DNA of 32,000 nt, taken from an uncultured Bacteriovoracaceae bacterium. GTDB taxonomy: Bacteria; Bdellovibrionota; Bacteriovoracia; Bacteriovoracales; Bacteriovoracaceae. Within the stretch, counting starts at the first letter, position 1; the number at the start of each line of letters is the position of its first letter. The notes below the pieces were generated by a model, which was not told where the DNA came from, did not search any database, and saw only the letters and a program-made list of their open reading frames with translations. Where the stretch lies: positions 822 to 32,821 of the forward strand of contig CAXGUD010000001.1 in NCBI GenBank assembly GCA_964012805.1. The letters run 5' to 3'. The position numbers were made by a program, and so were the translations under genes. This document shows positions 1 to 32,000 of the stretch, in pieces.

Positions 1-281
1 CCTACTAAAAGTCATCTTTAAAAATTTAAAGTAAATTCAAACTTTATTTCGACACTTCATTTAAAACCTTTATTTGTTTATAAATGATCATTTAACTTGT
101 CTTTTAACATAAAAAAATATGGAGTAAGGTTAAAAGATAAGATGTCAATAAGTTCATTTTTTTAAACAAAACTAATAAAGTACTTTAATGCCTTTAGACT
201 CATTTAAAAATAAAATATAAAATCGATAAATATAAACTGCTATTAACATTTAAGTAATGTACTTTAAAAGGTGGTCTATCC

Positions 282-1424
282 TTGAGAAAGTTTTCCTTTA
301 TTTTTTTTCTTTTATTTTCTTTTTCATCTATTGGAAAAACTCCCGGTAAAGTTTTTAAAGATTATATAAAATCTCTCCAAAGCCAAAAAGCTTTAAAGGA
401 AACAGTCAAAATAGGAGACGGTATTTTTCTTAATCTTTCTAACCCTTCTGAAAAGTTCATTCTCCAACAAATGGATGTAAAAGTCTTAAAAGAAGTTGTT
501 GTAGAAAATAGAGCTGAAGTTTTTTTTCTTATAACCTGGCCGGTTAAACCTCTAGCGATAGAAAATTTTTTAAAAAAAGAAGAAAACAATAATCTTAAAA
601 ATGAAATTCCCAATGAATATATTGAATTAAAGAAGATAGGTAAAAAACGAGTTATTAATATTGGAACGATTTCCGTCCTTAAGGGGAAGGCCATCTTTTA
701 TAAAAATGAAGGAAAATGGTCTCAATTTATTAAAACGAAGAATAAACAAAACACTGTGATTAAGAGCTATTGCATTACACATCATATTCATGAGGCGATG
801 GAGCTTAATGAAAAGAGAAAGAAATTTTACTCTGCTTTAACAAATGGTAGAAGTAGAATCCTTTCTAACTTCTTAATCGCATCAGAAAAAATGTCTCTTT
901 TTGCAGTAAAAATGATGGAGCTGCAGGCCCTTCCCTTTAATAAACTAGGAGTAGATATCCTTTGCAAAGAAATGATTTCTATGAAAAAAGCTCCCGCCTT
1001 TCAAAGTAAAAAACCTCTTAAAAAATTTCCTAAGATGAAAAGATTTAAAAAGTGGAATAGTAAAAATCTTGTTAAAGACCTTTATAAAAACTACAAAAAA
1101 AGAGATTTTAAAGAGCTTTCAACCGTTCTAAGAAAAGAATTGGAAAAGCTTAAAAGGTTCCCTGGAATGTATTGTATGCATAGGCATATAGTTGAATCAA
1201 TTCTAAGGACTGCTAATTATGGCCCTATCCATAAAGAAAAAGCGAAAAGCCTAGGGCTTAACACTAAAAATGTAGAAAAATTAGGCGAGATTTCATGGAA
1301 CTTTATATTGTCGCAGATCATAACATTTCCCCTGGCCCATCAGATTGATAAGATGGCCTACCCTTTTCAGCAAGAAGGAATTCCTATCATTTGTCAGGAT
1401 GTCCCGCATATTCCTGAATATTGA
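282..1424 (+). CDS. hypothetical secreted protein (Lys-rich, no domain recognised)
   Basis: 380-codon ORF. TTG start lies 7 nt after an AAGGTGG Shine-Dalgarno. Hydrophobic signal-like N-terminus MRKFSFIFFLLFSFSSIG. The antisense ORF 362..694 is much shorter. Confidence 0.6.
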   Translation: MRKFSFIFFLLFSFSSIGKTPGKVFKDYIKSLQSQKALKETVKIGDGIFLNLSNPSEKFILQQMDVKVLKEVVVENRAEVFFLITWPVKPLAIENFLKKEENNNLKNEIPNEYIELKKIGKKRVINIGTISVLKGKAIFYKNEGKWSQFIKTKNKQNTVIKSYCITHHIHEAMELNEKRKKFYSALTNGRSRILSNFLIASEKMSLFAVKMMELQALPFNKLGVDILCKEMISMKKAPAFQSKKPLKKFPKMKRFKKWNSKNLVKDLYKNYKKRDFKELSTVLRKELEKLKRFPGMYCMHRHIVESILRTANYGPIHKEKAKSLGLNTKNVEKLGEISWNFILSQIITFPLAHQIDKMAYPFQQEGIPIICQDVPHIPEY

Positions 1425-1428
1425 ATCT

Positions 1429-3243
1429 CTAAAAATAATATATATGGGAAAATTCAAAACTAACTTCCTGCATGTTTTGTTCTAATTCTTTAAGAGAATC
1501 TATTTTCAAAGAAAGAGTATGACTAGGATTTAGGTGAAAAGATTGCTCAAAGCTTAAAGTAAGGATTTTAGACTTATCATTCAAAAAATTATTATCTAAG
1601 CGGACATTAAATAAAGATTTCATGTCGAAAACTTCTCGTATGACCATTCCAAAAGTTGGAAACATATAGAGATAATAAAAGTCTTTACTAATAGCTGTAC
1701 CTAATCCTAGCATGGCATAAAGGTCTATATCTTTGGCCAATCTAAAATTTAGCCCTGAGGCCAACTCAACATCAAAACTGAGATTAGGTCTTAGGTTACT
1801 GTTATAATGTTTATGAATGCCTGTTTTTACATTAAAGGATAAACCTTTAGTTAAAGGGTCGTAAGGCACGAGGGATAGAGCTTCAAAAAAAGTAAGGGTG
1901 TCAAGCTCAATTTTTTTATCTTTAAAATTATAAAGCAGTTTAAAATCGGCGAGTTTAAGCTGCCTCTCTGATAAGAACTGGCGGTTATCATCTCGAAGCT
2001 TTGTGCTTGCATATAAAAAGTTTATACCTAATTTATTATCTTTACCTCCAATGAAACTCATCGAAAATTGAGTATCCTGAGGCGTTTTATAGGGGTTTGT
2101 AAACTTTGAAAGGTTTAAAATTAAAGGCCGTTTTTTTTCATAATTTATAAGCTCTTTTCCAAATTTTTCGTAGTCGATTTGGGATATTTTCTTTTCATTG
2201 TAGCGGATATTATTTAGACCTTGGAGTATTTTCAAGGCCATTAATTTCTCTTTTTCACTAAAATGTTTGGAAGAATAAATATATTTAAAAGTTCTTTTAT
2301 CGAAGGCCTTTTTTATATCTTCAAGCTTAACTTCTTTTATTTCAGGGAAAAAGTTTTTTACAAGCCAGTGATCTGAAGCGATGAGGTCAGTGTAATTAAT
2401 CATTCCAAATGCATACGCATCTTTTATGACGTCTCCAGGGGTTATCCACCAGTGACCGTTTTCAATTTTTTTTGAATGACCTAAGGCCAATAAAAAATGA
2501 GTAAATGTTGCACAATTATATCCAATAAAAAAATAATCCGTTTTTGTATTCTTTAATTCCCATATATGGTAATGGATAAGTGTTCTTTTAAATGGTTCCA
2601 GATTTAAATCAATCTCCCAGACATTACGCTTTTCTTCAATTCGATATCTGTCTATAATTTTTTGATAAGGTTTAAAGAAAACAACTCCCTCCATTCCCAG
2701 GAATAAACTTGTGCTAACTAACCAAAGAGGGTTATGTGTCTTTATTCTTGCAAAATAATTAACTGAATGAGACACCTCATCGCCTATATCGTTCTTTCCA
2801 GACAACTTTAAAAAAGAATGGCCCATCATGCTTGTTGAGGAAAGGATATTTTGAGCAGCATAAACTAATTGAATATTTCGGGCAGGAGCTTTCTTTAAAT
2901 AAGTACTAAAGCCTTTGCACTCTTTAAACGACCCCCCCGCATTTTGTAGTTTTCTTTCTTTTAAATGTCTTTGTAAAAAAATATACCGCGCGGGAAACCT
3001 GCATTTTGCCAAGGGATCTTTAACAAATAAATTTATTGTAAGATTCAGTTCCTCCAAAAGATCTGGCGATCCATAAGACAATAAGAAGTTTTTATCCTTA
3101 TGAAAGAATTTTTTATTTTTATAATGCAATAAAGCCTTCCAAGTAGGCGAAGCATGAATAGATTTTTTTTCCAAATTTTGAAAATCTGCGAAGCAAACGC
3201 TAATTAGGGTATTTAGCATTAAAACTAAAATTAATATGATCAT
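1429..3243 (-). CDS. DUF4105 (Lnb_N-like) periplasmic-domain protein with beta-rich OMP-like C-terminal region
   Basis: 604-codon ORF with ATG start and signal-like N-terminus MIILILVLMLNTLISVCFA. Blocks GHSFLKL, RNVWEIDLNL and YFFIGYNCATFTHFLL match my recollection of DUF4105 conserved blocks. The C-terminal third has an alternating pattern and ends in the aromatic ...SHIYYF. Confidence 0.6.
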   Translation of the reverse strand: MIILILVLMLNTLISVCFADFQNLEKKSIHASPTWKALLHYKNKKFFHKDKNFLLSYGSPDLLEELNLTINLFVKDPLAKCRFPARYIFLQRHLKERKLQNAGGSFKECKGFSTYLKKAPARNIQLVYAAQNILSSTSMMGHSFLKLSGKNDIGDEVSHSVNYFARIKTHNPLWLVSTSLFLGMEGVVFFKPYQKIIDRYRIEEKRNVWEIDLNLEPFKRTLIHYHIWELKNTKTDYFFIGYNCATFTHFLLALGHSKKIENGHWWITPGDVIKDAYAFGMINYTDLIASDHWLVKNFFPEIKEVKLEDIKKAFDKRTFKYIYSSKHFSEKEKLMALKILQGLNNIRYNEKKISQIDYEKFGKELINYEKKRPLILNLSKFTNPYKTPQDTQFSMSFIGGKDNKLGINFLYASTKLRDDNRQFLSERQLKLADFKLLYNFKDKKIELDTLTFFEALSLVPYDPLTKGLSFNVKTGIHKHYNSNLRPNLSFDVELASGLNFRLAKDIDLYAMLGLGTAISKDFYYLYMFPTFGMVIREVFDMKSLFNVRLDNNFLNDKSKILTLSFEQSFHLNPSHTLSLKIDSLKELEQNMQEVSFEFSHIYYF

Positions 3244-3279
3244 TACCTATCTTTAGATTTTTTAAATATATAATTTAAG

Positions 3280-3311
3280 AAAAACAAAAAGAGGAGCCCT
3301 TGGGACTCCTC
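3280..3311 (-). terminator. rho-independent terminator downstream of the 3339..3569 ORF
   Basis: Minus-strand RNA would fold GAGGAGUCC-CAA-GGGCUCCUC (one C/A mismatch). It is followed directly by UUUUUGUUUUU, 28 nt after the TAA stop at 3339-3341. Confidence 0.7.
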
Positions 3312-3338
3312 CTATCCGAATCTATTTTTGTCGCTCTT

Positions 3339-3569
3339 TTATTGTTTTTTACATTTAATGACTATTTTTTTAGAGTAATCCCACATGTTACTTGAAGCAA
3401 AGTCAGTTGTAGACCCAAGACCTCCACCGGCTATGATATTAAGAAAAAATACTGGCGATAATTCTGGCTCCACCTTTGTCTTTTCATCACAGTTTTTATT
3501 TTTTGAGAGAATTTCCAAATTTTCTCGGCTTCTCTTTAGCTTAACTTTTGAAGGTATAGAGTATGTCAT
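3339..3569 (-). CDS. small hypothetical protein; possibly the remnant of a lipoprotein gene (frame stays open upstream to 3632)
   Basis: 76-codon ATG ORF followed by a good terminator. The same frame is open for 21 more codons upstream. A signal-peptide-like mini-ORF with a strong RBS lies at 3637..3705 in another frame (see findings). Confidence 0.4.
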   Translation of the reverse strand: MTYSIPSKVKLKRSRENLEILSKNKNCDEKTKVEPELSPVFFLNIIAGGGLGSTTDFASSNMWDYSKKIVIKCKKQ

Positions 3570-3859
3570 GCCACCAATTACAACATCAGCTTTTTCACCT
3601 GTGGAAGTTTCAAGACTTACCTGAGTTGTATCTTAGTTAATTATTGAAGCGCAACTTGAAAGAAGAAAAAAGATCAGTAAAAGTGGAATTAATTTAAAAT
3701 TCATAGAATTTCTCCAATTTGGGTTATAAAGTTCTTAGTATAATACCATTTAATCTTAGTAAAAAATTTACAATTCGTAAGAACAAAAAAAAATTAAACT
3801 TTTAAAGTGTAAAAATTTATTGAACCTTTAACAATTTACATAATTTCATAGTTCCAAAA

Positions 3860-3894
3860 CCCGACTTTTTTTATTTCTTCAATAAAAAAACGGG
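3860..3894 (-). terminator. possible terminator hairpin for the peptidase/ABC transcription unit
   Basis: CCCG-U7-A ... U-A7-GUCGGG hairpin closed by 4 G:C pairs and followed on the minus strand by UUUUGG. The stem is mostly A:U and sits about 150 nt past the stop at 4046, so support is weak. Confidence 0.3.
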
Positions 3895-4045
3895 ACTTTT
3901 GTGCGAACCATGGCCTCTATTTCATGAATCATTACTTTTCTTATTAAGTTAAATCGGGCTTATTTAAAATACCTTCGGAACTTCGACTCTATTTTTATCA
4001 ATAATTTAAACAGAGAGATTCAATAGATAGAAATAATTTTGAAAT

Positions 4046-4732
4046 TTACCTTCTTCTTAAGACAGCGATCCATCTCATAACGTTTAAAAGGTCAGAAAGA
4101 GAGGATGCTAGATATGTATAAGCGCAGGCCTTAAGAATTTGATGGGCACCTTCATGCTCCAACTCTGAAAAGTCCGGTCTTTTTCTTAAAAGAGGAAGCG
4201 CTCTTTTAAAACTTGCATCTATTTCAACTGGAAGAGTCACAAAGTTAATAATTGTGTTGGATAAGAGTCCTGCAACTCCAACTATAAGAGAAAGAAGACC
4301 AATTCGGGGTGAGCGGGTCACAAGAGTTAAAATGGGAGTGATCATCATAAAGGCCCCTCCCCATTTTTGAACAATCATCCCCAAGGTCGCTAAACTTGTC
4401 CGAAGACCTAAAAGACTATACTTCGTATGATCTTGAATAGCATGCCCAACCTCATGGGCGGCCACCACCAAAGAAGTCAGATCATTTCCATGAGCGTTCT
4501 CTTTACTTAGTCTAACGGCTTTAGCAATAGGGTCATAATGGTCAGGGCCATCAATCGTTTCAACTTGAACATTATGAATTCCATTTTGAAAAAGAAGCTC
4601 CTGGGCCAAGGCATGACCATTTTGAGAAAATGTTTTTGGATGGTTCCTATATTGGTTCAAAACCTTTTTGACATAAAATTGGGGGTAAAGGATCACTAGA
4701 AAAAAAACGACCGCTAAAAGAATGTAGAGCAT
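4046..4732 (-). CDS. YugP-like membrane zinc metallopeptidase (Zn_peptidase_2 family)
   Basis: HEVGH zinc motif in AAHEVGHAIQ. Also DHYDP, VRLS and LPVEIDASFRA-type blocks, with an N-terminal TM and C-terminal TM segments, as in B. subtilis YugP. Confidence 0.8.
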   Translation of the reverse strand: MLYILLAVVFFLVILYPQFYVKKVLNQYRNHPKTFSQNGHALAQELLFQNGIHNVQVETIDGPDHYDPIAKAVRLSKENAHGNDLTSLVVAAHEVGHAIQDHTKYSLLGLRTSLATLGMIVQKWGGAFMMITPILTLVTRSPRIGLLSLIVGVAGLLSNTIINFVTLPVEIDASFKRALPLLRKRPDFSELEHEGAHQILKACAYTYLASSLSDLLNVMRWIAVLRRR

Positions 4733-4754
4733 CCCTTACCTCCCTCTCCCTATT

Positions 4755-5042
4755 TTAACCCCAAAATAAAAGAAAAAAAGCAAAAATCAGACACACGACT
4801 CCTCCATTCAAAGGAGTTAAAGTTGTCCCGCCTAAAACCGCCATCATAATAAAGGCACTTCCCAAAAGGGAGATAAAAAACCTCTCACCTCTTGTCGTTT
4901 TCATGGGTAAAAAGCCCTTTGTCTTTTTAGTCGGGATCCTGACTTCCAAAACAGTAAGGCAGATGAGCGAAAGAAATATAAGACCAAAAAAGATGGCAGT
5001 TGGAGTCGTCCAGGCCATCCACTCTAAGTTAATCCCTTCCAT
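4755..5042 (-). CDS. DUF2160 small integral membrane protein (ABC-transporter associated, GlpU-like)
   Basis: 95 aa with MAWTTPTAIFFGLIF...TTRGERFFISLLGSAF, resembling the DUF2160 consensus as I recall it. It starts 4 nt after the upstream permease gene ends. Confidence 0.7.
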   Translation of the reverse strand: MEGINLEWMAWTTPTAIFFGLIFLSLICLTVLEVRIPTKKTKGFLPMKTTRGERFFISLLGSAFIMMAVLGGTTLTPLNGGVVCLIFAFFLLFWG

Positions 5043-5045
5043 TGA

Positions 5046-5843
5046 TTAAACCCTCCCCAAAGAAAGACCTTTGGCCATATGATGACGGACGGCCCAAATG
5101 ACAAAAAGACCTGGAACAATCGTTAAAACCCCAGCCGCGGCCAAGAGCCCCCAGTCCTGTCCAGCAGCACCTCTCGTCCTTGTCATAACGGCGACAATGG
5201 GCTTGGCGTGTACCGAAGTTAAGGTTCTCGCTAAAAGAAGTTCTACCCAACTAAACATAAAGCAGAAAAAGGCAGCAACGCCAATTCCCGAACGAATAAG
5301 GGGGAGGAATAGCTTAATAAAAAATGACGGAAAAGAATGCCCCTCTAAATAGCTCATCTCGTCTATTTCTTTAGGGATACCGGACATAAAGCCCTCTAGA
5401 ATCCAAACACAAAGTGGGATATTAAAAAGTGTGTGGGCCAAGGCCACTCCCCATAAAGTGTCAAAGAGACCAAAGGTTGAGTAAAGTTGAAAAAAGGGAA
5501 CAAGAAAGACCGCTGGCGGTGACATTCTATTTGTTAGTAACCAAAAAAAGAGGTGCTTATCCCCCATAAAGCGGTATCTCGAAAAGGCGTATGCAGCCGG
5601 TAAAGATACCAACAAACAAAGAATTGTATTGAATAAAACGTATATAAGGGAGTTAAAATAACTCCCGTACCAACTCACATCCTGAAAAATGACCTTATAA
5701 TTCTTTAGCGTAAAGTTTTGGGGGAAAAAACTTAACTCCCCCAAGATTTCTGCATTAGATTTAAAACTCATATTGATAAGCCAATAAAGGGGAATCAATA
5801 TAAAAAGAAAGTAGAGGATTAAAAGCCCCGATCTTTTTTTCAT
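5046..5843 (-). CDS. carbohydrate ABC transporter permease (MalG/UgpE-type)
   Basis: Six hydrophobic segments and an EAA-loop-like GIPKEIDEMSYLEGHSFPSFFIKLFLPL. Its start overlaps the binding-protein stop by 4 nt (ATGA). Confidence 0.85.
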   Translation of the reverse strand: MKKRSGLLILYFLFILIPLYWLINMSFKSNAEILGELSFFPQNFTLKNYKVIFQDVSWYGSYFNSLIYVLFNTILCLLVSLPAAYAFSRYRFMGDKHLFFWLLTNRMSPPAVFLVPFFQLYSTFGLFDTLWGVALAHTLFNIPLCVWILEGFMSGIPKEIDEMSYLEGHSFPSFFIKLFLPLIRSGIGVAAFFCFMFSWVELLLARTLTSVHAKPIVAVMTRTRGAAGQDWGLLAAAGVLTIVPGLFVIWAVRHHMAKGLSLGRV

Positions 5844-7657
5844 TGAACACTCTTTTTAGGTTGAATCTTTTTTGCTTTCGCCACCTTTTTTGCCCTTTTT
5901 AAAGACCACTCTCTTAAAAGGGTTTTATAGGCAACAGTTTTCCCTTTGGGCTTTTCAACACTCATAAGAGCTTTAGGAGAACCGGGTTGCGATAACCAAA
6001 AGTCTCTTCCCTTAGGCGACTTGGCCATTTTTGGAGCACATTTTTTCATACCTATGCGCTCCAACCTTCCCATAATACGATCCATCTGATTGGCCAAACG
6101 GTCTAAGGCTTGTTGAGGCGTTTTTTCACCATTAATAGCAAGAGAAATATTTTGCCACCAAAGTTGGGCCAATCTCGGGTAATCTGGAACATTCGTACCG
6201 GTCGGTGTCCACCTTACTCTGTCAGGAGAACGGTAAAACTCAACGAGACCACCAAGCTTTGGCGCCATCTTGGTAACAACCGGTGAGTTCAAATCAGATT
6301 CACGAATAGGTGTAAGTCCTTTAATAAACTTTGTTAAAGAAACCGTTTTTGAAACACTAAACTGGGCATAAAGCCAAGCCGCTTTTCTCCTTATTAAAGG
6401 CGTGCTTTTAAGCATCGTCCAAGAACCTGCATCTTGATAACCAAGTTTCATCCCCTCTTCCCAATAAGGGCCATGAGGTGAAGGCGCCATCCTCCACTTA
6501 GGGGTTCCATCTTTATTAACAACTGGAAGACCTTTTTTGAGGCTTGCCTTTGTAAAAGCTGTGTACCAAAAAATCTGCTGGGCCACTTGGCCTTGAGAAG
6601 GCACAGGTCCTGCTTCTGAAAAAGTCATTCCAACGGCCTGTGGTGGAGCGTACTTTTTCAACCAGTCAATGTATTTCGTAAGTGCATAAACAGAAGCCGG
6701 TGCATTCGTCGCTCCCCCTCTTTCAACGCTTGCTCCTACAGGGCGGCAGTTTTCAACACGAATCCCCCACTCATCCACCGGAAGACCATTAGGAATTCCT
6801 TTACTTCCTGTTCCCGCCATAGAAAGCCAAGCGTCCGTAAAGCGCCAACCAAGGGAAGGGTCTTTTTTTCCATAATCCATATGGCCATAAACCCTCTTTC
6901 CATCAATAGTTTTAACATCATTAGTGAAAAAATTAGCTATATCTTCATAGGCAGACCAGTTTTTCGGAACACCTAACTCATAACCGTATTTTGCCTTAAA
7001 CTTCTTTTTAAGATCTGGTCTTTGAAACCAATCATGACGGAACCAATAAAGATTCGCAAATTGTTGATCCGGAAGTTGATAAAGCTTTCCATCCGGTCCT
7101 GTCGTAAAACTCTTTCCTATAAAGTCATCGATATCGAGAGTTGGAAGCGTGACATCTTTACCTTCTCCACCCATAAAGTCACTTAAGGGAACTATATAAT
7201 CCAACCGGGAGTGAGTTCCGATCAAGTCACTATCATTTACATACATATCATAAATGTTTCTACCAGTATGCATTTGAGTTTGAAGCTTTTCAATGACATC
7301 ACCTTCGCCAATAAGATCATGAGTTAACTCAATCCCCGTAAGCTCAGTAAAGGCCTTTGCTAAAGTTTTGGATTCATAAGAATGGGTATCAATACTTTCA
7401 CTAACAACTTGAATTTTCATTCCTCTAAACGGTTTCGAAGCCTTGATAAACCATTCCAACTCTTTTAGTTGATCATCTTTAGAAAGAGTTGAATCCTTAA
7501 ACTCTTTTTTAATGAGATCTTTCGCCTTTTTTAAGGCCATTTTTTCAAAGTCAGTTTGGACATCAGTCGAAGCTCCCAATCCAATAGAGAAAAGACTCAC
7601 AAACCCAATGAGTGAAAAAGTTTTTCGAAAAGACTTTAATAAATGAAAAGCTTTCAT
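5840..7657 (-). CDS. large extracellular solute-binding protein of the ABC importer (GlpV-like size class)
   Basis: 605 aa with signal peptide ...FVSLFSIGLGAS. Composition is typical of family-1 sugar SBPs (W/Y-rich, DYG/WRF blocks). It is embedded between the two permease genes with ATGA overlaps on both sides. Confidence 0.8.
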   Translation of the reverse strand: MKAFHLLKSFRKTFSLIGFVSLFSIGLGASTDVQTDFEKMALKKAKDLIKKEFKDSTLSKDDQLKELEWFIKASKPFRGMKIQVVSESIDTHSYESKTLAKAFTELTGIELTHDLIGEGDVIEKLQTQMHTGRNIYDMYVNDSDLIGTHSRLDYIVPLSDFMGGEGKDVTLPTLDIDDFIGKSFTTGPDGKLYQLPDQQFANLYWFRHDWFQRPDLKKKFKAKYGYELGVPKNWSAYEDIANFFTNDVKTIDGKRVYGHMDYGKKDPSLGWRFTDAWLSMAGTGSKGIPNGLPVDEWGIRVENCRPVGASVERGGATNAPASVYALTKYIDWLKKYAPPQAVGMTFSEAGPVPSQGQVAQQIFWYTAFTKASLKKGLPVVNKDGTPKWRMAPSPHGPYWEEGMKLGYQDAGSWTMLKSTPLIRRKAAWLYAQFSVSKTVSLTKFIKGLTPIRESDLNSPVVTKMAPKLGGLVEFYRSPDRVRWTPTGTNVPDYPRLAQLWWQNISLAINGEKTPQQALDRLANQMDRIMGRLERIGMKKCAPKMAKSPKGRDFWLSQPGSPKALMSVEKPKGKTVAYKTLLREWSLKRAKKVAKAKKIQPKKSVQ

Positions 7658-8523
7658 TCATTCTCCTTATTTAAAATCCAATTATAAAAAACAAAACTAA
7701 ACAAAAGAATAAAAAGGAAGTAGATGAGAGAGAAGGCGCTAGCAATGCCTAAATCAAATTGGCCAACAGCGAGTTTCGTTAAAAACTGACTCAAAAAAGT
7801 CGTTGAATTCCCAGGCCCTCCTCCTGTTAGAACAAAAGGCTCTGTGTAAATCATAAAGCTGTCCATAAAGCGAAGCATGACAGCGATCATCAAAACATTT
7901 TTTAATTTAGGAAGCTCAATATGACGGAAAACGGCCCAACGGTTGGCACCATCAATAGCAGCGGCCTGGTAATAGGCTTCCGGTATTGCTTTTAAACCAG
8001 AATAGGCCAACAGTACAACAAGAGGAAGCCAGTGCCAAACATCCATAACAAGAACCGTCCACCAGGCATGACTTGGATTATTAGCGTAATTGTAAGTTAA
8101 ACCCAATTGCTTTAGAGTGTGCCCTAAAAGACCTATGTCCGATCTTCCTAATATTTGCCAAATCATACCCACAACATTGTGAGGAATTAAAAGAGGCATG
8201 GCCAGAATAACCAAGCAGAAGGAAACTCTTTTTCCCTTTTTAGGCAACAGAAGAGCGACACCAACACCCAGAGGAATTTGAACAAATAAGACTAAAAAAG
8301 AAAAAAGCATTTGCCTTAGAAAAGCCTGGTGAAGCTCTCTATTTTGGAGGACTTCCCGAAACCACTCCCATCCGACAAAAACTCTTTGGTTAGGCCCCAT
8401 TATATCTTGAAATGAATAATTGACGACGGTCATTAGAGGAATAACTGCACTAAAGGCAACCATTAAAAAAACAGGAAGGACAAAAAGCCAAGCCTTTTCA
8501 TTTTTTATCTTGCCATCTTTCAA
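7654..8523 (-). CDS. carbohydrate ABC transporter permease (MalF/UgpA-type)
   Basis: Six TM segments and an EAA motif in IPEAYYQAAAIDGANRWAVFRHIELPKL. It overlaps the ATPase gene stop by 4 nt. Confidence 0.85.
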   Translation of the reverse strand: MKDGKIKNEKAWLFVLPVFLMVAFSAVIPLMTVVNYSFQDIMGPNQRVFVGWEWFREVLQNRELHQAFLRQMLFSFLVLFVQIPLGVGVALLLPKKGKRVSFCLVILAMPLLIPHNVVGMIWQILGRSDIGLLGHTLKQLGLTYNYANNPSHAWWTVLVMDVWHWLPLVVLLAYSGLKAIPEAYYQAAAIDGANRWAVFRHIELPKLKNVLMIAVMLRFMDSFMIYTEPFVLTGGGPGNSTTFLSQFLTKLAVGQFDLGIASAFSLIYFLFILLFSFVFYNWILNKENE

Positions 8524-9599
8524 AGAGACTCTCCAGGAAAAAGGGACACTTTACTCAAGGGAAACTCAACACCAACCCTGTCTCCATGGTGGATTGAATG
8601 GCGACCTTCCAAGACAGCTTTAATTGAAAAAGACTCTTGCTCCAAAGTGAGCAATTGACTTGCACCAAGATAATCCACCTTTTTCACCTTCCAAACCCAA
8701 TCATTTAAGAGACAGGGGTTTAAATTTAGACCAACATGCTGTGGCCTTATTCCTAAAGCCCCCACTCCGTCGGATTGCCTATCTAAGGTTTCAAGGTTTT
8801 TAAAATAGGATTCAATATGGGGAGTGACTTCCATAGGAGAAACTTTTCCCTTATGAACTTTGTAATTTAAAAAATTCATACCGGGAGTTCCAATAAAATG
8901 ACCAACAAAACTAGTTTTAGGGTTTTCAAAAAGGTCTCTTGGACAACCCTGCTGTAATATGCTCCCCTCCTCCATAACCACAACTTCTTCAGCAAAAGTA
9001 AGTGCCTCAGTCTGGTCGTGGGTAACATATAAAAAGCTCAATTCAAGCTCTGCATGAATCTCCTTTAACTTCTTACGGAGAAACCTTTTGAGGCGGGGGC
9101 TTACAGCGGTTAGAGGTTCATCAAAAAGTACCGCTGAGACATCTTTTCTAACAAGCCCTCTTCCAAGCGAAACGAGTTGCTTTAAATGAGGTGACAGTTC
9201 TTTTGCCCCATCCTTAAAGTGATCGGTAAGCTCCAACAATTCTCCTATTTCTTCAACTCTTTTTCTAATCTCGACAGAACCCATTCCGTAATTAAGAAGA
9301 GGAAAGGCCAAGTTTTGAAAAACAGTCATCGTATCGTAGACAACAGGGAACTGAAACACTTGCGCAATTTTCCGCTTTTGTGGTCCGAGGTTTGTCACGT
9401 CTTCTCCATCAAAAAGAACCTTACCCTCTGACGGAGTTAAAAGGCCTGACAAAATTTTAAGAAGGGTCGTTTTTCCACAGCCAGAAGGCCCTAAAAGAGC
9501 TATTCTTTTATGCTTTTCAAACATGCATTCAAGAGGTCCTAAAACCCATTTTTTCTGATCGTAGGAGTGCCTTACTCCTTGGAGTTCAATTTTTGCCAT
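8520..9599 (-). CDS. ABC transporter ATP-binding protein (MalK/UgpC-like) with degenerate signature motif
   Basis: Walker A is GPSGCGKTT, Walker B is VLFDEP and the H-loop is YVTHDQ. LSPHLKQ occupies the place of LSGGQ. A C-terminal MalK-type regulatory/TOBE-like region is present. Confidence 0.9.
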   Translation of the reverse strand: MAKIELQGVRHSYDQKKWVLGPLECMFEKHKRIALLGPSGCGKTTLLKILSGLLTPSEGKVLFDGEDVTNLGPQKRKIAQVFQFPVVYDTMTVFQNLAFPLLNYGMGSVEIRKRVEEIGELLELTDHFKDGAKELSPHLKQLVSLGRGLVRKDVSAVLFDEPLTAVSPRLKRFLRKKLKEIHAELELSFLYVTHDQTEALTFAEEVVVMEEGSILQQGCPRDLFENPKTSFVGHFIGTPGMNFLNYKVHKGKVSPMEVTPHIESYFKNLETLDRQSDGVGALGIRPQHVGLNLNPCLLNDWVWKVKKVDYLGASQLLTLEQESFSIKAVLEGRHSIHHGDRVGVEFPLSKVSLFPGESL

Positions 9600-9631
9600 A
9601 TACTGTGCCCTAGAAAATTAACCCTACTGTT

Positions 9632-10714
9632 TTAAGAAACACCACAAGGTGATTTTAGTAGTGGCCCTCCTAATTCAAAAACATAGGTCTCGCCCCAATT
9701 AGGCTTTAAATAATACACTTCACCTGGGATAAGATTTTCTATACCTCGTTTTTGTACCTGTAATTCAAGGCCATCCTCTTGCTTAAAGAAAGAAAAAGTT
9801 TCCAAACCATCAAATTCCTGATCTACCAACAGTGCCTCTAAGCAATGGTCGTCCTTTTTATTTACTATTTCTATATTTCCAGGCCTTATGCCTAAAAAGT
9901 ATTCGCCTAAGCCTACCCCTTTCAAATGAGTGGGAACAGGAAACGAAGACGCTTGCCCTAAAACAAGCTGAGACTCTTGTACACGACCTCTTAAAAGATT
10001 CATGGGAGGCTCACTCATCATCTGAGCGGTCTTAATATTGAGCGGCTTTTCAAATACATTCCGGGCCTTATCGTGCTGAAGAATCTGACCATCTTGTAAA
10101 ACAATCGTATCGCCACCCAGACTTAGGGCCTCCCTTGGATCAGCAGTTGCGTAGACAACCGTTGAAGAGCCTTTCTTCAAAATATCCTTTAATTCTTCAC
10201 GGAGTTGCTCCCTCAACTTGTAATCGAGGTTGACAAGAGGATCGTCCAAAAGAAGGAGGTCTGCATCCTTCGCCAGGGCCCTGGCAAAAGCACACCTCTG
10301 CTGCTGTCCACCTGATAACTCCGTCGGTAGACGCTTTAAAAAGTCATGTAGCCCAAATAGCTTGGCCAGCTCTTCAACTTTTTGATTGATTACGCCCTTA
10401 GCGCAACCCCTTCTTCTAAGGGGCGATGCAATATTTTCAAAAACTGTTAAGTTTGGGTAGTTAATAAACTCTTGGTATACAACAGCTATATTTCTTTTCC
10501 TTGGACTCAACCCTGATATATTCACTCCTTTTTGAAGAAGTCTTCCACCACACGGCTTCACAAGACCTGCCAAAACACGAAGTAACGTCGTTCTTTCTCG
10601 GCTTGCAGTCGAAAGAAGACCATGAAGAGTTCCCTCTTCAATTCTGAGGTTTATTCCTGCCAGGATATCTTTTCCTTCATCACGTACAGCAATATTTTCC
10701 ATCACCAAGGCCAT
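9632..10714 (-). CDS. ABC transporter ATPase-like subunit with degenerate Walker A, Walker B and H-loop but intact LSGGQ
   Basis: LSGGQQQRCAFARAL is intact. Walker A position reads LLSTASRERTT, Walker B reads LLLLDDP and the H-loop reads YATADP. A MalK-type C-terminal domain is present. Confidence 0.85.
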   Translation of the reverse strand: MALVMENIAVRDEGKDILAGINLRIEEGTLHGLLSTASRERTTLLRVLAGLVKPCGGRLLQKGVNISGLSPRKRNIAVVYQEFINYPNLTVFENIASPLRRRGCAKGVINQKVEELAKLFGLHDFLKRLPTELSGGQQQRCAFARALAKDADLLLLDDPLVNLDYKLREQLREELKDILKKGSSTVVYATADPREALSLGGDTIVLQDGQILQHDKARNVFEKPLNIKTAQMMSEPPMNLLRGRVQESQLVLGQASSFPVPTHLKGVGLGEYFLGIRPGNIEIVNKKDDHCLEALLVDQEFDGLETFSFFKQEDGLELQVQKRGIENLIPGEVYYLKPNWGETYVFELGGPLLKSPCGVS

Positions 10715-10897
10715 GATTGGAATTTCCTTTACTAGAATTAAGGACCTTTAGTCCCTAAAACAATTTCATTAACTTGAGTTAAATTGAGTAAGGGCGAGTT
10801 TAGAACAAGAGTCTTATCATTTCAAGAAATCCTATCAGGAATAATAAATCCTTGATCAAGAAAAGTTAAACGCGCTGTCTCCTAAGCAGTGGGGACC

Positions 10898-11263
10898 TCA
10901 GAGAGAGTCCAAAAGCTCATAGAGTTCTTCGAGAATTAAAGGCTTTTGAAGAAAGAAACTTAAAGACAAAGAAGATGCCAAAGCTTTTACTTCTTTAATA
11001 TTTCCTGAGATAAAGACAATGATAGTATTTTGATTCGGCCCATCAGAGTTCCTGATATCCACGGCCAAATTTGCACCTTTAATCACAGGCATCCTGTGGT
11101 CTAAAAAAATAACATCAAAAGCTTCATTATCAAGAAGATCTTTATATTGGTCTTTTTCACTAGCGATAGAAACTTCATATGAAGATCTGAGTTCAAGACC
11201 TTGCTTAAGCATTTCAAGAATTTCTTCTTCGTCGTCAATAATAAGTATCTTTTTTTTGCCCAT
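10898..11263 (-). CDS. single-domain response regulator (CheY-like receiver)
   Basis: KKILIIDDEEE...DVIFLDHRMP...FISG...KP receiver pattern. I prefer the ATG at 11263 because AGGTGGG lies 4 nt upstream. The GTG at 11272 used by the ORF track lies inside that Shine-Dalgarno. Confidence 0.8.
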   Translation of the reverse strand: MGKKKILIIDDEEEILEMLKQGLELRSSYEVSIASEKDQYKDLLDNEAFDVIFLDHRMPVIKGANLAVDIRNSDGPNQNTIIVFISGNIKEVKALASSLSLSFFLQKPLILEELYELLDSL

Positions 11264-11365
11264 AAAACCCACCTGGCTTACCTGACTACACCGTTTAAGT
11301 AATAAACCGATTTCTTTTTCAATTTTACCTGAAATCCAAAAAGATTGAAGGCGTTATCTTTCCAT

Positions 11366-11384
11366 TGTGATAGAAAAGATCACA
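11366..11384. promoter_or_regulatory. perfect inverted repeat TGTGAT-N7-ATCACA in a divergent promoter region
   Basis: TGTGATAGAAAAGATCACA read directly. It lies between the divergently oriented receiver gene and the first gene of the motor-like cluster. Confidence 0.3.
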
Positions 11385-11543
11385 GAACTCATTTAGAAAA
11401 CTGTTTTAGTCTCTTTCTTTCTATGGCCACCAAATAAAAACCTTTAATAATTTTATTTAAAGTCGACAAGAACTAACAATAAGGAATTGTTTTTTAGAAG
11501 TTTTAATTTCTAAAACCGGAGTTTGAAGGAAAATAAAAAAAAA

Positions 11544-12587
11544 ATGCATAGAACAATTAAATCATTCACCCTTATTGTATTTCTTATCCTGATCATACTA
11601 CAAGACAGATCAAAAGCCGCATCTGAGAAGACCGCTTCCCCCGTTTATAATACTTTTGAATACTTGCTAGGAGAATTCAAAGCAGATATTGATGGTCTTG
11701 CAAAAAAAGTTAGTAATTCGATCCTTCTTAAAGTTTCAGTTGAAGGAGATATAGATAAAACCTTTAATAGGCATGTTAGGCGGTCTTTAGAGTCTTTTCG
11801 CATTAAAGGAAAAAAGTTTCGCTTCCGCCAATGTAAGGCCTGTACTTCTTTAAGGGCCGAAACGATAGGCAATCAAATATACCTTAAAAAGGGAATTACA
11901 GAATTTAAGGATATTCAGGAAATCACTCAAAAACTTGGAACAATGTCTTACGCGGAAGCAAGTGTCGAGGATACCGGAACAAGGCTCATTTTTAAGGTTT
12001 CTTTTTTTAGCTCGCTCAATGCAGAACTTCTTTGGAGTAAAACCTATCAAATGAGGCTCGTCAGCTTTGGTGACCTCAGTTTTACAGCAGCGCTTGAAGT
12101 TAAACAGGCCTTTGGAAGAAATAGCCCTCTTCTTTTTAATGCCTCTTTTGGTGAAAAAATCTATGGTATAGGCCTTATTGACCTCAATGTCACACTAGGC
12201 TTAGCATCAGGGAAAGATAACCCCGAGCAAAAAAAAGGTAGTAGTATCGTCCTTAACCCCAATGAAGATTATGTGAACAGTTACTTTGCTATAGGGCCAA
12301 GGTTAACAGTTAACATTAACGAATTTTTTCAAATGTATTCAAACTGGGGAAGTCAGTTTATCTATGCAGGAACCGGTTTTTGCCAATACACTCGATTGAA
12401 AACAAGCAACGATACAGAAGCACCTACTGGAAAATGGGGCCTTCATATTGAAGCGGGGTATGGAGTTCATCTGGGTAGAACTTTTCTCATCACAGCAGGT
12501 TTAAACAAAGGTCTTTTTCTCAGTTCAGATGACAAAGATCAGGATTATCCTCTTCTCTTTAATATAGGATTTGGATTTAGGTTTTAA
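11544..12587 (+). CDS. outer-membrane beta-barrel protein with N-terminal periplasmic domain
   Basis: Signal peptide MHRTIKSFTLIVFLILIILQDRSKA. The C-terminal half has alternating amphipathic strands and ends ...FNIGFGFRF (terminal Phe). ATG 11544 is preferred over TTG 11523, which sits only 1 nt after GGAG. Confidence 0.6.
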   Translation: MHRTIKSFTLIVFLILIILQDRSKAASEKTASPVYNTFEYLLGEFKADIDGLAKKVSNSILLKVSVEGDIDKTFNRHVRRSLESFRIKGKKFRFRQCKACTSLRAETIGNQIYLKKGITEFKDIQEITQKLGTMSYAEASVEDTGTRLIFKVSFFSSLNAELLWSKTYQMRLVSFGDLSFTAALEVKQAFGRNSPLLFNASFGEKIYGIGLIDLNVTLGLASGKDNPEQKKGSSIVLNPNEDYVNSYFAIGPRLTVNINEFFQMYSNWGSQFIYAGTGFCQYTRLKTSNDTEAPTGKWGLHIEAGYGVHLGRTFLITAGLNKGLFLSSDDKDQDYPLLFNIGFGFRF

Positions 12588-12606
12588 TTTAAGCAAGCAT
12601 TTTTGA

Positions 12607-13302
12607 ATGAGTGTTATCCCCAAAAAGAGAAAAACCATGATGAAAAAATTATTAATTTCTTTTTTTATCCTTGGACCGTTAACTCAATTGAGTTTCTCTC
12701 AAACATCAATCAAAGAAAAAGACGGCTATATCATCATAAAAGAAGGAAAAAGCCGGGTTCAACTCAACCTTCCGGAAGAAATGAAAGGAGCTGATTCCTA
12801 CATTATAAAGGTGAACAAACTTACAGACTCCAAATCTATTAACGCCGACATTTTAAACCGATCGAAAAACCTAGGTCTTTTTAAAAAAACAAAGGATGAT
12901 CTTAAAAAAGGAGCCGTTAACGAAGCCCTTAAAATTGAATTAATCAAAAAAAGCAATGAAGGAACTTTGAGTAAAAAAGAATTAAAGCTTCTCAATGACT
13001 TAAAGGATCAAGAAAAAGATATTAACAAGAAAAAGAATTTAGATGTTATCACAAACCTTGCCATTGAGAGTTATCTTAAAAAGGCTAATGACGCCTACAA
13101 TGCGAAAAATTATAAAAAGGCCCTTCATTACTCGGAAATGGCCGATCAATTAGACTCTAAAAATTATCGAATCAAGGCCATGATAGGTTCACTTCACTAC
13201 CGATTAGGAAATGACCAACTCGCCAAAAAGTATTGGACGGATTCGCTAAAGTTCAACCCCAACCAACCGAATATTAAGCTGTACATGAGAAAAATAAGGT
13301 AA
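12607..13302 (+). CDS. secreted TPR-repeat protein
   Basis: Signal peptide MMKKLLISFFILGPLTQLSFSQ, so the true start is probably the in-frame ATG at 12637. C-terminal TPR-like repeats: AYNAKNYKKALHYSEMADQLDSKNYRIKAMIGSLHYRLGNDQLAKKYWTDSLKFNPNQ. Confidence 0.7.
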   Translation: MSVIPKKRKTMMKKLLISFFILGPLTQLSFSQTSIKEKDGYIIIKEGKSRVQLNLPEEMKGADSYIIKVNKLTDSKSINADILNRSKNLGLFKKTKDDLKKGAVNEALKIELIKKSNEGTLSKKELKLLNDLKDQEKDINKKKNLDVITNLAIESYLKKANDAYNAKNYKKALHYSEMADQLDSKNYRIKAMIGSLHYRLGNDQLAKKYWTDSLKFNPNQPNIKLYMRKIR

Positions 13303-13377
13303 TTTTTTTAAAAGTGACAAACGTTTCAATCTTAAATGACTTACCTTTTAAGACTGTTCGTTTATGAAGAGATGTAA

Positions 13378-15186
13378 ATGAGGCTTAATTTAAAATTAAA
13401 ATATTTATGGATCTTCTTAATTTTTCTTCTCTTCAGCGGGCCTAAAGGTGCTTTTACACAAGAAGCATCTCTTATGAGGAACCAACTTCAGCTCGAAAGT
13501 GAACTTAATTCACAAGTAAGAAAAGAGCTCCTCCAAGTTTTCAAAAAAGAGGAATTTATTATCTCTTCCTCTATAAAATTAAAAAGTTACAGAGTTACAA
13601 AAGTTCTGGAACAAGAAAGCCAAATAAACAAACAACCTAAAAAAAAGGGAAGTGAGCAAGAAATACTGCCAGGTTTTTACGATTCTGCCCCCTCAATAAC
13701 AAACGAAATGGCCAATGAACAAGTAAGAAAAGTATATGGCCACGAAACAAAAACTGAATTAGAAAAGGCCCAATTGAAGATTTTAGTCGATGAAAGCGTA
13801 ACAGATACCAGGCTTGACGCAGCAAAAAAATTACTCACTCAAAGGTTAACAAATAGCTTTGGAGGAAAAATTGACATCCAATTCCTCCCAGCTGTCCTCA
13901 AATCAAAATTAGCACCAGTTCCTTTTTACCAAGAGTTTACTGGATACCTAAAGGATAATATGGGACTGCTTCTCCTGTTTTTTTGTTCACTTATCTTTCT
14001 TTTTGTCCTTGCTTCTTTAATCAACCGTATAAGGCCAAAAGATCAAATGCCTCCGGTTTGGTCATATAACCCACCTATGACACCCCCAATAGATTCAATG
14101 GGAGGCTTTGGTGGCCCCCCTCCTCTTCCTGGAGGAGGTCAAAGACCTCATATAGAATTAGGCCCCAACACTCTTCCCCTACCAGGAAGTCATGAAAAAG
14201 AACTTGATGAATTAGAAATAGACAAAAAAATAAACAAATTTGTTAGCGTTATATGCAAAGAACCTTTTGTCACAAGAAAGTTTTTTCAGACCCTTGATAG
14301 AGATAATCAAAAAAGCTTTATGGCGCTTTTTACAAGTAAGAGTTCAAAAGTGGCGCTTGGAGAATTTTTTGGAGAAACACTTTTAGGACCAGAAGCAGGC
14401 GATATTGCCAGTCTGGACAATGAGATGGACCTTGAGGAAAAAGCCGAATTTTTAGAGTTTATCTCTCTAGAACATGATAGATTTAAAAACCTTATGGCCA
14501 TCAAAAATGGCCAGCGTTTTTCTATTTTATCTCTTATGAATGATAAGGAACTTCAATACGTCTTTTCGAATGAGTCCCCCAGAGATATTGCTTTTCTCCT
14601 TCACTTTCTTCCAAGAGACTCCATTTCTGGTGTTTTAAGCAGGATGGATAGCGAACAGAAAACTGAAATTATTTTAAACTTGAAAAAGTCCTCTCAATTA
14701 TCAGGAGAAGATGAAAGAGAAATTGAAGAAAGGCTTAATAAAAAAATTAATACTTTTGCCTCAAGCGCTTTTTCAACTTTCATGAGTGAAGACTCCTTAG
14801 TTGGAAGTATCTTAGATGAGTCCGATAATGCCCAAGAAATTTTAGATAGAATATCAAGTAAAGATAAAAACCTTGCTAAAAGCTTCAAATCCCACTCATT
14901 AAACTTTGATTATTTTATAGAAAATGAATTGGACTCTCTTGCAAGAATTTTTGAAACAATACCAAATGAAATGTTGGCCTTAAGCCTTATCGAATATGGT
15001 AAAGATGAAAGATCAACAATTTTAGAAGCACTTTCCCCCACAAGGAGAAAAGTCATCGCTTCTTCAATGCTCATGAACTCAAAAGCATCACACGAAGAAA
15101 TAAGAAAAGCCAAATTAGAGTCATCTAAGATTGCTCGGAAAACCTATCAATTATTACAAAGAAATAAAATGGGTAAGGCATCATGA
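13378..15186 (+). CDS. membrane-anchored FliG-like protein (periplasmic FliF/YscJ-like region, TM, Pro/Gly linker, FliG middle and C domains)
   Basis: Signal/TM at aa 1-27 and a second TM near aa 195-216. PPPLPGGG-rich linker. ESPRDIAFLLHFLPRDSISGVLSRM resembles FliG EHPQTIALILSYL. IPNEMLALSLIEYGKDERSTILEALSPTRRKVIASSM resembles the FliG C-domain pattern. Confidence 0.6.
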   Translation: MRLNLKLKYLWIFLIFLLFSGPKGAFTQEASLMRNQLQLESELNSQVRKELLQVFKKEEFIISSSIKLKSYRVTKVLEQESQINKQPKKKGSEQEILPGFYDSAPSITNEMANEQVRKVYGHETKTELEKAQLKILVDESVTDTRLDAAKKLLTQRLTNSFGGKIDIQFLPAVLKSKLAPVPFYQEFTGYLKDNMGLLLLFFCSLIFLFVLASLINRIRPKDQMPPVWSYNPPMTPPIDSMGGFGGPPPLPGGGQRPHIELGPNTLPLPGSHEKELDELEIDKKINKFVSVICKEPFVTRKFFQTLDRDNQKSFMALFTSKSSKVALGEFFGETLLGPEAGDIASLDNEMDLEEKAEFLEFISLEHDRFKNLMAIKNGQRFSILSLMNDKELQYVFSNESPRDIAFLLHFLPRDSISGVLSRMDSEQKTEIILNLKKSSQLSGEDEREIEERLNKKINTFASSAFSTFMSEDSLVGSILDESDNAQEILDRISSKDKNLAKSFKSHSLNFDYFIENELDSLARIFETIPNEMLALSLIEYGKDERSTILEALSPTRRKVIASSMLMNSKASHEEIRKAKLESSKIARKTYQLLQRNKMGKAS

Positions 15187-15240
15187 ATGAAGATAAGGAA
15201 AAAAATAGTTTTATAAAACCAAACAAAATAAAGGTCTAAA

Positions 15241-15990
15241 ATGCTAGCGAGATTACTACAACTCCCCTTCAGAATTTTGGGAATAGCCTTGATTTTGGCC
15301 GGGACCTATATTTGTGTTAAGTATGATGTGAAGCCTTCTTATTACGGTATTTACCATCCACCATCTCTTGCCCTTGTTGGTTTAGTTTTGGCCGGTGTGG
15401 CGATGTTCAGCTATAAAATTCAAACACTCTTTAGTATTTTCTTAGGTTGCTTAGGTGAATCACCCAGTTCATGCCGCTCCTATTTTCAAATCATGGAAAA
15501 AAAACTACCGGAACTTATTGACGTTTACTTTAGTGAAGGGCCCTCGGCACTAACCTCTCGCCTCCCTAACGGGTCAGAAAAAGAGCTTTGGCTTCAGGTC
15601 TTTACTAAGTTAGAAGCACAAATTTCACCAAGTGATTTGATTCAGGTTATGAATAAATATGCTTCTGACTATAAATCAAGAATCAATAGAGAAGTTTTAG
15701 TCGCCGGAACGGTAGGAAGTTTGGCCCCAACAATAGGTGTTTTAGGTACAGTTTTGGGCCTTATAAAACTTTTAGGGAACCTTCAGGACTTTTCAAGCTT
15801 GGGTTCTAATATGGCCTTGGCACTGATAACAACTCTTTATGGAATTGTTTTCAATGCGCTTCTCATAACTCCCGTTGTAGGTCGGTTAGAGGAATATAGG
15901 ACCTTTAGGCTTCAAATTTTTAGACAGATAATTTATTGGCTTGAATGCCTGGAACAAAAAAGAGCAGGCAGTGTTATAGAGCATAAATAG
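15241..15990 (+). CDS. MotA/PomA-type stator channel protein (MotA/TolQ/ExbB family)
   Basis: 4-TM MotA topology: two N-terminal TMs, a cytoplasmic loop of about 90 aa, then two C-terminal TMs. Conserved prolines occur in SLAPTIGVLGTVLGL and ALITTLYGIVFNALLITPVVGRL. Confidence 0.8.
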   Translation: MLARLLQLPFRILGIALILAGTYICVKYDVKPSYYGIYHPPSLALVGLVLAGVAMFSYKIQTLFSIFLGCLGESPSSCRSYFQIMEKKLPELIDVYFSEGPSALTSRLPNGSEKELWLQVFTKLEAQISPSDLIQVMNKYASDYKSRINREVLVAGTVGSLAPTIGVLGTVLGLIKLLGNLQDFSSLGSNMALALITTLYGIVFNALLITPVVGRLEEYRTFRLQIFRQIIYWLECLEQKRAGSVIEHK

Positions 15991-16020
15991 TCTATAAAAA
16001 ATAAGGAGTCACAACTCCAG

Positions 16021-16713
16021 ATGACCAAAAAACGTCATAAGGAAAAAGCTTCCTCTTTCGATGATGACCAAGAAAGCGGAGCTGAGAGCATTTCTAAATC
16101 TAGCTGGGCCGCATCCTATGGTGATGTTGTTAGTGTTCTTTTGTGTTTTTTTATCATCCTTTCAACAACAAGTAATATGAATTCAAAAAATGTTGAAAAA
16201 ATGAAAGAGGCCATGAGTGATGAAACACCTCAAGGTAAAAAGAAAAAGCTCAAATCAAAAGACGTCATGAAAAAACTCAAAGAGATAATTAAAATAAAAA
16301 ATCTTCAGAAGGATATCACTCTTGTAGAGGAACTTGACGGAACAAAGCTCATTATTAATGATCGTCTTCTTTTTTCTTCAGGAGGCGCAAAAATCATGCC
16401 TGAAAACATCGGAGAAATAAGAGAAATTATAAGAAGCTTTATCGACCTACCACCTCACTACCGGTTTAAAGTCGAAGGCCATACAGATGATGTTCCCATC
16501 AAAAGTAGAAAATTTCCTACAAATTGGCACCTCTCAGTTTCAAGGGCCCTTTCTCTTTTACAAGTTTTTCTTCAAGAAGGTATTTATGAAAAAAGACTAA
16601 GCTTCCATGGCTTTGCTTCATTCCAACCTCTTGCAAAAACTGAGGGGCTTCAGGGTGAAGACCTTAGAAAGGCCAGAAAAAAGAACAGAAGAGTTGTCAT
16701 TAAGGTTTACTGA
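16021..16713 (+). CDS. MotB-like stator protein with OmpA-type peptidoglycan-binding domain
   Basis: N-terminal SWAASYGDVVSVLLCFFIIL (conserved Asp before a single TM). C-terminal VEGHTDDVPI...NWHLSVSRA...NRRVVIKV OmpA/MotB domain. Confidence 0.8.
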   Translation: MTKKRHKEKASSFDDDQESGAESISKSSWAASYGDVVSVLLCFFIILSTTSNMNSKNVEKMKEAMSDETPQGKKKKLKSKDVMKKLKEIIKIKNLQKDITLVEELDGTKLIINDRLLFSSGGAKIMPENIGEIREIIRSFIDLPPHYRFKVEGHTDDVPIKSRKFPTNWHLSVSRALSLLQVFLQEGIYEKRLSFHGFASFQPLAKTEGLQGEDLRKARKKNRRVVIKVY

Positions 16714-16766
16714 CTCAACAATCATCCATTAAAATAACTTATCAACAAAGAAGATGAATTTATTTT

Positions 16767-17855
16767 ATGAAAAAGAAACACCCATTTTTTTTGGGACTTT
16801 GTATTAAGGTCCTTCTTTTTACCATAATTTCTCCTTTCGGGGAAGCTGCAACGAACTTTTTTAAAATCACAAACATTAATTCAGGGGGTGATCCACTTGT
16901 TAACGCTGCACTTTTGGAATTTGAATCCAATGTCAATCAAAATCTTCCTTCAATAGAAAGTACTGACCTGACAACAGATACAGTCAACTCCAATATCATC
17001 TCTAATAAGGGACTTGGAGTTGACTATACAAACTCCATGAAACGTTTTTTGGTAGGCTGGTCTCAAAGTGCTTCAGTTAATGTCGGAAGCAGTGAAAATA
17101 TCCTAAGTGGGGCCAAAACCGTAAAAGGTTTTGGAATGGCAACCCAATTTAACTTAGGGTTTAACCTTCAACCTTTAAAGAAACGTAAATTGATCAACCT
17201 ACCTTCATTTTGGGGTCTCGACCTTAATAACTCAAAAATTTTTATGGGCCTAATGACCGGACGAACAAGCCAAAAAGTAAGTGGTTATACACTCGGCTTC
17301 GAAATTTTTACCGCCAACCTCCGTATTATGACGAAGCTCAAAAAAGCTGAAGACTTCAAAAGCTACTTTTTTAAGTGGGGTGGTATTGACTTAAGCACAG
17401 GGCTCGAAACTAATAAAACAGCCCTCTCAGTCAGTGTGCCAAGAAATGAGTCAATTACGGCTTCCAATTCATACAAAACAACTTTTGACGGCATAGTTGG
17501 CTTTAAGGTCGATTCCTCAAGTTTTAGTATTCCTCTTGAAGTCTCAGCCAGTGCAACCTTCTTTTCTTTTATCGATTTGTTTTGGGGCCTTGGTACTGAT
17601 TTAAACTTTGGGTATGGAAGGGGCTCGAGTTTTTCAGACTCTAATGTCTTGATCTTTGATAACTTAAATAACCAAGTTGGAACTGCTGACGCCGAGTTCA
17701 ATGTAGGCTCAACAGGGTCCCCCTCAATCTTGAATGCTCGGTGGTTTGCTGGGACCCAAGTTAACCTATGGAAAATGAAAGTTTCACTTCAAGCACAACA
17801 TTCTATGATCCACGGGATTTGGGGCTTTGGAGGTAATTTTAACTTCATTTTTTAA
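16767..17855 (+). CDS. outer-membrane beta-barrel protein
   Basis: Signal peptide MKKKHPFFLGLCIKVLLFTIISPFGEA. Gly/Ser/Asn-rich alternating strands throughout, ending ...GGNFNFIF. Confidence 0.6.
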   Translation: MKKKHPFFLGLCIKVLLFTIISPFGEAATNFFKITNINSGGDPLVNAALLEFESNVNQNLPSIESTDLTTDTVNSNIISNKGLGVDYTNSMKRFLVGWSQSASVNVGSSENILSGAKTVKGFGMATQFNLGFNLQPLKKRKLINLPSFWGLDLNNSKIFMGLMTGRTSQKVSGYTLGFEIFTANLRIMTKLKKAEDFKSYFFKWGGIDLSTGLETNKTALSVSVPRNESITASNSYKTTFDGIVGFKVDSSSFSIPLEVSASATFFSFIDLFWGLGTDLNFGYGRGSSFSDSNVLIFDNLNNQVGTADAEFNVGSTGSPSILNARWFAGTQVNLWKMKVSLQAQHSMIHGIWGFGGNFNFIF

Positions 17856-17872
17856 GTATTCGGATTCTTTCT

Positions 17873-20467
17873 TTAGATACTTGGAATAATTAAAGAAAAG
17901 GTTGTCCCCTCTCCTTCCTTCGTATCAATTTCGATTCTGCCGCCTAGACTTTCAATATTTTTAAGGACGACATCCATTCCCACTCCCCTACCGGATATCT
18001 CAGTTACATTACTCGCCGTCGAAAAGCCTGGTTTAAAAATGAGTTCTGTCTTTTCTTTTTCATTTAAAAAGTCTTTCGTGGAATCTATGAGACCTTTTTC
18101 TATGGCCTTATTATAAACATCTTCACCATTGATTCCCCGGCCATCATCTTTCAAAGTTAGAATAATATCAGGTCTTTTACGGGTTAGACTAACTTCTATA
18201 TTTCCACTTTTTTCAATTCCATGAGCTATACTATTATTGATAAGATGGATAACAGATTCCCTTATAATTTTTGCATTTTTTCTGTCAAAAAGGGCCTCTA
18301 CTCCACTTACTTTAAAAGATACATTTTTTTCAAGTTTTCTTGCTTCTCTAAAAACTGTTGGCTTTAACTTCAACAATTCTCCTTTTAATTCACTCATCAT
18401 GAGGTTTGCAAAAATTCTTAAAACGGCTTTTGCAGAAGTCATCTCTTTAGCTGAATGAAGAGCTACTTCAAATTTATTTTTTGGGACCTCGATAAACTCC
18501 TCAGACCCATCACTTTCAGAGGAAAGAAACTCTTCCCCAAAAACTTCTTGCGCGCTCTCTTTATAAAAAGTAAGGAGTTCCGTGAGCATTTCTTTAGTCC
18601 GTTCTATCCCATTTTTTTCATAATCAGTTTCAAATCCATGAACTTTATTACTTAATGACTCCAAATTAAAGAACCTTGAACTTCCTTTAATTGTGTGCAG
18701 ACTTCTTTTGACCCCTTCCTCATCACCCCACTCTTCCAATGTTTCAAAAACCTCTTTAATAAAAACTCTAAATTCACTTTTAGTATTGGAAACAATTTCC
18801 TGGAGGACTTGAATCCTGTATTCAGCTTTTTCCTGAGAAACTCTAACAGCTTCTTTTAACTTTTCCTCCTCAGTTATGTCCTCAATAATAAACATAATTC
18901 TTCTTACGATTTCTTGATCATCAATAATAGGACTTAATTGAATTTTTACAATCTTCTCATCTCCGTTTTCCATTTTTAAATTAGTCATCTTGGGAATAAC
19001 ATCTTGCATACTATCAAATTGGAAAATATCCATGTTGATAGAAATACTAAAGACAAAGGCCATTTTTTCTCTAAATTCTTGATTAAAAAGCTCCGCACAT
19101 ACATTTTTCCCTACAATATCTACACCAAATATTTCCGCAGAGTATTTTGAGACAGGAAAAATTACTTTATAAGATTCATCCACAGAAAAAACAGCTTGGC
19201 GCATATTATTCAATATATCTTTTGTCTCATTCAATGAGGAAAAGAGTTCATTTGTCCTTGCTTTAACTTTATTTTCCAAACCCAAATTTGTTTTTTCAAT
19301 TTTACGATAGAGCAATTTAAGTTTATGGTTAGCATCATTTAACTCTTCCGCCCTAATTGCGATGTCATCCCTTTGTAATTTTATATACTCTGCAAAACCA
19401 AAGGACAGAACAATAAGCTTGAGAGAAGTACCTAATAAAAGAGAGTTATCAATGAAGAGGTAAGGTCCAAGAACTTTAAATTTAAATAATATCTGGACAA
19501 TAACAAACAGAACAAAAATATTAAGCGATATGAAAAAATATTTAGCAGTAACACTACCCTTCCTTAATTCATCGTAGGAAAACCAGAATGAAAAAATTAT
19601 GATGGTTGAAAAATAAAAATAAGAAAAGCCTAGGCCGGCCGTAATGGGAGTAAAGAGGCAAACAAAGGTCAGGACGAGTCCTCCCTTTATAAAATTGTTG
19701 CAAAAGTGCAGTAGTTTTTCTCTATCCAGATTTATATAACTTTTTCCAAAAATCAATAAAGTGACGCCAGTTAGGGCAACTAAGCTATTTTGGCCTTGAC
19801 CAGATAACCAGGAACCTTTAAGAAAAGAAACAAATACCATAAGCGTTAATGATAAAACAAAGGCATAAAGAGAAAAAAGAATATAGTTAATATAATTGGA
19901 GGTTAAATAATTGAAAATATTATAAATTATTAATAAAATAATAACTCCATAAAAAAATGAATATAAAGTTTTTTCTTCAAATTGTTTTTCATAGAAAGAA
20001 TCAATCTTTAAAATAGAGATGGGCAACTTTACTTTTTCTTTAAACCTATTACTTTTAAGAACTTGGATAAGCACTTCACTTGTATTTGATTTAATTTTAA
20101 AACTAGGATGTCTATTTTTTAGCCTGAAAAGCATAGAATTATCAGGAGACCAAACCTCAGTTCCTCCTGAAGCTGACTTATAGTAGAATTTAAAGTTCTG
20201 AAAATAGCTATTGTTTATAGTAATAACCTTTTCGAAAGGCCGCTTGGAAATTTTAACCTTTATGTATAGGTCTTTTTTAAAATCATTTAAGATATAGGAG
20301 TCTTCGATGGATTTAACTTTTTGAATATTATTTGGTTTAATAAGTCCTTTGACACCTTCTTCTAACGAACCCAAATATTGAAAAGCCTCGACTTCATATC
20401 CAGAACCAGAAAAACTATTTCCCATGAATAAAGAAATAAAAAATAGAAATGTTATTACTGTTCTCAA
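17873..20467 (-). CDS. sensor kinase: 7TMR-DISM extracellular and 7TM domains, coiled coil, PAS-like, Hpt and CheA-type ATPase domains
   Basis: TTG start, signal peptide, periplasmic domain of about 150 aa, then seven hydrophobic helices (aa about 170-365). Hpt motif LHTIKGSSRFFNLESLSNKVHGFE. CheA-like N box IHLINNSIAHGIEK, DDGRGI and GRGVGMDVVLKNIESLGGRIEIDTKEGEGTTF. Confidence 0.8.
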   Translation of the reverse strand: MRTVITFLFFISLFMGNSFSGSGYEVEAFQYLGSLEEGVKGLIKPNNIQKVKSIEDSYILNDFKKDLYIKVKISKRPFEKVITINNSYFQNFKFYYKSASGGTEVWSPDNSMLFRLKNRHPSFKIKSNTSEVLIQVLKSNRFKEKVKLPISILKIDSFYEKQFEEKTLYSFFYGVIILLIIYNIFNYLTSNYINYILFSLYAFVLSLTLMVFVSFLKGSWLSGQGQNSLVALTGVTLLIFGKSYINLDREKLLHFCNNFIKGGLVLTFVCLFTPITAGLGFSYFYFSTIIIFSFWFSYDELRKGSVTAKYFFISLNIFVLFVIVQILFKFKVLGPYLFIDNSLLLGTSLKLIVLSFGFAEYIKLQRDDIAIRAEELNDANHKLKLLYRKIEKTNLGLENKVKARTNELFSSLNETKDILNNMRQAVFSVDESYKVIFPVSKYSAEIFGVDIVGKNVCAELFNQEFREKMAFVFSISINMDIFQFDSMQDVIPKMTNLKMENGDEKIVKIQLSPIIDDQEIVRRIMFIIEDITEEEKLKEAVRVSQEKAEYRIQVLQEIVSNTKSEFRVFIKEVFETLEEWGDEEGVKRSLHTIKGSSRFFNLESLSNKVHGFETDYEKNGIERTKEMLTELLTFYKESAQEVFGEEFLSSESDGSEEFIEVPKNKFEVALHSAKEMTSAKAVLRIFANLMMSELKGELLKLKPTVFREARKLEKNVSFKVSGVEALFDRKNAKIIRESVIHLINNSIAHGIEKSGNIEVSLTRKRPDIILTLKDDGRGINGEDVYNKAIEKGLIDSTKDFLNEKEKTELIFKPGFSTASNVTEISGRGVGMDVVLKNIESLGGRIEIDTKEGEGTTFSLIIPSI

Positions 20468-20626
20468 TTTTTTTTCAACTTTTTCACTTTTAAATTAGTA
20501 CTTGCTGATAATACTTGTCGGCTAAAATAGAAAGAACCTAAACCATTGAAATAAATAATTAGATGCTCTTAAAACGCCAAAATTTAAACTTAGTGAGAGT
20601 AGAAAAAATCAGCAAAGAAAGGTAGT

Positions 20627-21055
20627 TTAAAGGACCTTATTGAAACCATTAGTGGTTAAAATATCAATCGCAGCATCGACCTCAAATCTATAAAAAACAT
20701 TGAAGTCTTGTGGGAAATAAGATGTAGCATTATCTAAACATGAACTAATTTTTCTTACAGAAATCTTATTAGAAAACTTTGAACAACCTATATAATCCAT
20801 AAATCTGTCCCCGAACTCGACTCTTTTTAAAAGGTAGAGCGCTAGTCCCCTATTTTTGTTATCGATTATCAAGTATTTGGAAATGACGTTCTTTACGATT
20901 AAAATTCTAAAAAGGTCATAAGGACTTTTTTCACTTAAGTTTTCTTTTTCAAAGATATAGGACCTTTTAGGAAAATGAATACCACCAAAGGCCCCATGAG
21001 AAGTAAACAAAATAACTATAAATAATACTTTTAATATTCCATTCATTGTTTTCAC
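20627..21055 (-). CDS. hypothetical secreted protein
   Basis: 142-codon ORF with ATG start and signal peptide MKTMNGILKVLFIVILFTSHGAFG. No domain recognised. Confidence 0.55.
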   Translation of the reverse strand: MKTMNGILKVLFIVILFTSHGAFGGIHFPKRSYIFEKENLSEKSPYDLFRILIVKNVISKYLIIDNKNRGLALYLLKRVEFGDRFMDYIGCSKFSNKISVRKISSCLDNATSYFPQDFNVFYRFEVDAAIDILTTNGFNKVL

Positions 21056-21301
21056 GGCTTTTCCCTACTTCAATAAAACGTGCACTAACTTTAATCTATT
21101 GTAGAAGAATTTTTATTTATAAAGAAACTTTTCCTTCGGGTAGTCCTGTGAGTAGAGGTTGCGTTGAAAAAACAGTGTTTTATTTGGCCAGACTTAAGAG
21201 GGGATACCAGCGGCCTTCATCGGTTAAAATAAAATTTGTTTAAATGTCTTGTTTTCTTGGCATTTTCTTAATTTTTTAAAAGAAATTTTATTTTGGAAAC
21301 T

Positions 21302-21326
21302 AGGCCTCTTCCCGGAGGAAGGGCCT
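21302..21326 (-). terminator. GC-rich hairpin 13 nt downstream of the lipoprotein gene stop (possible terminator)
   Basis: AGGCC(U)CUUCC-CGGA-GGAAGGGCCU forms a 10-bp stem with one bulge. There is no clean U-tract on either strand (the minus strand continues AGUUUCCAAAAU). Confidence 0.35.
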
Positions 21327-21338
21327 AAACTTAAGGAA

Positions 21339-22091
21339 TTATTTCATCAATGTTGAAGAAAGAATATCTTTCATATGCTCTGGAGTTGTATCATTAGTTT
21401 CAGCAGCTCTAACTATAAGAGCGTCTAAATCTTTTGAGTCACCTTCCATTGACTTTTTGAAAGCTTTAAGTCCTTCACTCGCATCAAAACCAAGAACTTC
21501 TTTAAAGAAAACTTTTGAGTCTTCTGCCGTCATTTGACGAGACTTAGAAGCTTTTTTCCAACCTTGAGCAAGCTTAGCAACGGCAAAAGCCCTGTCCTCA
21601 CTCAAGCCAAATTCGCTTACTAAATGCTCTTCAACTTTCTTAAGGTTCATTTTTTCAACTTTTTGTCCTAACTTTTCCAAATCTTTTGAAGAAGGTTTTG
21701 TTAGTTCGAAAAGATAACCATAGTCATCCATGTAGACTGTATTTCCATAATCATCAAGTCCCCATGGCTCTACATATCTAGAGTTATAGTAATAATGGTC
21801 ATCTGCAAACGTTGTGTTCTCATTAAAATCCCAAACATTCACAGCACGGTATTGATCATTATCGTAATCATAGACTACTATCCAACCATCATACTGCTCA
21901 GTATTGTACTTTTGGAGATAATACTGATCTGGGTTAGAAACACCAGCATCATAATTTAGAGTATCAACAAACCAATCTGCCTCAGCGTAGCCAATACTTG
22001 CAGGGGGGTTATAACCACCTCCGCCTCCACCAGAGCAAGAAACTAGTACAAGAGAAAGTGCCATAAGAAGAATTGAAATAGATTTTTTCAT
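21339..22091 (-). CDS. lipoprotein of unknown function
   Basis: Lipobox in MKKSISILLMALSLVLVSC followed by a SGGGGGG linker. Tyr/Asp/Trp-rich N-domain and helical Lys/Glu-rich C-domain. Confidence 0.7.
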   Translation of the reverse strand: MKKSISILLMALSLVLVSCSGGGGGGYNPPASIGYAEADWFVDTLNYDAGVSNPDQYYLQKYNTEQYDGWIVVYDYDNDQYRAVNVWDFNENTTFADDHYYYNSRYVEPWGLDDYGNTVYMDDYGYLFELTKPSSKDLEKLGQKVEKMNLKKVEEHLVSEFGLSEDRAFAVAKLAQGWKKASKSRQMTAEDSKVFFKEVLGFDASEGLKAFKKSMEGDSKDLDALIVRAAETNDTTPEHMKDILSSTLMK

Positions 22092-22335
22092 AAGCTTTAA
22101 GTCCTTTTGTATAAAGATCGTCTTAAGTTATTTACACTTTTATCTCCCTTTAGATACAGATAAGGACCCACTTTTTCAAATAAGTTTAGATAAAACCTCT
22201 TTGAAAGAAGAGTATGTATGATTTTCTGGGAAAATGTCAGAAAAAAAGTCCCAAGTTGATACCAAAATAATGAAATTCTTAGCTAAGTCACGTCTTTTTA
22301 ATGATGAAAAGAGAAGTAGATCGCTATGCGCAATG

Positions 22336-23229
22336 CTAATTTTTTGTATACTCTTCAGGATTTTCCAACACATCTATAAACTTTTGAAGACCAAACTTTG
22401 CCACAAGCCCCCCCTCGATTCTTTCATCAAATGAGATCCTGATGGGTAAAACCCTTTCAATTTCAACCTTCCCCTCTTTCGAAATAACTTCATCTTGAAC
22501 TTTCCCTACCATAGCGAAGATCGGACAATTACCCCACTCATAAAGATGATGGAAACCAGGTCTCATTTTCAAGCTTCCTAAGTTGGTTATAATAAGGGAA
22601 GTAAAAAGACCGTCTTCTTTGTAAAACCAAAAAGGAAGTAAGTTATAGTGATCCAAAAATGCAGCGAGTTTGTATATGGGACCAAAAATAAAGTTGGGTA
22701 AGGAGGAAAATAAAGAATGCTCTTTATCTGAATAAGTCTCTTTATCACTTCTCTCTTCTTTAACTCCACCTTTTATCCGCTCGCATAAATCATCAAAATT
22801 TTTAAACTTAGAAAGATTCAATTTTAGAAAAGAGGTTTTTGATCCCATTTCTTTCAAGTCTTTTTTCACGGTAAAAGAAATATGAACACCATTTCTTAAA
22901 TACAGTCTATTACCAGAGCAAAACCGGTTCATTTCCGGACAATTTTCCAAAGCAACCTTTCCCGCCCAAACCAAAATATTCATAATACTGAACCGGTCGT
23001 TATGCTTTTTAACAAAAGTTTCTAAGTTTTTGGCCCTAATCGATACATCAAAATAAACTGTTGAGGACTGCCTGTCGGGGCAAGCAAAAAGGAGCATAGT
23101 CCTAAAGGGATGGAGGTTTTTAACAAGTTTTCCATCACTTCTTCCACGCTTTAAATTTAAAAGAACCCAAATCAAAACGACAAAAAAAATAAGACCACCT
23201 ATTAATTTAAAATCTAAAACAATAGTCAT
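22336..23229 (-). CDS. membrane-anchored 2-oxoacid dehydrogenase E2 / CAT-fold acyltransferase-like protein (active-site motif altered)
   Basis: N-terminal TM LIGGLIFFVVLIWVLL. The C-terminus RISFDERIEGGLVAKFGLQKFIDVLENPEE aligns by eye to the E2 catalytic block S-DHR-x-DG-x-F...L-E-P. ITNLGSLK resembles the SN-G block. Confidence 0.55.
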   Translation of the reverse strand: MTIVLDFKLIGGLIFFVVLIWVLLNLKRGRSDGKLVKNLHPFRTMLLFACPDRQSSTVYFDVSIRAKNLETFVKKHNDRFSIMNILVWAGKVALENCPEMNRFCSGNRLYLRNGVHISFTVKKDLKEMGSKTSFLKLNLSKFKNFDDLCERIKGGVKEERSDKETYSDKEHSLFSSLPNFIFGPIYKLAAFLDHYNLLPFWFYKEDGLFTSLIITNLGSLKMRPGFHHLYEWGNCPIFAMVGKVQDEVISKEGKVEIERVLPIRISFDERIEGGLVAKFGLQKFIDVLENPEEYTKN

Positions 23230-23388
23230 TTTCTCTTGACCCCTCTTAAATAAAGCTTACTTATATTGTAACAATTTAAGGTTTTTCTGCCTTCCCCTCT
23301 CATATTTTCCTAACTGAACCTTTGTTTCAAAGGAAAACATTTGTATAATAAGTGGGCCCATTACTTATAAATTCGGCTGGGAAACTCT

Positions 23389-24402
23389 ATGAATAAAGAT
23401 ATTTCATCTTCCTGGATTAATTTGGCACATCACCGTCTCGGTACTAAAGTCCTGTACGCTACTGACGACTTTTTTGGAGAAAAAGAAAACCTGATAAAAC
23501 CTGGACGAGGAATCTATGTTCCTGATAAATACACGGACCGAGGAAAATGGATGGATGGATGGGAAAGCAGGAGGAAAAGAGTTGAAGGCCATGATTATTG
23601 TGACATCAAACTTGGGTTACCTGGAATCATCGAAGGCCTAGATATTGACACAAACCATTTTCTCGGCAATCACCCCCCCTTTGCTTCTGTTGAAGCGACC
23701 TATGACAACAATATTGTAGAGAATACTAAATGGACTGAAATACTAACTCAATCTCCTTTAAAAGCAGGCTCTCAAAATATCTTTGAAATCTCCAATGGGC
23801 AAAAATGGAAATACGTAAGGCTCCATATATATCCAGATGGAGGAGTCGCCCGCTTTAGGGTTTACGGAACTCCAGCAATTGACTGGGACCAGAAAAAAAA
23901 CGTGGAGAAAATAGATTTGGCCTCTATTTTAAACGGTGGACGGGTGGTTCTCTGTAATGACATGTTTTTTAGCGATAAAAATAACCTTATTATGCCTGGC
24001 CCTGGTATCAATATGGGGGATGGATGGGAAACGAGGAGGAAAAGGGCCAAAAAATTAGGAGATCCACTCGACCCTGATTGGGCGATCCTTTCCTTGGGTA
24101 AACCAGGTATAATTTCAGAAGCGGAAATTGATACGTCTCATTTTGTAGGTAATTTTCCCGACTGTGCTTCTTTAGAAGGCTTATTTCTTGGGGAATCTGA
24201 CAATAACATAATAAAATCCTTACCTGATCTAACTGATAAAGATTGGAGACCCTTACTTCCAAAGACGAAACTCAACCCAGATTACAAGCATTTATTTGAA
24301 AAGGAAATTCAATCAATTGGGAAGATTTCCCATGTGCGCATTAGGATTTATCCGGATGGTGGTGTCAGTAGACTTCGACTTTGGGGTAAGCCAACGTTTT
24401 AA
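23389..24402 (+). CDS. alc: allantoicase (allantoate amidinohydrolase)
   Basis: Two internal allantoicase repeats. Matching blocks are DGWESRRKR/DGWETRRKR, HFLGNHPPFASVEA/HFVGNFPDCASLEG and IYPDGGVARFRVYG/IYPDGGVSRLRLWG. N-terminal YATDDFFGEKENLIKPGRG. Confidence 0.85.
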   Translation: MNKDISSSWINLAHHRLGTKVLYATDDFFGEKENLIKPGRGIYVPDKYTDRGKWMDGWESRRKRVEGHDYCDIKLGLPGIIEGLDIDTNHFLGNHPPFASVEATYDNNIVENTKWTEILTQSPLKAGSQNIFEISNGQKWKYVRLHIYPDGGVARFRVYGTPAIDWDQKKNVEKIDLASILNGGRVVLCNDMFFSDKNNLIMPGPGINMGDGWETRRKRAKKLGDPLDPDWAILSLGKPGIISEAEIDTSHFVGNFPDCASLEGLFLGESDNNIIKSLPDLTDKDWRPLLPKTKLNPDYKHLFEKEIQSIGKISHVRIRIYPDGGVSRLRLWGKPTF

Positions 24403-24509
24403 TAATTCCCAAGCCTTAAAAGCGCATTAAATAAATTATCCCACTATAAAAATAAGCTTTTATTCCGATATATCCTTCATAAAAACAGGAACAGATAAGG
24501 TATTCTGAA

Positions 24510-25928
24510 TTGAGAATATTATTTTATTTTTTTCTCTTAATTTTCATTTTGATTCCAAAAACATATGCCATTCAGTCTCATTATGTTTGGGTCAAACATC
24601 CCTCCAAACTTAAGGGTGATTGCTATGAGGTAGACACAGAAACAGGTGGAAAAAAATACTCTAATAAGGTCAATAAAAAAATCTGTAGACCGGCCAACAC
24701 CATTCATTTTTGGATTGGAGAAAAAGAGAAACTGAGAGGTCATTGTTATGAGTCCGACCCAGAAACAAGAGGAGAAAAATATATTAGTAAGGTACAAGCT
24801 CTTAAATGTCTTCCTAAAAGAACTGAAAAGGTATGGCTCGAAACAGAAATAAAAAGGGGCTGCTACCTCGTTGATTCCTTAACTAAAGGTGAACACTTTT
24901 TAATGAAAGTTGGAGTAGATGAATGTCAAAAGAAGCAATCTACTTACTTTCACTTTCAAGCCTTACCAAAGAAAATGAGTGGTATCTGCTTAGAGCTTGA
25001 TAGCAAAACAAACGGAAAGTTTTTTAAAAATAAAGTAAAAACTGAAAATTGCAGACCACCAAATACTAAGATCCTTTGGATTAAGAAAAAGTTAAGGCCA
25101 AATGAAGGACAATGTTACGAAGTAGATCGGGATAAGGGAGCTAATGGTTTTATCTTAAAACTACCAAGAAAATATTGTTTTAAAATGAAGAGCCATTTCG
25201 CATGGGTTTACAAAAAAGAATTTGTTGGAAACTGCTATGAATTTTCTAAAGGACCTTCAAACGAAGATATCAGTCAAAAAGTTGGAAAAGAAAAATGCAA
25301 ACCAGACCAAACTATTTTTTTGTGGGCCGGTGAGGGTTACTTGAAAGGGAAATGTTATGAAGTAGATTCGAATTTAAAAGCAAAAGGATATTCAAAAAGC
25401 GTCAATAAAAAAAAGTGCAGACCTTCTTCTTTTTTAACAAAGTGGATAAAGAAAAGGCCTAAAGAAAAGGGTTCTTGCTACGAATTGGATAATGAAACGA
25501 AAGGCTTTCAATATTCAAGAAAAGTTAATAAAAAAGAGTGCTCATCAGATACGATCTCAACTGTATGGAAACCCAATCGCGATGGCTGGGGAGGTAATTG
25601 TTCTGACTTGGTAAAGATGGAAAATGGCCAAATGATGAAGATATCAACAAAAACGGAAAAGTGTCGCCCTTTGAGGATAAAATATATTTGGAAACCAAAA
25701 AGTAGATTTGAGGGTAAGTGCTATGAAGTTGACTTTGATAAGGGGAATTTTGCCTATTCTAAGACTGTCAAAAAGGAATCGTGCAAGCCAGGTTTTAATG
25801 ATCTAAGAAACGTTTTCGTTCCAAATAGAAAAGGAAGAGGCGGAAACTGTATTCAGATTGATAAACAAACTAACGGTTATCGATATTCAAAAAAAATAAA
25901 TATTGAATTTTGTCGTTTAACTAATTAA
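24510..25928 (+). CDS. secreted protein built of 11 tandem ~41-aa two-cysteine repeats (unclassified family)
   Basis: TTG start and signal peptide MRILFYFFLLIFILIPKTYA. Repeat pattern W-x(6-9)-G-x-C-Y-E-V-D-x(3)-G-x(2)-Y-S-x-K-V-x-K-x(2)-C-[RK]-P, with 22 Cys in total. Confidence 0.75.
   Translation: MRILFYFFLLIFILIPKTYAIQSHYVWVKHPSKLKGDCYEVDTETGGKKYSNKVNKKICRPANTIHFWIGEKEKLRGHCYESDPETRGEKYISKVQALKCLPKRTEKVWLETEIKRGCYLVDSLTKGEHFLMKVGVDECQKKQSTYFHFQALPKKMSGICLELDSKTNGKFFKNKVKTENCRPPNTKILWIKKKLRPNEGQCYEVDRDKGANGFILKLPRKYCFKMKSHFAWVYKKEFVGNCYEFSKGPSNEDISQKVGKEKCKPDQTIFLWAGEGYLKGKCYEVDSNLKAKGYSKSVNKKKCRPSSFLTKWIKKRPKEKGSCYELDNETKGFQYSRKVNKKECSSDTISTVWKPNRDGWGGNCSDLVKMENGQMMKISTKTEKCRPLRIKYIWKPKSRFEGKCYEVDFDKGNFAYSKTVKKESCKPGFNDLRNVFVPNRKGRGGNCIQIDKQTNGYRYSKKINIEFCRLTN
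24576..25925 (+). repeat. array of 11 diverged ~123-bp coding repeats
   Basis: Periodicity read from the translation (units begin SHYVW, IHFW, KVW, YFHF, KILW, HFAW, IFLW, LTKW, TVW, KYIW, VFVP). The units have diverged at DNA level and are not identical copies. Confidence 0.7.
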
Positions 25929-26106
25929 AGGTGGTTACCTTTAATAACTAAAAACTCTCTTTAAAAAGACAAACCCTTTTTCTTTGTTTTTTACTACTAA
26001 ACATTTTTATTCCCAAATTCTTTTATTATTTTCTTAGTTGATTAAAATAAGACTTAGGTCTTTAATTATATAATTTAATATCTTTTCCAGACTAAAAAGG
26101 TTCAAA

Positions 26107-28200
26107 ATGATAACAAATATAATAAGAACAACTTTTATCAATGCTACGTTAATTATCTTTTGCAACATCATAGTAAATAGCTCTAAAGCAAATGATAAAT
26201 TATTTTTCGAATGGGATTATGAGAACCATCCTCAAAATATGGTAGACCGCTATACCACTGTTTTTGAAGAGTTACCTCTTGAAGGTGAAATTCAAAATCA
26301 ACCCTGGAGTGGAGATTATTGGCCTACTCAAAAAGGAGGGATCTCTTACCGTTGGTATGTCCGTAAAGCAATCCCACACGATAGCATTGAGAGGTTTGGT
26401 TATAAATTTCTAGACATGAAAAAATATCAAAAAGACTTAAAAAATAAAAAGCACCTTATAAACAGAAAAACAAAGCTGGAATTTATTAGAGATCACGGAC
26501 CAAGAGAAGGTATTAAAAAATATGAAGATTATATAAAAACAGCACCAGAAATTGTGATTGATCCCGCAGAGCTTTCTCCTGCTGAAAAGTATGATCTTTT
26601 AATGGGAGATAAAAACTGGTCTCTTACAAGAAGAGAAAGAAAACGATCAGATATTTACGACTTAATTAAAGCCCTCAAAAAAGACCCTAAAGCCAATAGA
26701 GAGAGCTTTATTCCTAGTTGGTGGGGTCTATGCCACGCATGGGCTCCGGCCACAATTCTTTATGAAAACCCAAACCCAATAGGATATTCCAATCCATTTT
26801 CAAGAGAGCCTGCCCCCATAAAGTTAAAGAATCCTTCTGGAATTGAAGTTCCCTTTGGAAGTGCCGATATCAAAGCACTTCTTACAGTCCATCTAGACAT
26901 CGCTGAGAGCACCTCGGGTTCGACAATCTTTTTAGGAAGCCGCTGTAACCTGGAATTAGAGCAGCACTTCCAATCATTCAGCCGAGGAGAAATTAGTGAA
27001 ATAGAACTCCGTGGGCTCCTTGAAAGAGAAGGCTGTAATGACACAAATGCCGGTAGTTTTCATATTACCCTAACAAACCTCATAGGCCACTATAAGACTG
27101 GTTTTATTATGGATCATGATAGAGGAAGCGAAGTCTGGAATCAAGGAATAGTATCATATAAGATTTTAGAAAATATTGATAAGCCTGTTCCAGAAAAGTT
27201 TAAGAAAAATGTTTCAAGAATTGTGTCCGTAAAAAACGAGGTCACATGGATATCAGAAATTAATCAGAGCTGGAAAAAAGTTAATCTTGCTGGAAGAAAT
27301 GGTTTTCAAAAAAGCGTTTATAATTATGAGCTTTACCTCAATCCACAAAATGAAATTATTGGAGGGACCTGGCTAGATCAAACCAACTTATCAAATAAAA
27401 ATTGGAAAGATAGACCTGATTTCCTTTGGATGAGACCAAAAATAAGTTTTTCGAAAAGTATACCTGGGCTCAGTAAAATTTATTCTAAATCAATAGGAAA
27501 AAAAGAGAAGTTAAAACCTAAAAAAGCCTGGAAGAAGGCCTTCAAAAAAATAAAATTATCTAACAAGTTTATCAGAAATACAAAAGAGTTTACCAAGAAG
27601 AAAAAAGAAGAAAAAAAGAAATACCTTCAATCATTAAGGAAAAAGTCAATAGATGCTTTTAAAAGAAGAGTCGATTTAAACAAAAAATTAAAAAAGGATT
27701 TAAAAAAGAAATTTGGTAATATTCTTTCAAAGGTAAGAAGAAGTATTTTAAAGAGAGAAAGGTCTATTATAAAACGAAGAAGTCACTTAGAAGAAAAAGA
27801 TGGAAAGGTTCTATGCCACGTCCTTTATCACACTAGTGAAGAGGATAATTATCAGGATTTCAAAGCCGAAGGGGAAGATATTCAAAGTTCCTGCAAAGCC
27901 GCCTTACAAAAGTGCGAAAATTATAAGTTTTCAAATAAAATTAAAAACGCCAAGGAGTATTGTTTAAAAGGAAAAAGTAAAGACTACCTCTATACATGTA
28001 CATACACACTCTTTGCAAACCCAGACCCAATAAACTGGCTCATTAAAAAGACCAGAACTGGCAGAAAGATGGGTACTTTTAAACACAAGGCACTTATTGA
28101 AGATGTCGCCTGTTTAAGACCAAAAAAGAACTGCGAAAAAAGAAGATTTTGGAAAAGAACCTGTAAAAAAGAGGTCAAGCGCCCTCTTATCAGGCTTTAA
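26107..28200 (+). CDS. GP42-like transglutaminase ('TGase elicitor' family) homologue with Lys-rich and Cys-rich C-terminal extension
   Basis: Signal-like N-terminus. PWSGDYWPTQKGGISYRW and SWWGLCHAWAPA (candidate catalytic Cys209). EVWNQGIVSYKILE resembles the Pep-13 peptide VWNQPVRGFKVYE of Phytophthora GP42. The C-terminus has a poly-Lys region and 11 Cys in the last ~135 aa. Confidence 0.6.
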   Translation: MITNIIRTTFINATLIIFCNIIVNSSKANDKLFFEWDYENHPQNMVDRYTTVFEELPLEGEIQNQPWSGDYWPTQKGGISYRWYVRKAIPHDSIERFGYKFLDMKKYQKDLKNKKHLINRKTKLEFIRDHGPREGIKKYEDYIKTAPEIVIDPAELSPAEKYDLLMGDKNWSLTRRERKRSDIYDLIKALKKDPKANRESFIPSWWGLCHAWAPATILYENPNPIGYSNPFSREPAPIKLKNPSGIEVPFGSADIKALLTVHLDIAESTSGSTIFLGSRCNLELEQHFQSFSRGEISEIELRGLLEREGCNDTNAGSFHITLTNLIGHYKTGFIMDHDRGSEVWNQGIVSYKILENIDKPVPEKFKKNVSRIVSVKNEVTWISEINQSWKKVNLAGRNGFQKSVYNYELYLNPQNEIIGGTWLDQTNLSNKNWKDRPDFLWMRPKISFSKSIPGLSKIYSKSIGKKEKLKPKKAWKKAFKKIKLSNKFIRNTKEFTKKKKEEKKKYLQSLRKKSIDAFKRRVDLNKKLKKDLKKKFGNILSKVRRSILKRERSIIKRRSHLEEKDGKVLCHVLYHTSEEDNYQDFKAEGEDIQSSCKAALQKCENYKFSNKIKNAKEYCLKGKSKDYLYTCTYTLFANPDPINWLIKKTRTGRKMGTFKHKALIEDVACLRPKKNCEKRRFWKRTCKKEVKRPLIRL

Positions 28201-28547
28201 GAGACCGGATTCCATTATTTCGTGCCAAAAAATAAATATTTCAATGATTTTTATTGCCTTTTAAGCTTCTAAAGGTCCCTTTAAGGGGTTAATTATACTA
28301 ATCAGCAGGTTTTAGCAAAGAGTTAAATATACTTTATTGAGTTATTTAATGGAGCTGCCTAACAGGCCATTTGTATTTAATCGAGGACAACTTTCTTTTT
28401 TGTAAGCTTTTTTCAAACTGCACCAATAATGCACTTTCTTTTCAATTTCTGCACCTTCTTTTTCCCAATTTTTTTTTTATATAACAATTTAGAATTATCT
28501 CATAGGGTGAGTAATACGTTTAGAGCCCTTGAAGGAGGTACTTTAAA

Positions 28548-28751
28548 ATGCAATATAAACTTGAAACTATTTTGAAAAAATACAACATTGATGACATCAC
28601 ACATGGTATTGCCTACAATATTTCTGATCTTTCTCAGATCAAATATTGGGATAAGTCAGGAAAAGAGATTGTTGTCTCTTTTAATACCAGTGAACTATCT
28701 CCAGGTATTTTTTGTTTTAGAATTGCTGAGGGATCAATAACGATTCTTTAA
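28548..28751 (+). CDS. small hypothetical protein (67 aa)
   Basis: ATG preceded by GAAGGAGG at a good spacing. No overlapping longer ORF. No domain recognised. Confidence 0.55.
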   Translation: MQYKLETILKKYNIDDITHGIAYNISDLSQIKYWDKSGKEIVVSFNTSELSPGIFCFRIAEGSITIL

Positions 28752-28763
28752 TGTTGAGAGGTT

Positions 28764-28949
28764 TTGATGAAAGGCGAAAATAAGTGCGAGCCTAAAAAAG
28801 TCGTTATTTATTATGAGATTGAAGGCGAGGAAGGCTCAACTAAAAAAATGACTTGTAATATTGTTGGTGAGTTAGATATGGATTTTATTATGTTCGCCTT
28901 ACGAAAGTGGAGCAACAAGTCCGTCTATAAAAGTCATGAATTCCTATAG
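28764..28949 (+). CDS. small hypothetical protein (61 aa)
   Basis: ATG lies 12 nt after the previous stop with a GAGAGG upstream. Same orientation as its neighbours. No domain recognised. Confidence 0.45.
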   Translation: MMKGENKCEPKKVVIYYEIEGEEGSTKKMTCNIVGELDMDFIMFALRKWSNKSVYKSHEFL

Positions 28950-29027
28950 GCCTCTTAAATAAATTATATTCGAAGATAAAAAATTAAATGCCGAGCCTTT
29001 CCTACCGTTAAGGAATGGGGGTAACGT

Positions 29028-30848
29028 TTGGCGGTAGATAGAAGTAATCAAAAAAAAATTTCCTTTGAAGAACTCATAAGCAATCACGGAATGGCTTCAA
29101 TTCTTGCTGTTGATGACAATCAAAAAAATATACAAGTTATTGGTCAACTTCTAAAACATGCCACTTGGTGTTCACTATCTGTTTGTTTAGAAAGTCAAAA
29201 AGCTATAAAGTTGGCTGCAAAAATCCGTCCTGACATTATTCTTTTAGACCTTCATATGCCTAAACTTAATGGTATTGATGTCTTGAAAAAATTAAATGAG
29301 ATGGAAATATTGGAAACAAGTACAGTTATATTTTTAACGGCTGACAGAGAAATTGAAAACCGTCTGGAAGGTCTATCACTTGGCTGCGCAGACTATATTC
29401 AAAAGCCATTTAATTCCGATGAATTTATTATTAAATTGAAGTACCACATAAAGATGAGGTATTATGAAAAAGAAATACTTAATACACTAAAGAACACGAA
29501 TAACCTACTGGATAATATTAATCAAGCCATTTTTTCTATTAATAAAAATGGTGAAATAATTAATCCTATCTCTAATCATTCAAAAGAAATTTTTGGTTCG
29601 AACATTGAACCTGGCATTCATATAAATTCATTCCTCCAAGGTAAATTTCAATTTTCAGAAGAGGAAATTAGATCTTTTTTAGAGCAACTTTTAAGTTCCT
29701 TTAAACAATCAAAAATAAATTGGACCGAGATAGAAAGAAGCTTTCCCAAAAAATTTTTATTAACTAGAAGTAGAGAAAAAATAAAAATACTTAAAATAAA
29801 CTACTCATCTGTTTGGAATGGTGAACAGCTTGAAAACATTATCTTTTATTTTAACGACATAACAGACAAAGAAAAGGTAGAAGATGAATCGACTAAATAT
29901 AGCCTTAGTCAAATTTCATCCCTAAGCAGCATTAACTTAGAAACCCTAAGAAGCTGGACAAAGAGGTTTCATATTAAAGGCGATTTTTCTCATGAAGAAA
30001 GTAAATTTCGCTTTTCAGGGAAAGAACTCAAAAAATTTCAGCTTTATAAGGAACTAATAGAAAAAGGGGAAAATATTGGTGCATTAGTTAAATTGAGTTA
30101 TAAGGAACTTATAAAAAGAAAAAATTTTTTGACTGAAGAAAAATCCAGACCAATAAAAATGAATGAAAGCTCAATTAAAAGTTATGATCTAGTTAACACC
30201 CTTCACTTTTTTATGACACAAAAAAAATTTGATATTTTCCAAAGAGACTTTAATAAGCTTCCCACTATTTACAATCAAAGAGAGTTAGTTTTTGATATCA
30301 TTCTTCCTTTTCTAAAATTAAGGAATAAGGATAGGTTTTGGAATAATTTTTCAGATGCAAAAAAAGACTTTTTAAATTTCTACCTTATAAAAAAAATAAT
30401 AGAGTTTGCTGTACCTAAAAAAAGTATTCCCATAAATGAGGTTAAAAAAATATTTTTACTGGACTTTTTTCCCTCAAACACATCTTTAACTTGTCCCATT
30501 CTTTTACTTTTAGCTTCTTACCATAATTTTGAAACTTATTATATAAAAGAAAATATACTTAACCCTTCTTTTTTAAAAATATTGAAAGAAGAAAAAGATT
30601 CAATAATTTTTCTTAATTTAGATAAGAAAGGATCTTTTGATGAAACAGAGTTCAATGCAATAAACAAAGACATCCTTAACTCGTCTGCGTTAAAAAAGGC
30701 AGAAGTAATTCTCTTCAATAACCACCCCACAATCAAAATTGATAATGAAAAGAACCTTCACCTTAATGTTATTAATTCCTTTGAAGACGTTGACCAATTT
30801 TTTATAGACCTATCAAATGAAAAAGCGAAAATCAAAAGTGCAGCTTAG
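29028..30848 (+). CDS. response regulator with REC, PAS-like, MerR-type HTH and an unknown C-terminal domain
   Basis: REC: ILAVDDNQ...PDIILLDLHMPKLNG...FLTA...QKPF. The PAS-like segment is paralogous to that of the kinase at 17873..20467. MerR-like HTH: YSLSQISSLSSINLETLRSWTKRFHI...FRFSGKELKKFQLYKELIEKGENIG. TTG start after GGGGGT. Confidence 0.7.
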   Translation: MAVDRSNQKKISFEELISNHGMASILAVDDNQKNIQVIGQLLKHATWCSLSVCLESQKAIKLAAKIRPDIILLDLHMPKLNGIDVLKKLNEMEILETSTVIFLTADREIENRLEGLSLGCADYIQKPFNSDEFIIKLKYHIKMRYYEKEILNTLKNTNNLLDNINQAIFSINKNGEIINPISNHSKEIFGSNIEPGIHINSFLQGKFQFSEEEIRSFLEQLLSSFKQSKINWTEIERSFPKKFLLTRSREKIKILKINYSSVWNGEQLENIIFYFNDITDKEKVEDESTKYSLSQISSLSSINLETLRSWTKRFHIKGDFSHEESKFRFSGKELKKFQLYKELIEKGENIGALVKLSYKELIKRKNFLTEEKSRPIKMNESSIKSYDLVNTLHFFMTQKKFDIFQRDFNKLPTIYNQRELVFDIILPFLKLRNKDRFWNNFSDAKKDFLNFYLIKKIIEFAVPKKSIPINEVKKIFLLDFFPSNTSLTCPILLLLASYHNFETYYIKENILNPSFLKILKEEKDSIIFLNLDKKGSFDETEFNAINKDILNSSALKKAEVILFNNHPTIKIDNEKNLHLNVINSFEDVDQFFIDLSNEKAKIKSAA

Positions 30849-30927
30849 TCTTTTAAACAATGATAAAAATAGAAATACAACTAAAGAGAGAAATCTCATT
30901 ATATAAAAAGTACAAAAGAATCCTTAA

Positions 30928-31563
30928 TCACCTTAAAAAACCTAATCTTTTCAAAAGATTAAAAGTTAAGTGAGCAGTGATCCCCCAAATTCTATTATCT
31001 TCGTAAAAAAACTCATATAAGGGGTATGAAATACCTTGAAATGTTCTTTCTGTTTTTAAAAAACGATCTTCATTTACAAGTTCTGATATAGGGGCCCTAA
31101 AAACTTTGTGAACTTCTCTTGGGTCTATTTTTACATTGTTCAAGTCGAAGGGACTTCTAAAGTAAGCAATTACTGGCGTTATAAAAAACCTGGAAATAAG
31201 AGAAGGGTAAAGGGGCAAGCTTCCAACAATTGTGAAGTTATTTCTTTCAATTCCCACCTCTTCATAGGTTTCTCTAAGGGCACAATCAAATGCCGACTCT
31301 CCTTCAGATTGTTTACCGCCTGGAAAGCTAATCTGTCCTTTATGAGATGGCATCTCATCAGTTCTTAATGTATAAAGGATTTCAATATTTTCAATTTTTT
31401 CTACGACCTCAGGACAACTTAAACAAATGAGGACCGAAGCTGGCCTATGAGGGTTATTTTCAATATATGAGTCAACCGAATCCTGGGCCTTACCTTTTTC
31501 AAAATAAGGTACTTCCTGATCTAAACCATTCTTAATAGCTTTTTCTAAAGTTGATCTATCCAA
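30928..31563 (-). CDS. Nudix hydrolase, CoA pyrophosphatase subfamily
   Basis: Nudix box GGKQSEGESAFDCALRETYEEVGI, preceded by LYTLRTDEMPSHKGQISFPGG (NuCoA-type motif). TTG start 7 nt after AAAGGAAA. Confidence 0.75.
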   Translation of the reverse strand: MDRSTLEKAIKNGLDQEVPYFEKGKAQDSVDSYIENNPHRPASVLICLSCPEVVEKIENIEILYTLRTDEMPSHKGQISFPGGKQSEGESAFDCALRETYEEVGIERNNFTIVGSLPLYPSLISRFFITPVIAYFRSPFDLNNVKIDPREVHKVFRAPISELVNEDRFLKTERTFQGISYPLYEFFYEDNRIWGITAHLTFNLLKRLGFLR

Positions 31564-31576
31564 AAAATATTTCCTT

Positions 31577-31603
31577 TATTGTCTGTATTGTCTGTATTGT
31601 CTT
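31577..31603. repeat. three tandem 9-bp units TATTGTCTG/TATTGTCTG/TATTGTCTT
   Basis: Read directly from the sequence. The units lie 14-40 nt upstream of the Nudix gene start, on the opposite strand. Confidence 0.6.
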
Positions 31604-31886
31604 GTCATTGCGGAAAAGCCCTACAGCTAATAAGGGTAAGACTGATTTATGGAATCTTTTTTAAATCCTTATCTAAAAAGCTTCGGTTAGTTTAACTTTA
31701 AAACTACCCCACCTTGTTTGAACTTACAACTCTCAAAGAAGCGCTAATTCCTTCATAGATTGTGCTTATCCATTAATTTATTTATTAATTATTAGACAGA
31801 TTCAATTTTTTTTTGGTTTAAGGAGGTTCAAATACTTTTTAACACTCAAACAAAGTTTTTATCTAAAACGGTATCGCTTTTTTTCA

Positions 31887-32000
31887 CTAATTTCTTTCTT
31901 CTTTCTTATAGGCGACGATTGTAAGGCCTGTCTTTTTTTCAAACTCTCTAATTAAGTCCAGATTATCTTCAGATAGTTGAGCTAGATCGTATTTCTTTTC
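31887..32000 (-). CDS. 3' end of a gene truncated by the window edge (hypothetical)
   Basis: Open minus-strand frame from the window edge: ...EKKYDLAQLSEDNLDLIREFEKKTGLTIVAYKKEERN, with a TAG stop at 31887-31889. Only 37 codons are visible. Confidence 0.3.
   Translation of the reverse strand, partial: EKKYDLAQLSEDNLDLIREFEKKTGLTIVAYKKEERN

What the first reader, a model, noticed from the sequence alone, without database searches (positions are those of the whole stretch)
11544..17855. MotA/MotB stator pair co-encoded with a membrane-anchored FliG-like protein, two OM beta-barrels and a TPR protein: candidate non-canonical envelope-spanning motor module
Six same-strand genes are separated by gaps of only about 20-75 nt, which looks like an operon. 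In order they encode:
- an OM barrel
- a secreted TPR protein
- a FliG-like bitopic membrane protein
- a 4-TM MotA-type channel
- MotB with an OmpA-type PG-binding domain
- a second OM barrel

Together these are parts that could span the envelope from the cytoplasmic torque interface (FliG C-domain and MotA loop) to the outer membrane. The window contains no fliM/fliN, export-gate, rod, hook or filament genes. A CheY-like receiver is divergently transcribed upstream, and a CheA-core kinase converges downstream.

Alternatives: (1) an accessory stator scaffold for the ordinary flagellum, since TPR/Sel1 proteins such as Vibrio MotX and Campylobacter PflA/PflB play that role; (2) a divergent gliding or secretion engine. 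Either way, having the rotor-side FliG module on one membrane-anchored polypeptide next to its stator is not a textbook arrangement.
Basis: partly seen in the sequence, partly recalled or inferred. Interest (0 to 1): 0.85.

Follow-up and report, generated by a model that had tools for sequence, protein, structure and literature searches.

The report
Flagellar-type rotor–stator module without a flagellum
A marine predatory-type bacterium carries a conserved five-gene cassette in which a single membrane protein joins the ring-forming part of the flagellar MS-ring protein FliF to a FliG-like rotor domain, next to its own MotA/MotB stator but with no other flagellar genes, which suggests a stripped-down ion-driven rotary motor whose output is unknown.

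Summary
Six co-directional genes lie at 11523-17855, with gaps of 19-75 nt.

**The central protein (13378-15186)** is more than "FliG-like". It has, in order:
- a signal peptide;
- a periplasmic domain whose predicted fold matches only the RBM3/beta-collar of the flagellar MS-ring protein FliF;
- one transmembrane helix and a Pro/Gly-rich linker;
- a cytoplasmic region that matches full-length FliG (Pfam FliG_M and FliG_C above their cut-offs).

**The stator.** It is followed by a PomA-like four-helix MotA and a MotB with plug, Asp35 and an OmpA domain.

**Conservation.**
- At least about 100 protein clusters (50% identity) share this fusion architecture and score above canonical FliG.
- In all 12 loci examined (this window and 11 others) the fusion gene sits beside its own motAB.
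- In every locus where the upstream DNA is on the contig (nine of the 12), gene 1 and the TPR gene precede it.
- No flagellar gene is nearby in any locus.
- The sixth gene (Lsa36-like) is confined to close relatives. The flanking kinase is seen only in the nearest relative, and the receiver's conservation could not be checked.

**Best reading:** an autonomous flagellar-type rotor–stator module with an unknown envelope output.

**Not shown:** ring formation, rotation, independence from the true flagellum, and outer-membrane location of genes 1 and 6.

I found no description of it in the literature. The closest precedent is the chlamydial FliF-FliG fusion.

The parts
11523..12587 (+). Gene 1 (354 aa from TTG 11523; the likely true start is ATG 11544, as in the L001 homologue). 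Secreted protein with a conserved N-terminal domain and a Gly-rich beta-type C-terminal half ending in ...GFGFRF. Invariant residues: C104-x-x-C107, K123, G124. Possible outer-membrane partner of the motor.
   Evidence: ORF. Signal-like N-terminus. Only sub-threshold OMP_b-brl hits. Homologues lie in the same position in L002-L006, L008 and L009, at 15-28% identity in alignments A4/A5; BLASTP was run for L002-L005 only and gave E 2e-21 to 3e-33. No PDB or Pfam family.
12607..13302 (+). Gene 2 (231 aa): secreted protein with a C-terminal TPR region (about residues 150-225).
   Evidence: TPR_2 E 2e-5, TPR_19. Signal-like N-terminus. The TPR part is conserved in the same position in L002-L005, E 9e-7 to 9e-14. 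TPR genes occupy the same slot in L006, L008, L009 and L010.
13378..15186 (+). Gene 3 (602 aa): FliF(RBM3)-TM-FliG fusion, the proposed rotor protein.
13459..13902 (+). Gene 3, residues 28-175: periplasmic alpha-beta-beta-alpha-beta domain with a long beta-hairpin, FliF RBM3/beta-collar-like. The invariant LPGF motif (residues 97-100, nt 13666-13677) lies in the low-confidence insertion at the hairpin tip.
   Evidence: AlphaFold2 model, pLDDT 79.4 with core blocks mostly above 90. The top 18 Foldseek PDB hits are all FliF MS-ring RBM3/collar (E 9e-7 to 2.4e-4); hit 19 is SpoIIIAG. Weak profile hit to FliF residues 245-285 (E 0.045). P98 and G99 are invariant across 22 diverse members and F100 is conserved in at least 90%.
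13963..14208 (+). Gene 3, residues 196-277: transmembrane helix (about 197-218), then a Pro/Gly-rich low-complexity linker (15 Pro and 9 Gly in 59 residues).
   Evidence: Hydropathy. More K+R after the helix than before it in the window (3 against 1) and in 81 of 101 family members, mean 3.9 against 1.8. This places the C-terminal part in the cytoplasm.
14209..15183 (+). Gene 3, residues 278-602: cytoplasmic FliG-like region. FliG_M is 391-462 (nt 14548-14763) and FliG_C is 491-588 (nt 14848-15141). The torque-helix Arg R556 (nt 15043-15045) corresponds to E. coli R281.
   Evidence: Pfam FliG_M and FliG_C above cut-off. PDB FliG hits by sequence, E 6e-8. Foldseek aligns 311-335 columns to full-length FliG (3hjl, E 4.9e-7). 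The FliG_C part matches 8ucs_H with TM 0.78 and rmsd 1.7. R556 is conserved in at least 90% of 22 diverse members.
15241..15990 (+). Gene 4 (249 aa): MotA/PomA-type stator A subunit with four transmembrane helices and a PomA-length cytoplasmic domain. It keeps Pro163 and Pro211 and the Thr170/Thr197/Thr198 triad.
   Evidence: MotA_ExbB E 2.6e-19. Best NCBIfam hits are MotA, MotP and PomA (E 2e-18 to 1.5e-15) against TolQ 8e-7 and ExbB 1e-3. PDB MotA/PomA hits. Full-length alignment with PomA. The Thr triad is described as a Na+ signature in PMC10374538.
16021..16713 (+). Gene 5 (230 aa): MotB-type stator B subunit. It has one transmembrane helix carrying Asp35 (nt 16123-16125), a plug, and an OmpA-like peptidoglycan-binding domain.
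   Evidence: MotB_plug E 4.6e-11, OmpA E 3.3e-9. MotD, MotB and MotS models E 4e-35 to 2e-22. Asp35 read from the sequence.
16767..17855 (+). Gene 6 (362 aa): Lsa36-family secreted or surface protein. It is a lineage-specific sixth gene, and its membership of the machine is uncertain.
   Evidence: NCBIfam LIC_11975/Lsa36 family E 5.5e-20, below cut-off. Present after motB in L001 (by ORF position and size only: 362 aa) and in L011, where it is called PF28316 Lsa36. Absent from L002-L010.

Best explanation
Genes 1-5 encode a self-contained, ion-driven rotor–stator module derived from, or related to, the flagellar motor, but not part of a flagellum.

**Proposed mechanism**
- Gene 3 is exported by a signal peptide.
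- Its FliF-RBM3/beta-collar-like domain oligomerises into a periplasmic ring on the inner membrane (inferred).
- This holds a ring of covalently attached FliG-like domains under the membrane, replacing the FliF C-terminus/FliG N-terminus joint of flagella (inferred).
- MotA5B2-type units from genes 4 and 5 anchor to peptidoglycan through the OmpA domain and conduct ions past Asp35. The PomA Thr triad suggests Na+.
- The units push on the FliG_C-like domain through the MotA cytoplasmic domain and so turn the ring (inferred).
- There is no FliM/FliN switch, export gate or rod. The output must therefore be taken from the periplasmic ring, most plausibly through the invariant LPGF tip of the hairpin to the secreted gene 1 protein and/or the TPR protein, and from there to the outer membrane or cell surface (speculative).

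**Shown here:** domain identities, predicted topology, family size and gene linkage.

**Inferred:** ring formation, rotor–stator contact, rotation, ion type and the output.
For: **Gene 3 is FliG-like in its cytoplasmic part**
- Pfam FliG_M and FliG_C score above their cut-offs.
- PDB FliG is hit by sequence.
- The predicted fold aligns over 311-335 columns to full-length FliG. The FliG_C part matches a stator-bound FliG_C at TM 0.78.

**Gene 3 is FliF-like in its periplasmic part**
- The AlphaFold2 model has pLDDT 79.
- The top 18 PDB hits are all FliF RBM3/beta-collar.
- The best PDB profile hit is FliF 245-285, which is weak.

**Topology**
- An N-terminal signal-like segment is present in 97 of 101 members.
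- The positive-inside rule favours a cytoplasmic C-terminal part in 81 of 101 members.

**The stator is flagellar-type**
- It aligns along its whole length with PomA, and both conserved Pro residues are kept.
- MotA, MotP and PomA models score far better than TolQ or ExbB.
- MotB has a plug, an OmpA domain and Asp35.

**Family size**
- The profile search gave 276 hits. Of the best 150 cluster representatives, 107 are at least 480 aa, and at least 88 carry the PG[FLYWM] motif and an internal transmembrane helix.
- These long proteins outrank canonical FliG of about 335 aa.

**Gene linkage**
- All 12 loci examined have the fusion gene next to motA-motB.
- The full order gene1-TPR-fusion-motA-motB is present in the window, L001-L006, L008 and L009. 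The genomic neighbourhoods are unrelated to each other.
- Flagellar genes are absent within about 10 kb.
Against: - No experiment exists, and no multimer model could be run. Ring formation and the MotA-FliG contact are not shown.
- Foldseek TM-scores to FliF are modest (0.35-0.48). Pfam FliF models (YscJ_FliF, YscJ_FliF_C) do not hit.
- The canonical torque-helix acids are not kept: E. coli D288 and D289 correspond to S563 and M564. The PomA R88/K89/E96/E97 positions vary in the module's MotA proteins. If a contact exists, it uses a different interface.
- The carriers identified so far are Bdellovibrionota or 'Deltaproteobacteria' MAGs. Members of these groups are usually flagellated, so a link to the true flagellum cannot be excluded.
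- The functions of genes 1 and 2 are unknown.
Confidence: 0.55

Rival explanations
1. The module is an accessory of the ordinary flagellum. It would be an extra membrane ring with dedicated stator paralogues and periplasmic TPR or outer-membrane scaffold proteins, assembling around or beside the canonical basal body. Known parallels are MotX/MotY, PflA/PflB, the spirochaete collar and the E-ring. Its role would be to recruit stators or to serve a sheathed flagellum.
For: - The carriers identified are Bdellovibrionota or 'Deltaproteobacteria' MAGs. Cultured Bdellovibrio-like organisms swim with a sheathed polar flagellum and carry several motAB pairs (established knowledge; PMC11323537).
- TPR proteins and membrane-anchored ARM/MgtE_N-like proteins are known flagellar stator scaffolds (PMC13023049).
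Against: - Twelve of 12 loci lie away from any flagellar gene.
- A protein carrying both the FliF ring-forming domain and all three FliG domains looks like a rotor in its own right, not a scaffold.
- The FliG-like part is predicted to be cytoplasmic, unlike the periplasmic heads of E-ring proteins.
- One variant locus (L010) has a PorP/SprF- or PorV-like gene, typical of T9SS-bearing, usually non-flagellated lineages. Its taxonomy was not verified.
Confidence: 0.22
2. It is not a rotary machine. The MotAB-like pair would be a gated ion channel or force generator. The gene 3 cytoplasmic FliG/MgtE_N-like domain would act as a regulatory or sensing module, as in MgtE, or as a static docking site. 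The complex would then be an envelope signalling or stress device in the manner of Tol-Pal or Ton.
For: - MgtE_N also scores above its cut-off on gene 3 (32 bits against 25.9).
- The canonical rotor–stator charge pairs are not conserved.
- The FliM-binding EHPQR motif is not conserved.
- Other 5:2 motors work with non-FliG partners and TPR or outer-membrane components (PMC12505986).
Against: - The stator is flagellar-type, not the Tol/Exb type.
- The match covers FliG_C, the torque domain, including the conserved R281-equivalent Arg.
- The periplasmic domain has the fold of the ring-forming FliF RBM3.
Confidence: 0.12
3. It is a decaying remnant of a flagellar locus, or a Zorya-like anti-phage system.
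For: - Flagellar-type parts occur without the rest of the flagellum.
- ZorB models hit gene 5 (E 1.7e-18).
Against: - All ORFs are intact. The family is large and its architecture and gene order are conserved down to about 20% identity.
- The ZorA match is negligible (E 0.0076). No ZorC/D/E-type genes are present. The ZorB hits reflect the generic MotB fold.
- The loci sit among housekeeping genes, for example rpoBC and ribosomal protein genes in L006.
Confidence: 0.04

Closest known systems
Flagellar basal-body rotor (FliF MS-ring plus FliG) with MotAB/PomAB stator
   Same: - RBM3/beta-collar-like periplasmic fold.
- FliG N/M/C-like cytoplasmic region with the R281-equivalent Arg.
- Four-helix MotA with a PomA-length cytoplasmic domain and both conserved Pro residues.
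- MotB with the channel Asp, a plug and an OmpA domain.
   Different: - Rotor ring and FliG are one polypeptide.
- It has a signal peptide and a single transmembrane helix, where FliF has two.
- RBM1 and RBM2 are missing.
- No FliM/FliN, export apparatus, rod, hook or filament genes are nearby.
- The EHPQR motif and the torque-helix acids are not conserved.
- It fails the FliG, MotA and MotB equivalog cut-offs.
- It is always linked to two unrelated secreted proteins, gene 1 and a TPR protein.
Chlamydiaceae FliF-FliG fusion protein (Bergeron 2016, PMC4768692)
   Same: A natural single polypeptide with ring-building motif(s) in the periplasm, a membrane anchor and a FliG-like cytoplasmic domain, in a setting that lacks a complete flagellum.
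   Different: - The chlamydial protein is about 330 aa with two transmembrane helices. It has an RBM2-like domain plus one unassigned RBM, and only a FliG_M-like domain.
- It is proposed to work with the type III secretion system, not with MotAB.
- Here the periplasmic domain is RBM3/collar-like, all FliG domains are present, and motAB is always adjacent.
- The two were not compared directly by sequence.
E-ring / collar-base proteins FlbB, FlgY, MotE (PMC13023049)
   Same: Membrane-anchored proteins with a MgtE_N/FliG ARM-like domain, associated with stator function. An E-ring is seen in Bdellovibrio motors.
   Different: - Those are small proteins with an N-terminal anchor and a periplasmic ARM-like head.
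- Here the FliG-like region follows the transmembrane helix on the predicted cytoplasmic side. It includes FliG_C, and the periplasmic part is RBM3-like.
Non-flagellar 5:2 motor systems (AglRQS-Glt gliding, GldLM/T9SS, Tol-Pal, ExbBD-TonB, Zorya)
   Same: An ion-driven MotA/ExbB-family motor encoded together with periplasmic TPR proteins and putative outer-membrane proteins, possibly energising an envelope process (PMC12505986).
   Different: - Those systems use TolQ/ExbB/GldL/ZorA-type A subunits and no FliG-type partner.
- Here the A subunit is MotA/PomA-like (MotA models E 2e-18, TolQ 8e-7, ZorA 0.0076) and the partner is FliG-like.

Membership tests
FliG (flagellar rotor/switch protein) | FliG_M and FliG_C domains detectable by curated HMMs | tested here: met
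   PF14841 scores 43.1 bits (cut-off 25) and PF01706 scores 33.4 bits (cut-off 23.3). PDB FliG MC structures, E 6e-8. Fold match to full-length FliG.
FliG (flagellar rotor/switch protein) | Scores as a FliG orthologue (NCBIfam equivalog cut-off) | tested here: not met
   TIGR00207 scores 44.4 bits against a cut-off of 226.7. NF004260 scores 26.5 bits against 550.
FliG (flagellar rotor/switch protein) | EHPQR motif of FliG_M that binds FliM, with fliM/fliN in the system | tested here: not met
   The window has ESPRD, aligned to T. maritima EHPQT. The position varies across 22 members. No FliM or FliN domain was found in the window or within about 10 kb in the other loci.
FliG (flagellar rotor/switch protein) | Charged torque helix (E. 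coli R281, D288, D289; residue numbering from established knowledge) | tested here: inconclusive
   The R281 equivalent, R556, is conserved in at least 90% of members. The D288 and D289 equivalents are S563 and M564.
FliF (MS-ring protein) | RBM3 with beta-collar fold | tested here: met
   This rests on a predicted structure only. The model has pLDDT 79. The 18 best PDB matches are all FliF RBM3/collar, E 9e-7 to 2.4e-4, TM 0.35-0.48.
FliF (MS-ring protein) | Sequence membership (Pfam YscJ_FliF, YscJ_FliF_C), RBM1 and RBM2, two transmembrane helices | tested here: not met
   No FliF Pfam or NCBIfam hit at E up to 0.1. There is only a weak profile hit to FliF 245-285, E 0.045. The periplasmic part is a single domain of about 150 aa. 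There is a signal peptide plus one transmembrane helix.
FliF (MS-ring protein) | Assembles into a ring of about 33-34 subunits | not testable with these tools
   No multimer prediction or experiment was available.
Flagellar stator MotA/PomA | Four transmembrane helices, MotA_ExbB domain, long cytoplasmic domain between TM2 and TM3, conserved Pro in TM3 and TM4 | tested here: met
   P163 and P211 align with the conserved Pro in PomA TM3 and TM4, which correspond to E. coli P173 and P222 by established numbering.
Flagellar stator MotA/PomA | Orthologue-level score, and conserved charged residues facing FliG (E. coli R90/E98; PomA R88, K89, E96, E97) | tested here: not met
   The best equivalog hit scores 66 bits against a cut-off of 340. 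The aligned positions are S/E and T/S in the window and vary among the module's MotA proteins.
Flagellar stator MotB/PomB | Single transmembrane helix with the channel Asp, a plug, and an OmpA-like peptidoglycan-binding domain | tested here: met
   MotB_plug 42.6 bits, OmpA 37.4 bits. Asp35 lies in SYGDVVSVLL. Equivalog cut-offs are not reached (121.7 bits against 283).
Na+-driven stator subclass | Thr triad of PomA (T158, T185, T186) | tested here: met
   T170, T197 and T198 align with the triad. The criterion comes from PMC10374538. This is a sequence signature only; ion use was not tested.
Zorya anti-phage system | ZorA with a long cytoplasmic tail, ZorB, and ZorC/D/E effector genes | tested here: not met
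   ZorA E 0.0076 (13 bits). Only generic ZorB/MotB hits. No further Zorya or other defence-system model matched any of the six proteins, apart from one marginal HEC-01B hit on gene 2, E 0.0094.
E-ring proteins (FlbB/FlgY/MotE) | N-terminal membrane anchor with a periplasmic ARM/MgtE_N-like head | tested here: not met
   The FliG-like region is C-terminal to the transmembrane helix. K+R enrichment after the helix occurs in 81 of 101 members, which implies a cytoplasmic location.
Tol/Ton/Agl-type motors | TolQ/ExbB-type A subunit with a TolR/ExbD-type B subunit lacking plug and OmpA domain | tested here: not met
   TolQ E 8e-7 and ExbB E 1e-3, against MotA E 2e-18. The B subunit has MotB_plug and OmpA.

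The most novel reading that the evidence does not exclude
The cassette is an autonomous, non-flagellar rotary nanomachine. A minimal MS-ring/FliG rotor made from one polypeptide would be driven by flagellar-type, possibly Na+-coupled, stators. Its torque would be delivered through the periplasmic ring to a secreted or outer-membrane partner (gene 1 and the TPR protein), for an envelope or surface task such as gliding, surface-protein movement or prey interaction. It could be either a streamlined derivative of the flagellar motor or a surviving relative of the rotor–stator core that predates its union with the type III export apparatus.
Probability: 0.4. Interest if true: 0.92.

Novelty: new variant of a known kind. 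Interest (0 to 1): 0.8.

Why it matters
FliG-type rotors driven by MotAB-type stators are known only from flagella. Every other 5:2 motor (Tol, Ton, Agl, GldLM, Zorya) uses a different partner.

A widespread, conserved cassette that keeps only the FliF ring domain, FliG and the stator would matter in three ways:
- It would show that the flagellar torque-generating core can exist and be selected for on its own.
- It would offer a far simpler system for studying rotor–stator coupling: one rotor gene, no switch and no export gate.
- It would bear on how the flagellar motor was assembled in evolution, and on how uncultured Bdellovibrionota-like bacteria move or act on their envelope.

The family is currently annotated only as 'hypothetical' or 'FliG C-terminal domain-containing protein'.

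Tried and rejected
- **Word-indexed searches.** Single-protein and profile searches for the fusion protein returned only close relatives. The exhaustive profile search was what revealed the family.
- **Taxonomy of distant loci.** Cluster look-ups gave names for only two clusters. Beyond 'Bdellovibrionota' and 'Deltaproteobacteria', the taxonomy is unknown. The DUF1577 gene in L002 and the PorP/SprF-like gene in L010 are hints only.
- **Gene 1.** No Pfam, NCBIfam or PDB relative was found, even with a profile. The barrel assignment stays weak.
- **Gene 6.** It shows no similarity to the extra genes of L007 or L010, so it was dropped from the core.
- **L007 359-aa protein.** It is not demonstrably a gene 1 homologue. 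The L010 374-aa protein is only tentatively one (hhalign probability 66%).
- **Zorya or other defence system.** Rejected.
- **Structured RNAs and tRNAs.** Rfam and tRNA scans found none in the window.
- **Promoter and terminator scans.** Not above the shuffled expectation.
- **Literature.** Six searches found no description of this module.
- **Right-hand extension.** The contig could not be extended beyond the right end of the window.

Full report
**What is in the sequence.**
- The window has about 35% G+C.
- Six + strand ORFs lie at 11523-12587, 12607-13302, 13378-15186, 15241-15990, 16021-16713 and 16767-17855. The gaps between them are 19, 75, 54, 30 and 53 nt.
- Upstream, on the other strand, is a single-domain receiver (10898-11272).
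- Downstream and convergent is a kinase of 864 aa with 7TMR-DISM, PAS, Hpt and a CheA-like ATPase domain.
- The rest of the window encodes an ABC transporter operon and assorted enzymes. No flagellar protein was found, and none in 10 kb beyond the left end.
- No Rfam family or tRNA was found.

**Source organism.**
- The nearest genome match is a Halobacteriovoraceae MAG with 87% identity and the same gene order (L001).
- The exact protein is recorded from Tara Oceans and other marine assemblies. NCBI names a fragment 'FliG C-terminal domain-containing protein [Bdellovibrionota bacterium]'.

**Stator genes.** Both proteins fail every NCBIfam orthologue cut-off. They are flagellar-type stator proteins but not orthologues of a typed stator.

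*Gene 4 (MotA-like):*
- It has four hydrophobic helices and a MotA_ExbB domain (E 2.6e-19).
- It scores far better on MotA, MotP and PomA models (E 2e-18 to 1.5e-15) than on TolQ (8e-7) or ExbB (1e-3).
- Together with its counterparts from nine other loci, it aligns along its whole length with PomA. This includes a cytoplasmic domain of the same length and the Pro residues of TM3 and TM4 (P163, P211).
- The three Thr residues that Hu et al. describe as conserved in all Na+-driven stators, and partly replaced by Ala in H+ stators, are present as T170, T197 and T198 (PMC10374538). This hints at Na+ coupling in a marine organism.

*Gene 5 (MotB-like):*
- It has MotB_plug and OmpA domains.
- The channel Asp (D35) lies at the start of its transmembrane helix.

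**The central protein is a FliF-FliG fusion.**

*Sequence evidence.* Gene 3 scores above the Pfam cut-offs for FliG_M and FliG_C. It matches crystal structures of FliG MC domains by sequence (E 6e-8).

*Whole-protein model.*
- The AlphaFold2 model is poor overall (pLDDT 57). It shows an alpha-beta-beta-alpha-beta unit before the transmembrane helix and an all-helical region after it.
- Against the PDB, every match with E up to 0.1 (the top 31) is FliG or FliF. It aligns with full-length FliG over 311-335 columns (3hjl, E 4.9e-7).
- Its last domain superposes on FliG_C from a MotAB-bound complex with TM 0.78 and rmsd 1.7 Å.

*Periplasmic domain modelled alone.*
- With a 19-sequence alignment the model reaches pLDDT 79, with core blocks mostly above 90.
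- Its 18 best PDB matches are all FliF MS-ring RBM3/beta-collar structures (E 9e-7 to 2.4e-4). The next hit is SpoIIIAG, another ring-building-motif protein with a beta insertion.
- TM-scores are only 0.35-0.48, and no FliF Pfam model hits.
- The best sequence-profile hit in the PDB is FliF 245-285, which is weak (E 0.045).
- I therefore call this a FliF-RBM3-like fold, not proven membership of the FliF family.

*Topology.* A signal-like N-terminus is present in 97 of 101 family members. Basic residues are enriched after the internal helix in 81 of 101 members, with means of 3.9 against 1.8. This places the RBM3-like domain in the periplasm and the FliG-like region in the cytoplasm, facing the MotA cytoplasmic domain.

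**A large, unrecognised family.**
- An exhaustive profile search found 276 proteins (E up to 1e-3). Of the best 150 cluster representatives at 50% identity, 107 are at least 480 aa. At least 88 have the periplasmic PG[FLYWM] motif and an internal transmembrane helix.
- These long proteins outrank canonical FliG of about 335 aa.
- Across 22 diverse members at 17-26% identity to the window protein (one closer relative, P0004, is 64% identical), P98 and G99 of an LPGF motif are invariant. This motif lies in the low-confidence insertion at the tip of the hairpin.
- E40, L51, E80, F100, Y120, R300, L306 and R556 are conserved in at least 90% of members.
- R556 aligns with the torque-helix Arg of FliG, E. 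coli R281.
- The acidic pair D288/D289 is not kept (S563, M564). The FliM-binding EHPQR motif is not conserved either.
- Correspondingly, the PomA R88/K89/E96/E97 positions vary in the module's MotA proteins.

**Gene linkage.**
- Four distant MotA homologues (33-35% identity) all lie in the same block: a gene 1 homologue, a TPR gene, a long fusion gene, motA, motB. These are L002-L005, two of them on contigs of 1.3 and 1.9 Mb. BLASTP confirms all five proteins.
- Five loci were then reached from distant fusion proteins:
  - Three have the same order (L006, next to rpoBC and ribosomal genes; L008; L009).
  - L007 is rearranged as motA-motB-fusion.
  - L010 reads fusion, a possible gene 1 homologue, TPR, motA, motB with a TPR extension, then a PorP/SprF- or PorV-like gene.
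- The neighbourhoods are otherwise unrelated to each other and contain no flagellar genes.
- Gene 6 (Lsa36 family) follows motB only in close relatives (L001, L011). It has no counterpart elsewhere.
- The kinase is replaced by a hydrolase in L011.
- The conserved unit is therefore genes 1-5.

**Genes 1 and 2.**
- Gene 1 homologues share an N-terminal domain with invariant C104-x-x-C107, K123 and G124, and a Gly-rich C-terminal half ending in an aromatic residue.
- Only sub-threshold OMP barrel hits support an outer-membrane location. No PDB or curated family matches gene 1.
- Gene 2 is a secreted protein with a conserved C-terminal TPR segment.

**Interpretation.**
- The simplest reading is a rotor–stator pair. 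Gene 3 would form a ring carrying FliG-like domains and would be turned by MotAB-type units.
- There is no switch complex, export gate or rod. Any output must leave through the periplasmic ring, perhaps through the LPGF tip to gene 1 and/or the TPR protein.
- Domain identities, predicted topology, family size and linkage are shown here. Ring formation, contact with the stator, rotation, ion type and output are inferred.

**Rivals.**

*Accessory of the true flagellum.*
- This remains possible. The identified carriers belong to groups that are usually flagellated, and TPR or ARM-like stator scaffolds are known (PMC13023049).
- However, the protein has both the ring-forming domain and all FliG domains. 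Its FliG-like part is predicted to be cytoplasmic, unlike E-ring proteins. The cassette is never near flagellar genes.

*Non-rotary sensing or channel role.* This is supported only by the MgtE_N hit and the loss of the canonical charge pairs.

*Relic locus or Zorya-like defence.* These are unlikely (conservation).

**What is known.**
- I found no paper describing this cassette.
- The closest precedent is the chlamydial FliF-FliG fusion, which differs in domains and has no MotAB partner (PMC4768692).
- A recent survey of MotAB diversity separates flagellar stators from generic ones by features this stator appears to share. It does not discuss a non-flagellar FliG partner (PMC12505986).

**Limits.**
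- The taxonomy of most loci is unknown.
- It could not be tested whether carrier genomes also hold a canonical flagellar gene set.

Noticed in passing
window 17873-20467 (-): Kinase of 864 aa with a 7TMR-DISM seven-helix module, PAS, Hpt and a CheA-like ATPase domain. No CheW-like or dimerisation domain was detected. An ORF of similar size (869 aa) sits beside the cassette in L001, but a hydrolase replaces it in L011. A second 7TMR-DISM kinase lies about 13 kb left of the window start (L012).
   Followed up: partly
window 16767-17855 (+); L011 3246-4328: A member of the Lsa36 family, named after a Leptospira surface adhesin, in a Bdellovibrionota genome. It is kept as a sixth gene after motB in relatives down to 64% identity.
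   Followed up: partly
L010 93-7070: Variant cassette with the order fusion, 374-aa protein, TPR, motA, motB. This MotB carries a C-terminal TPR extension (372 aa). A PorP/SprF- or PorV-like outer-membrane gene follows, which hints at a carrier from a T9SS-bearing lineage. The taxonomy was not verified.
   Followed up: partly
L007 664-4821: Another variant with the order motA-motB-fusion-359-aa protein. This MotA is short (215 aa) and lacks the first helix in the alignment. The 359-aa protein is not detectably related to gene 1.
   Followed up: partly
window 14032-14208 (gene 3 residues 219-277): Pro/Gly-rich low-complexity tether between the transmembrane helix and the FliG-like region (15 Pro and 9 Gly in 59 residues). 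The equivalent segment is low in complexity and variable in length across the family.
   Followed up: no
window 11832-11843 (gene 1 residues C104-C107): An invariant CxxC, followed in most members by ...RAE and an invariant K123-G124, in the secreted N-terminal domain of the gene 1 family. This suggests a disulfide or metal site. L010's putative homologue lacks the cysteines.
   Followed up: no
window 5046-10714 (-): ABC importer operon with two separate ATPase genes, two permeases and a 605-aa solute-binding protein, directly upstream of the receiver gene.
   Followed up: no
L002 16399-17532 (-): A DUF1577 protein, a family I recall as first described from Leptospira, lies about 5 kb from the cassette in L002. 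No NCBIfam model hit it.
   Followed up: no
window 1-4000 and 30001-31000: Stretches with markedly lower G+C (26-33%) than the rest of the window (35-45%). ORFs at 282-1424 and 24510-25928 have no Pfam family.
   Followed up: no

Follow-up and report, generated by a model that had tools for sequence, protein, structure and literature searches.

A candidate rotor protein joining FliF RBM3-like and FliG-like regions in a single gene is encoded beside a MotA/MotB stator pair in an uncultured Bacteriovoracaceae bacterium

The stretch of DNA analysed here (the window, 32,000 nucleotides from an uncultured Bacteriovoracaceae bacterium) carries a co-directional run of genes for a secreted protein (X), a TPR protein, a 602-residue protein that we call FG, a MotA-type and a MotB-type stator subunit, and a protein of the Lsa36 family (Table 1). 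FG is a candidate rotor protein, a natural single-gene fusion of a FliF RBM3-like and a FliG-like region.

Table 1. Genes and FG features in the window (positions numbered from its first nucleotide; residues are those of FG)
Feature	Residues	Positions	Strand	Description
X, secreted protein		11523..12587	+	CxxC; C-terminal beta-rich region ending ...GFGFRF, aromatic last residue
TPR protein		12607..13302	+	Signal peptide; conserved C-terminal unit of ~70 aa with two TPR repeats
FG ORF	1-602	13378..15186	+	ATG at 13378, stop at 15186; 602 aa
Signal peptide or TM1	1-24	13378..13449	+	Precedes 13450; hydrophobic core LWIFLIFLLF at residues 10-19; model helix 2-19
Periplasmic ring-building module	25-175	13450..13902	+	FliF RBM3/beta-collar type (AlphaFold2, Foldseek, family profile)
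LPGF motif	97-100	13666..13677	+	Hairpin-tip loop
TM2	195-216	13960..14025	+	Periplasm to cytoplasm; GLLLLFFCSLIFLFVLASLI; model helix 183-217
Pro/Gly-rich disordered linker	222-272	14041..14193	+	pLDDT <50
Membrane-proximal helical domain	277-390	14206..14547	+	Position of FliF C-terminus plus FliG_N
FliG middle (ARM_M) domain	391-462	14548..14763	+	Pfam FliG_M
FliG C-terminal domain	491-588	14848..15141	+	Pfam FliG_C; includes predicted torque helix
Arg556-Arg557 dyad	556-557	15043..15048	+	Start of predicted torque helix; family-specific conserved charge
MotA-type stator A subunit		15241..15990	+	249 aa; 4 TM, ~90-aa cytoplasmic domain between TM2 and TM3
MotB-type stator B subunit		16021..16713	+	230 aa; TM Asp35, plug, OmpA-like peptidoglycan-binding domain
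Lsa36-family surface or outer-membrane protein		16767..17855	+	Last gene of co-directional run

The original prediction, made from the sequence alone, had described FG as a single polypeptide with an N-terminal signal or transmembrane segment, a FliF-type periplasmic module, a second transmembrane helix from position 13960, a Pro/Gly linker and a FliG-type cytoplasmic region, and Pfam, profile comparison, AlphaFold2 and Foldseek agree on this layout. The N-terminal segment has the expected hydrophobic core, and AxA-like sites follow it in several family members. The second helix is hydrophobic over residues 196-215 and is followed directly by NRIRPK, a positive-inside signal, and the linker, which includes PPVWSYNPPMTPPIDSMGGFGGPPPLPGGGQRP (residues 226-258 of the FG translation), varies across the family in both length and sequence. 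As in FliF, two hydrophobic segments lie around the periplasmic region, with the tail covalently continuous with the FliG-like region. Canonical FliG is a soluble protein of ~330 residues encoded next to fliF/fliH, whereas FG is membrane-anchored and has 602 residues; the fliG model TIGR00207 gave FG 44.4 bits against a cut-off of 226.7, and NF004260 gave 26.5 bits against 550, so that equivalog level was not reached. The structure was modelled with AlphaFold2. A first run with 7 close sequences (pLDDT 57) served as a lead only and was superseded by a run with a 99-sequence alignment, which gave a pLDDT of 84.5, and >90 in structured parts. Against its closest genomic relative (L001) FG has a dN/dS of ~0.04, with synonymous sites near saturation, indicating strong purifying selection.

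The periplasmic region of the AlphaFold2 model is built from a helix (residues 26-51), two strands (60-82 and 115-138), a second helix (143-161) and a third strand (165-172). This is an alpha-beta-beta-alpha-beta topology with a 23-residue hairpin, and the 99-sequence model thereby reproduces the secondary structure that had been guessed from the letters. A single module of ~150 residues fills the whole periplasmic region. Foldseek found significant matches for it among FliF S-ring/RBM3 chains alone (E from 3.2e-4 to 1e-2), headed by 8z5v_A at 3.2e-4 and followed by 8z4d, 8z4g, 8zdt, 6sd1 and others, with a TM score of only ~0.4 and an rmsd of 9-12 Å. SpoIIIAG ranks after the FliF chains (E = 0.089), and the first, less confident model had already given the FliF RBM3 match. 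Nowhere is the periplasmic part of the family better conserved than in the LPGF motif, where Pro98 is kept in 97, Gly99 in 98 and Phe100 in 91 of 99 members.

Profile comparisons gave marginal signals for the same region. The FG family profile matched FliF chain 12dr_A at E = 0.0024, and against E. coli FliF it aligned colinearly over two stretches, 234-287 and 396-511, that comprise both RBM3 halves and TM2. With hhalign, the periplasmic profile matched FliF with a probability of ~10% (score 25.6, against 22.5 for the best unrelated ORF), and its comparison with E. coli FliF alone, or with E. coli plus L017 FliF, was non-significant; the FliF sequences that a protein search found for a broader profile were all from Enterobacteriaceae (85-100% identity). 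PF08345 matched one of the 27 FG members scanned (E = 0.0088). In FliF, the homology to SctJ resides in RBM1 and RBM2, which lie around the export gate; the corresponding Pfam model (PF01514) gave no match in the window FG or in the 27 members. The predicted structure supports a resemblance of this module to FliF RBM3 with its beta-collar hairpin, as in SpoIIIAG, and not to YscJ/SctJ-type RBM1/RBM2. The suggestion of FliF/YscJ-type ring motifs is borne out in its FliF half, by the RBM3-like Foldseek matches, and not in its YscJ/SctJ half.

The cytoplasmic region is recognised more readily. Pfam FliG_M (PF14841) scored 43.1 bits against a cut-off of 25 and FliG_C (PF01706) 33.4 bits against 23.3, and FliG_C was matched in all 27 members scanned (E <= 1). 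The block that had been likened to the FliG middle domain, ESPRDIAFLLHFL at residues 399-411 (nt 14572-14610), falls within the FliG_M match. The 99-member family profile matched the middle and C-terminal domains of T. maritima FliG (1lkv) at E = 4.2e-38, and hhalign against a FliG alignment placed FG 299-600 colinear with E. coli FliG 10-326 (probability 99.9, E = 7e-33). A Foldseek search of the AlphaFold model had been proposed as a check; it assigned the cytoplasmic region to FliG chains, as it did the periplasmic region to FliF RBM3 chains. The top matches were full-length FliG chains (307-326 columns aligned, against chains of 310-331 residues), and the FliG_C of the MotAB-FliG complex 8ucs_H superposed with a TM score of 0.78 and an rmsd of 1.9 over 81 columns.

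The N-terminal domain of FliG binds the FliF C-terminus, and the original prediction was that a covalent fusion had lost it. This holds for the sequence signature; absence of the domain itself is not supported, since a helical domain (residues 277-390) of FliG_N size fills the FliG_N position, with model helices over 278-377 at a pLDDT of ~90. Pfam found nothing in the isolated segment 270-392 in nine of ten members and a faint FliG_N match in the other (P0095), while on the complete window FG the FliG_N model (PF14842) gave 17.2 bits against a cut-off of 25 and was placed on the M region. Taken alone, the helical domain is colinear with E. coli FliG 10-118 at an hhalign probability of only 33%. 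These ~110 residues are the most conserved part of FG between the window and L001 (pN = 0.004). The modelling suggests a whole FliG-like N-M-C region in FG, with an N-part that is divergent in sequence and FliG_N-like in position and size.

Residues with assigned roles in the flagellar motor have mostly been replaced. The EHPQR motif of ARM_M, which is the FliM-binding site, is not kept: the window FG reads E399-S-P-R, and among the 99 members Glu is found in 48 and Pro in 43, with the His and Gln positions variable. The classical charged ridge of the torque helix, which we take to be K264, R281, D288, D289 and R297 in E. coli FliG, is also not kept, the aligned residues of the window FG being I538, T555, S562, S563 and S571; the D288/D289 positions, Ser/Ser in the window, are elsewhere given as Ser/Gln. 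The last ~110 residues therefore follow the FliG C-domain, as predicted, in fold and hinge, but the ridge, whose conservation had been proposed as a check, is lost at all five positions. Of the 99 members, 91 have Arg at position 556, the residue directly following the one aligned with E. coli R281, and 66 have Lys or Arg at 557. From the alignment, this near-invariant Arg-Arg/Lys dyad appears to take the place of the classical torque-helix charges.

Downstream of FG, the MotA-type subunit scored 69.7 bits with MotA_ExbB (PF01618, cut-off 22.9), and NCBIfam MotA/PomA/MotP models gave 50-66 bits against 29 for TolQ and 15-18 for ExbB; the best MotA model (66.4 bits against 340) did not reach equivalog level. 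In the MotB-type subunit Pfam identified MotB_plug (42.6 bits, cut-off 24) and OmpA (37.4 bits, cut-off 27.2), and Asp35 aligns with the channel aspartate of E. coli, D32. NCBIfam MotD/MotB/MotS models gave it 88-122 bits, all below equivalog cut-offs (best MotB-type model 121.7 bits against 283). Both genes are strongly constrained relative to L001, with dN/dS of 0.01 for MotA and 0.04 for MotB. Judged by its domains, with a 4-TM MotA and a MotB bearing plug and OmpA domains, the stator is of flagellar and not of Exb/Tol type, and its catalytic and anchoring features are retained. The charges of E. coli MotA that face FliG are presumably R90 and E98. The window MotA has Phe and Thr there and FG has Ser/Ser at the D288/D289 positions, so the classical electrostatic interface is absent in this pair. 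In an alignment of 13 module MotA sequences, most have an aromatic residue at the R90 position and nine an acidic one at the E98 position, which stays acidic in the largest clade. The presumed FG-MotA interface co-varies, with D288/D289 and MotA R90 both lost and the Arg beside the R281 position near-invariant.

Two genes precede FG in the operon. The likely true start of X is the ATG at 11544. X is probably an outer-membrane beta-barrel, as suggested by its C-terminal region and by weak, below-cut-off matches to Pfam OMP_b-brl (E 0.002-0.006); no relative was found in PDB or Pfam. The CxxC is invariant in the X alignment, and homologues occupy the same operon position in L001, L003, L004, L006, L010, L011, L016 and L019. 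The TPR protein, probably periplasmic, matches Pfam TPR_2 at residues 193-219 with E = 2e-5, though at 24.8 bits it falls short of the cut-off of 27. The Lsa36-family gene scored 71.6 bits with NCBIfam LIC_11975/Lsa36 (cut-off 90) and changes rapidly (dN/dS 0.30 against L001). L001 has it too, but in other clades it does not lie beside the module, of which it is an uncertain member. On its two sides the operon is flanked by genes for a hybrid histidine kinase and a CheY-like response regulator. Promoter and terminator scans of the operon found sites no more numerous than in shuffled sequence, and flagellar genes were absent both from the 32-kb window and from the genes listed around seven further loci. 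Zorya and other defence systems were considered and rejected, Zorya being marked by ZorC/D effector genes and by a long tail at the C-terminus of ZorA. The ZorA model gave 13.3 bits on MotA, nothing was found on FG or X, a 13.5-bit match of the TPR protein to HEC-01B was at chance level, and matches to ZorB reflected the generic MotB/OmpA fold.

How widely the architecture occurs, a question raised with the original prediction, was addressed by an exhaustive search that found 276 FG representatives at E <= 1e-3. The full layout is present in at least 94 of the best 150, and they form 25 groups at 25% identity. Narrower searches had reached less far. A word-index search reached the close clade alone and not the distant FG members, a profile search of genome contigs with a narrow close-clade alignment found one locus, in a Halobacteriovoraceae MAG that is the closest genome, and a metagenome profile search with one sub-clade found seven loci, one of them (L017) a classical pair of a 534-residue FliF upstream of a ~345-residue FliG with no MotAB alongside. 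FG relatives are annotated "hypothetical protein [Deltaproteobacteria bacterium]", "hypothetical protein" or, once (P0019), "flagellar motor switch protein FliG". Carriers are mostly uncultured; an organism label is attached to only two, both of them MAGs of Bdellovibrionota/"Deltaproteobacteria". MotA and MotB share the gene cluster with FG in all 15 loci with enough flank (the window, L001, L003-L007, L010-L016 and L018, divergent members of ~16-25% identity, six of which, L011-L016, played no part in building the search profiles), with the pair immediately next to FG in 14 and separated from it by two genes in L007. The TPR gene is found in every locus with the relevant flank, as is X except in L005 and L007, where the gene order is permuted. 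The operon is thus conserved, and the domain identities of its FG and stator genes are established. The original prediction did not see the MotA/MotB pair and the two accessory genes. When the M and C domains were placed in a crude neighbour-joining tree, FG was not cleanly apart from classical FliG, and six members, including P0095, grouped with the classical set; the tree is too rough to tell which form is ancestral.

With a conserved five-gene operon, its own stator and no other flagellar genes, the locus therefore looks like an undescribed non-flagellar rotor-stator machine. We consider it probable that the operon at 11523-16713 (X, TPR, FG, MotA, MotB) encodes a self-contained, ion-driven machine of this kind in the cell envelope. 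An N-terminal signal sequence would direct the export of FG, and a single transmembrane helix would anchor it. The FliF-RBM3-like modules of FG would oligomerise into a ring, with the long hairpins forming a beta-collar and the invariant LPGF tips directed away from the inner membrane; the flagellar FliF ring has about 33-34 subunits. The flexible linker would join this collar through the membrane to the FliG-like N-M-C regions, forming a cytoplasmic torque ring. Peptidoglycan-anchored MotA/MotB units would pass ions via the MotB Asp35 channel, and the MotA cytoplasmic domains would push on the FliG_C torque helix, at the Arg556-Arg557 dyad, and turn the FG ring. The periplasmic collar would hand the work on to the TPR protein and to X in the outer membrane. 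We infer the ring and its rotation from homology, and the coupling to the outer membrane likewise stands as a proposal. The output could be surface motility, movement of outer-membrane proteins, or transport. Lacking a FliM-binding motif and RBM1/RBM2, the machine would have neither switch complex nor type III export gate, and therefore would not be a flagellar basal body. In its fullest form, which we advance tentatively, the proposal is of a free-standing ion-driven rotary envelope motor unrelated to the flagellum, in which a FliF-RBM3/FliG ring is spun by its own MotAB and its collar drives the TPR and outer-membrane proteins; it may be either a surviving relative of the rotor-stator module from before its union with a type III export apparatus or a reduced and re-used derivative. 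No description of such a system was found in the literature searched, mostly outside subscription journals.

RBM rings can be static, as in SpoIIIAG and SctJ, and for this reason a non-rotating scaffold has to be weighed. FG would then be an adaptor for force transduction on whose FliG-like domain MotAB docks to do Tol/Ton-like work; singly or as small oligomers, it would relay conformational energy to the TPR protein and X with no rotation of a ring. The match of the FG model to SpoIIIAG and the missing torque-helix charges are consistent with this, as is the inclusion of periplasmic and outer-membrane partners in the module; other non-flagellar relatives of MotAB, ExbBD and TolQR all power outer-membrane processes via a periplasm-spanning partner (PMC12505986). 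We nevertheless think it unlikely. The stator is of flagellar type (plug and OmpA domains, 4-TM MotA) and not Exb/Tol, the hairpin-bearing RBM3 module is known from large rings only, and strong selection maintains what appears to be a whole FliG N-M-C region, its FliG_C fold being the one in contact with MotA in 8ucs (TM 0.78).

It is improbable that FG is an oddly built but genuine MS-ring/C-ring protein of a real flagellum that swims with the neighbouring MotAB. Every recognisable domain is flagellar (FliF RBM3-like, FliG M and C, MotA/MotB with plug and OmpA), P0019 was annotated automatically as FliG, and the closest genome belongs to the Halobacteriovoraceae, cultured members of which are flagellated. 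Engineered FliF-FliG fusions, moreover, do assemble rings (PMC6079021, PMC11481574). Against this, a periplasmic part of merely ~150 residues is missing RBM1 and RBM2, the FliM-binding EHPQR is not conserved, the TIGR00207 score is 44 bits against 226.7, and the surroundings of FG in the loci examined contain neither rod genes nor fliH/I/M/N/flhA. FG is instead always accompanied by MotAB and the TPR protein and usually by X, in a manner different from the classical pair of L017. A regulatory decoy or clutch, in which a membrane-anchored FliG mimic pulls stator units off a true flagellar motor, would suit a protein that keeps FliG_C without FliM-binding residues in an operon bracketed by a CheY-like regulator and a hybrid kinase, but is highly improbable, because a dedicated, co-evolving MotAB pair in every locus means that FG is not borrowing a flagellar stator, and the periplasmic ring module, LPGF, TPR and X partners would be superfluous.

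If the rotor-stator reading is true, no natural rotor-stator system would be smaller than this five-gene module, with its rotor, its stator and its two envelope partners. It would ease structural and single-molecule work on torque, free of about 25 other flagellar proteins, and may reveal an unrecognised motility or envelope function. FG also makes it testable whether a rotor-stator module is older than the link to type III export or arose by later reduction.

FG and flagellar FliF/FliG share the same order through the envelope, an RBM3-type module with hairpin, TM2, a disordered linker and FliG domains ending in FliG_C, and the FG module and the flagellar motor share a plug-bearing, OmpA-anchored MotAB partner. 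FG differs from the flagellar proteins in being one natural gene, in having no RBM1/RBM2, in the lost FliG_N sequence signature, and in not conserving the EHPQR motif or the K264/D288/D289/R297 charges, in whose place it carries an RR dyad. Its neighbourhood is not flagellar, the operon including genes for a TPR protein and for a candidate outer-membrane protein; to our knowledge, torque generation between FliG and MotA is known inside the flagellum only. SpoIIIAG resembles FG in having a long beta hairpin inserted into an RBM fold, and in SpoIIIAG this arrangement builds a large ring-shaped beta-barrel; Foldseek matched the two only weakly (E = 0.089). We know of no FliG-like domain or stator partner in SpoIIIAG, which belongs to the sporulation machinery of Firmicutes.

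In the literature searched, the only natural FliF-FliG fusion appears to be the relic in Chlamydia (PMC4768692). Like FG, the Chlamydiaceae FliF-FliG is a natural single chain found outside a functional flagellum, and two hydrophobic segments flank its shortened periplasmic region (PMC4768692). With ~330 residues it has RBM2 and one unassigned RBM, without the SpoIIIAG-like RBM3, and a FliG_M-like region only (PMC4768692, Bergeron 2016), and because FliF, FliL and FlhA are listed as the only flagellar genes of Chlamydia, MotAB is absent there (PMC4768692). FG, in contrast, keeps the opposite, RBM3-like periplasmic module and an apparently whole N-M-C FliG-like region, and is always found with MotAB. 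Finally, ExbBD-TonB, TolQR-TolA, AglRQS-Glt, GldLM and ZorAB are, like the FG module, non-flagellar systems in which an ion-driven stator-type complex is encoded with envelope partners (PMC12505986). The B subunits of these non-flagellar MotAB relatives lack the plug and OmpA-type domain, whereas the module MotB has both; plug, OmpA-like domain and channel Asp together define the B subunit of the flagellar-type 'FIT' clade, MotAB/PomAB (PMC12505986). None of these systems is known to have a FliG-type partner, whereas the FG module has one.

Translation of the gene for FG, the FliF RBM3-like/FliG-like fusion protein and candidate rotor, placed the two hydrophobic segments, the Pro/Gly-rich stretch and ESPRDIAFLLHFL where the original prediction of a FliF-FliG fusion had put them. 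The observation was confirmed both by these features of the translated ORF and by Pfam, with FliG_M scoring 43.1 bits over aa 391-462 against a cut-off of 25, and FliG_C 33.4 bits over aa 491-588 against 23.3. An MgtE_N match was also found on FG, overlapping the FliG assignments.

Features of FG and of neighbouring genes in the window
Feature	Coordinates	Strand	Position or source	Pfam matches and other features
FG ORF	13378-15186	+		602 aa
Hydrophobic N-terminus	aa 10-19		read from translation	
Second hydrophobic stretch, then basic residues	aa 196-215		read from translation	
Pro/Gly-rich stretch	aa 226-258		read from translation	
ESPRDIAFLLHFL	aa 399-411, nt 14572-14610		read from translation	
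Signal/TM helix	residues 2-19		AlphaFold model	
Helix	residues 26-51		AlphaFold model	
Strand	residues 60-82		AlphaFold model	
Loop with LPGF	residues 83-114		AlphaFold model	
Strand	residues 115-138		AlphaFold model	
Helix	residues 143-161		AlphaFold model	
Strand	residues 165-172		AlphaFold model	
TM helix	residues 183-217		AlphaFold model	
Disordered	residues 222-272		AlphaFold model	
All-helical	residues 278-601		AlphaFold model	
X	11523-12587		upstream of FG	weak outer-membrane-barrel matches; C-terminal aromatic residue
TPR protein, secreted	12607-13302		upstream of FG	
MotA	15241-15990		next gene after FG	MotA_ExbB 69.7 bits
MotB	16021-16713		follows MotA	plug 42.6 bits; OmpA-like domain 37.4 bits
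CheY-like single-domain response regulator	10898-11272	-	divergent, 250 bp upstream of operon	
7TMR-DISM/PAS/Hpt/HATPase hybrid histidine kinase	17873-20467	-	convergent, downstream of operon	

AlphaFold gave a pLDDT of 57 for FG with 7 sequences and 84.5 with the 99-sequence alignment, all structured parts then exceeding 90. The significant Foldseek matches of this model in the PDB fall into two groups. The first comprises full-length FliG chains (8wiw_3 and 3hjl, 1.5e-7, with 307-326 columns aligned), and the second FliF S-ring/RBM3/collar chains (8z5v_A at 3.2e-4; 8z4d, 8z4g, 8zdt, 6sd1 and others to 1e-2), with SpoIIIAG next in the ranking at 0.089. Against the isolated FliG_C of the MotAB-FliG complex (8ucs_H) the TM-score is 0.78, with an rmsd of 1.9 Å. 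Agreement with FliF RBM3 is modest by TM-score (about 0.4), and the long hairpin in the monomer model need not have the conformation it would adopt within a ring.

Profile comparisons agree on the FliG-like half. The FG family profile matched the middle and C domains of T. maritima FliG at 4.2e-38, and in hhalign the cytoplasmic part aligned with a 17-sequence FliG alignment (probability 99.9, E = 7e-33), FG 299-600 being colinear with E. coli FliG 10-326. The same family profile matched the FliF chain 12dr_A across residues 245-288 (0.0024) and E. coli FliF in two colinear segments, 234-287 and 396-511, which we take to be the RBM3 halves flanking the collar insertion, plus TM2. When the periplasmic part was compared with FliF profile to profile, the score of 25.6 was not significant, the best unrelated ORF of the 173 controls reaching 22.5, and the only other FliF in the data set ranked third among these controls, so that the RBM3 assignment rests mainly on structure.

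The original prediction also inferred an absence of the FliG N-domain, which a covalent fusion would make dispensable. By sequence the first part was nearly right: the Pfam FliG_N match on the window FG is below cut-off and located on the M region, and when segment 270-392 was excised from ten diverse members, nine had no Pfam match at all and one (P0095) a faint FliG_N match (E = 0.0066). An appropriately sized helical domain nevertheless fills the FliG_N position; Foldseek alignments to whole FliG chains include it, and hhalign aligned it colinearly with FliG_N, albeit weakly (probability 33% by itself). Between the window and L001, the closest genomic relative, no other part of FG is as conserved: pN is 0.004 here, 0.016-0.056 in M and C, and 0.11 in the periplasmic part. 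The domain appears to have been kept, contrary to the proposal that it was dispensable, and to be diverged rather than lost.

Six close relatives of FG were all that a word-indexed search recovered; exhaustive HMMER searching of 1.84 billion representatives yielded 276 proteins at E ≤ 1e-3. Among the best 150 of these 276 the majority are of 510-650 aa and aligned end to end; classical FliG (∼330 aa) enters the list only from about 1e-11. Ninety-nine members with the full architecture were aligned (A3), and those beyond the window protein's own clade show 15-26% identity to it. Members form 25 groups at 25% identity. Near-invariant positions in A3 are P98-G99-F100 of the LPGF motif, F381 (within an FGFL motif ahead of ARM_M), N530 and R556. 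All members come from metagenomes or MAGs and carry no annotation or "hypothetical" or, in one case, FliG by automatic annotation; where taxonomy is labelled, the carriers are Bdellovibrionota/"Deltaproteobacteria" MAGs. The L001 locus, from a Halobacteriovoraceae MAG (Bdellovibrionota), shows 87% identity and identical synteny. At L007 (4864-7070) a MotB with a C-terminal TPR extension is followed by a PorP_SprF-family gene, and in L018 (18134-19267) a DUF1577 gene lies close to the module; DUF1577 is a family known from Leptospira. These neighbours hint at FG carriers in several phyla. A crude tree resolved FG neither as sister to classical FliG nor as nested inside it.

We surveyed the genomic contexts of divergent FG members together with six further metagenome loci, scoring every ORF with FG, MotA, MotB, TPR and X profiles. 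MotA and MotB were clustered with FG in all 15 loci having enough flanking DNA (the window, L001, L003-L007, L010-L016 and L018), of which L011-L016 were independent of profile construction. They directly adjoin FG in 14; at L007 two genes intervene. TPR was present in every locus with the relevant flank, and X in the same loci apart from L005 and L007. The permuted gene orders of L005 (TPR-MotA-MotB-FG) and L007 (FG-374 aa-TPR-MotA-MotB/TPR fusion) argue for functional linkage and not frozen synteny. An unlikely alternative is that FG is a genuine flagellar MS/C-ring of odd build. Against it, a classical fliF-fliG pair that this survey also recovered (L017) lacks an adjoining MotAB, no flagellar families were found in the Pfam lists of genes neighbouring FG loci, and no other flagellar genes were found within the 32-kb window.

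At two further loci, L019 (5094-6993) and L020 (5039-6951), FG occurs as two adjacent ORFs in different frames, split within the linker and located after MotA-MotB. The first is FliF-like (signal, RBM3-like domain, TM and linker) and the second FliG-like, starting just before a conserved P-[LV]-[IV]-[SA]-R motif. The breaks lie in homopolymer-rich linker (poly-C, poly-A), and at least one assembly is at low coverage (1.75x); frameshift errors may account for the splits. Genuine splits would represent natural unfused forms of FG.

The stator genes are of flagellar type. MotA from the window has four TM segments, TM2 and TM3 being separated by a cytoplasmic domain, and scored 50-66 bits with MotA/PomA/MotP models against 29 for TolQ and 15-18 for ExbB. 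In MotB the channel aspartate is D35, aligned with E. coli D32, and the combination of plug and OmpA-type anchor is a mark of flagellar-type stators that is missing in Exb/Tol-type relatives (PMC12505986). This stator type speaks against FG being a static Tol/Ton-like adaptor, a reading we consider less likely, and a stator decoy is the least likely of the alternatives. Purifying selection on FG, MotA and MotB is strong (dN/dS 0.04, 0.01 and 0.04, respectively).

In the X family (alignment A4) the CxxC motif (C104, C107) is invariant and a KG after it (K123-G124) is conserved; no relatives were detected in Pfam or the PDB, and X is a protein family tied to the FG module. The response regulator and histidine kinase that bracket the operon could be controllers of the machine, and in L001 the corresponding position has a large ORF (6876-9485, - strand) that may be the same hybrid histidine kinase. 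An Lsa36-family outer-membrane-like gene at the operon end (16767-17855; pN = 0.485, dN/dS = 0.30 against L001) evolves much faster than FG, MotA and MotB (0.01-0.04), and no counterpart was seen next to the module in other clades. Window G+C steps from about 0.30 (1-4000) to about 0.40 (4001-10000); the richer of the two includes an ABC importer operon (5046-10714, - strand) comprising two genes for ATPases, two for permeases and one for a 605-aa solute-binding protein. Downstream lie genes for an allantoicase (23389-24402) and for a 697-aa protein containing a transglutaminase-elicitor domain (26107-28200), with no apparent link to the module.

The charged ridge of FliG_C, the conservation of which had been suggested as a check, did not carry over, since no aligned position is conserved as charge across the FG family. 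Residues of the window FG aligned with E. coli K264, R281, D288, D289 and R297 are I, T, S, S and S, and the FliM-binding EHPQR motif is not kept in the family. Of the 99 members, 91 have Arg556, one residue past the R281 position, and 66 have Lys or Arg at position 557; the hinge before the C-terminal six-helix bundle retains its F-x-F/L-E/D-D character. Flagellar motors pair MotA R90 with FliG D288/D289, and E98 with R281 (PMC12505986). In most of 13 module MotA sequences the R90 position is aromatic, inside a [FY][YF]xxG motif, and the E98 position is acidic in nine, including the largest clade (Thr in the window MotA). The R90-D288/D289 pair is gone from both partners; FG retains an Arg near the R281 position, and MotA of most clades an acidic residue at the E98 position. 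This coordinated charge pattern is suggestive only; the interface may be real but remodelled.

The best-supported reading is that the module is a self-contained, non-flagellar rotor-stator machine, for which we infer ring formation, rotation and output. The RBM3-like module would assemble FG into a ring, the FliG-like domains would constitute the torque ring, dedicated MotAB units would drive it, and a periplasmic collar with the invariant LPGF tip would act on the TPR protein and X. A Zorya-type defence system was rejected as the identity of the module after profile comparison with its proteins.

Although its parts are homologous to FliF, FliG and MotAB, FG departs from FliG and FliF in several defining features of each. 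We found no description of an FG-MotAB module in the literature searched, which yielded a single natural FliF-FliG fusion, that of Chlamydiaceae (PMC4768692). That fusion keeps RBM2, lacks a SpoIIIAG-like RBM3 and has a FliG_M-like region only; it has no stator, the flagellar genes given for Chlamydia being only FliF, FliL and FlhA (PMC4768692). Engineered FliF-FliG fusions do assemble rings (PMC6079021, PMC11481574).

Follow-up and report, generated by a model that had tools for sequence, protein, structure and literature searches.

The closest described relative of the protein considered here is GP42 of the oomycete Phytophthora sojae, the sole characterized member of the TGase_elicitor family (PF16683), and transglutaminase activity has been demonstrated for this oomycete protein only. 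Trp2 and Pro5 of VWNQPVRGFKVYE are critical for the elicitor activity of Pep-13, and the Pep-13 strand is reportedly required for the transglutaminase activity of GP42. In the literature of 2011-2016, homologues of GP42 were limited to oomycetes and some Vibrio. The "CH" motif of GP42, in which the catalytic Cys directly precedes a His, has also been described (PMC10318531). Our literature search found no assay of any bacterial TGase_elicitor member, nor any report that connects Bdellovibrio or Halobacteriovorax with the family.

We analyzed a stretch of 32,000 nt (the window) from a marine, planktonic, predatory-type bacterium of the Halobacteriovoraceae (Bdellovibrionota), which encodes a GP42-type protein with a C-terminal tail. 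The features of this gene, all on the plus strand, are as follows.

26097 to 26100, plus strand: AAGG resembling a Shine-Dalgarno site, 6 nt before the ATG (read from the sequence)
26107 to 28200, plus strand: complete coding sequence, 697 aa plus stop codon (open reading frame confirmed)
26107 to 26190, plus strand: predicted Sec signal peptide, residues 1-28, with a hydrophobic core and then SKA before ND (sequence reading)
26209 to 27486, plus strand: GP42-type (PF16683, TGase_elicitor) papain-fold catalytic domain, residues ~35-460 (Pfam, PDB profile, AF2, Foldseek)
26362 to 26547, plus strand: Lys-rich helical insertion, residues 86-147 (alignment; helices 104-145 in the model)
26731 to 26736, plus strand: catalytic Cys209-His210 "CH" dyad, equivalent to GP42 Cys290-His291, at the N-terminus of helix 209-218 (conservation, GP42 mapping, AF2)
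26866 to 26898, plus strand: Asp254 (GP42 Asp318) and Asp264 (GP42 Asp328) on helix 252-267, candidate third triad members (conservation, AF2, GP42 mapping)
27133 to 27171, plus strand: VWNQGIVSYKILE, residues 343-355, Pep-13-homologous, at the start of beta-strand 345-359 (alignment, AF2)
27487 to 27801, plus strand: polycationic amphipathic-helix linker, residues ~461-565 (charge and hydrophobic moment)
27802 to 27975, plus strand: 4-Cys unit 1, residues 566-623, with C570, C596, C603, and C619 in a beta-beta-alpha-beta arrangement (alignment A1, AF2)
27976 to 28197, plus strand: 4-Cys unit 2, residues 624-697, with C631, C669, C676, and C686, a loop peculiar to the clade (~640-652), and a basic C-terminus (alignments, AF2)

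The exact 697-aa protein was found on 15 marine-metagenome contigs, with identical neighbors every time. With 178 bp of intergenic DNA upstream, the gene is probably transcribed from a promoter of its own; the promoter scan found no convincing sigma-70 consensus (7 sites vs 9.8 expected), and the promoter and terminator scans were uninformative. No Rfam matches were found within the window. Genes for secreted lytic enzymes (PI-PLC, M4 peptidase, PLD, and PLA2) surround some tail-bearing relatives; the neighborhoods of the relatives P0002, P0006, and P0009 differed, and neither an operon partner nor a substrate gene was found to be conserved. The adjoining 472-aa Cys-repeat ORF (24510-25928) was rejected as a relative of the tail unit, given an hhalign probability of 0.1%, and also as a conserved partner or substrate, since it is missing at the syntenic site of an 80%-identical relative.

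The N-terminal ~460 aa of the protein belong to the TGase_elicitor/GP42 family. Pfam PF16683 matched at 123.5 bits (cutoff 25; E = 1.1e-35), the match being interrupted by the 86-147 insertion and so falling into two stretches. In a phmmer search the protein matched 3TW5 at E = 2.4e-19, every Pep-13 position lying in register. Both scores are well outside what chance would produce. A profile search against the PDB gave 3tw5 as its sole significant match (E = 2.1e-44). The AF2 model of the catalytic domain reached a pLDDT of 86.3 and a pTM of 0.83, and the Foldseek search against the PDB retrieved 3tw5_A as the only significant match (E = 3.3e-18, TM 0.69 normalized to the target). No other Pfam family matched at E<=1, including Transglut_core (PF01841), and the 697-aa protein had no match in NCBIfam. 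The profile match, the 3TW5 fold, and the identity of the active-site residues bear out the preliminary description, which had read the protein as a bacterial homologue of GP42.

The proposed catalytic Cys, within SWWGLCHAWAPA, is residue 209 (nt 26731-26733), and its codon was correctly placed before, as was VWNQGIVSYKILE at nt 27133-27171; PWSGDYWPTQKGGISYRW corresponds to residues 66-83. C209-H210 was conserved in 100% of 120 homologues and aligns with S290 (C290S)-H291 of 3TW5, and both candidate Asp residues align with GP42 as well. The residues C209, H210, D254, H319, D336, W344, N345, and D438 were each 100% conserved in the 120 homologues and correspond to an identical GP42 residue. 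Asp254 was thus invariant, and the position of Asp264 was occupied by His in 92/120 bacterial members. C280 and C310 were invariant among the bacterial homologues. GP42 lacks the 86-147 insertion; the greater part of it is also missing in the other bacterial members and is restricted to the closest subclade.

The peptide VWNQGIVSYKILE had been singled out as Pep-13-like, with Gly in place of Pro5. The resemblance itself holds, with 6/13 identities (V1, W2, N3, Q4, K10, and E13), so that Trp2 of the elicitor-critical pair is present and Pro5 is Gly. It does not set the gene apart, however: 6/13 is the modal value of the 120 homologues, other bacterial members share 8-10/13, and Pro5 is kept in 55/120. 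VWNQ is identical to GP42, and W344 and N345 are invariant family-wide. The Pep-13-like peptide is the active-site strand common to the whole family and no special mark of the window gene.

The preliminary description had placed the family in oomycetes and a few Vibrio, which fits the 2011-2016 literature but not the sequence data. A scan of species-representative genomes with W[EWF]GLCH[AG]W and similar patterns, which are specific to the Bdellovibrionota-type clade and uninformative on Vibrio, yielded 457 confirmed matches, and the best 80 were almost all from Bdellovibrionota, with 5-6 TGase_elicitor paralogues per Bdellovibrionota genome. Most of the Bdellovibrionota members were tail-less proteins of 385-450 aa. 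Of the best 120 homologues, 18 carried ankyrin repeats, and in the three members scanned these repeats followed the catalytic domain; another 16/120, forming the subclade of the window protein, carried the linker and the 4-Cys module. P0011 and P0015 have an MVL mannan-binding lectin domain placed C-terminally, behind the 4-Cys module, and a PPC domain was present in the fragmentary GP42-like P0206. The published oomycete/Vibrio-only view is therefore contradicted: in Bdellovibrionota the family is abundant, occurs in multiple copies, and has diversified in architecture.

With regard to export, a hydrophobic N-terminal segment ending in a small-x-small site was present in every orthologue in alignment A1, and the predicted signal peptide contains no lipobox; from the sequence, we infer that this segment is a Sec signal peptide. 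The signal-like segment in all orthologues and the invariance of C280, of C310, and of the eight Cys in the tail are export-type features that suggest an extracytoplasmic protein.

The tail had been described as having no counterpart in GP42, which is correct, although its composition needed revision: it comprises about 250 aa (446-697; 60 Lys per 252 residues) rather than ~230 and 8 Cys rather than 11, and the supposed poly-Lys stretch is a Lys/Arg-rich region of ~120 aa with amphipathic periodicity and no homopolymer. The whole protein contains 12 Cys, namely the eight of the tail, C19 in the signal peptide, the catalytic C209, C280, and C310. Residues 446-565 carry a net charge of +36 and have a mean hydrophobic moment of 0.39, compared with 0.26 ± 0.04 in shuffles. 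The positive charge of the linker was conserved in 14/14 tail-bearing homologues, whereas the Lys share of its basic residues drifted from 0.52 to 0.79 and went down to 0.44 in the homologues' Cys module (C-terminal extension included). Because the Lys share drifts and the stand-alone relatives of the 4-Cys units are Arg-rich, it is charge, not Lys, that is conserved. The Lys richness of the tail also fits the AT-rich genome.

Units 1 and 2 of the tail align with each other, and all eight of their Cys were invariant in alignment A1. The AF2 model of the Cys module had a pLDDT of 90.3 from 14 sequences only. The tail was conserved down to 36% identity, and two divergent tail-bearing paralogues occurred on a single contig. 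As judged from conservation and the predicted structure, the tail is a folded, selected module. No significant match to the tail was found in Pfam, NCBIfam, or the PDB (sequence and structure), and an exhaustive tail profile search returned just 44 matches among 1.84 billion representative proteins; the tail is an undescribed, rare, disulfide-stabilized repeat module. The best tail-profile score belonged to P0121 (2305 aa), which was dismissed as a degenerate repetitive artifact with ~40 residues matched.

We consider it reasonably probable that the window protein is a Sec-exported modular enzyme, in which a GP42-type cross-linking domain is combined with a surface-targeting tail. By analogy with GP42, a thioester would arise when Cys209 attacks the amide in the side chain of a protein-bound Gln. 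His210 would serve as general base, positioned by an Asp of helix 252-267, by Asn345 in the VWNQ strand, or by both, and transfer of the acyl group to a Lys epsilon-amine would yield an isopeptide cross-link. The cationic linker and the two 4-Cys units may target or anchor the enzyme to an anionic surface outside the cytoplasm, of either the prey envelope or the cell itself, and docking by the tail would concentrate cross-linking at that surface. Other members place added modules (MVL and ankyrin) C-terminal to the catalytic domain, and the tail may therefore occupy a targeting slot; on its composition and by analogy with these architectures, we read it as a surface-targeting module. Transglutaminase chemistry is thus presumed for the window enzyme from its GP42 likeness, and any predation role is likewise presumptive.

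Instead of cross-linking, the catalytic domain could carry out hydrolysis, as a protease, isopeptidase, amidase, or Gln-deamidase; it would then be one among the lytic enzymes secreted against prey, brought to the prey surface by the tail. Papain-fold enzymes may equally be proteases, amidases, or deamidases, and the papain-like fold and Cys-His chemistry are common to proteases (PMC10318531). One tail-bearing relative lies among the PI-PLC, M4 peptidase, PLD, and PLA2 genes, and identity to GP42 lies at about 28-36% among the bacterial members, with the His for Asp328 noted above. However, conservation extends to every other residue of the active site and the Pep-13 strand that is tied to transglutaminase activity in GP42, and the one member that has been characterized is a transglutaminase. 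We regard hydrolysis as rather unlikely.

Two other readings concern the tail. With its 60 Lys and the use of Lys epsilon-amines by transglutaminases, it might be the enzyme's own amine-donor substrate, self-cross-linking to target Gln and so anchoring the enzyme covalently, in line with the substrate option of the preliminary description. This is decidedly unlikely given the drift of the Lys share (0.52-0.79 in the linker, to 0.44 in the Cys module), the Arg-rich stand-alone relatives, and a Lys richness that matches an AT-rich genome; moreover, half of the tail is predicted to be a compact disulfide-bonded fold and not a flexible donor peptide. Alternatively, the tail might act as an inhibitory pro-region whose cleavage would release the enzyme from latency, as the Streptomyces transglutaminase has a pro-peptide and the GP42 precursor is N-terminally processed. 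The many family members of 385-450 aa that work without a tail and the basic sites in the linker, which are open to protease cutting, would agree with this; but the 4-Cys unit is also found in stand-alone secreted proteins without an enzyme, and the C-terminal lectin and ankyrin modules of other members are binding modules, not pro-peptides, which makes a pro-region very improbable.

Identities and corrected distances to GP42 were compared. The window protein was ~28% identical to GP42, whereas other prokaryote-type environmental proteins were 40-49% identical and grouped with the oomycete sequences. The corrected distance to GP42 was 1.63 for the window gene, like all other Bdellovibrionota-type members, compared with 1.02 for the closer environmental group. 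By these measures, the window gene is an ordinary family member in a deep Bdellovibrionota-type clade. Because its protein is as distant as other Bdellovibrionota members and the environmental proteins are much closer, the gene has no bearing on the oomycete transfer route, contrary to what had been suggested for it, and no compositional or mobile-element signs of recent transfer were seen. The reading that the gene marks a recent horizontal transfer between oomycetes and bacteria preying on Vibrio, with the Pep-13-like peptide as a functional plant-immunity epitope, would draw on the GP42 homology and the 6/13 identities but is effectively refuted by the distances to GP42 and by the modal value of those identities, and the Gly at Pro5, the ordinary GC content and neighborhood, the synteny with the 80%-identical relative, and the marine, planktonic organism also stand against it. 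The discussion of the origin of the oomycete gene needs to be redone with sampling of Bdellovibrionota and of the closer prokaryote-type sequences.

The catalytic domain alone is a routine family assignment. The 4-Cys repeat, which is both enzyme-fused and present in small secreted proteins and which folds confidently, is a tractable candidate surface-binding domain. It is conceivable, though unlikely, that GP42-type transglutaminases form an expanded, hitherto unrecognized predatory tool set of Bdellovibrionota that is secreted into or onto prey and covalently cross-links envelope proteins (e.g., in sealing or stabilizing the bdelloplast), with the 4-Cys repeat as a new prey-surface (LPS/polyanion) binding domain that would guide one subfamily to its target. 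If true, prey-envelope cross-linking would be a new chemistry in bacterial predation.

Compared with the classical transglutaminases (Transglut_core PF01841; Streptomyces MTG), the window protein shares the presumed Cys acyl-enzyme chemistry on protein Gln and a papain-like core, but there is no sequence match, and the triad of the window protein and GP42 is arranged otherwise, with His directly after Cys. With P. sojae GP42 (3TW5), it shares the Pfam family, the fold, the CH dyad at a helix N-terminus, and the VWNQ strand, and GP42 Asp318, Asp328, His368, Asp385, Asn394, and Asp493 all have identical equivalents. The two proteins are 28% identical over 320 aligned columns. The window protein differs in its 62-aa helical insertion (86-147), a 13-aa loop (226-238), Gly for Pep-13 Pro5, and the 250-aa cationic Cys-rich tail, which GP42 lacks. 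The C280/C310 pair is a bacterial-clade feature absent from GP42, and none of the GP42 Cys (256, 262, 271, 282, 305, and 527) falls at a bacterial-conserved position. The window protein is bacterial and predicted to be Sec-secreted, whereas GP42 is an oomycete cell-wall glycoprotein. Bdellovibrionota proteins of the family that are domain-only or fused to ankyrin or MVL (from Halobacteriovorax, Bacteriovorax, Oligoflexus, Pseudobacteriovorax, and Silvanigrellaceae) all bear the annotation "hypothetical protein". They fall in the clade of the window protein, with 35-42% identity, and like it are secreted and carry the invariant residues. The tail, finally, resembles small secreted basic metagenomic proteins (e.g., P0123, P0126, P0128, and P0132) that contain 2-4 tandem 4-Cys units and share with it the C...C-x6-C...C spacing, a G-x-F hairpin, an "AC-x2-A-x3-C" helix, a signal peptide, and strong positive charge. 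In contrast to the window protein, these stand-alone proteins are enzyme-free, Arg-rich rather than Lys-rich, and often end in Gly/Arg-rich C-termini, and their similarity to the tail is remote (E 1e-8 to 1e-3).

The open reading frame that the preliminary description placed at 26107-28200 (+) is present and encodes a 697-aa product, and the three peptide blocks quoted there were all recovered at their coordinates:

Residues 66-83: PWSGDYWPTQKGGISYRW block
Residue 209, nt 26731-26733: the Cys of the SWWGLCHAWAPA block
Residues 343-355, nt 27133-27171: VWNQGIVSYKILE, the Pep-13-like block

The sole Pfam match of the window protein was PF16683 (TGase_elicitor; E=1.1e-35, 123.5 bits, gathering score 25), which an insertion interrupted into two stretches; the NCBIfam search with this protein gave no match. 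Among all PDB sequences, the only real match was 3TW5, the Phytophthora sojae GP42 transglutaminase (E=2.4e-19), in which the window peptide aligned with Pep-13 column for column, and a profile from 68 bacterial homologues matched 3TW5 alone (E=2.1e-44). The AlphaFold2 model of residues 1-460, built from the 68-homologue alignment, was confident (pLDDT 86.3, pTM 0.83), and a Foldseek search of the PDB with this model returned 3TW5 as the single significant match (E=3.3e-18, target-normalised TM 0.69). The proposed homology with GP42 was right and robust, with a strong PF16683 profile match.

The GP42 active site is papain-like but unusual, in that a His immediately follows the Cys on a helix (the 'CH' motif) and contacts an Asp, located on a non-core helix close by, or else an Asn of strand beta-2 (PMC10318531). 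In a 120-sequence alignment, C209, H210, D254, H319, D336, W344, N345, and D438 were conserved in 100% of the sequences. On the complete 3TW5 chain (P0169), where the crystallised mutant has Ser at C290, these eight invariant residues correspond to GP42 C290, H291, D318, H368, D385, W393, N394, and D493, all identical. D264 occupies the position of GP42 D328, which is His in 92 of the 120 bacterial members, and both candidate catalytic Asp positions (D254 and D264) are Asp in the window protein. In the AlphaFold2 model, C209 lies at the start of helix 209-218, helix 252-267 holds D254 and D264, and strand 345-359 begins at N345. The Cys, the His, and the candidate Asp thus align with GP42, and with the strong profile match neither ground on which the first proposal would have failed applies. 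The catalytic domain would perform Cys-His acyl transfer on protein Gln, a reaction shown for GP42 and presumably shared by the window protein; a rival reading, compatible with the papain fold, is that the domain is hydrolytic and does not cross-link.

The tail is a new element of the window protein. The whole architecture was common to 14 homologues, with identity down to 36%, among which the eight Cys of the tail were invariant and F585, A599, G622, L635, and G656 near-invariant. The 11 Cys previously attributed to the C-terminal module were a miscount: the whole protein has 12, of which one (C19) falls in the signal peptide, three (catalytic C209, C280, and C310) in the enzyme domain, and eight in the tail. 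The module is an internal duplication of C-x(25)-C-x6-C-x(15)-C, and its halves align with each other. Its AlphaFold2 model, from only 14 sequences (pLDDT 90.3, pTM 0.77), comprised two beta-beta-alpha-beta units, each with the C-x6-C pair on the helix and the remaining two Cys on strands. Because of this placement, we infer that the 4-Cys unit is cysteine-stabilised, with putative disulfide pairing. The Pfam search with the module and its relatives gave no match, and the PDB fold search found nothing significant (best E 0.36), with a weak single-unit resemblance to dsRBD/HPF-like folds.

In an exhaustive search of 1.84 billion representatives, only 44 proteins matched the tail profile, comprising TGase fusions and some 35 strongly basic secreted proteins of small size that contain two to four units; one match, P0121, was discarded as a repetitive artefact. 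P0123-P0158 are secreted Arg-rich small proteins with two to four copies of the unit and frequent Gly/Arg-rich ends, and they have neither a Pfam family nor an annotation. Across the 89 DNA records (88 loci and the window), the unit was limited to TGase-fusion ORFs and one stand-alone protein. A stand-alone 4-Cys protein is encoded at locus L085 (3156-3797), among housekeeping genes for menaquinone and polyprenyl synthesis on a 54-kb contig. Two divergent tail-bearing paralogues lie about 12 kb apart on one contig of Bacteriovoracales AH-558-A13 (JAOMEV010000012.1; L006 and L007); therefore, the fusion is old.

The linker that precedes the module had been called a poly-Lys stretch; it is not a homopolymer but spans about 120 residues rich in both Lys and Arg. 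Its net charge is +36 (measured on residues 446-565) and stayed positive throughout the homologues, at +15 to +36, the Lys share of basic residues varied from 0.52 to 0.79 among them, and its mean helical hydrophobic moment was 0.39 versus 0.26 ± 0.04 in shuffles. The idea that the Lys-rich tail serves as a Lys-donor substrate is weakened, since conservation concerns the charge and not Lys itself, and since half of the tail folds compactly. A pro-region role is likewise weakened, because 4-Cys proteins also exist on their own and because other family members have modules of a binding type on the C-terminal side of the catalytic domain. Most members have no accessory module whatever. Ankyrin repeats occurred in 18 of the 120 top members (C-terminal in all three scanned). 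P0011 and P0015 have an MVL mannan-binding lectin domain behind their 4-Cys module, a Pfam family also present in P0016, and the fragmentary GP42-like P0206 contains a PPC domain; in the members scanned, accessory modules were C-terminal to the catalytic domain. With these arrangements, the region after the catalytic domain looks like a variable targeting slot.

The window protein would be exported, given a signal-like N-terminus in all orthologues and many conserved Cys, and the cationic amphipathic linker and disulfide-stabilised repeats would keep it attached to a surface of anionic character. The expansion of the family in a predatory phylum and the position of one relative among secreted lytic enzymes suggest, as speculation, that the target could be the prey envelope. 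The relative in question, a 42%-identical tail-bearing homologue, belongs to a cluster at 618-10058 of L003 (the P0006 contig) with genes for PI-PLC, an M4 peptidase of thermolysin type, phospholipase D, and phospholipase A2, possibly a predation arsenal locus.

The homology search with the window protein, which scored 8000 candidates, retrieved at least 729 proteins, with named homologues from Halobacteriovoraceae, Bacteriovorax, Halobacteriovorax, Oligoflexia, Pseudobacteriovorax, and 'Bdellovibrionota bacterium'. Two motifs that are typical of the Bdellovibrionota-type clade, and specific to it, were scanned against a single genome for each species and gave 457 tblastn-confirmed stretches; judged by record names, the 80 listed represent about 51 assemblies, almost all of them Bdellovibrionota, and among the listed matches Halobacteriovoraceae SP87 had five copies and Bacteriovoracales AH-558-A13 six. 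SP87 was the nearest species representative (82% over the N-domain, synteny conserved), and the identical protein was present on 15 marine-metagenome contigs, Tara Oceans included. Paralogues occur in clusters, as in the AH-558-A13 pair and at L004 (8001-11015), where the gene of tail-bearing P0009 converges on one for a TGase_elicitor protein of 382 aa that has the domain only.

The window is a stretch of ordinary chromosome, with genes for an ABC transporter, FliG/MotA/MotB, a 7TMR-DISM histidine kinase, allantoicase, and response regulators; the TGase gene does not differ from its surroundings in GC content, and the Rfam search of the window gave no matches. The ORF at 24510-25928 (+) encodes 472 aa, which include a signal peptide and, in tandem, 11 repeats of ~41 aa that have two Cys each (W...G-x-C-Y-E-V-D-x-x-T-x-G-x-x-Y-S-x-K-V-x-K-x-x-C-x-P), without a match in Pfam or NCBIfam. 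It also occurs, called as 459 aa, on marine contigs with the identical TGase gene, and it is missing at the syntenic site of the 80%-identical SP87 relative (270-bp gap); kinship with the 4-Cys unit was ruled out (hhalign probability 0.1%). At 13378-15186 (+), adjoining the MotA/MotB genes, a 602-aa protein, unusually long for a FliG-like protein, has a long N-terminal extension and an MgtE_N-like domain before the FliG middle and C-terminal domains. The 606-aa response regulator at 29028-30848 (+), which relatives also have on the downstream side of their TGase gene, has a receiver domain, a weak central MerR-type HTH (E 3e-4, just under cutoff), and a ~250-aa C-terminus without assignment.

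The six of 13 Pep-13 identities had been counted correctly. Among 120 homologues, which share the motif V-W-N-Q-[PAG]-[VI]-x-[GSA]-[YF], identities spanned 4-10 with a mode of 6, and environmental GP42-like proteins reached up to 10 of 13 (e.g., VWNQPVRSFKVLR in P0220). Because the window's value is the mode and others are higher, the peptide is, by sequence comparison, the conserved active-site strand of the whole family and no notable trait of this gene. Trp2 and Pro5 are reportedly needed for elicitor activity; Pro5 was kept in 55 of the 120 homologues, and the tail-bearing subclade has Gly or Ala there.

With the GP42 core as query, the matches were oomycete proteins, a single protein of the fungus Catenaria and, at 40-49% identity, unnamed environmental proteins of prokaryote type (P0202, P0206, P0213, P0214, P0217, P0219, and P0220), whereas Bdellovibrionota-type proteins reached only ~32%. 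P0206, P0213, P0214, P0217, P0219, and P0220 (L086-L088) thus resemble the oomycete genes far more than any Bdellovibrionota member does; a T6SS Hcp gene adjoins the P0213 gene, and the P0217 gene lies on a bacterial-type contig of 137 kb. No named Vibrio members were identified; the 'Vibrio' relatives of the 2011 paper may be among these six proteins or may be replaced by them. P0186, a GP42-type protein annotated in the blastocladiomycete Catenaria anguillulae, is 53% identical to the GP42 core, and the eukaryotic distribution therefore extends beyond oomycetes. In a crude neighbour-joining tree, the oomycete sequences clustered with the environmental set, and the window protein fell within the tail-bearing subclade, inside the Bdellovibrionota-type clade (bootstrap of 100: main split 57, tail-bearing clade 69, environmental clade 99). 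The corrected distance from GP42 was 1.63 for the window protein versus 1.02 for the environmental set; these distances alone place the gene away from any route of transfer. A recent transfer or a plant-elicitor role is effectively refuted, and the significance first attached to Pep-13 and to the transfer route does not hold up.

No paper connecting the family with Bdellovibrionota was found in the searchable literature, and the literature found still describes it as confined to oomycetes and some Vibrio; its breadth in Bdellovibrionota is unpublished and is counted, with the tail, as a new element.
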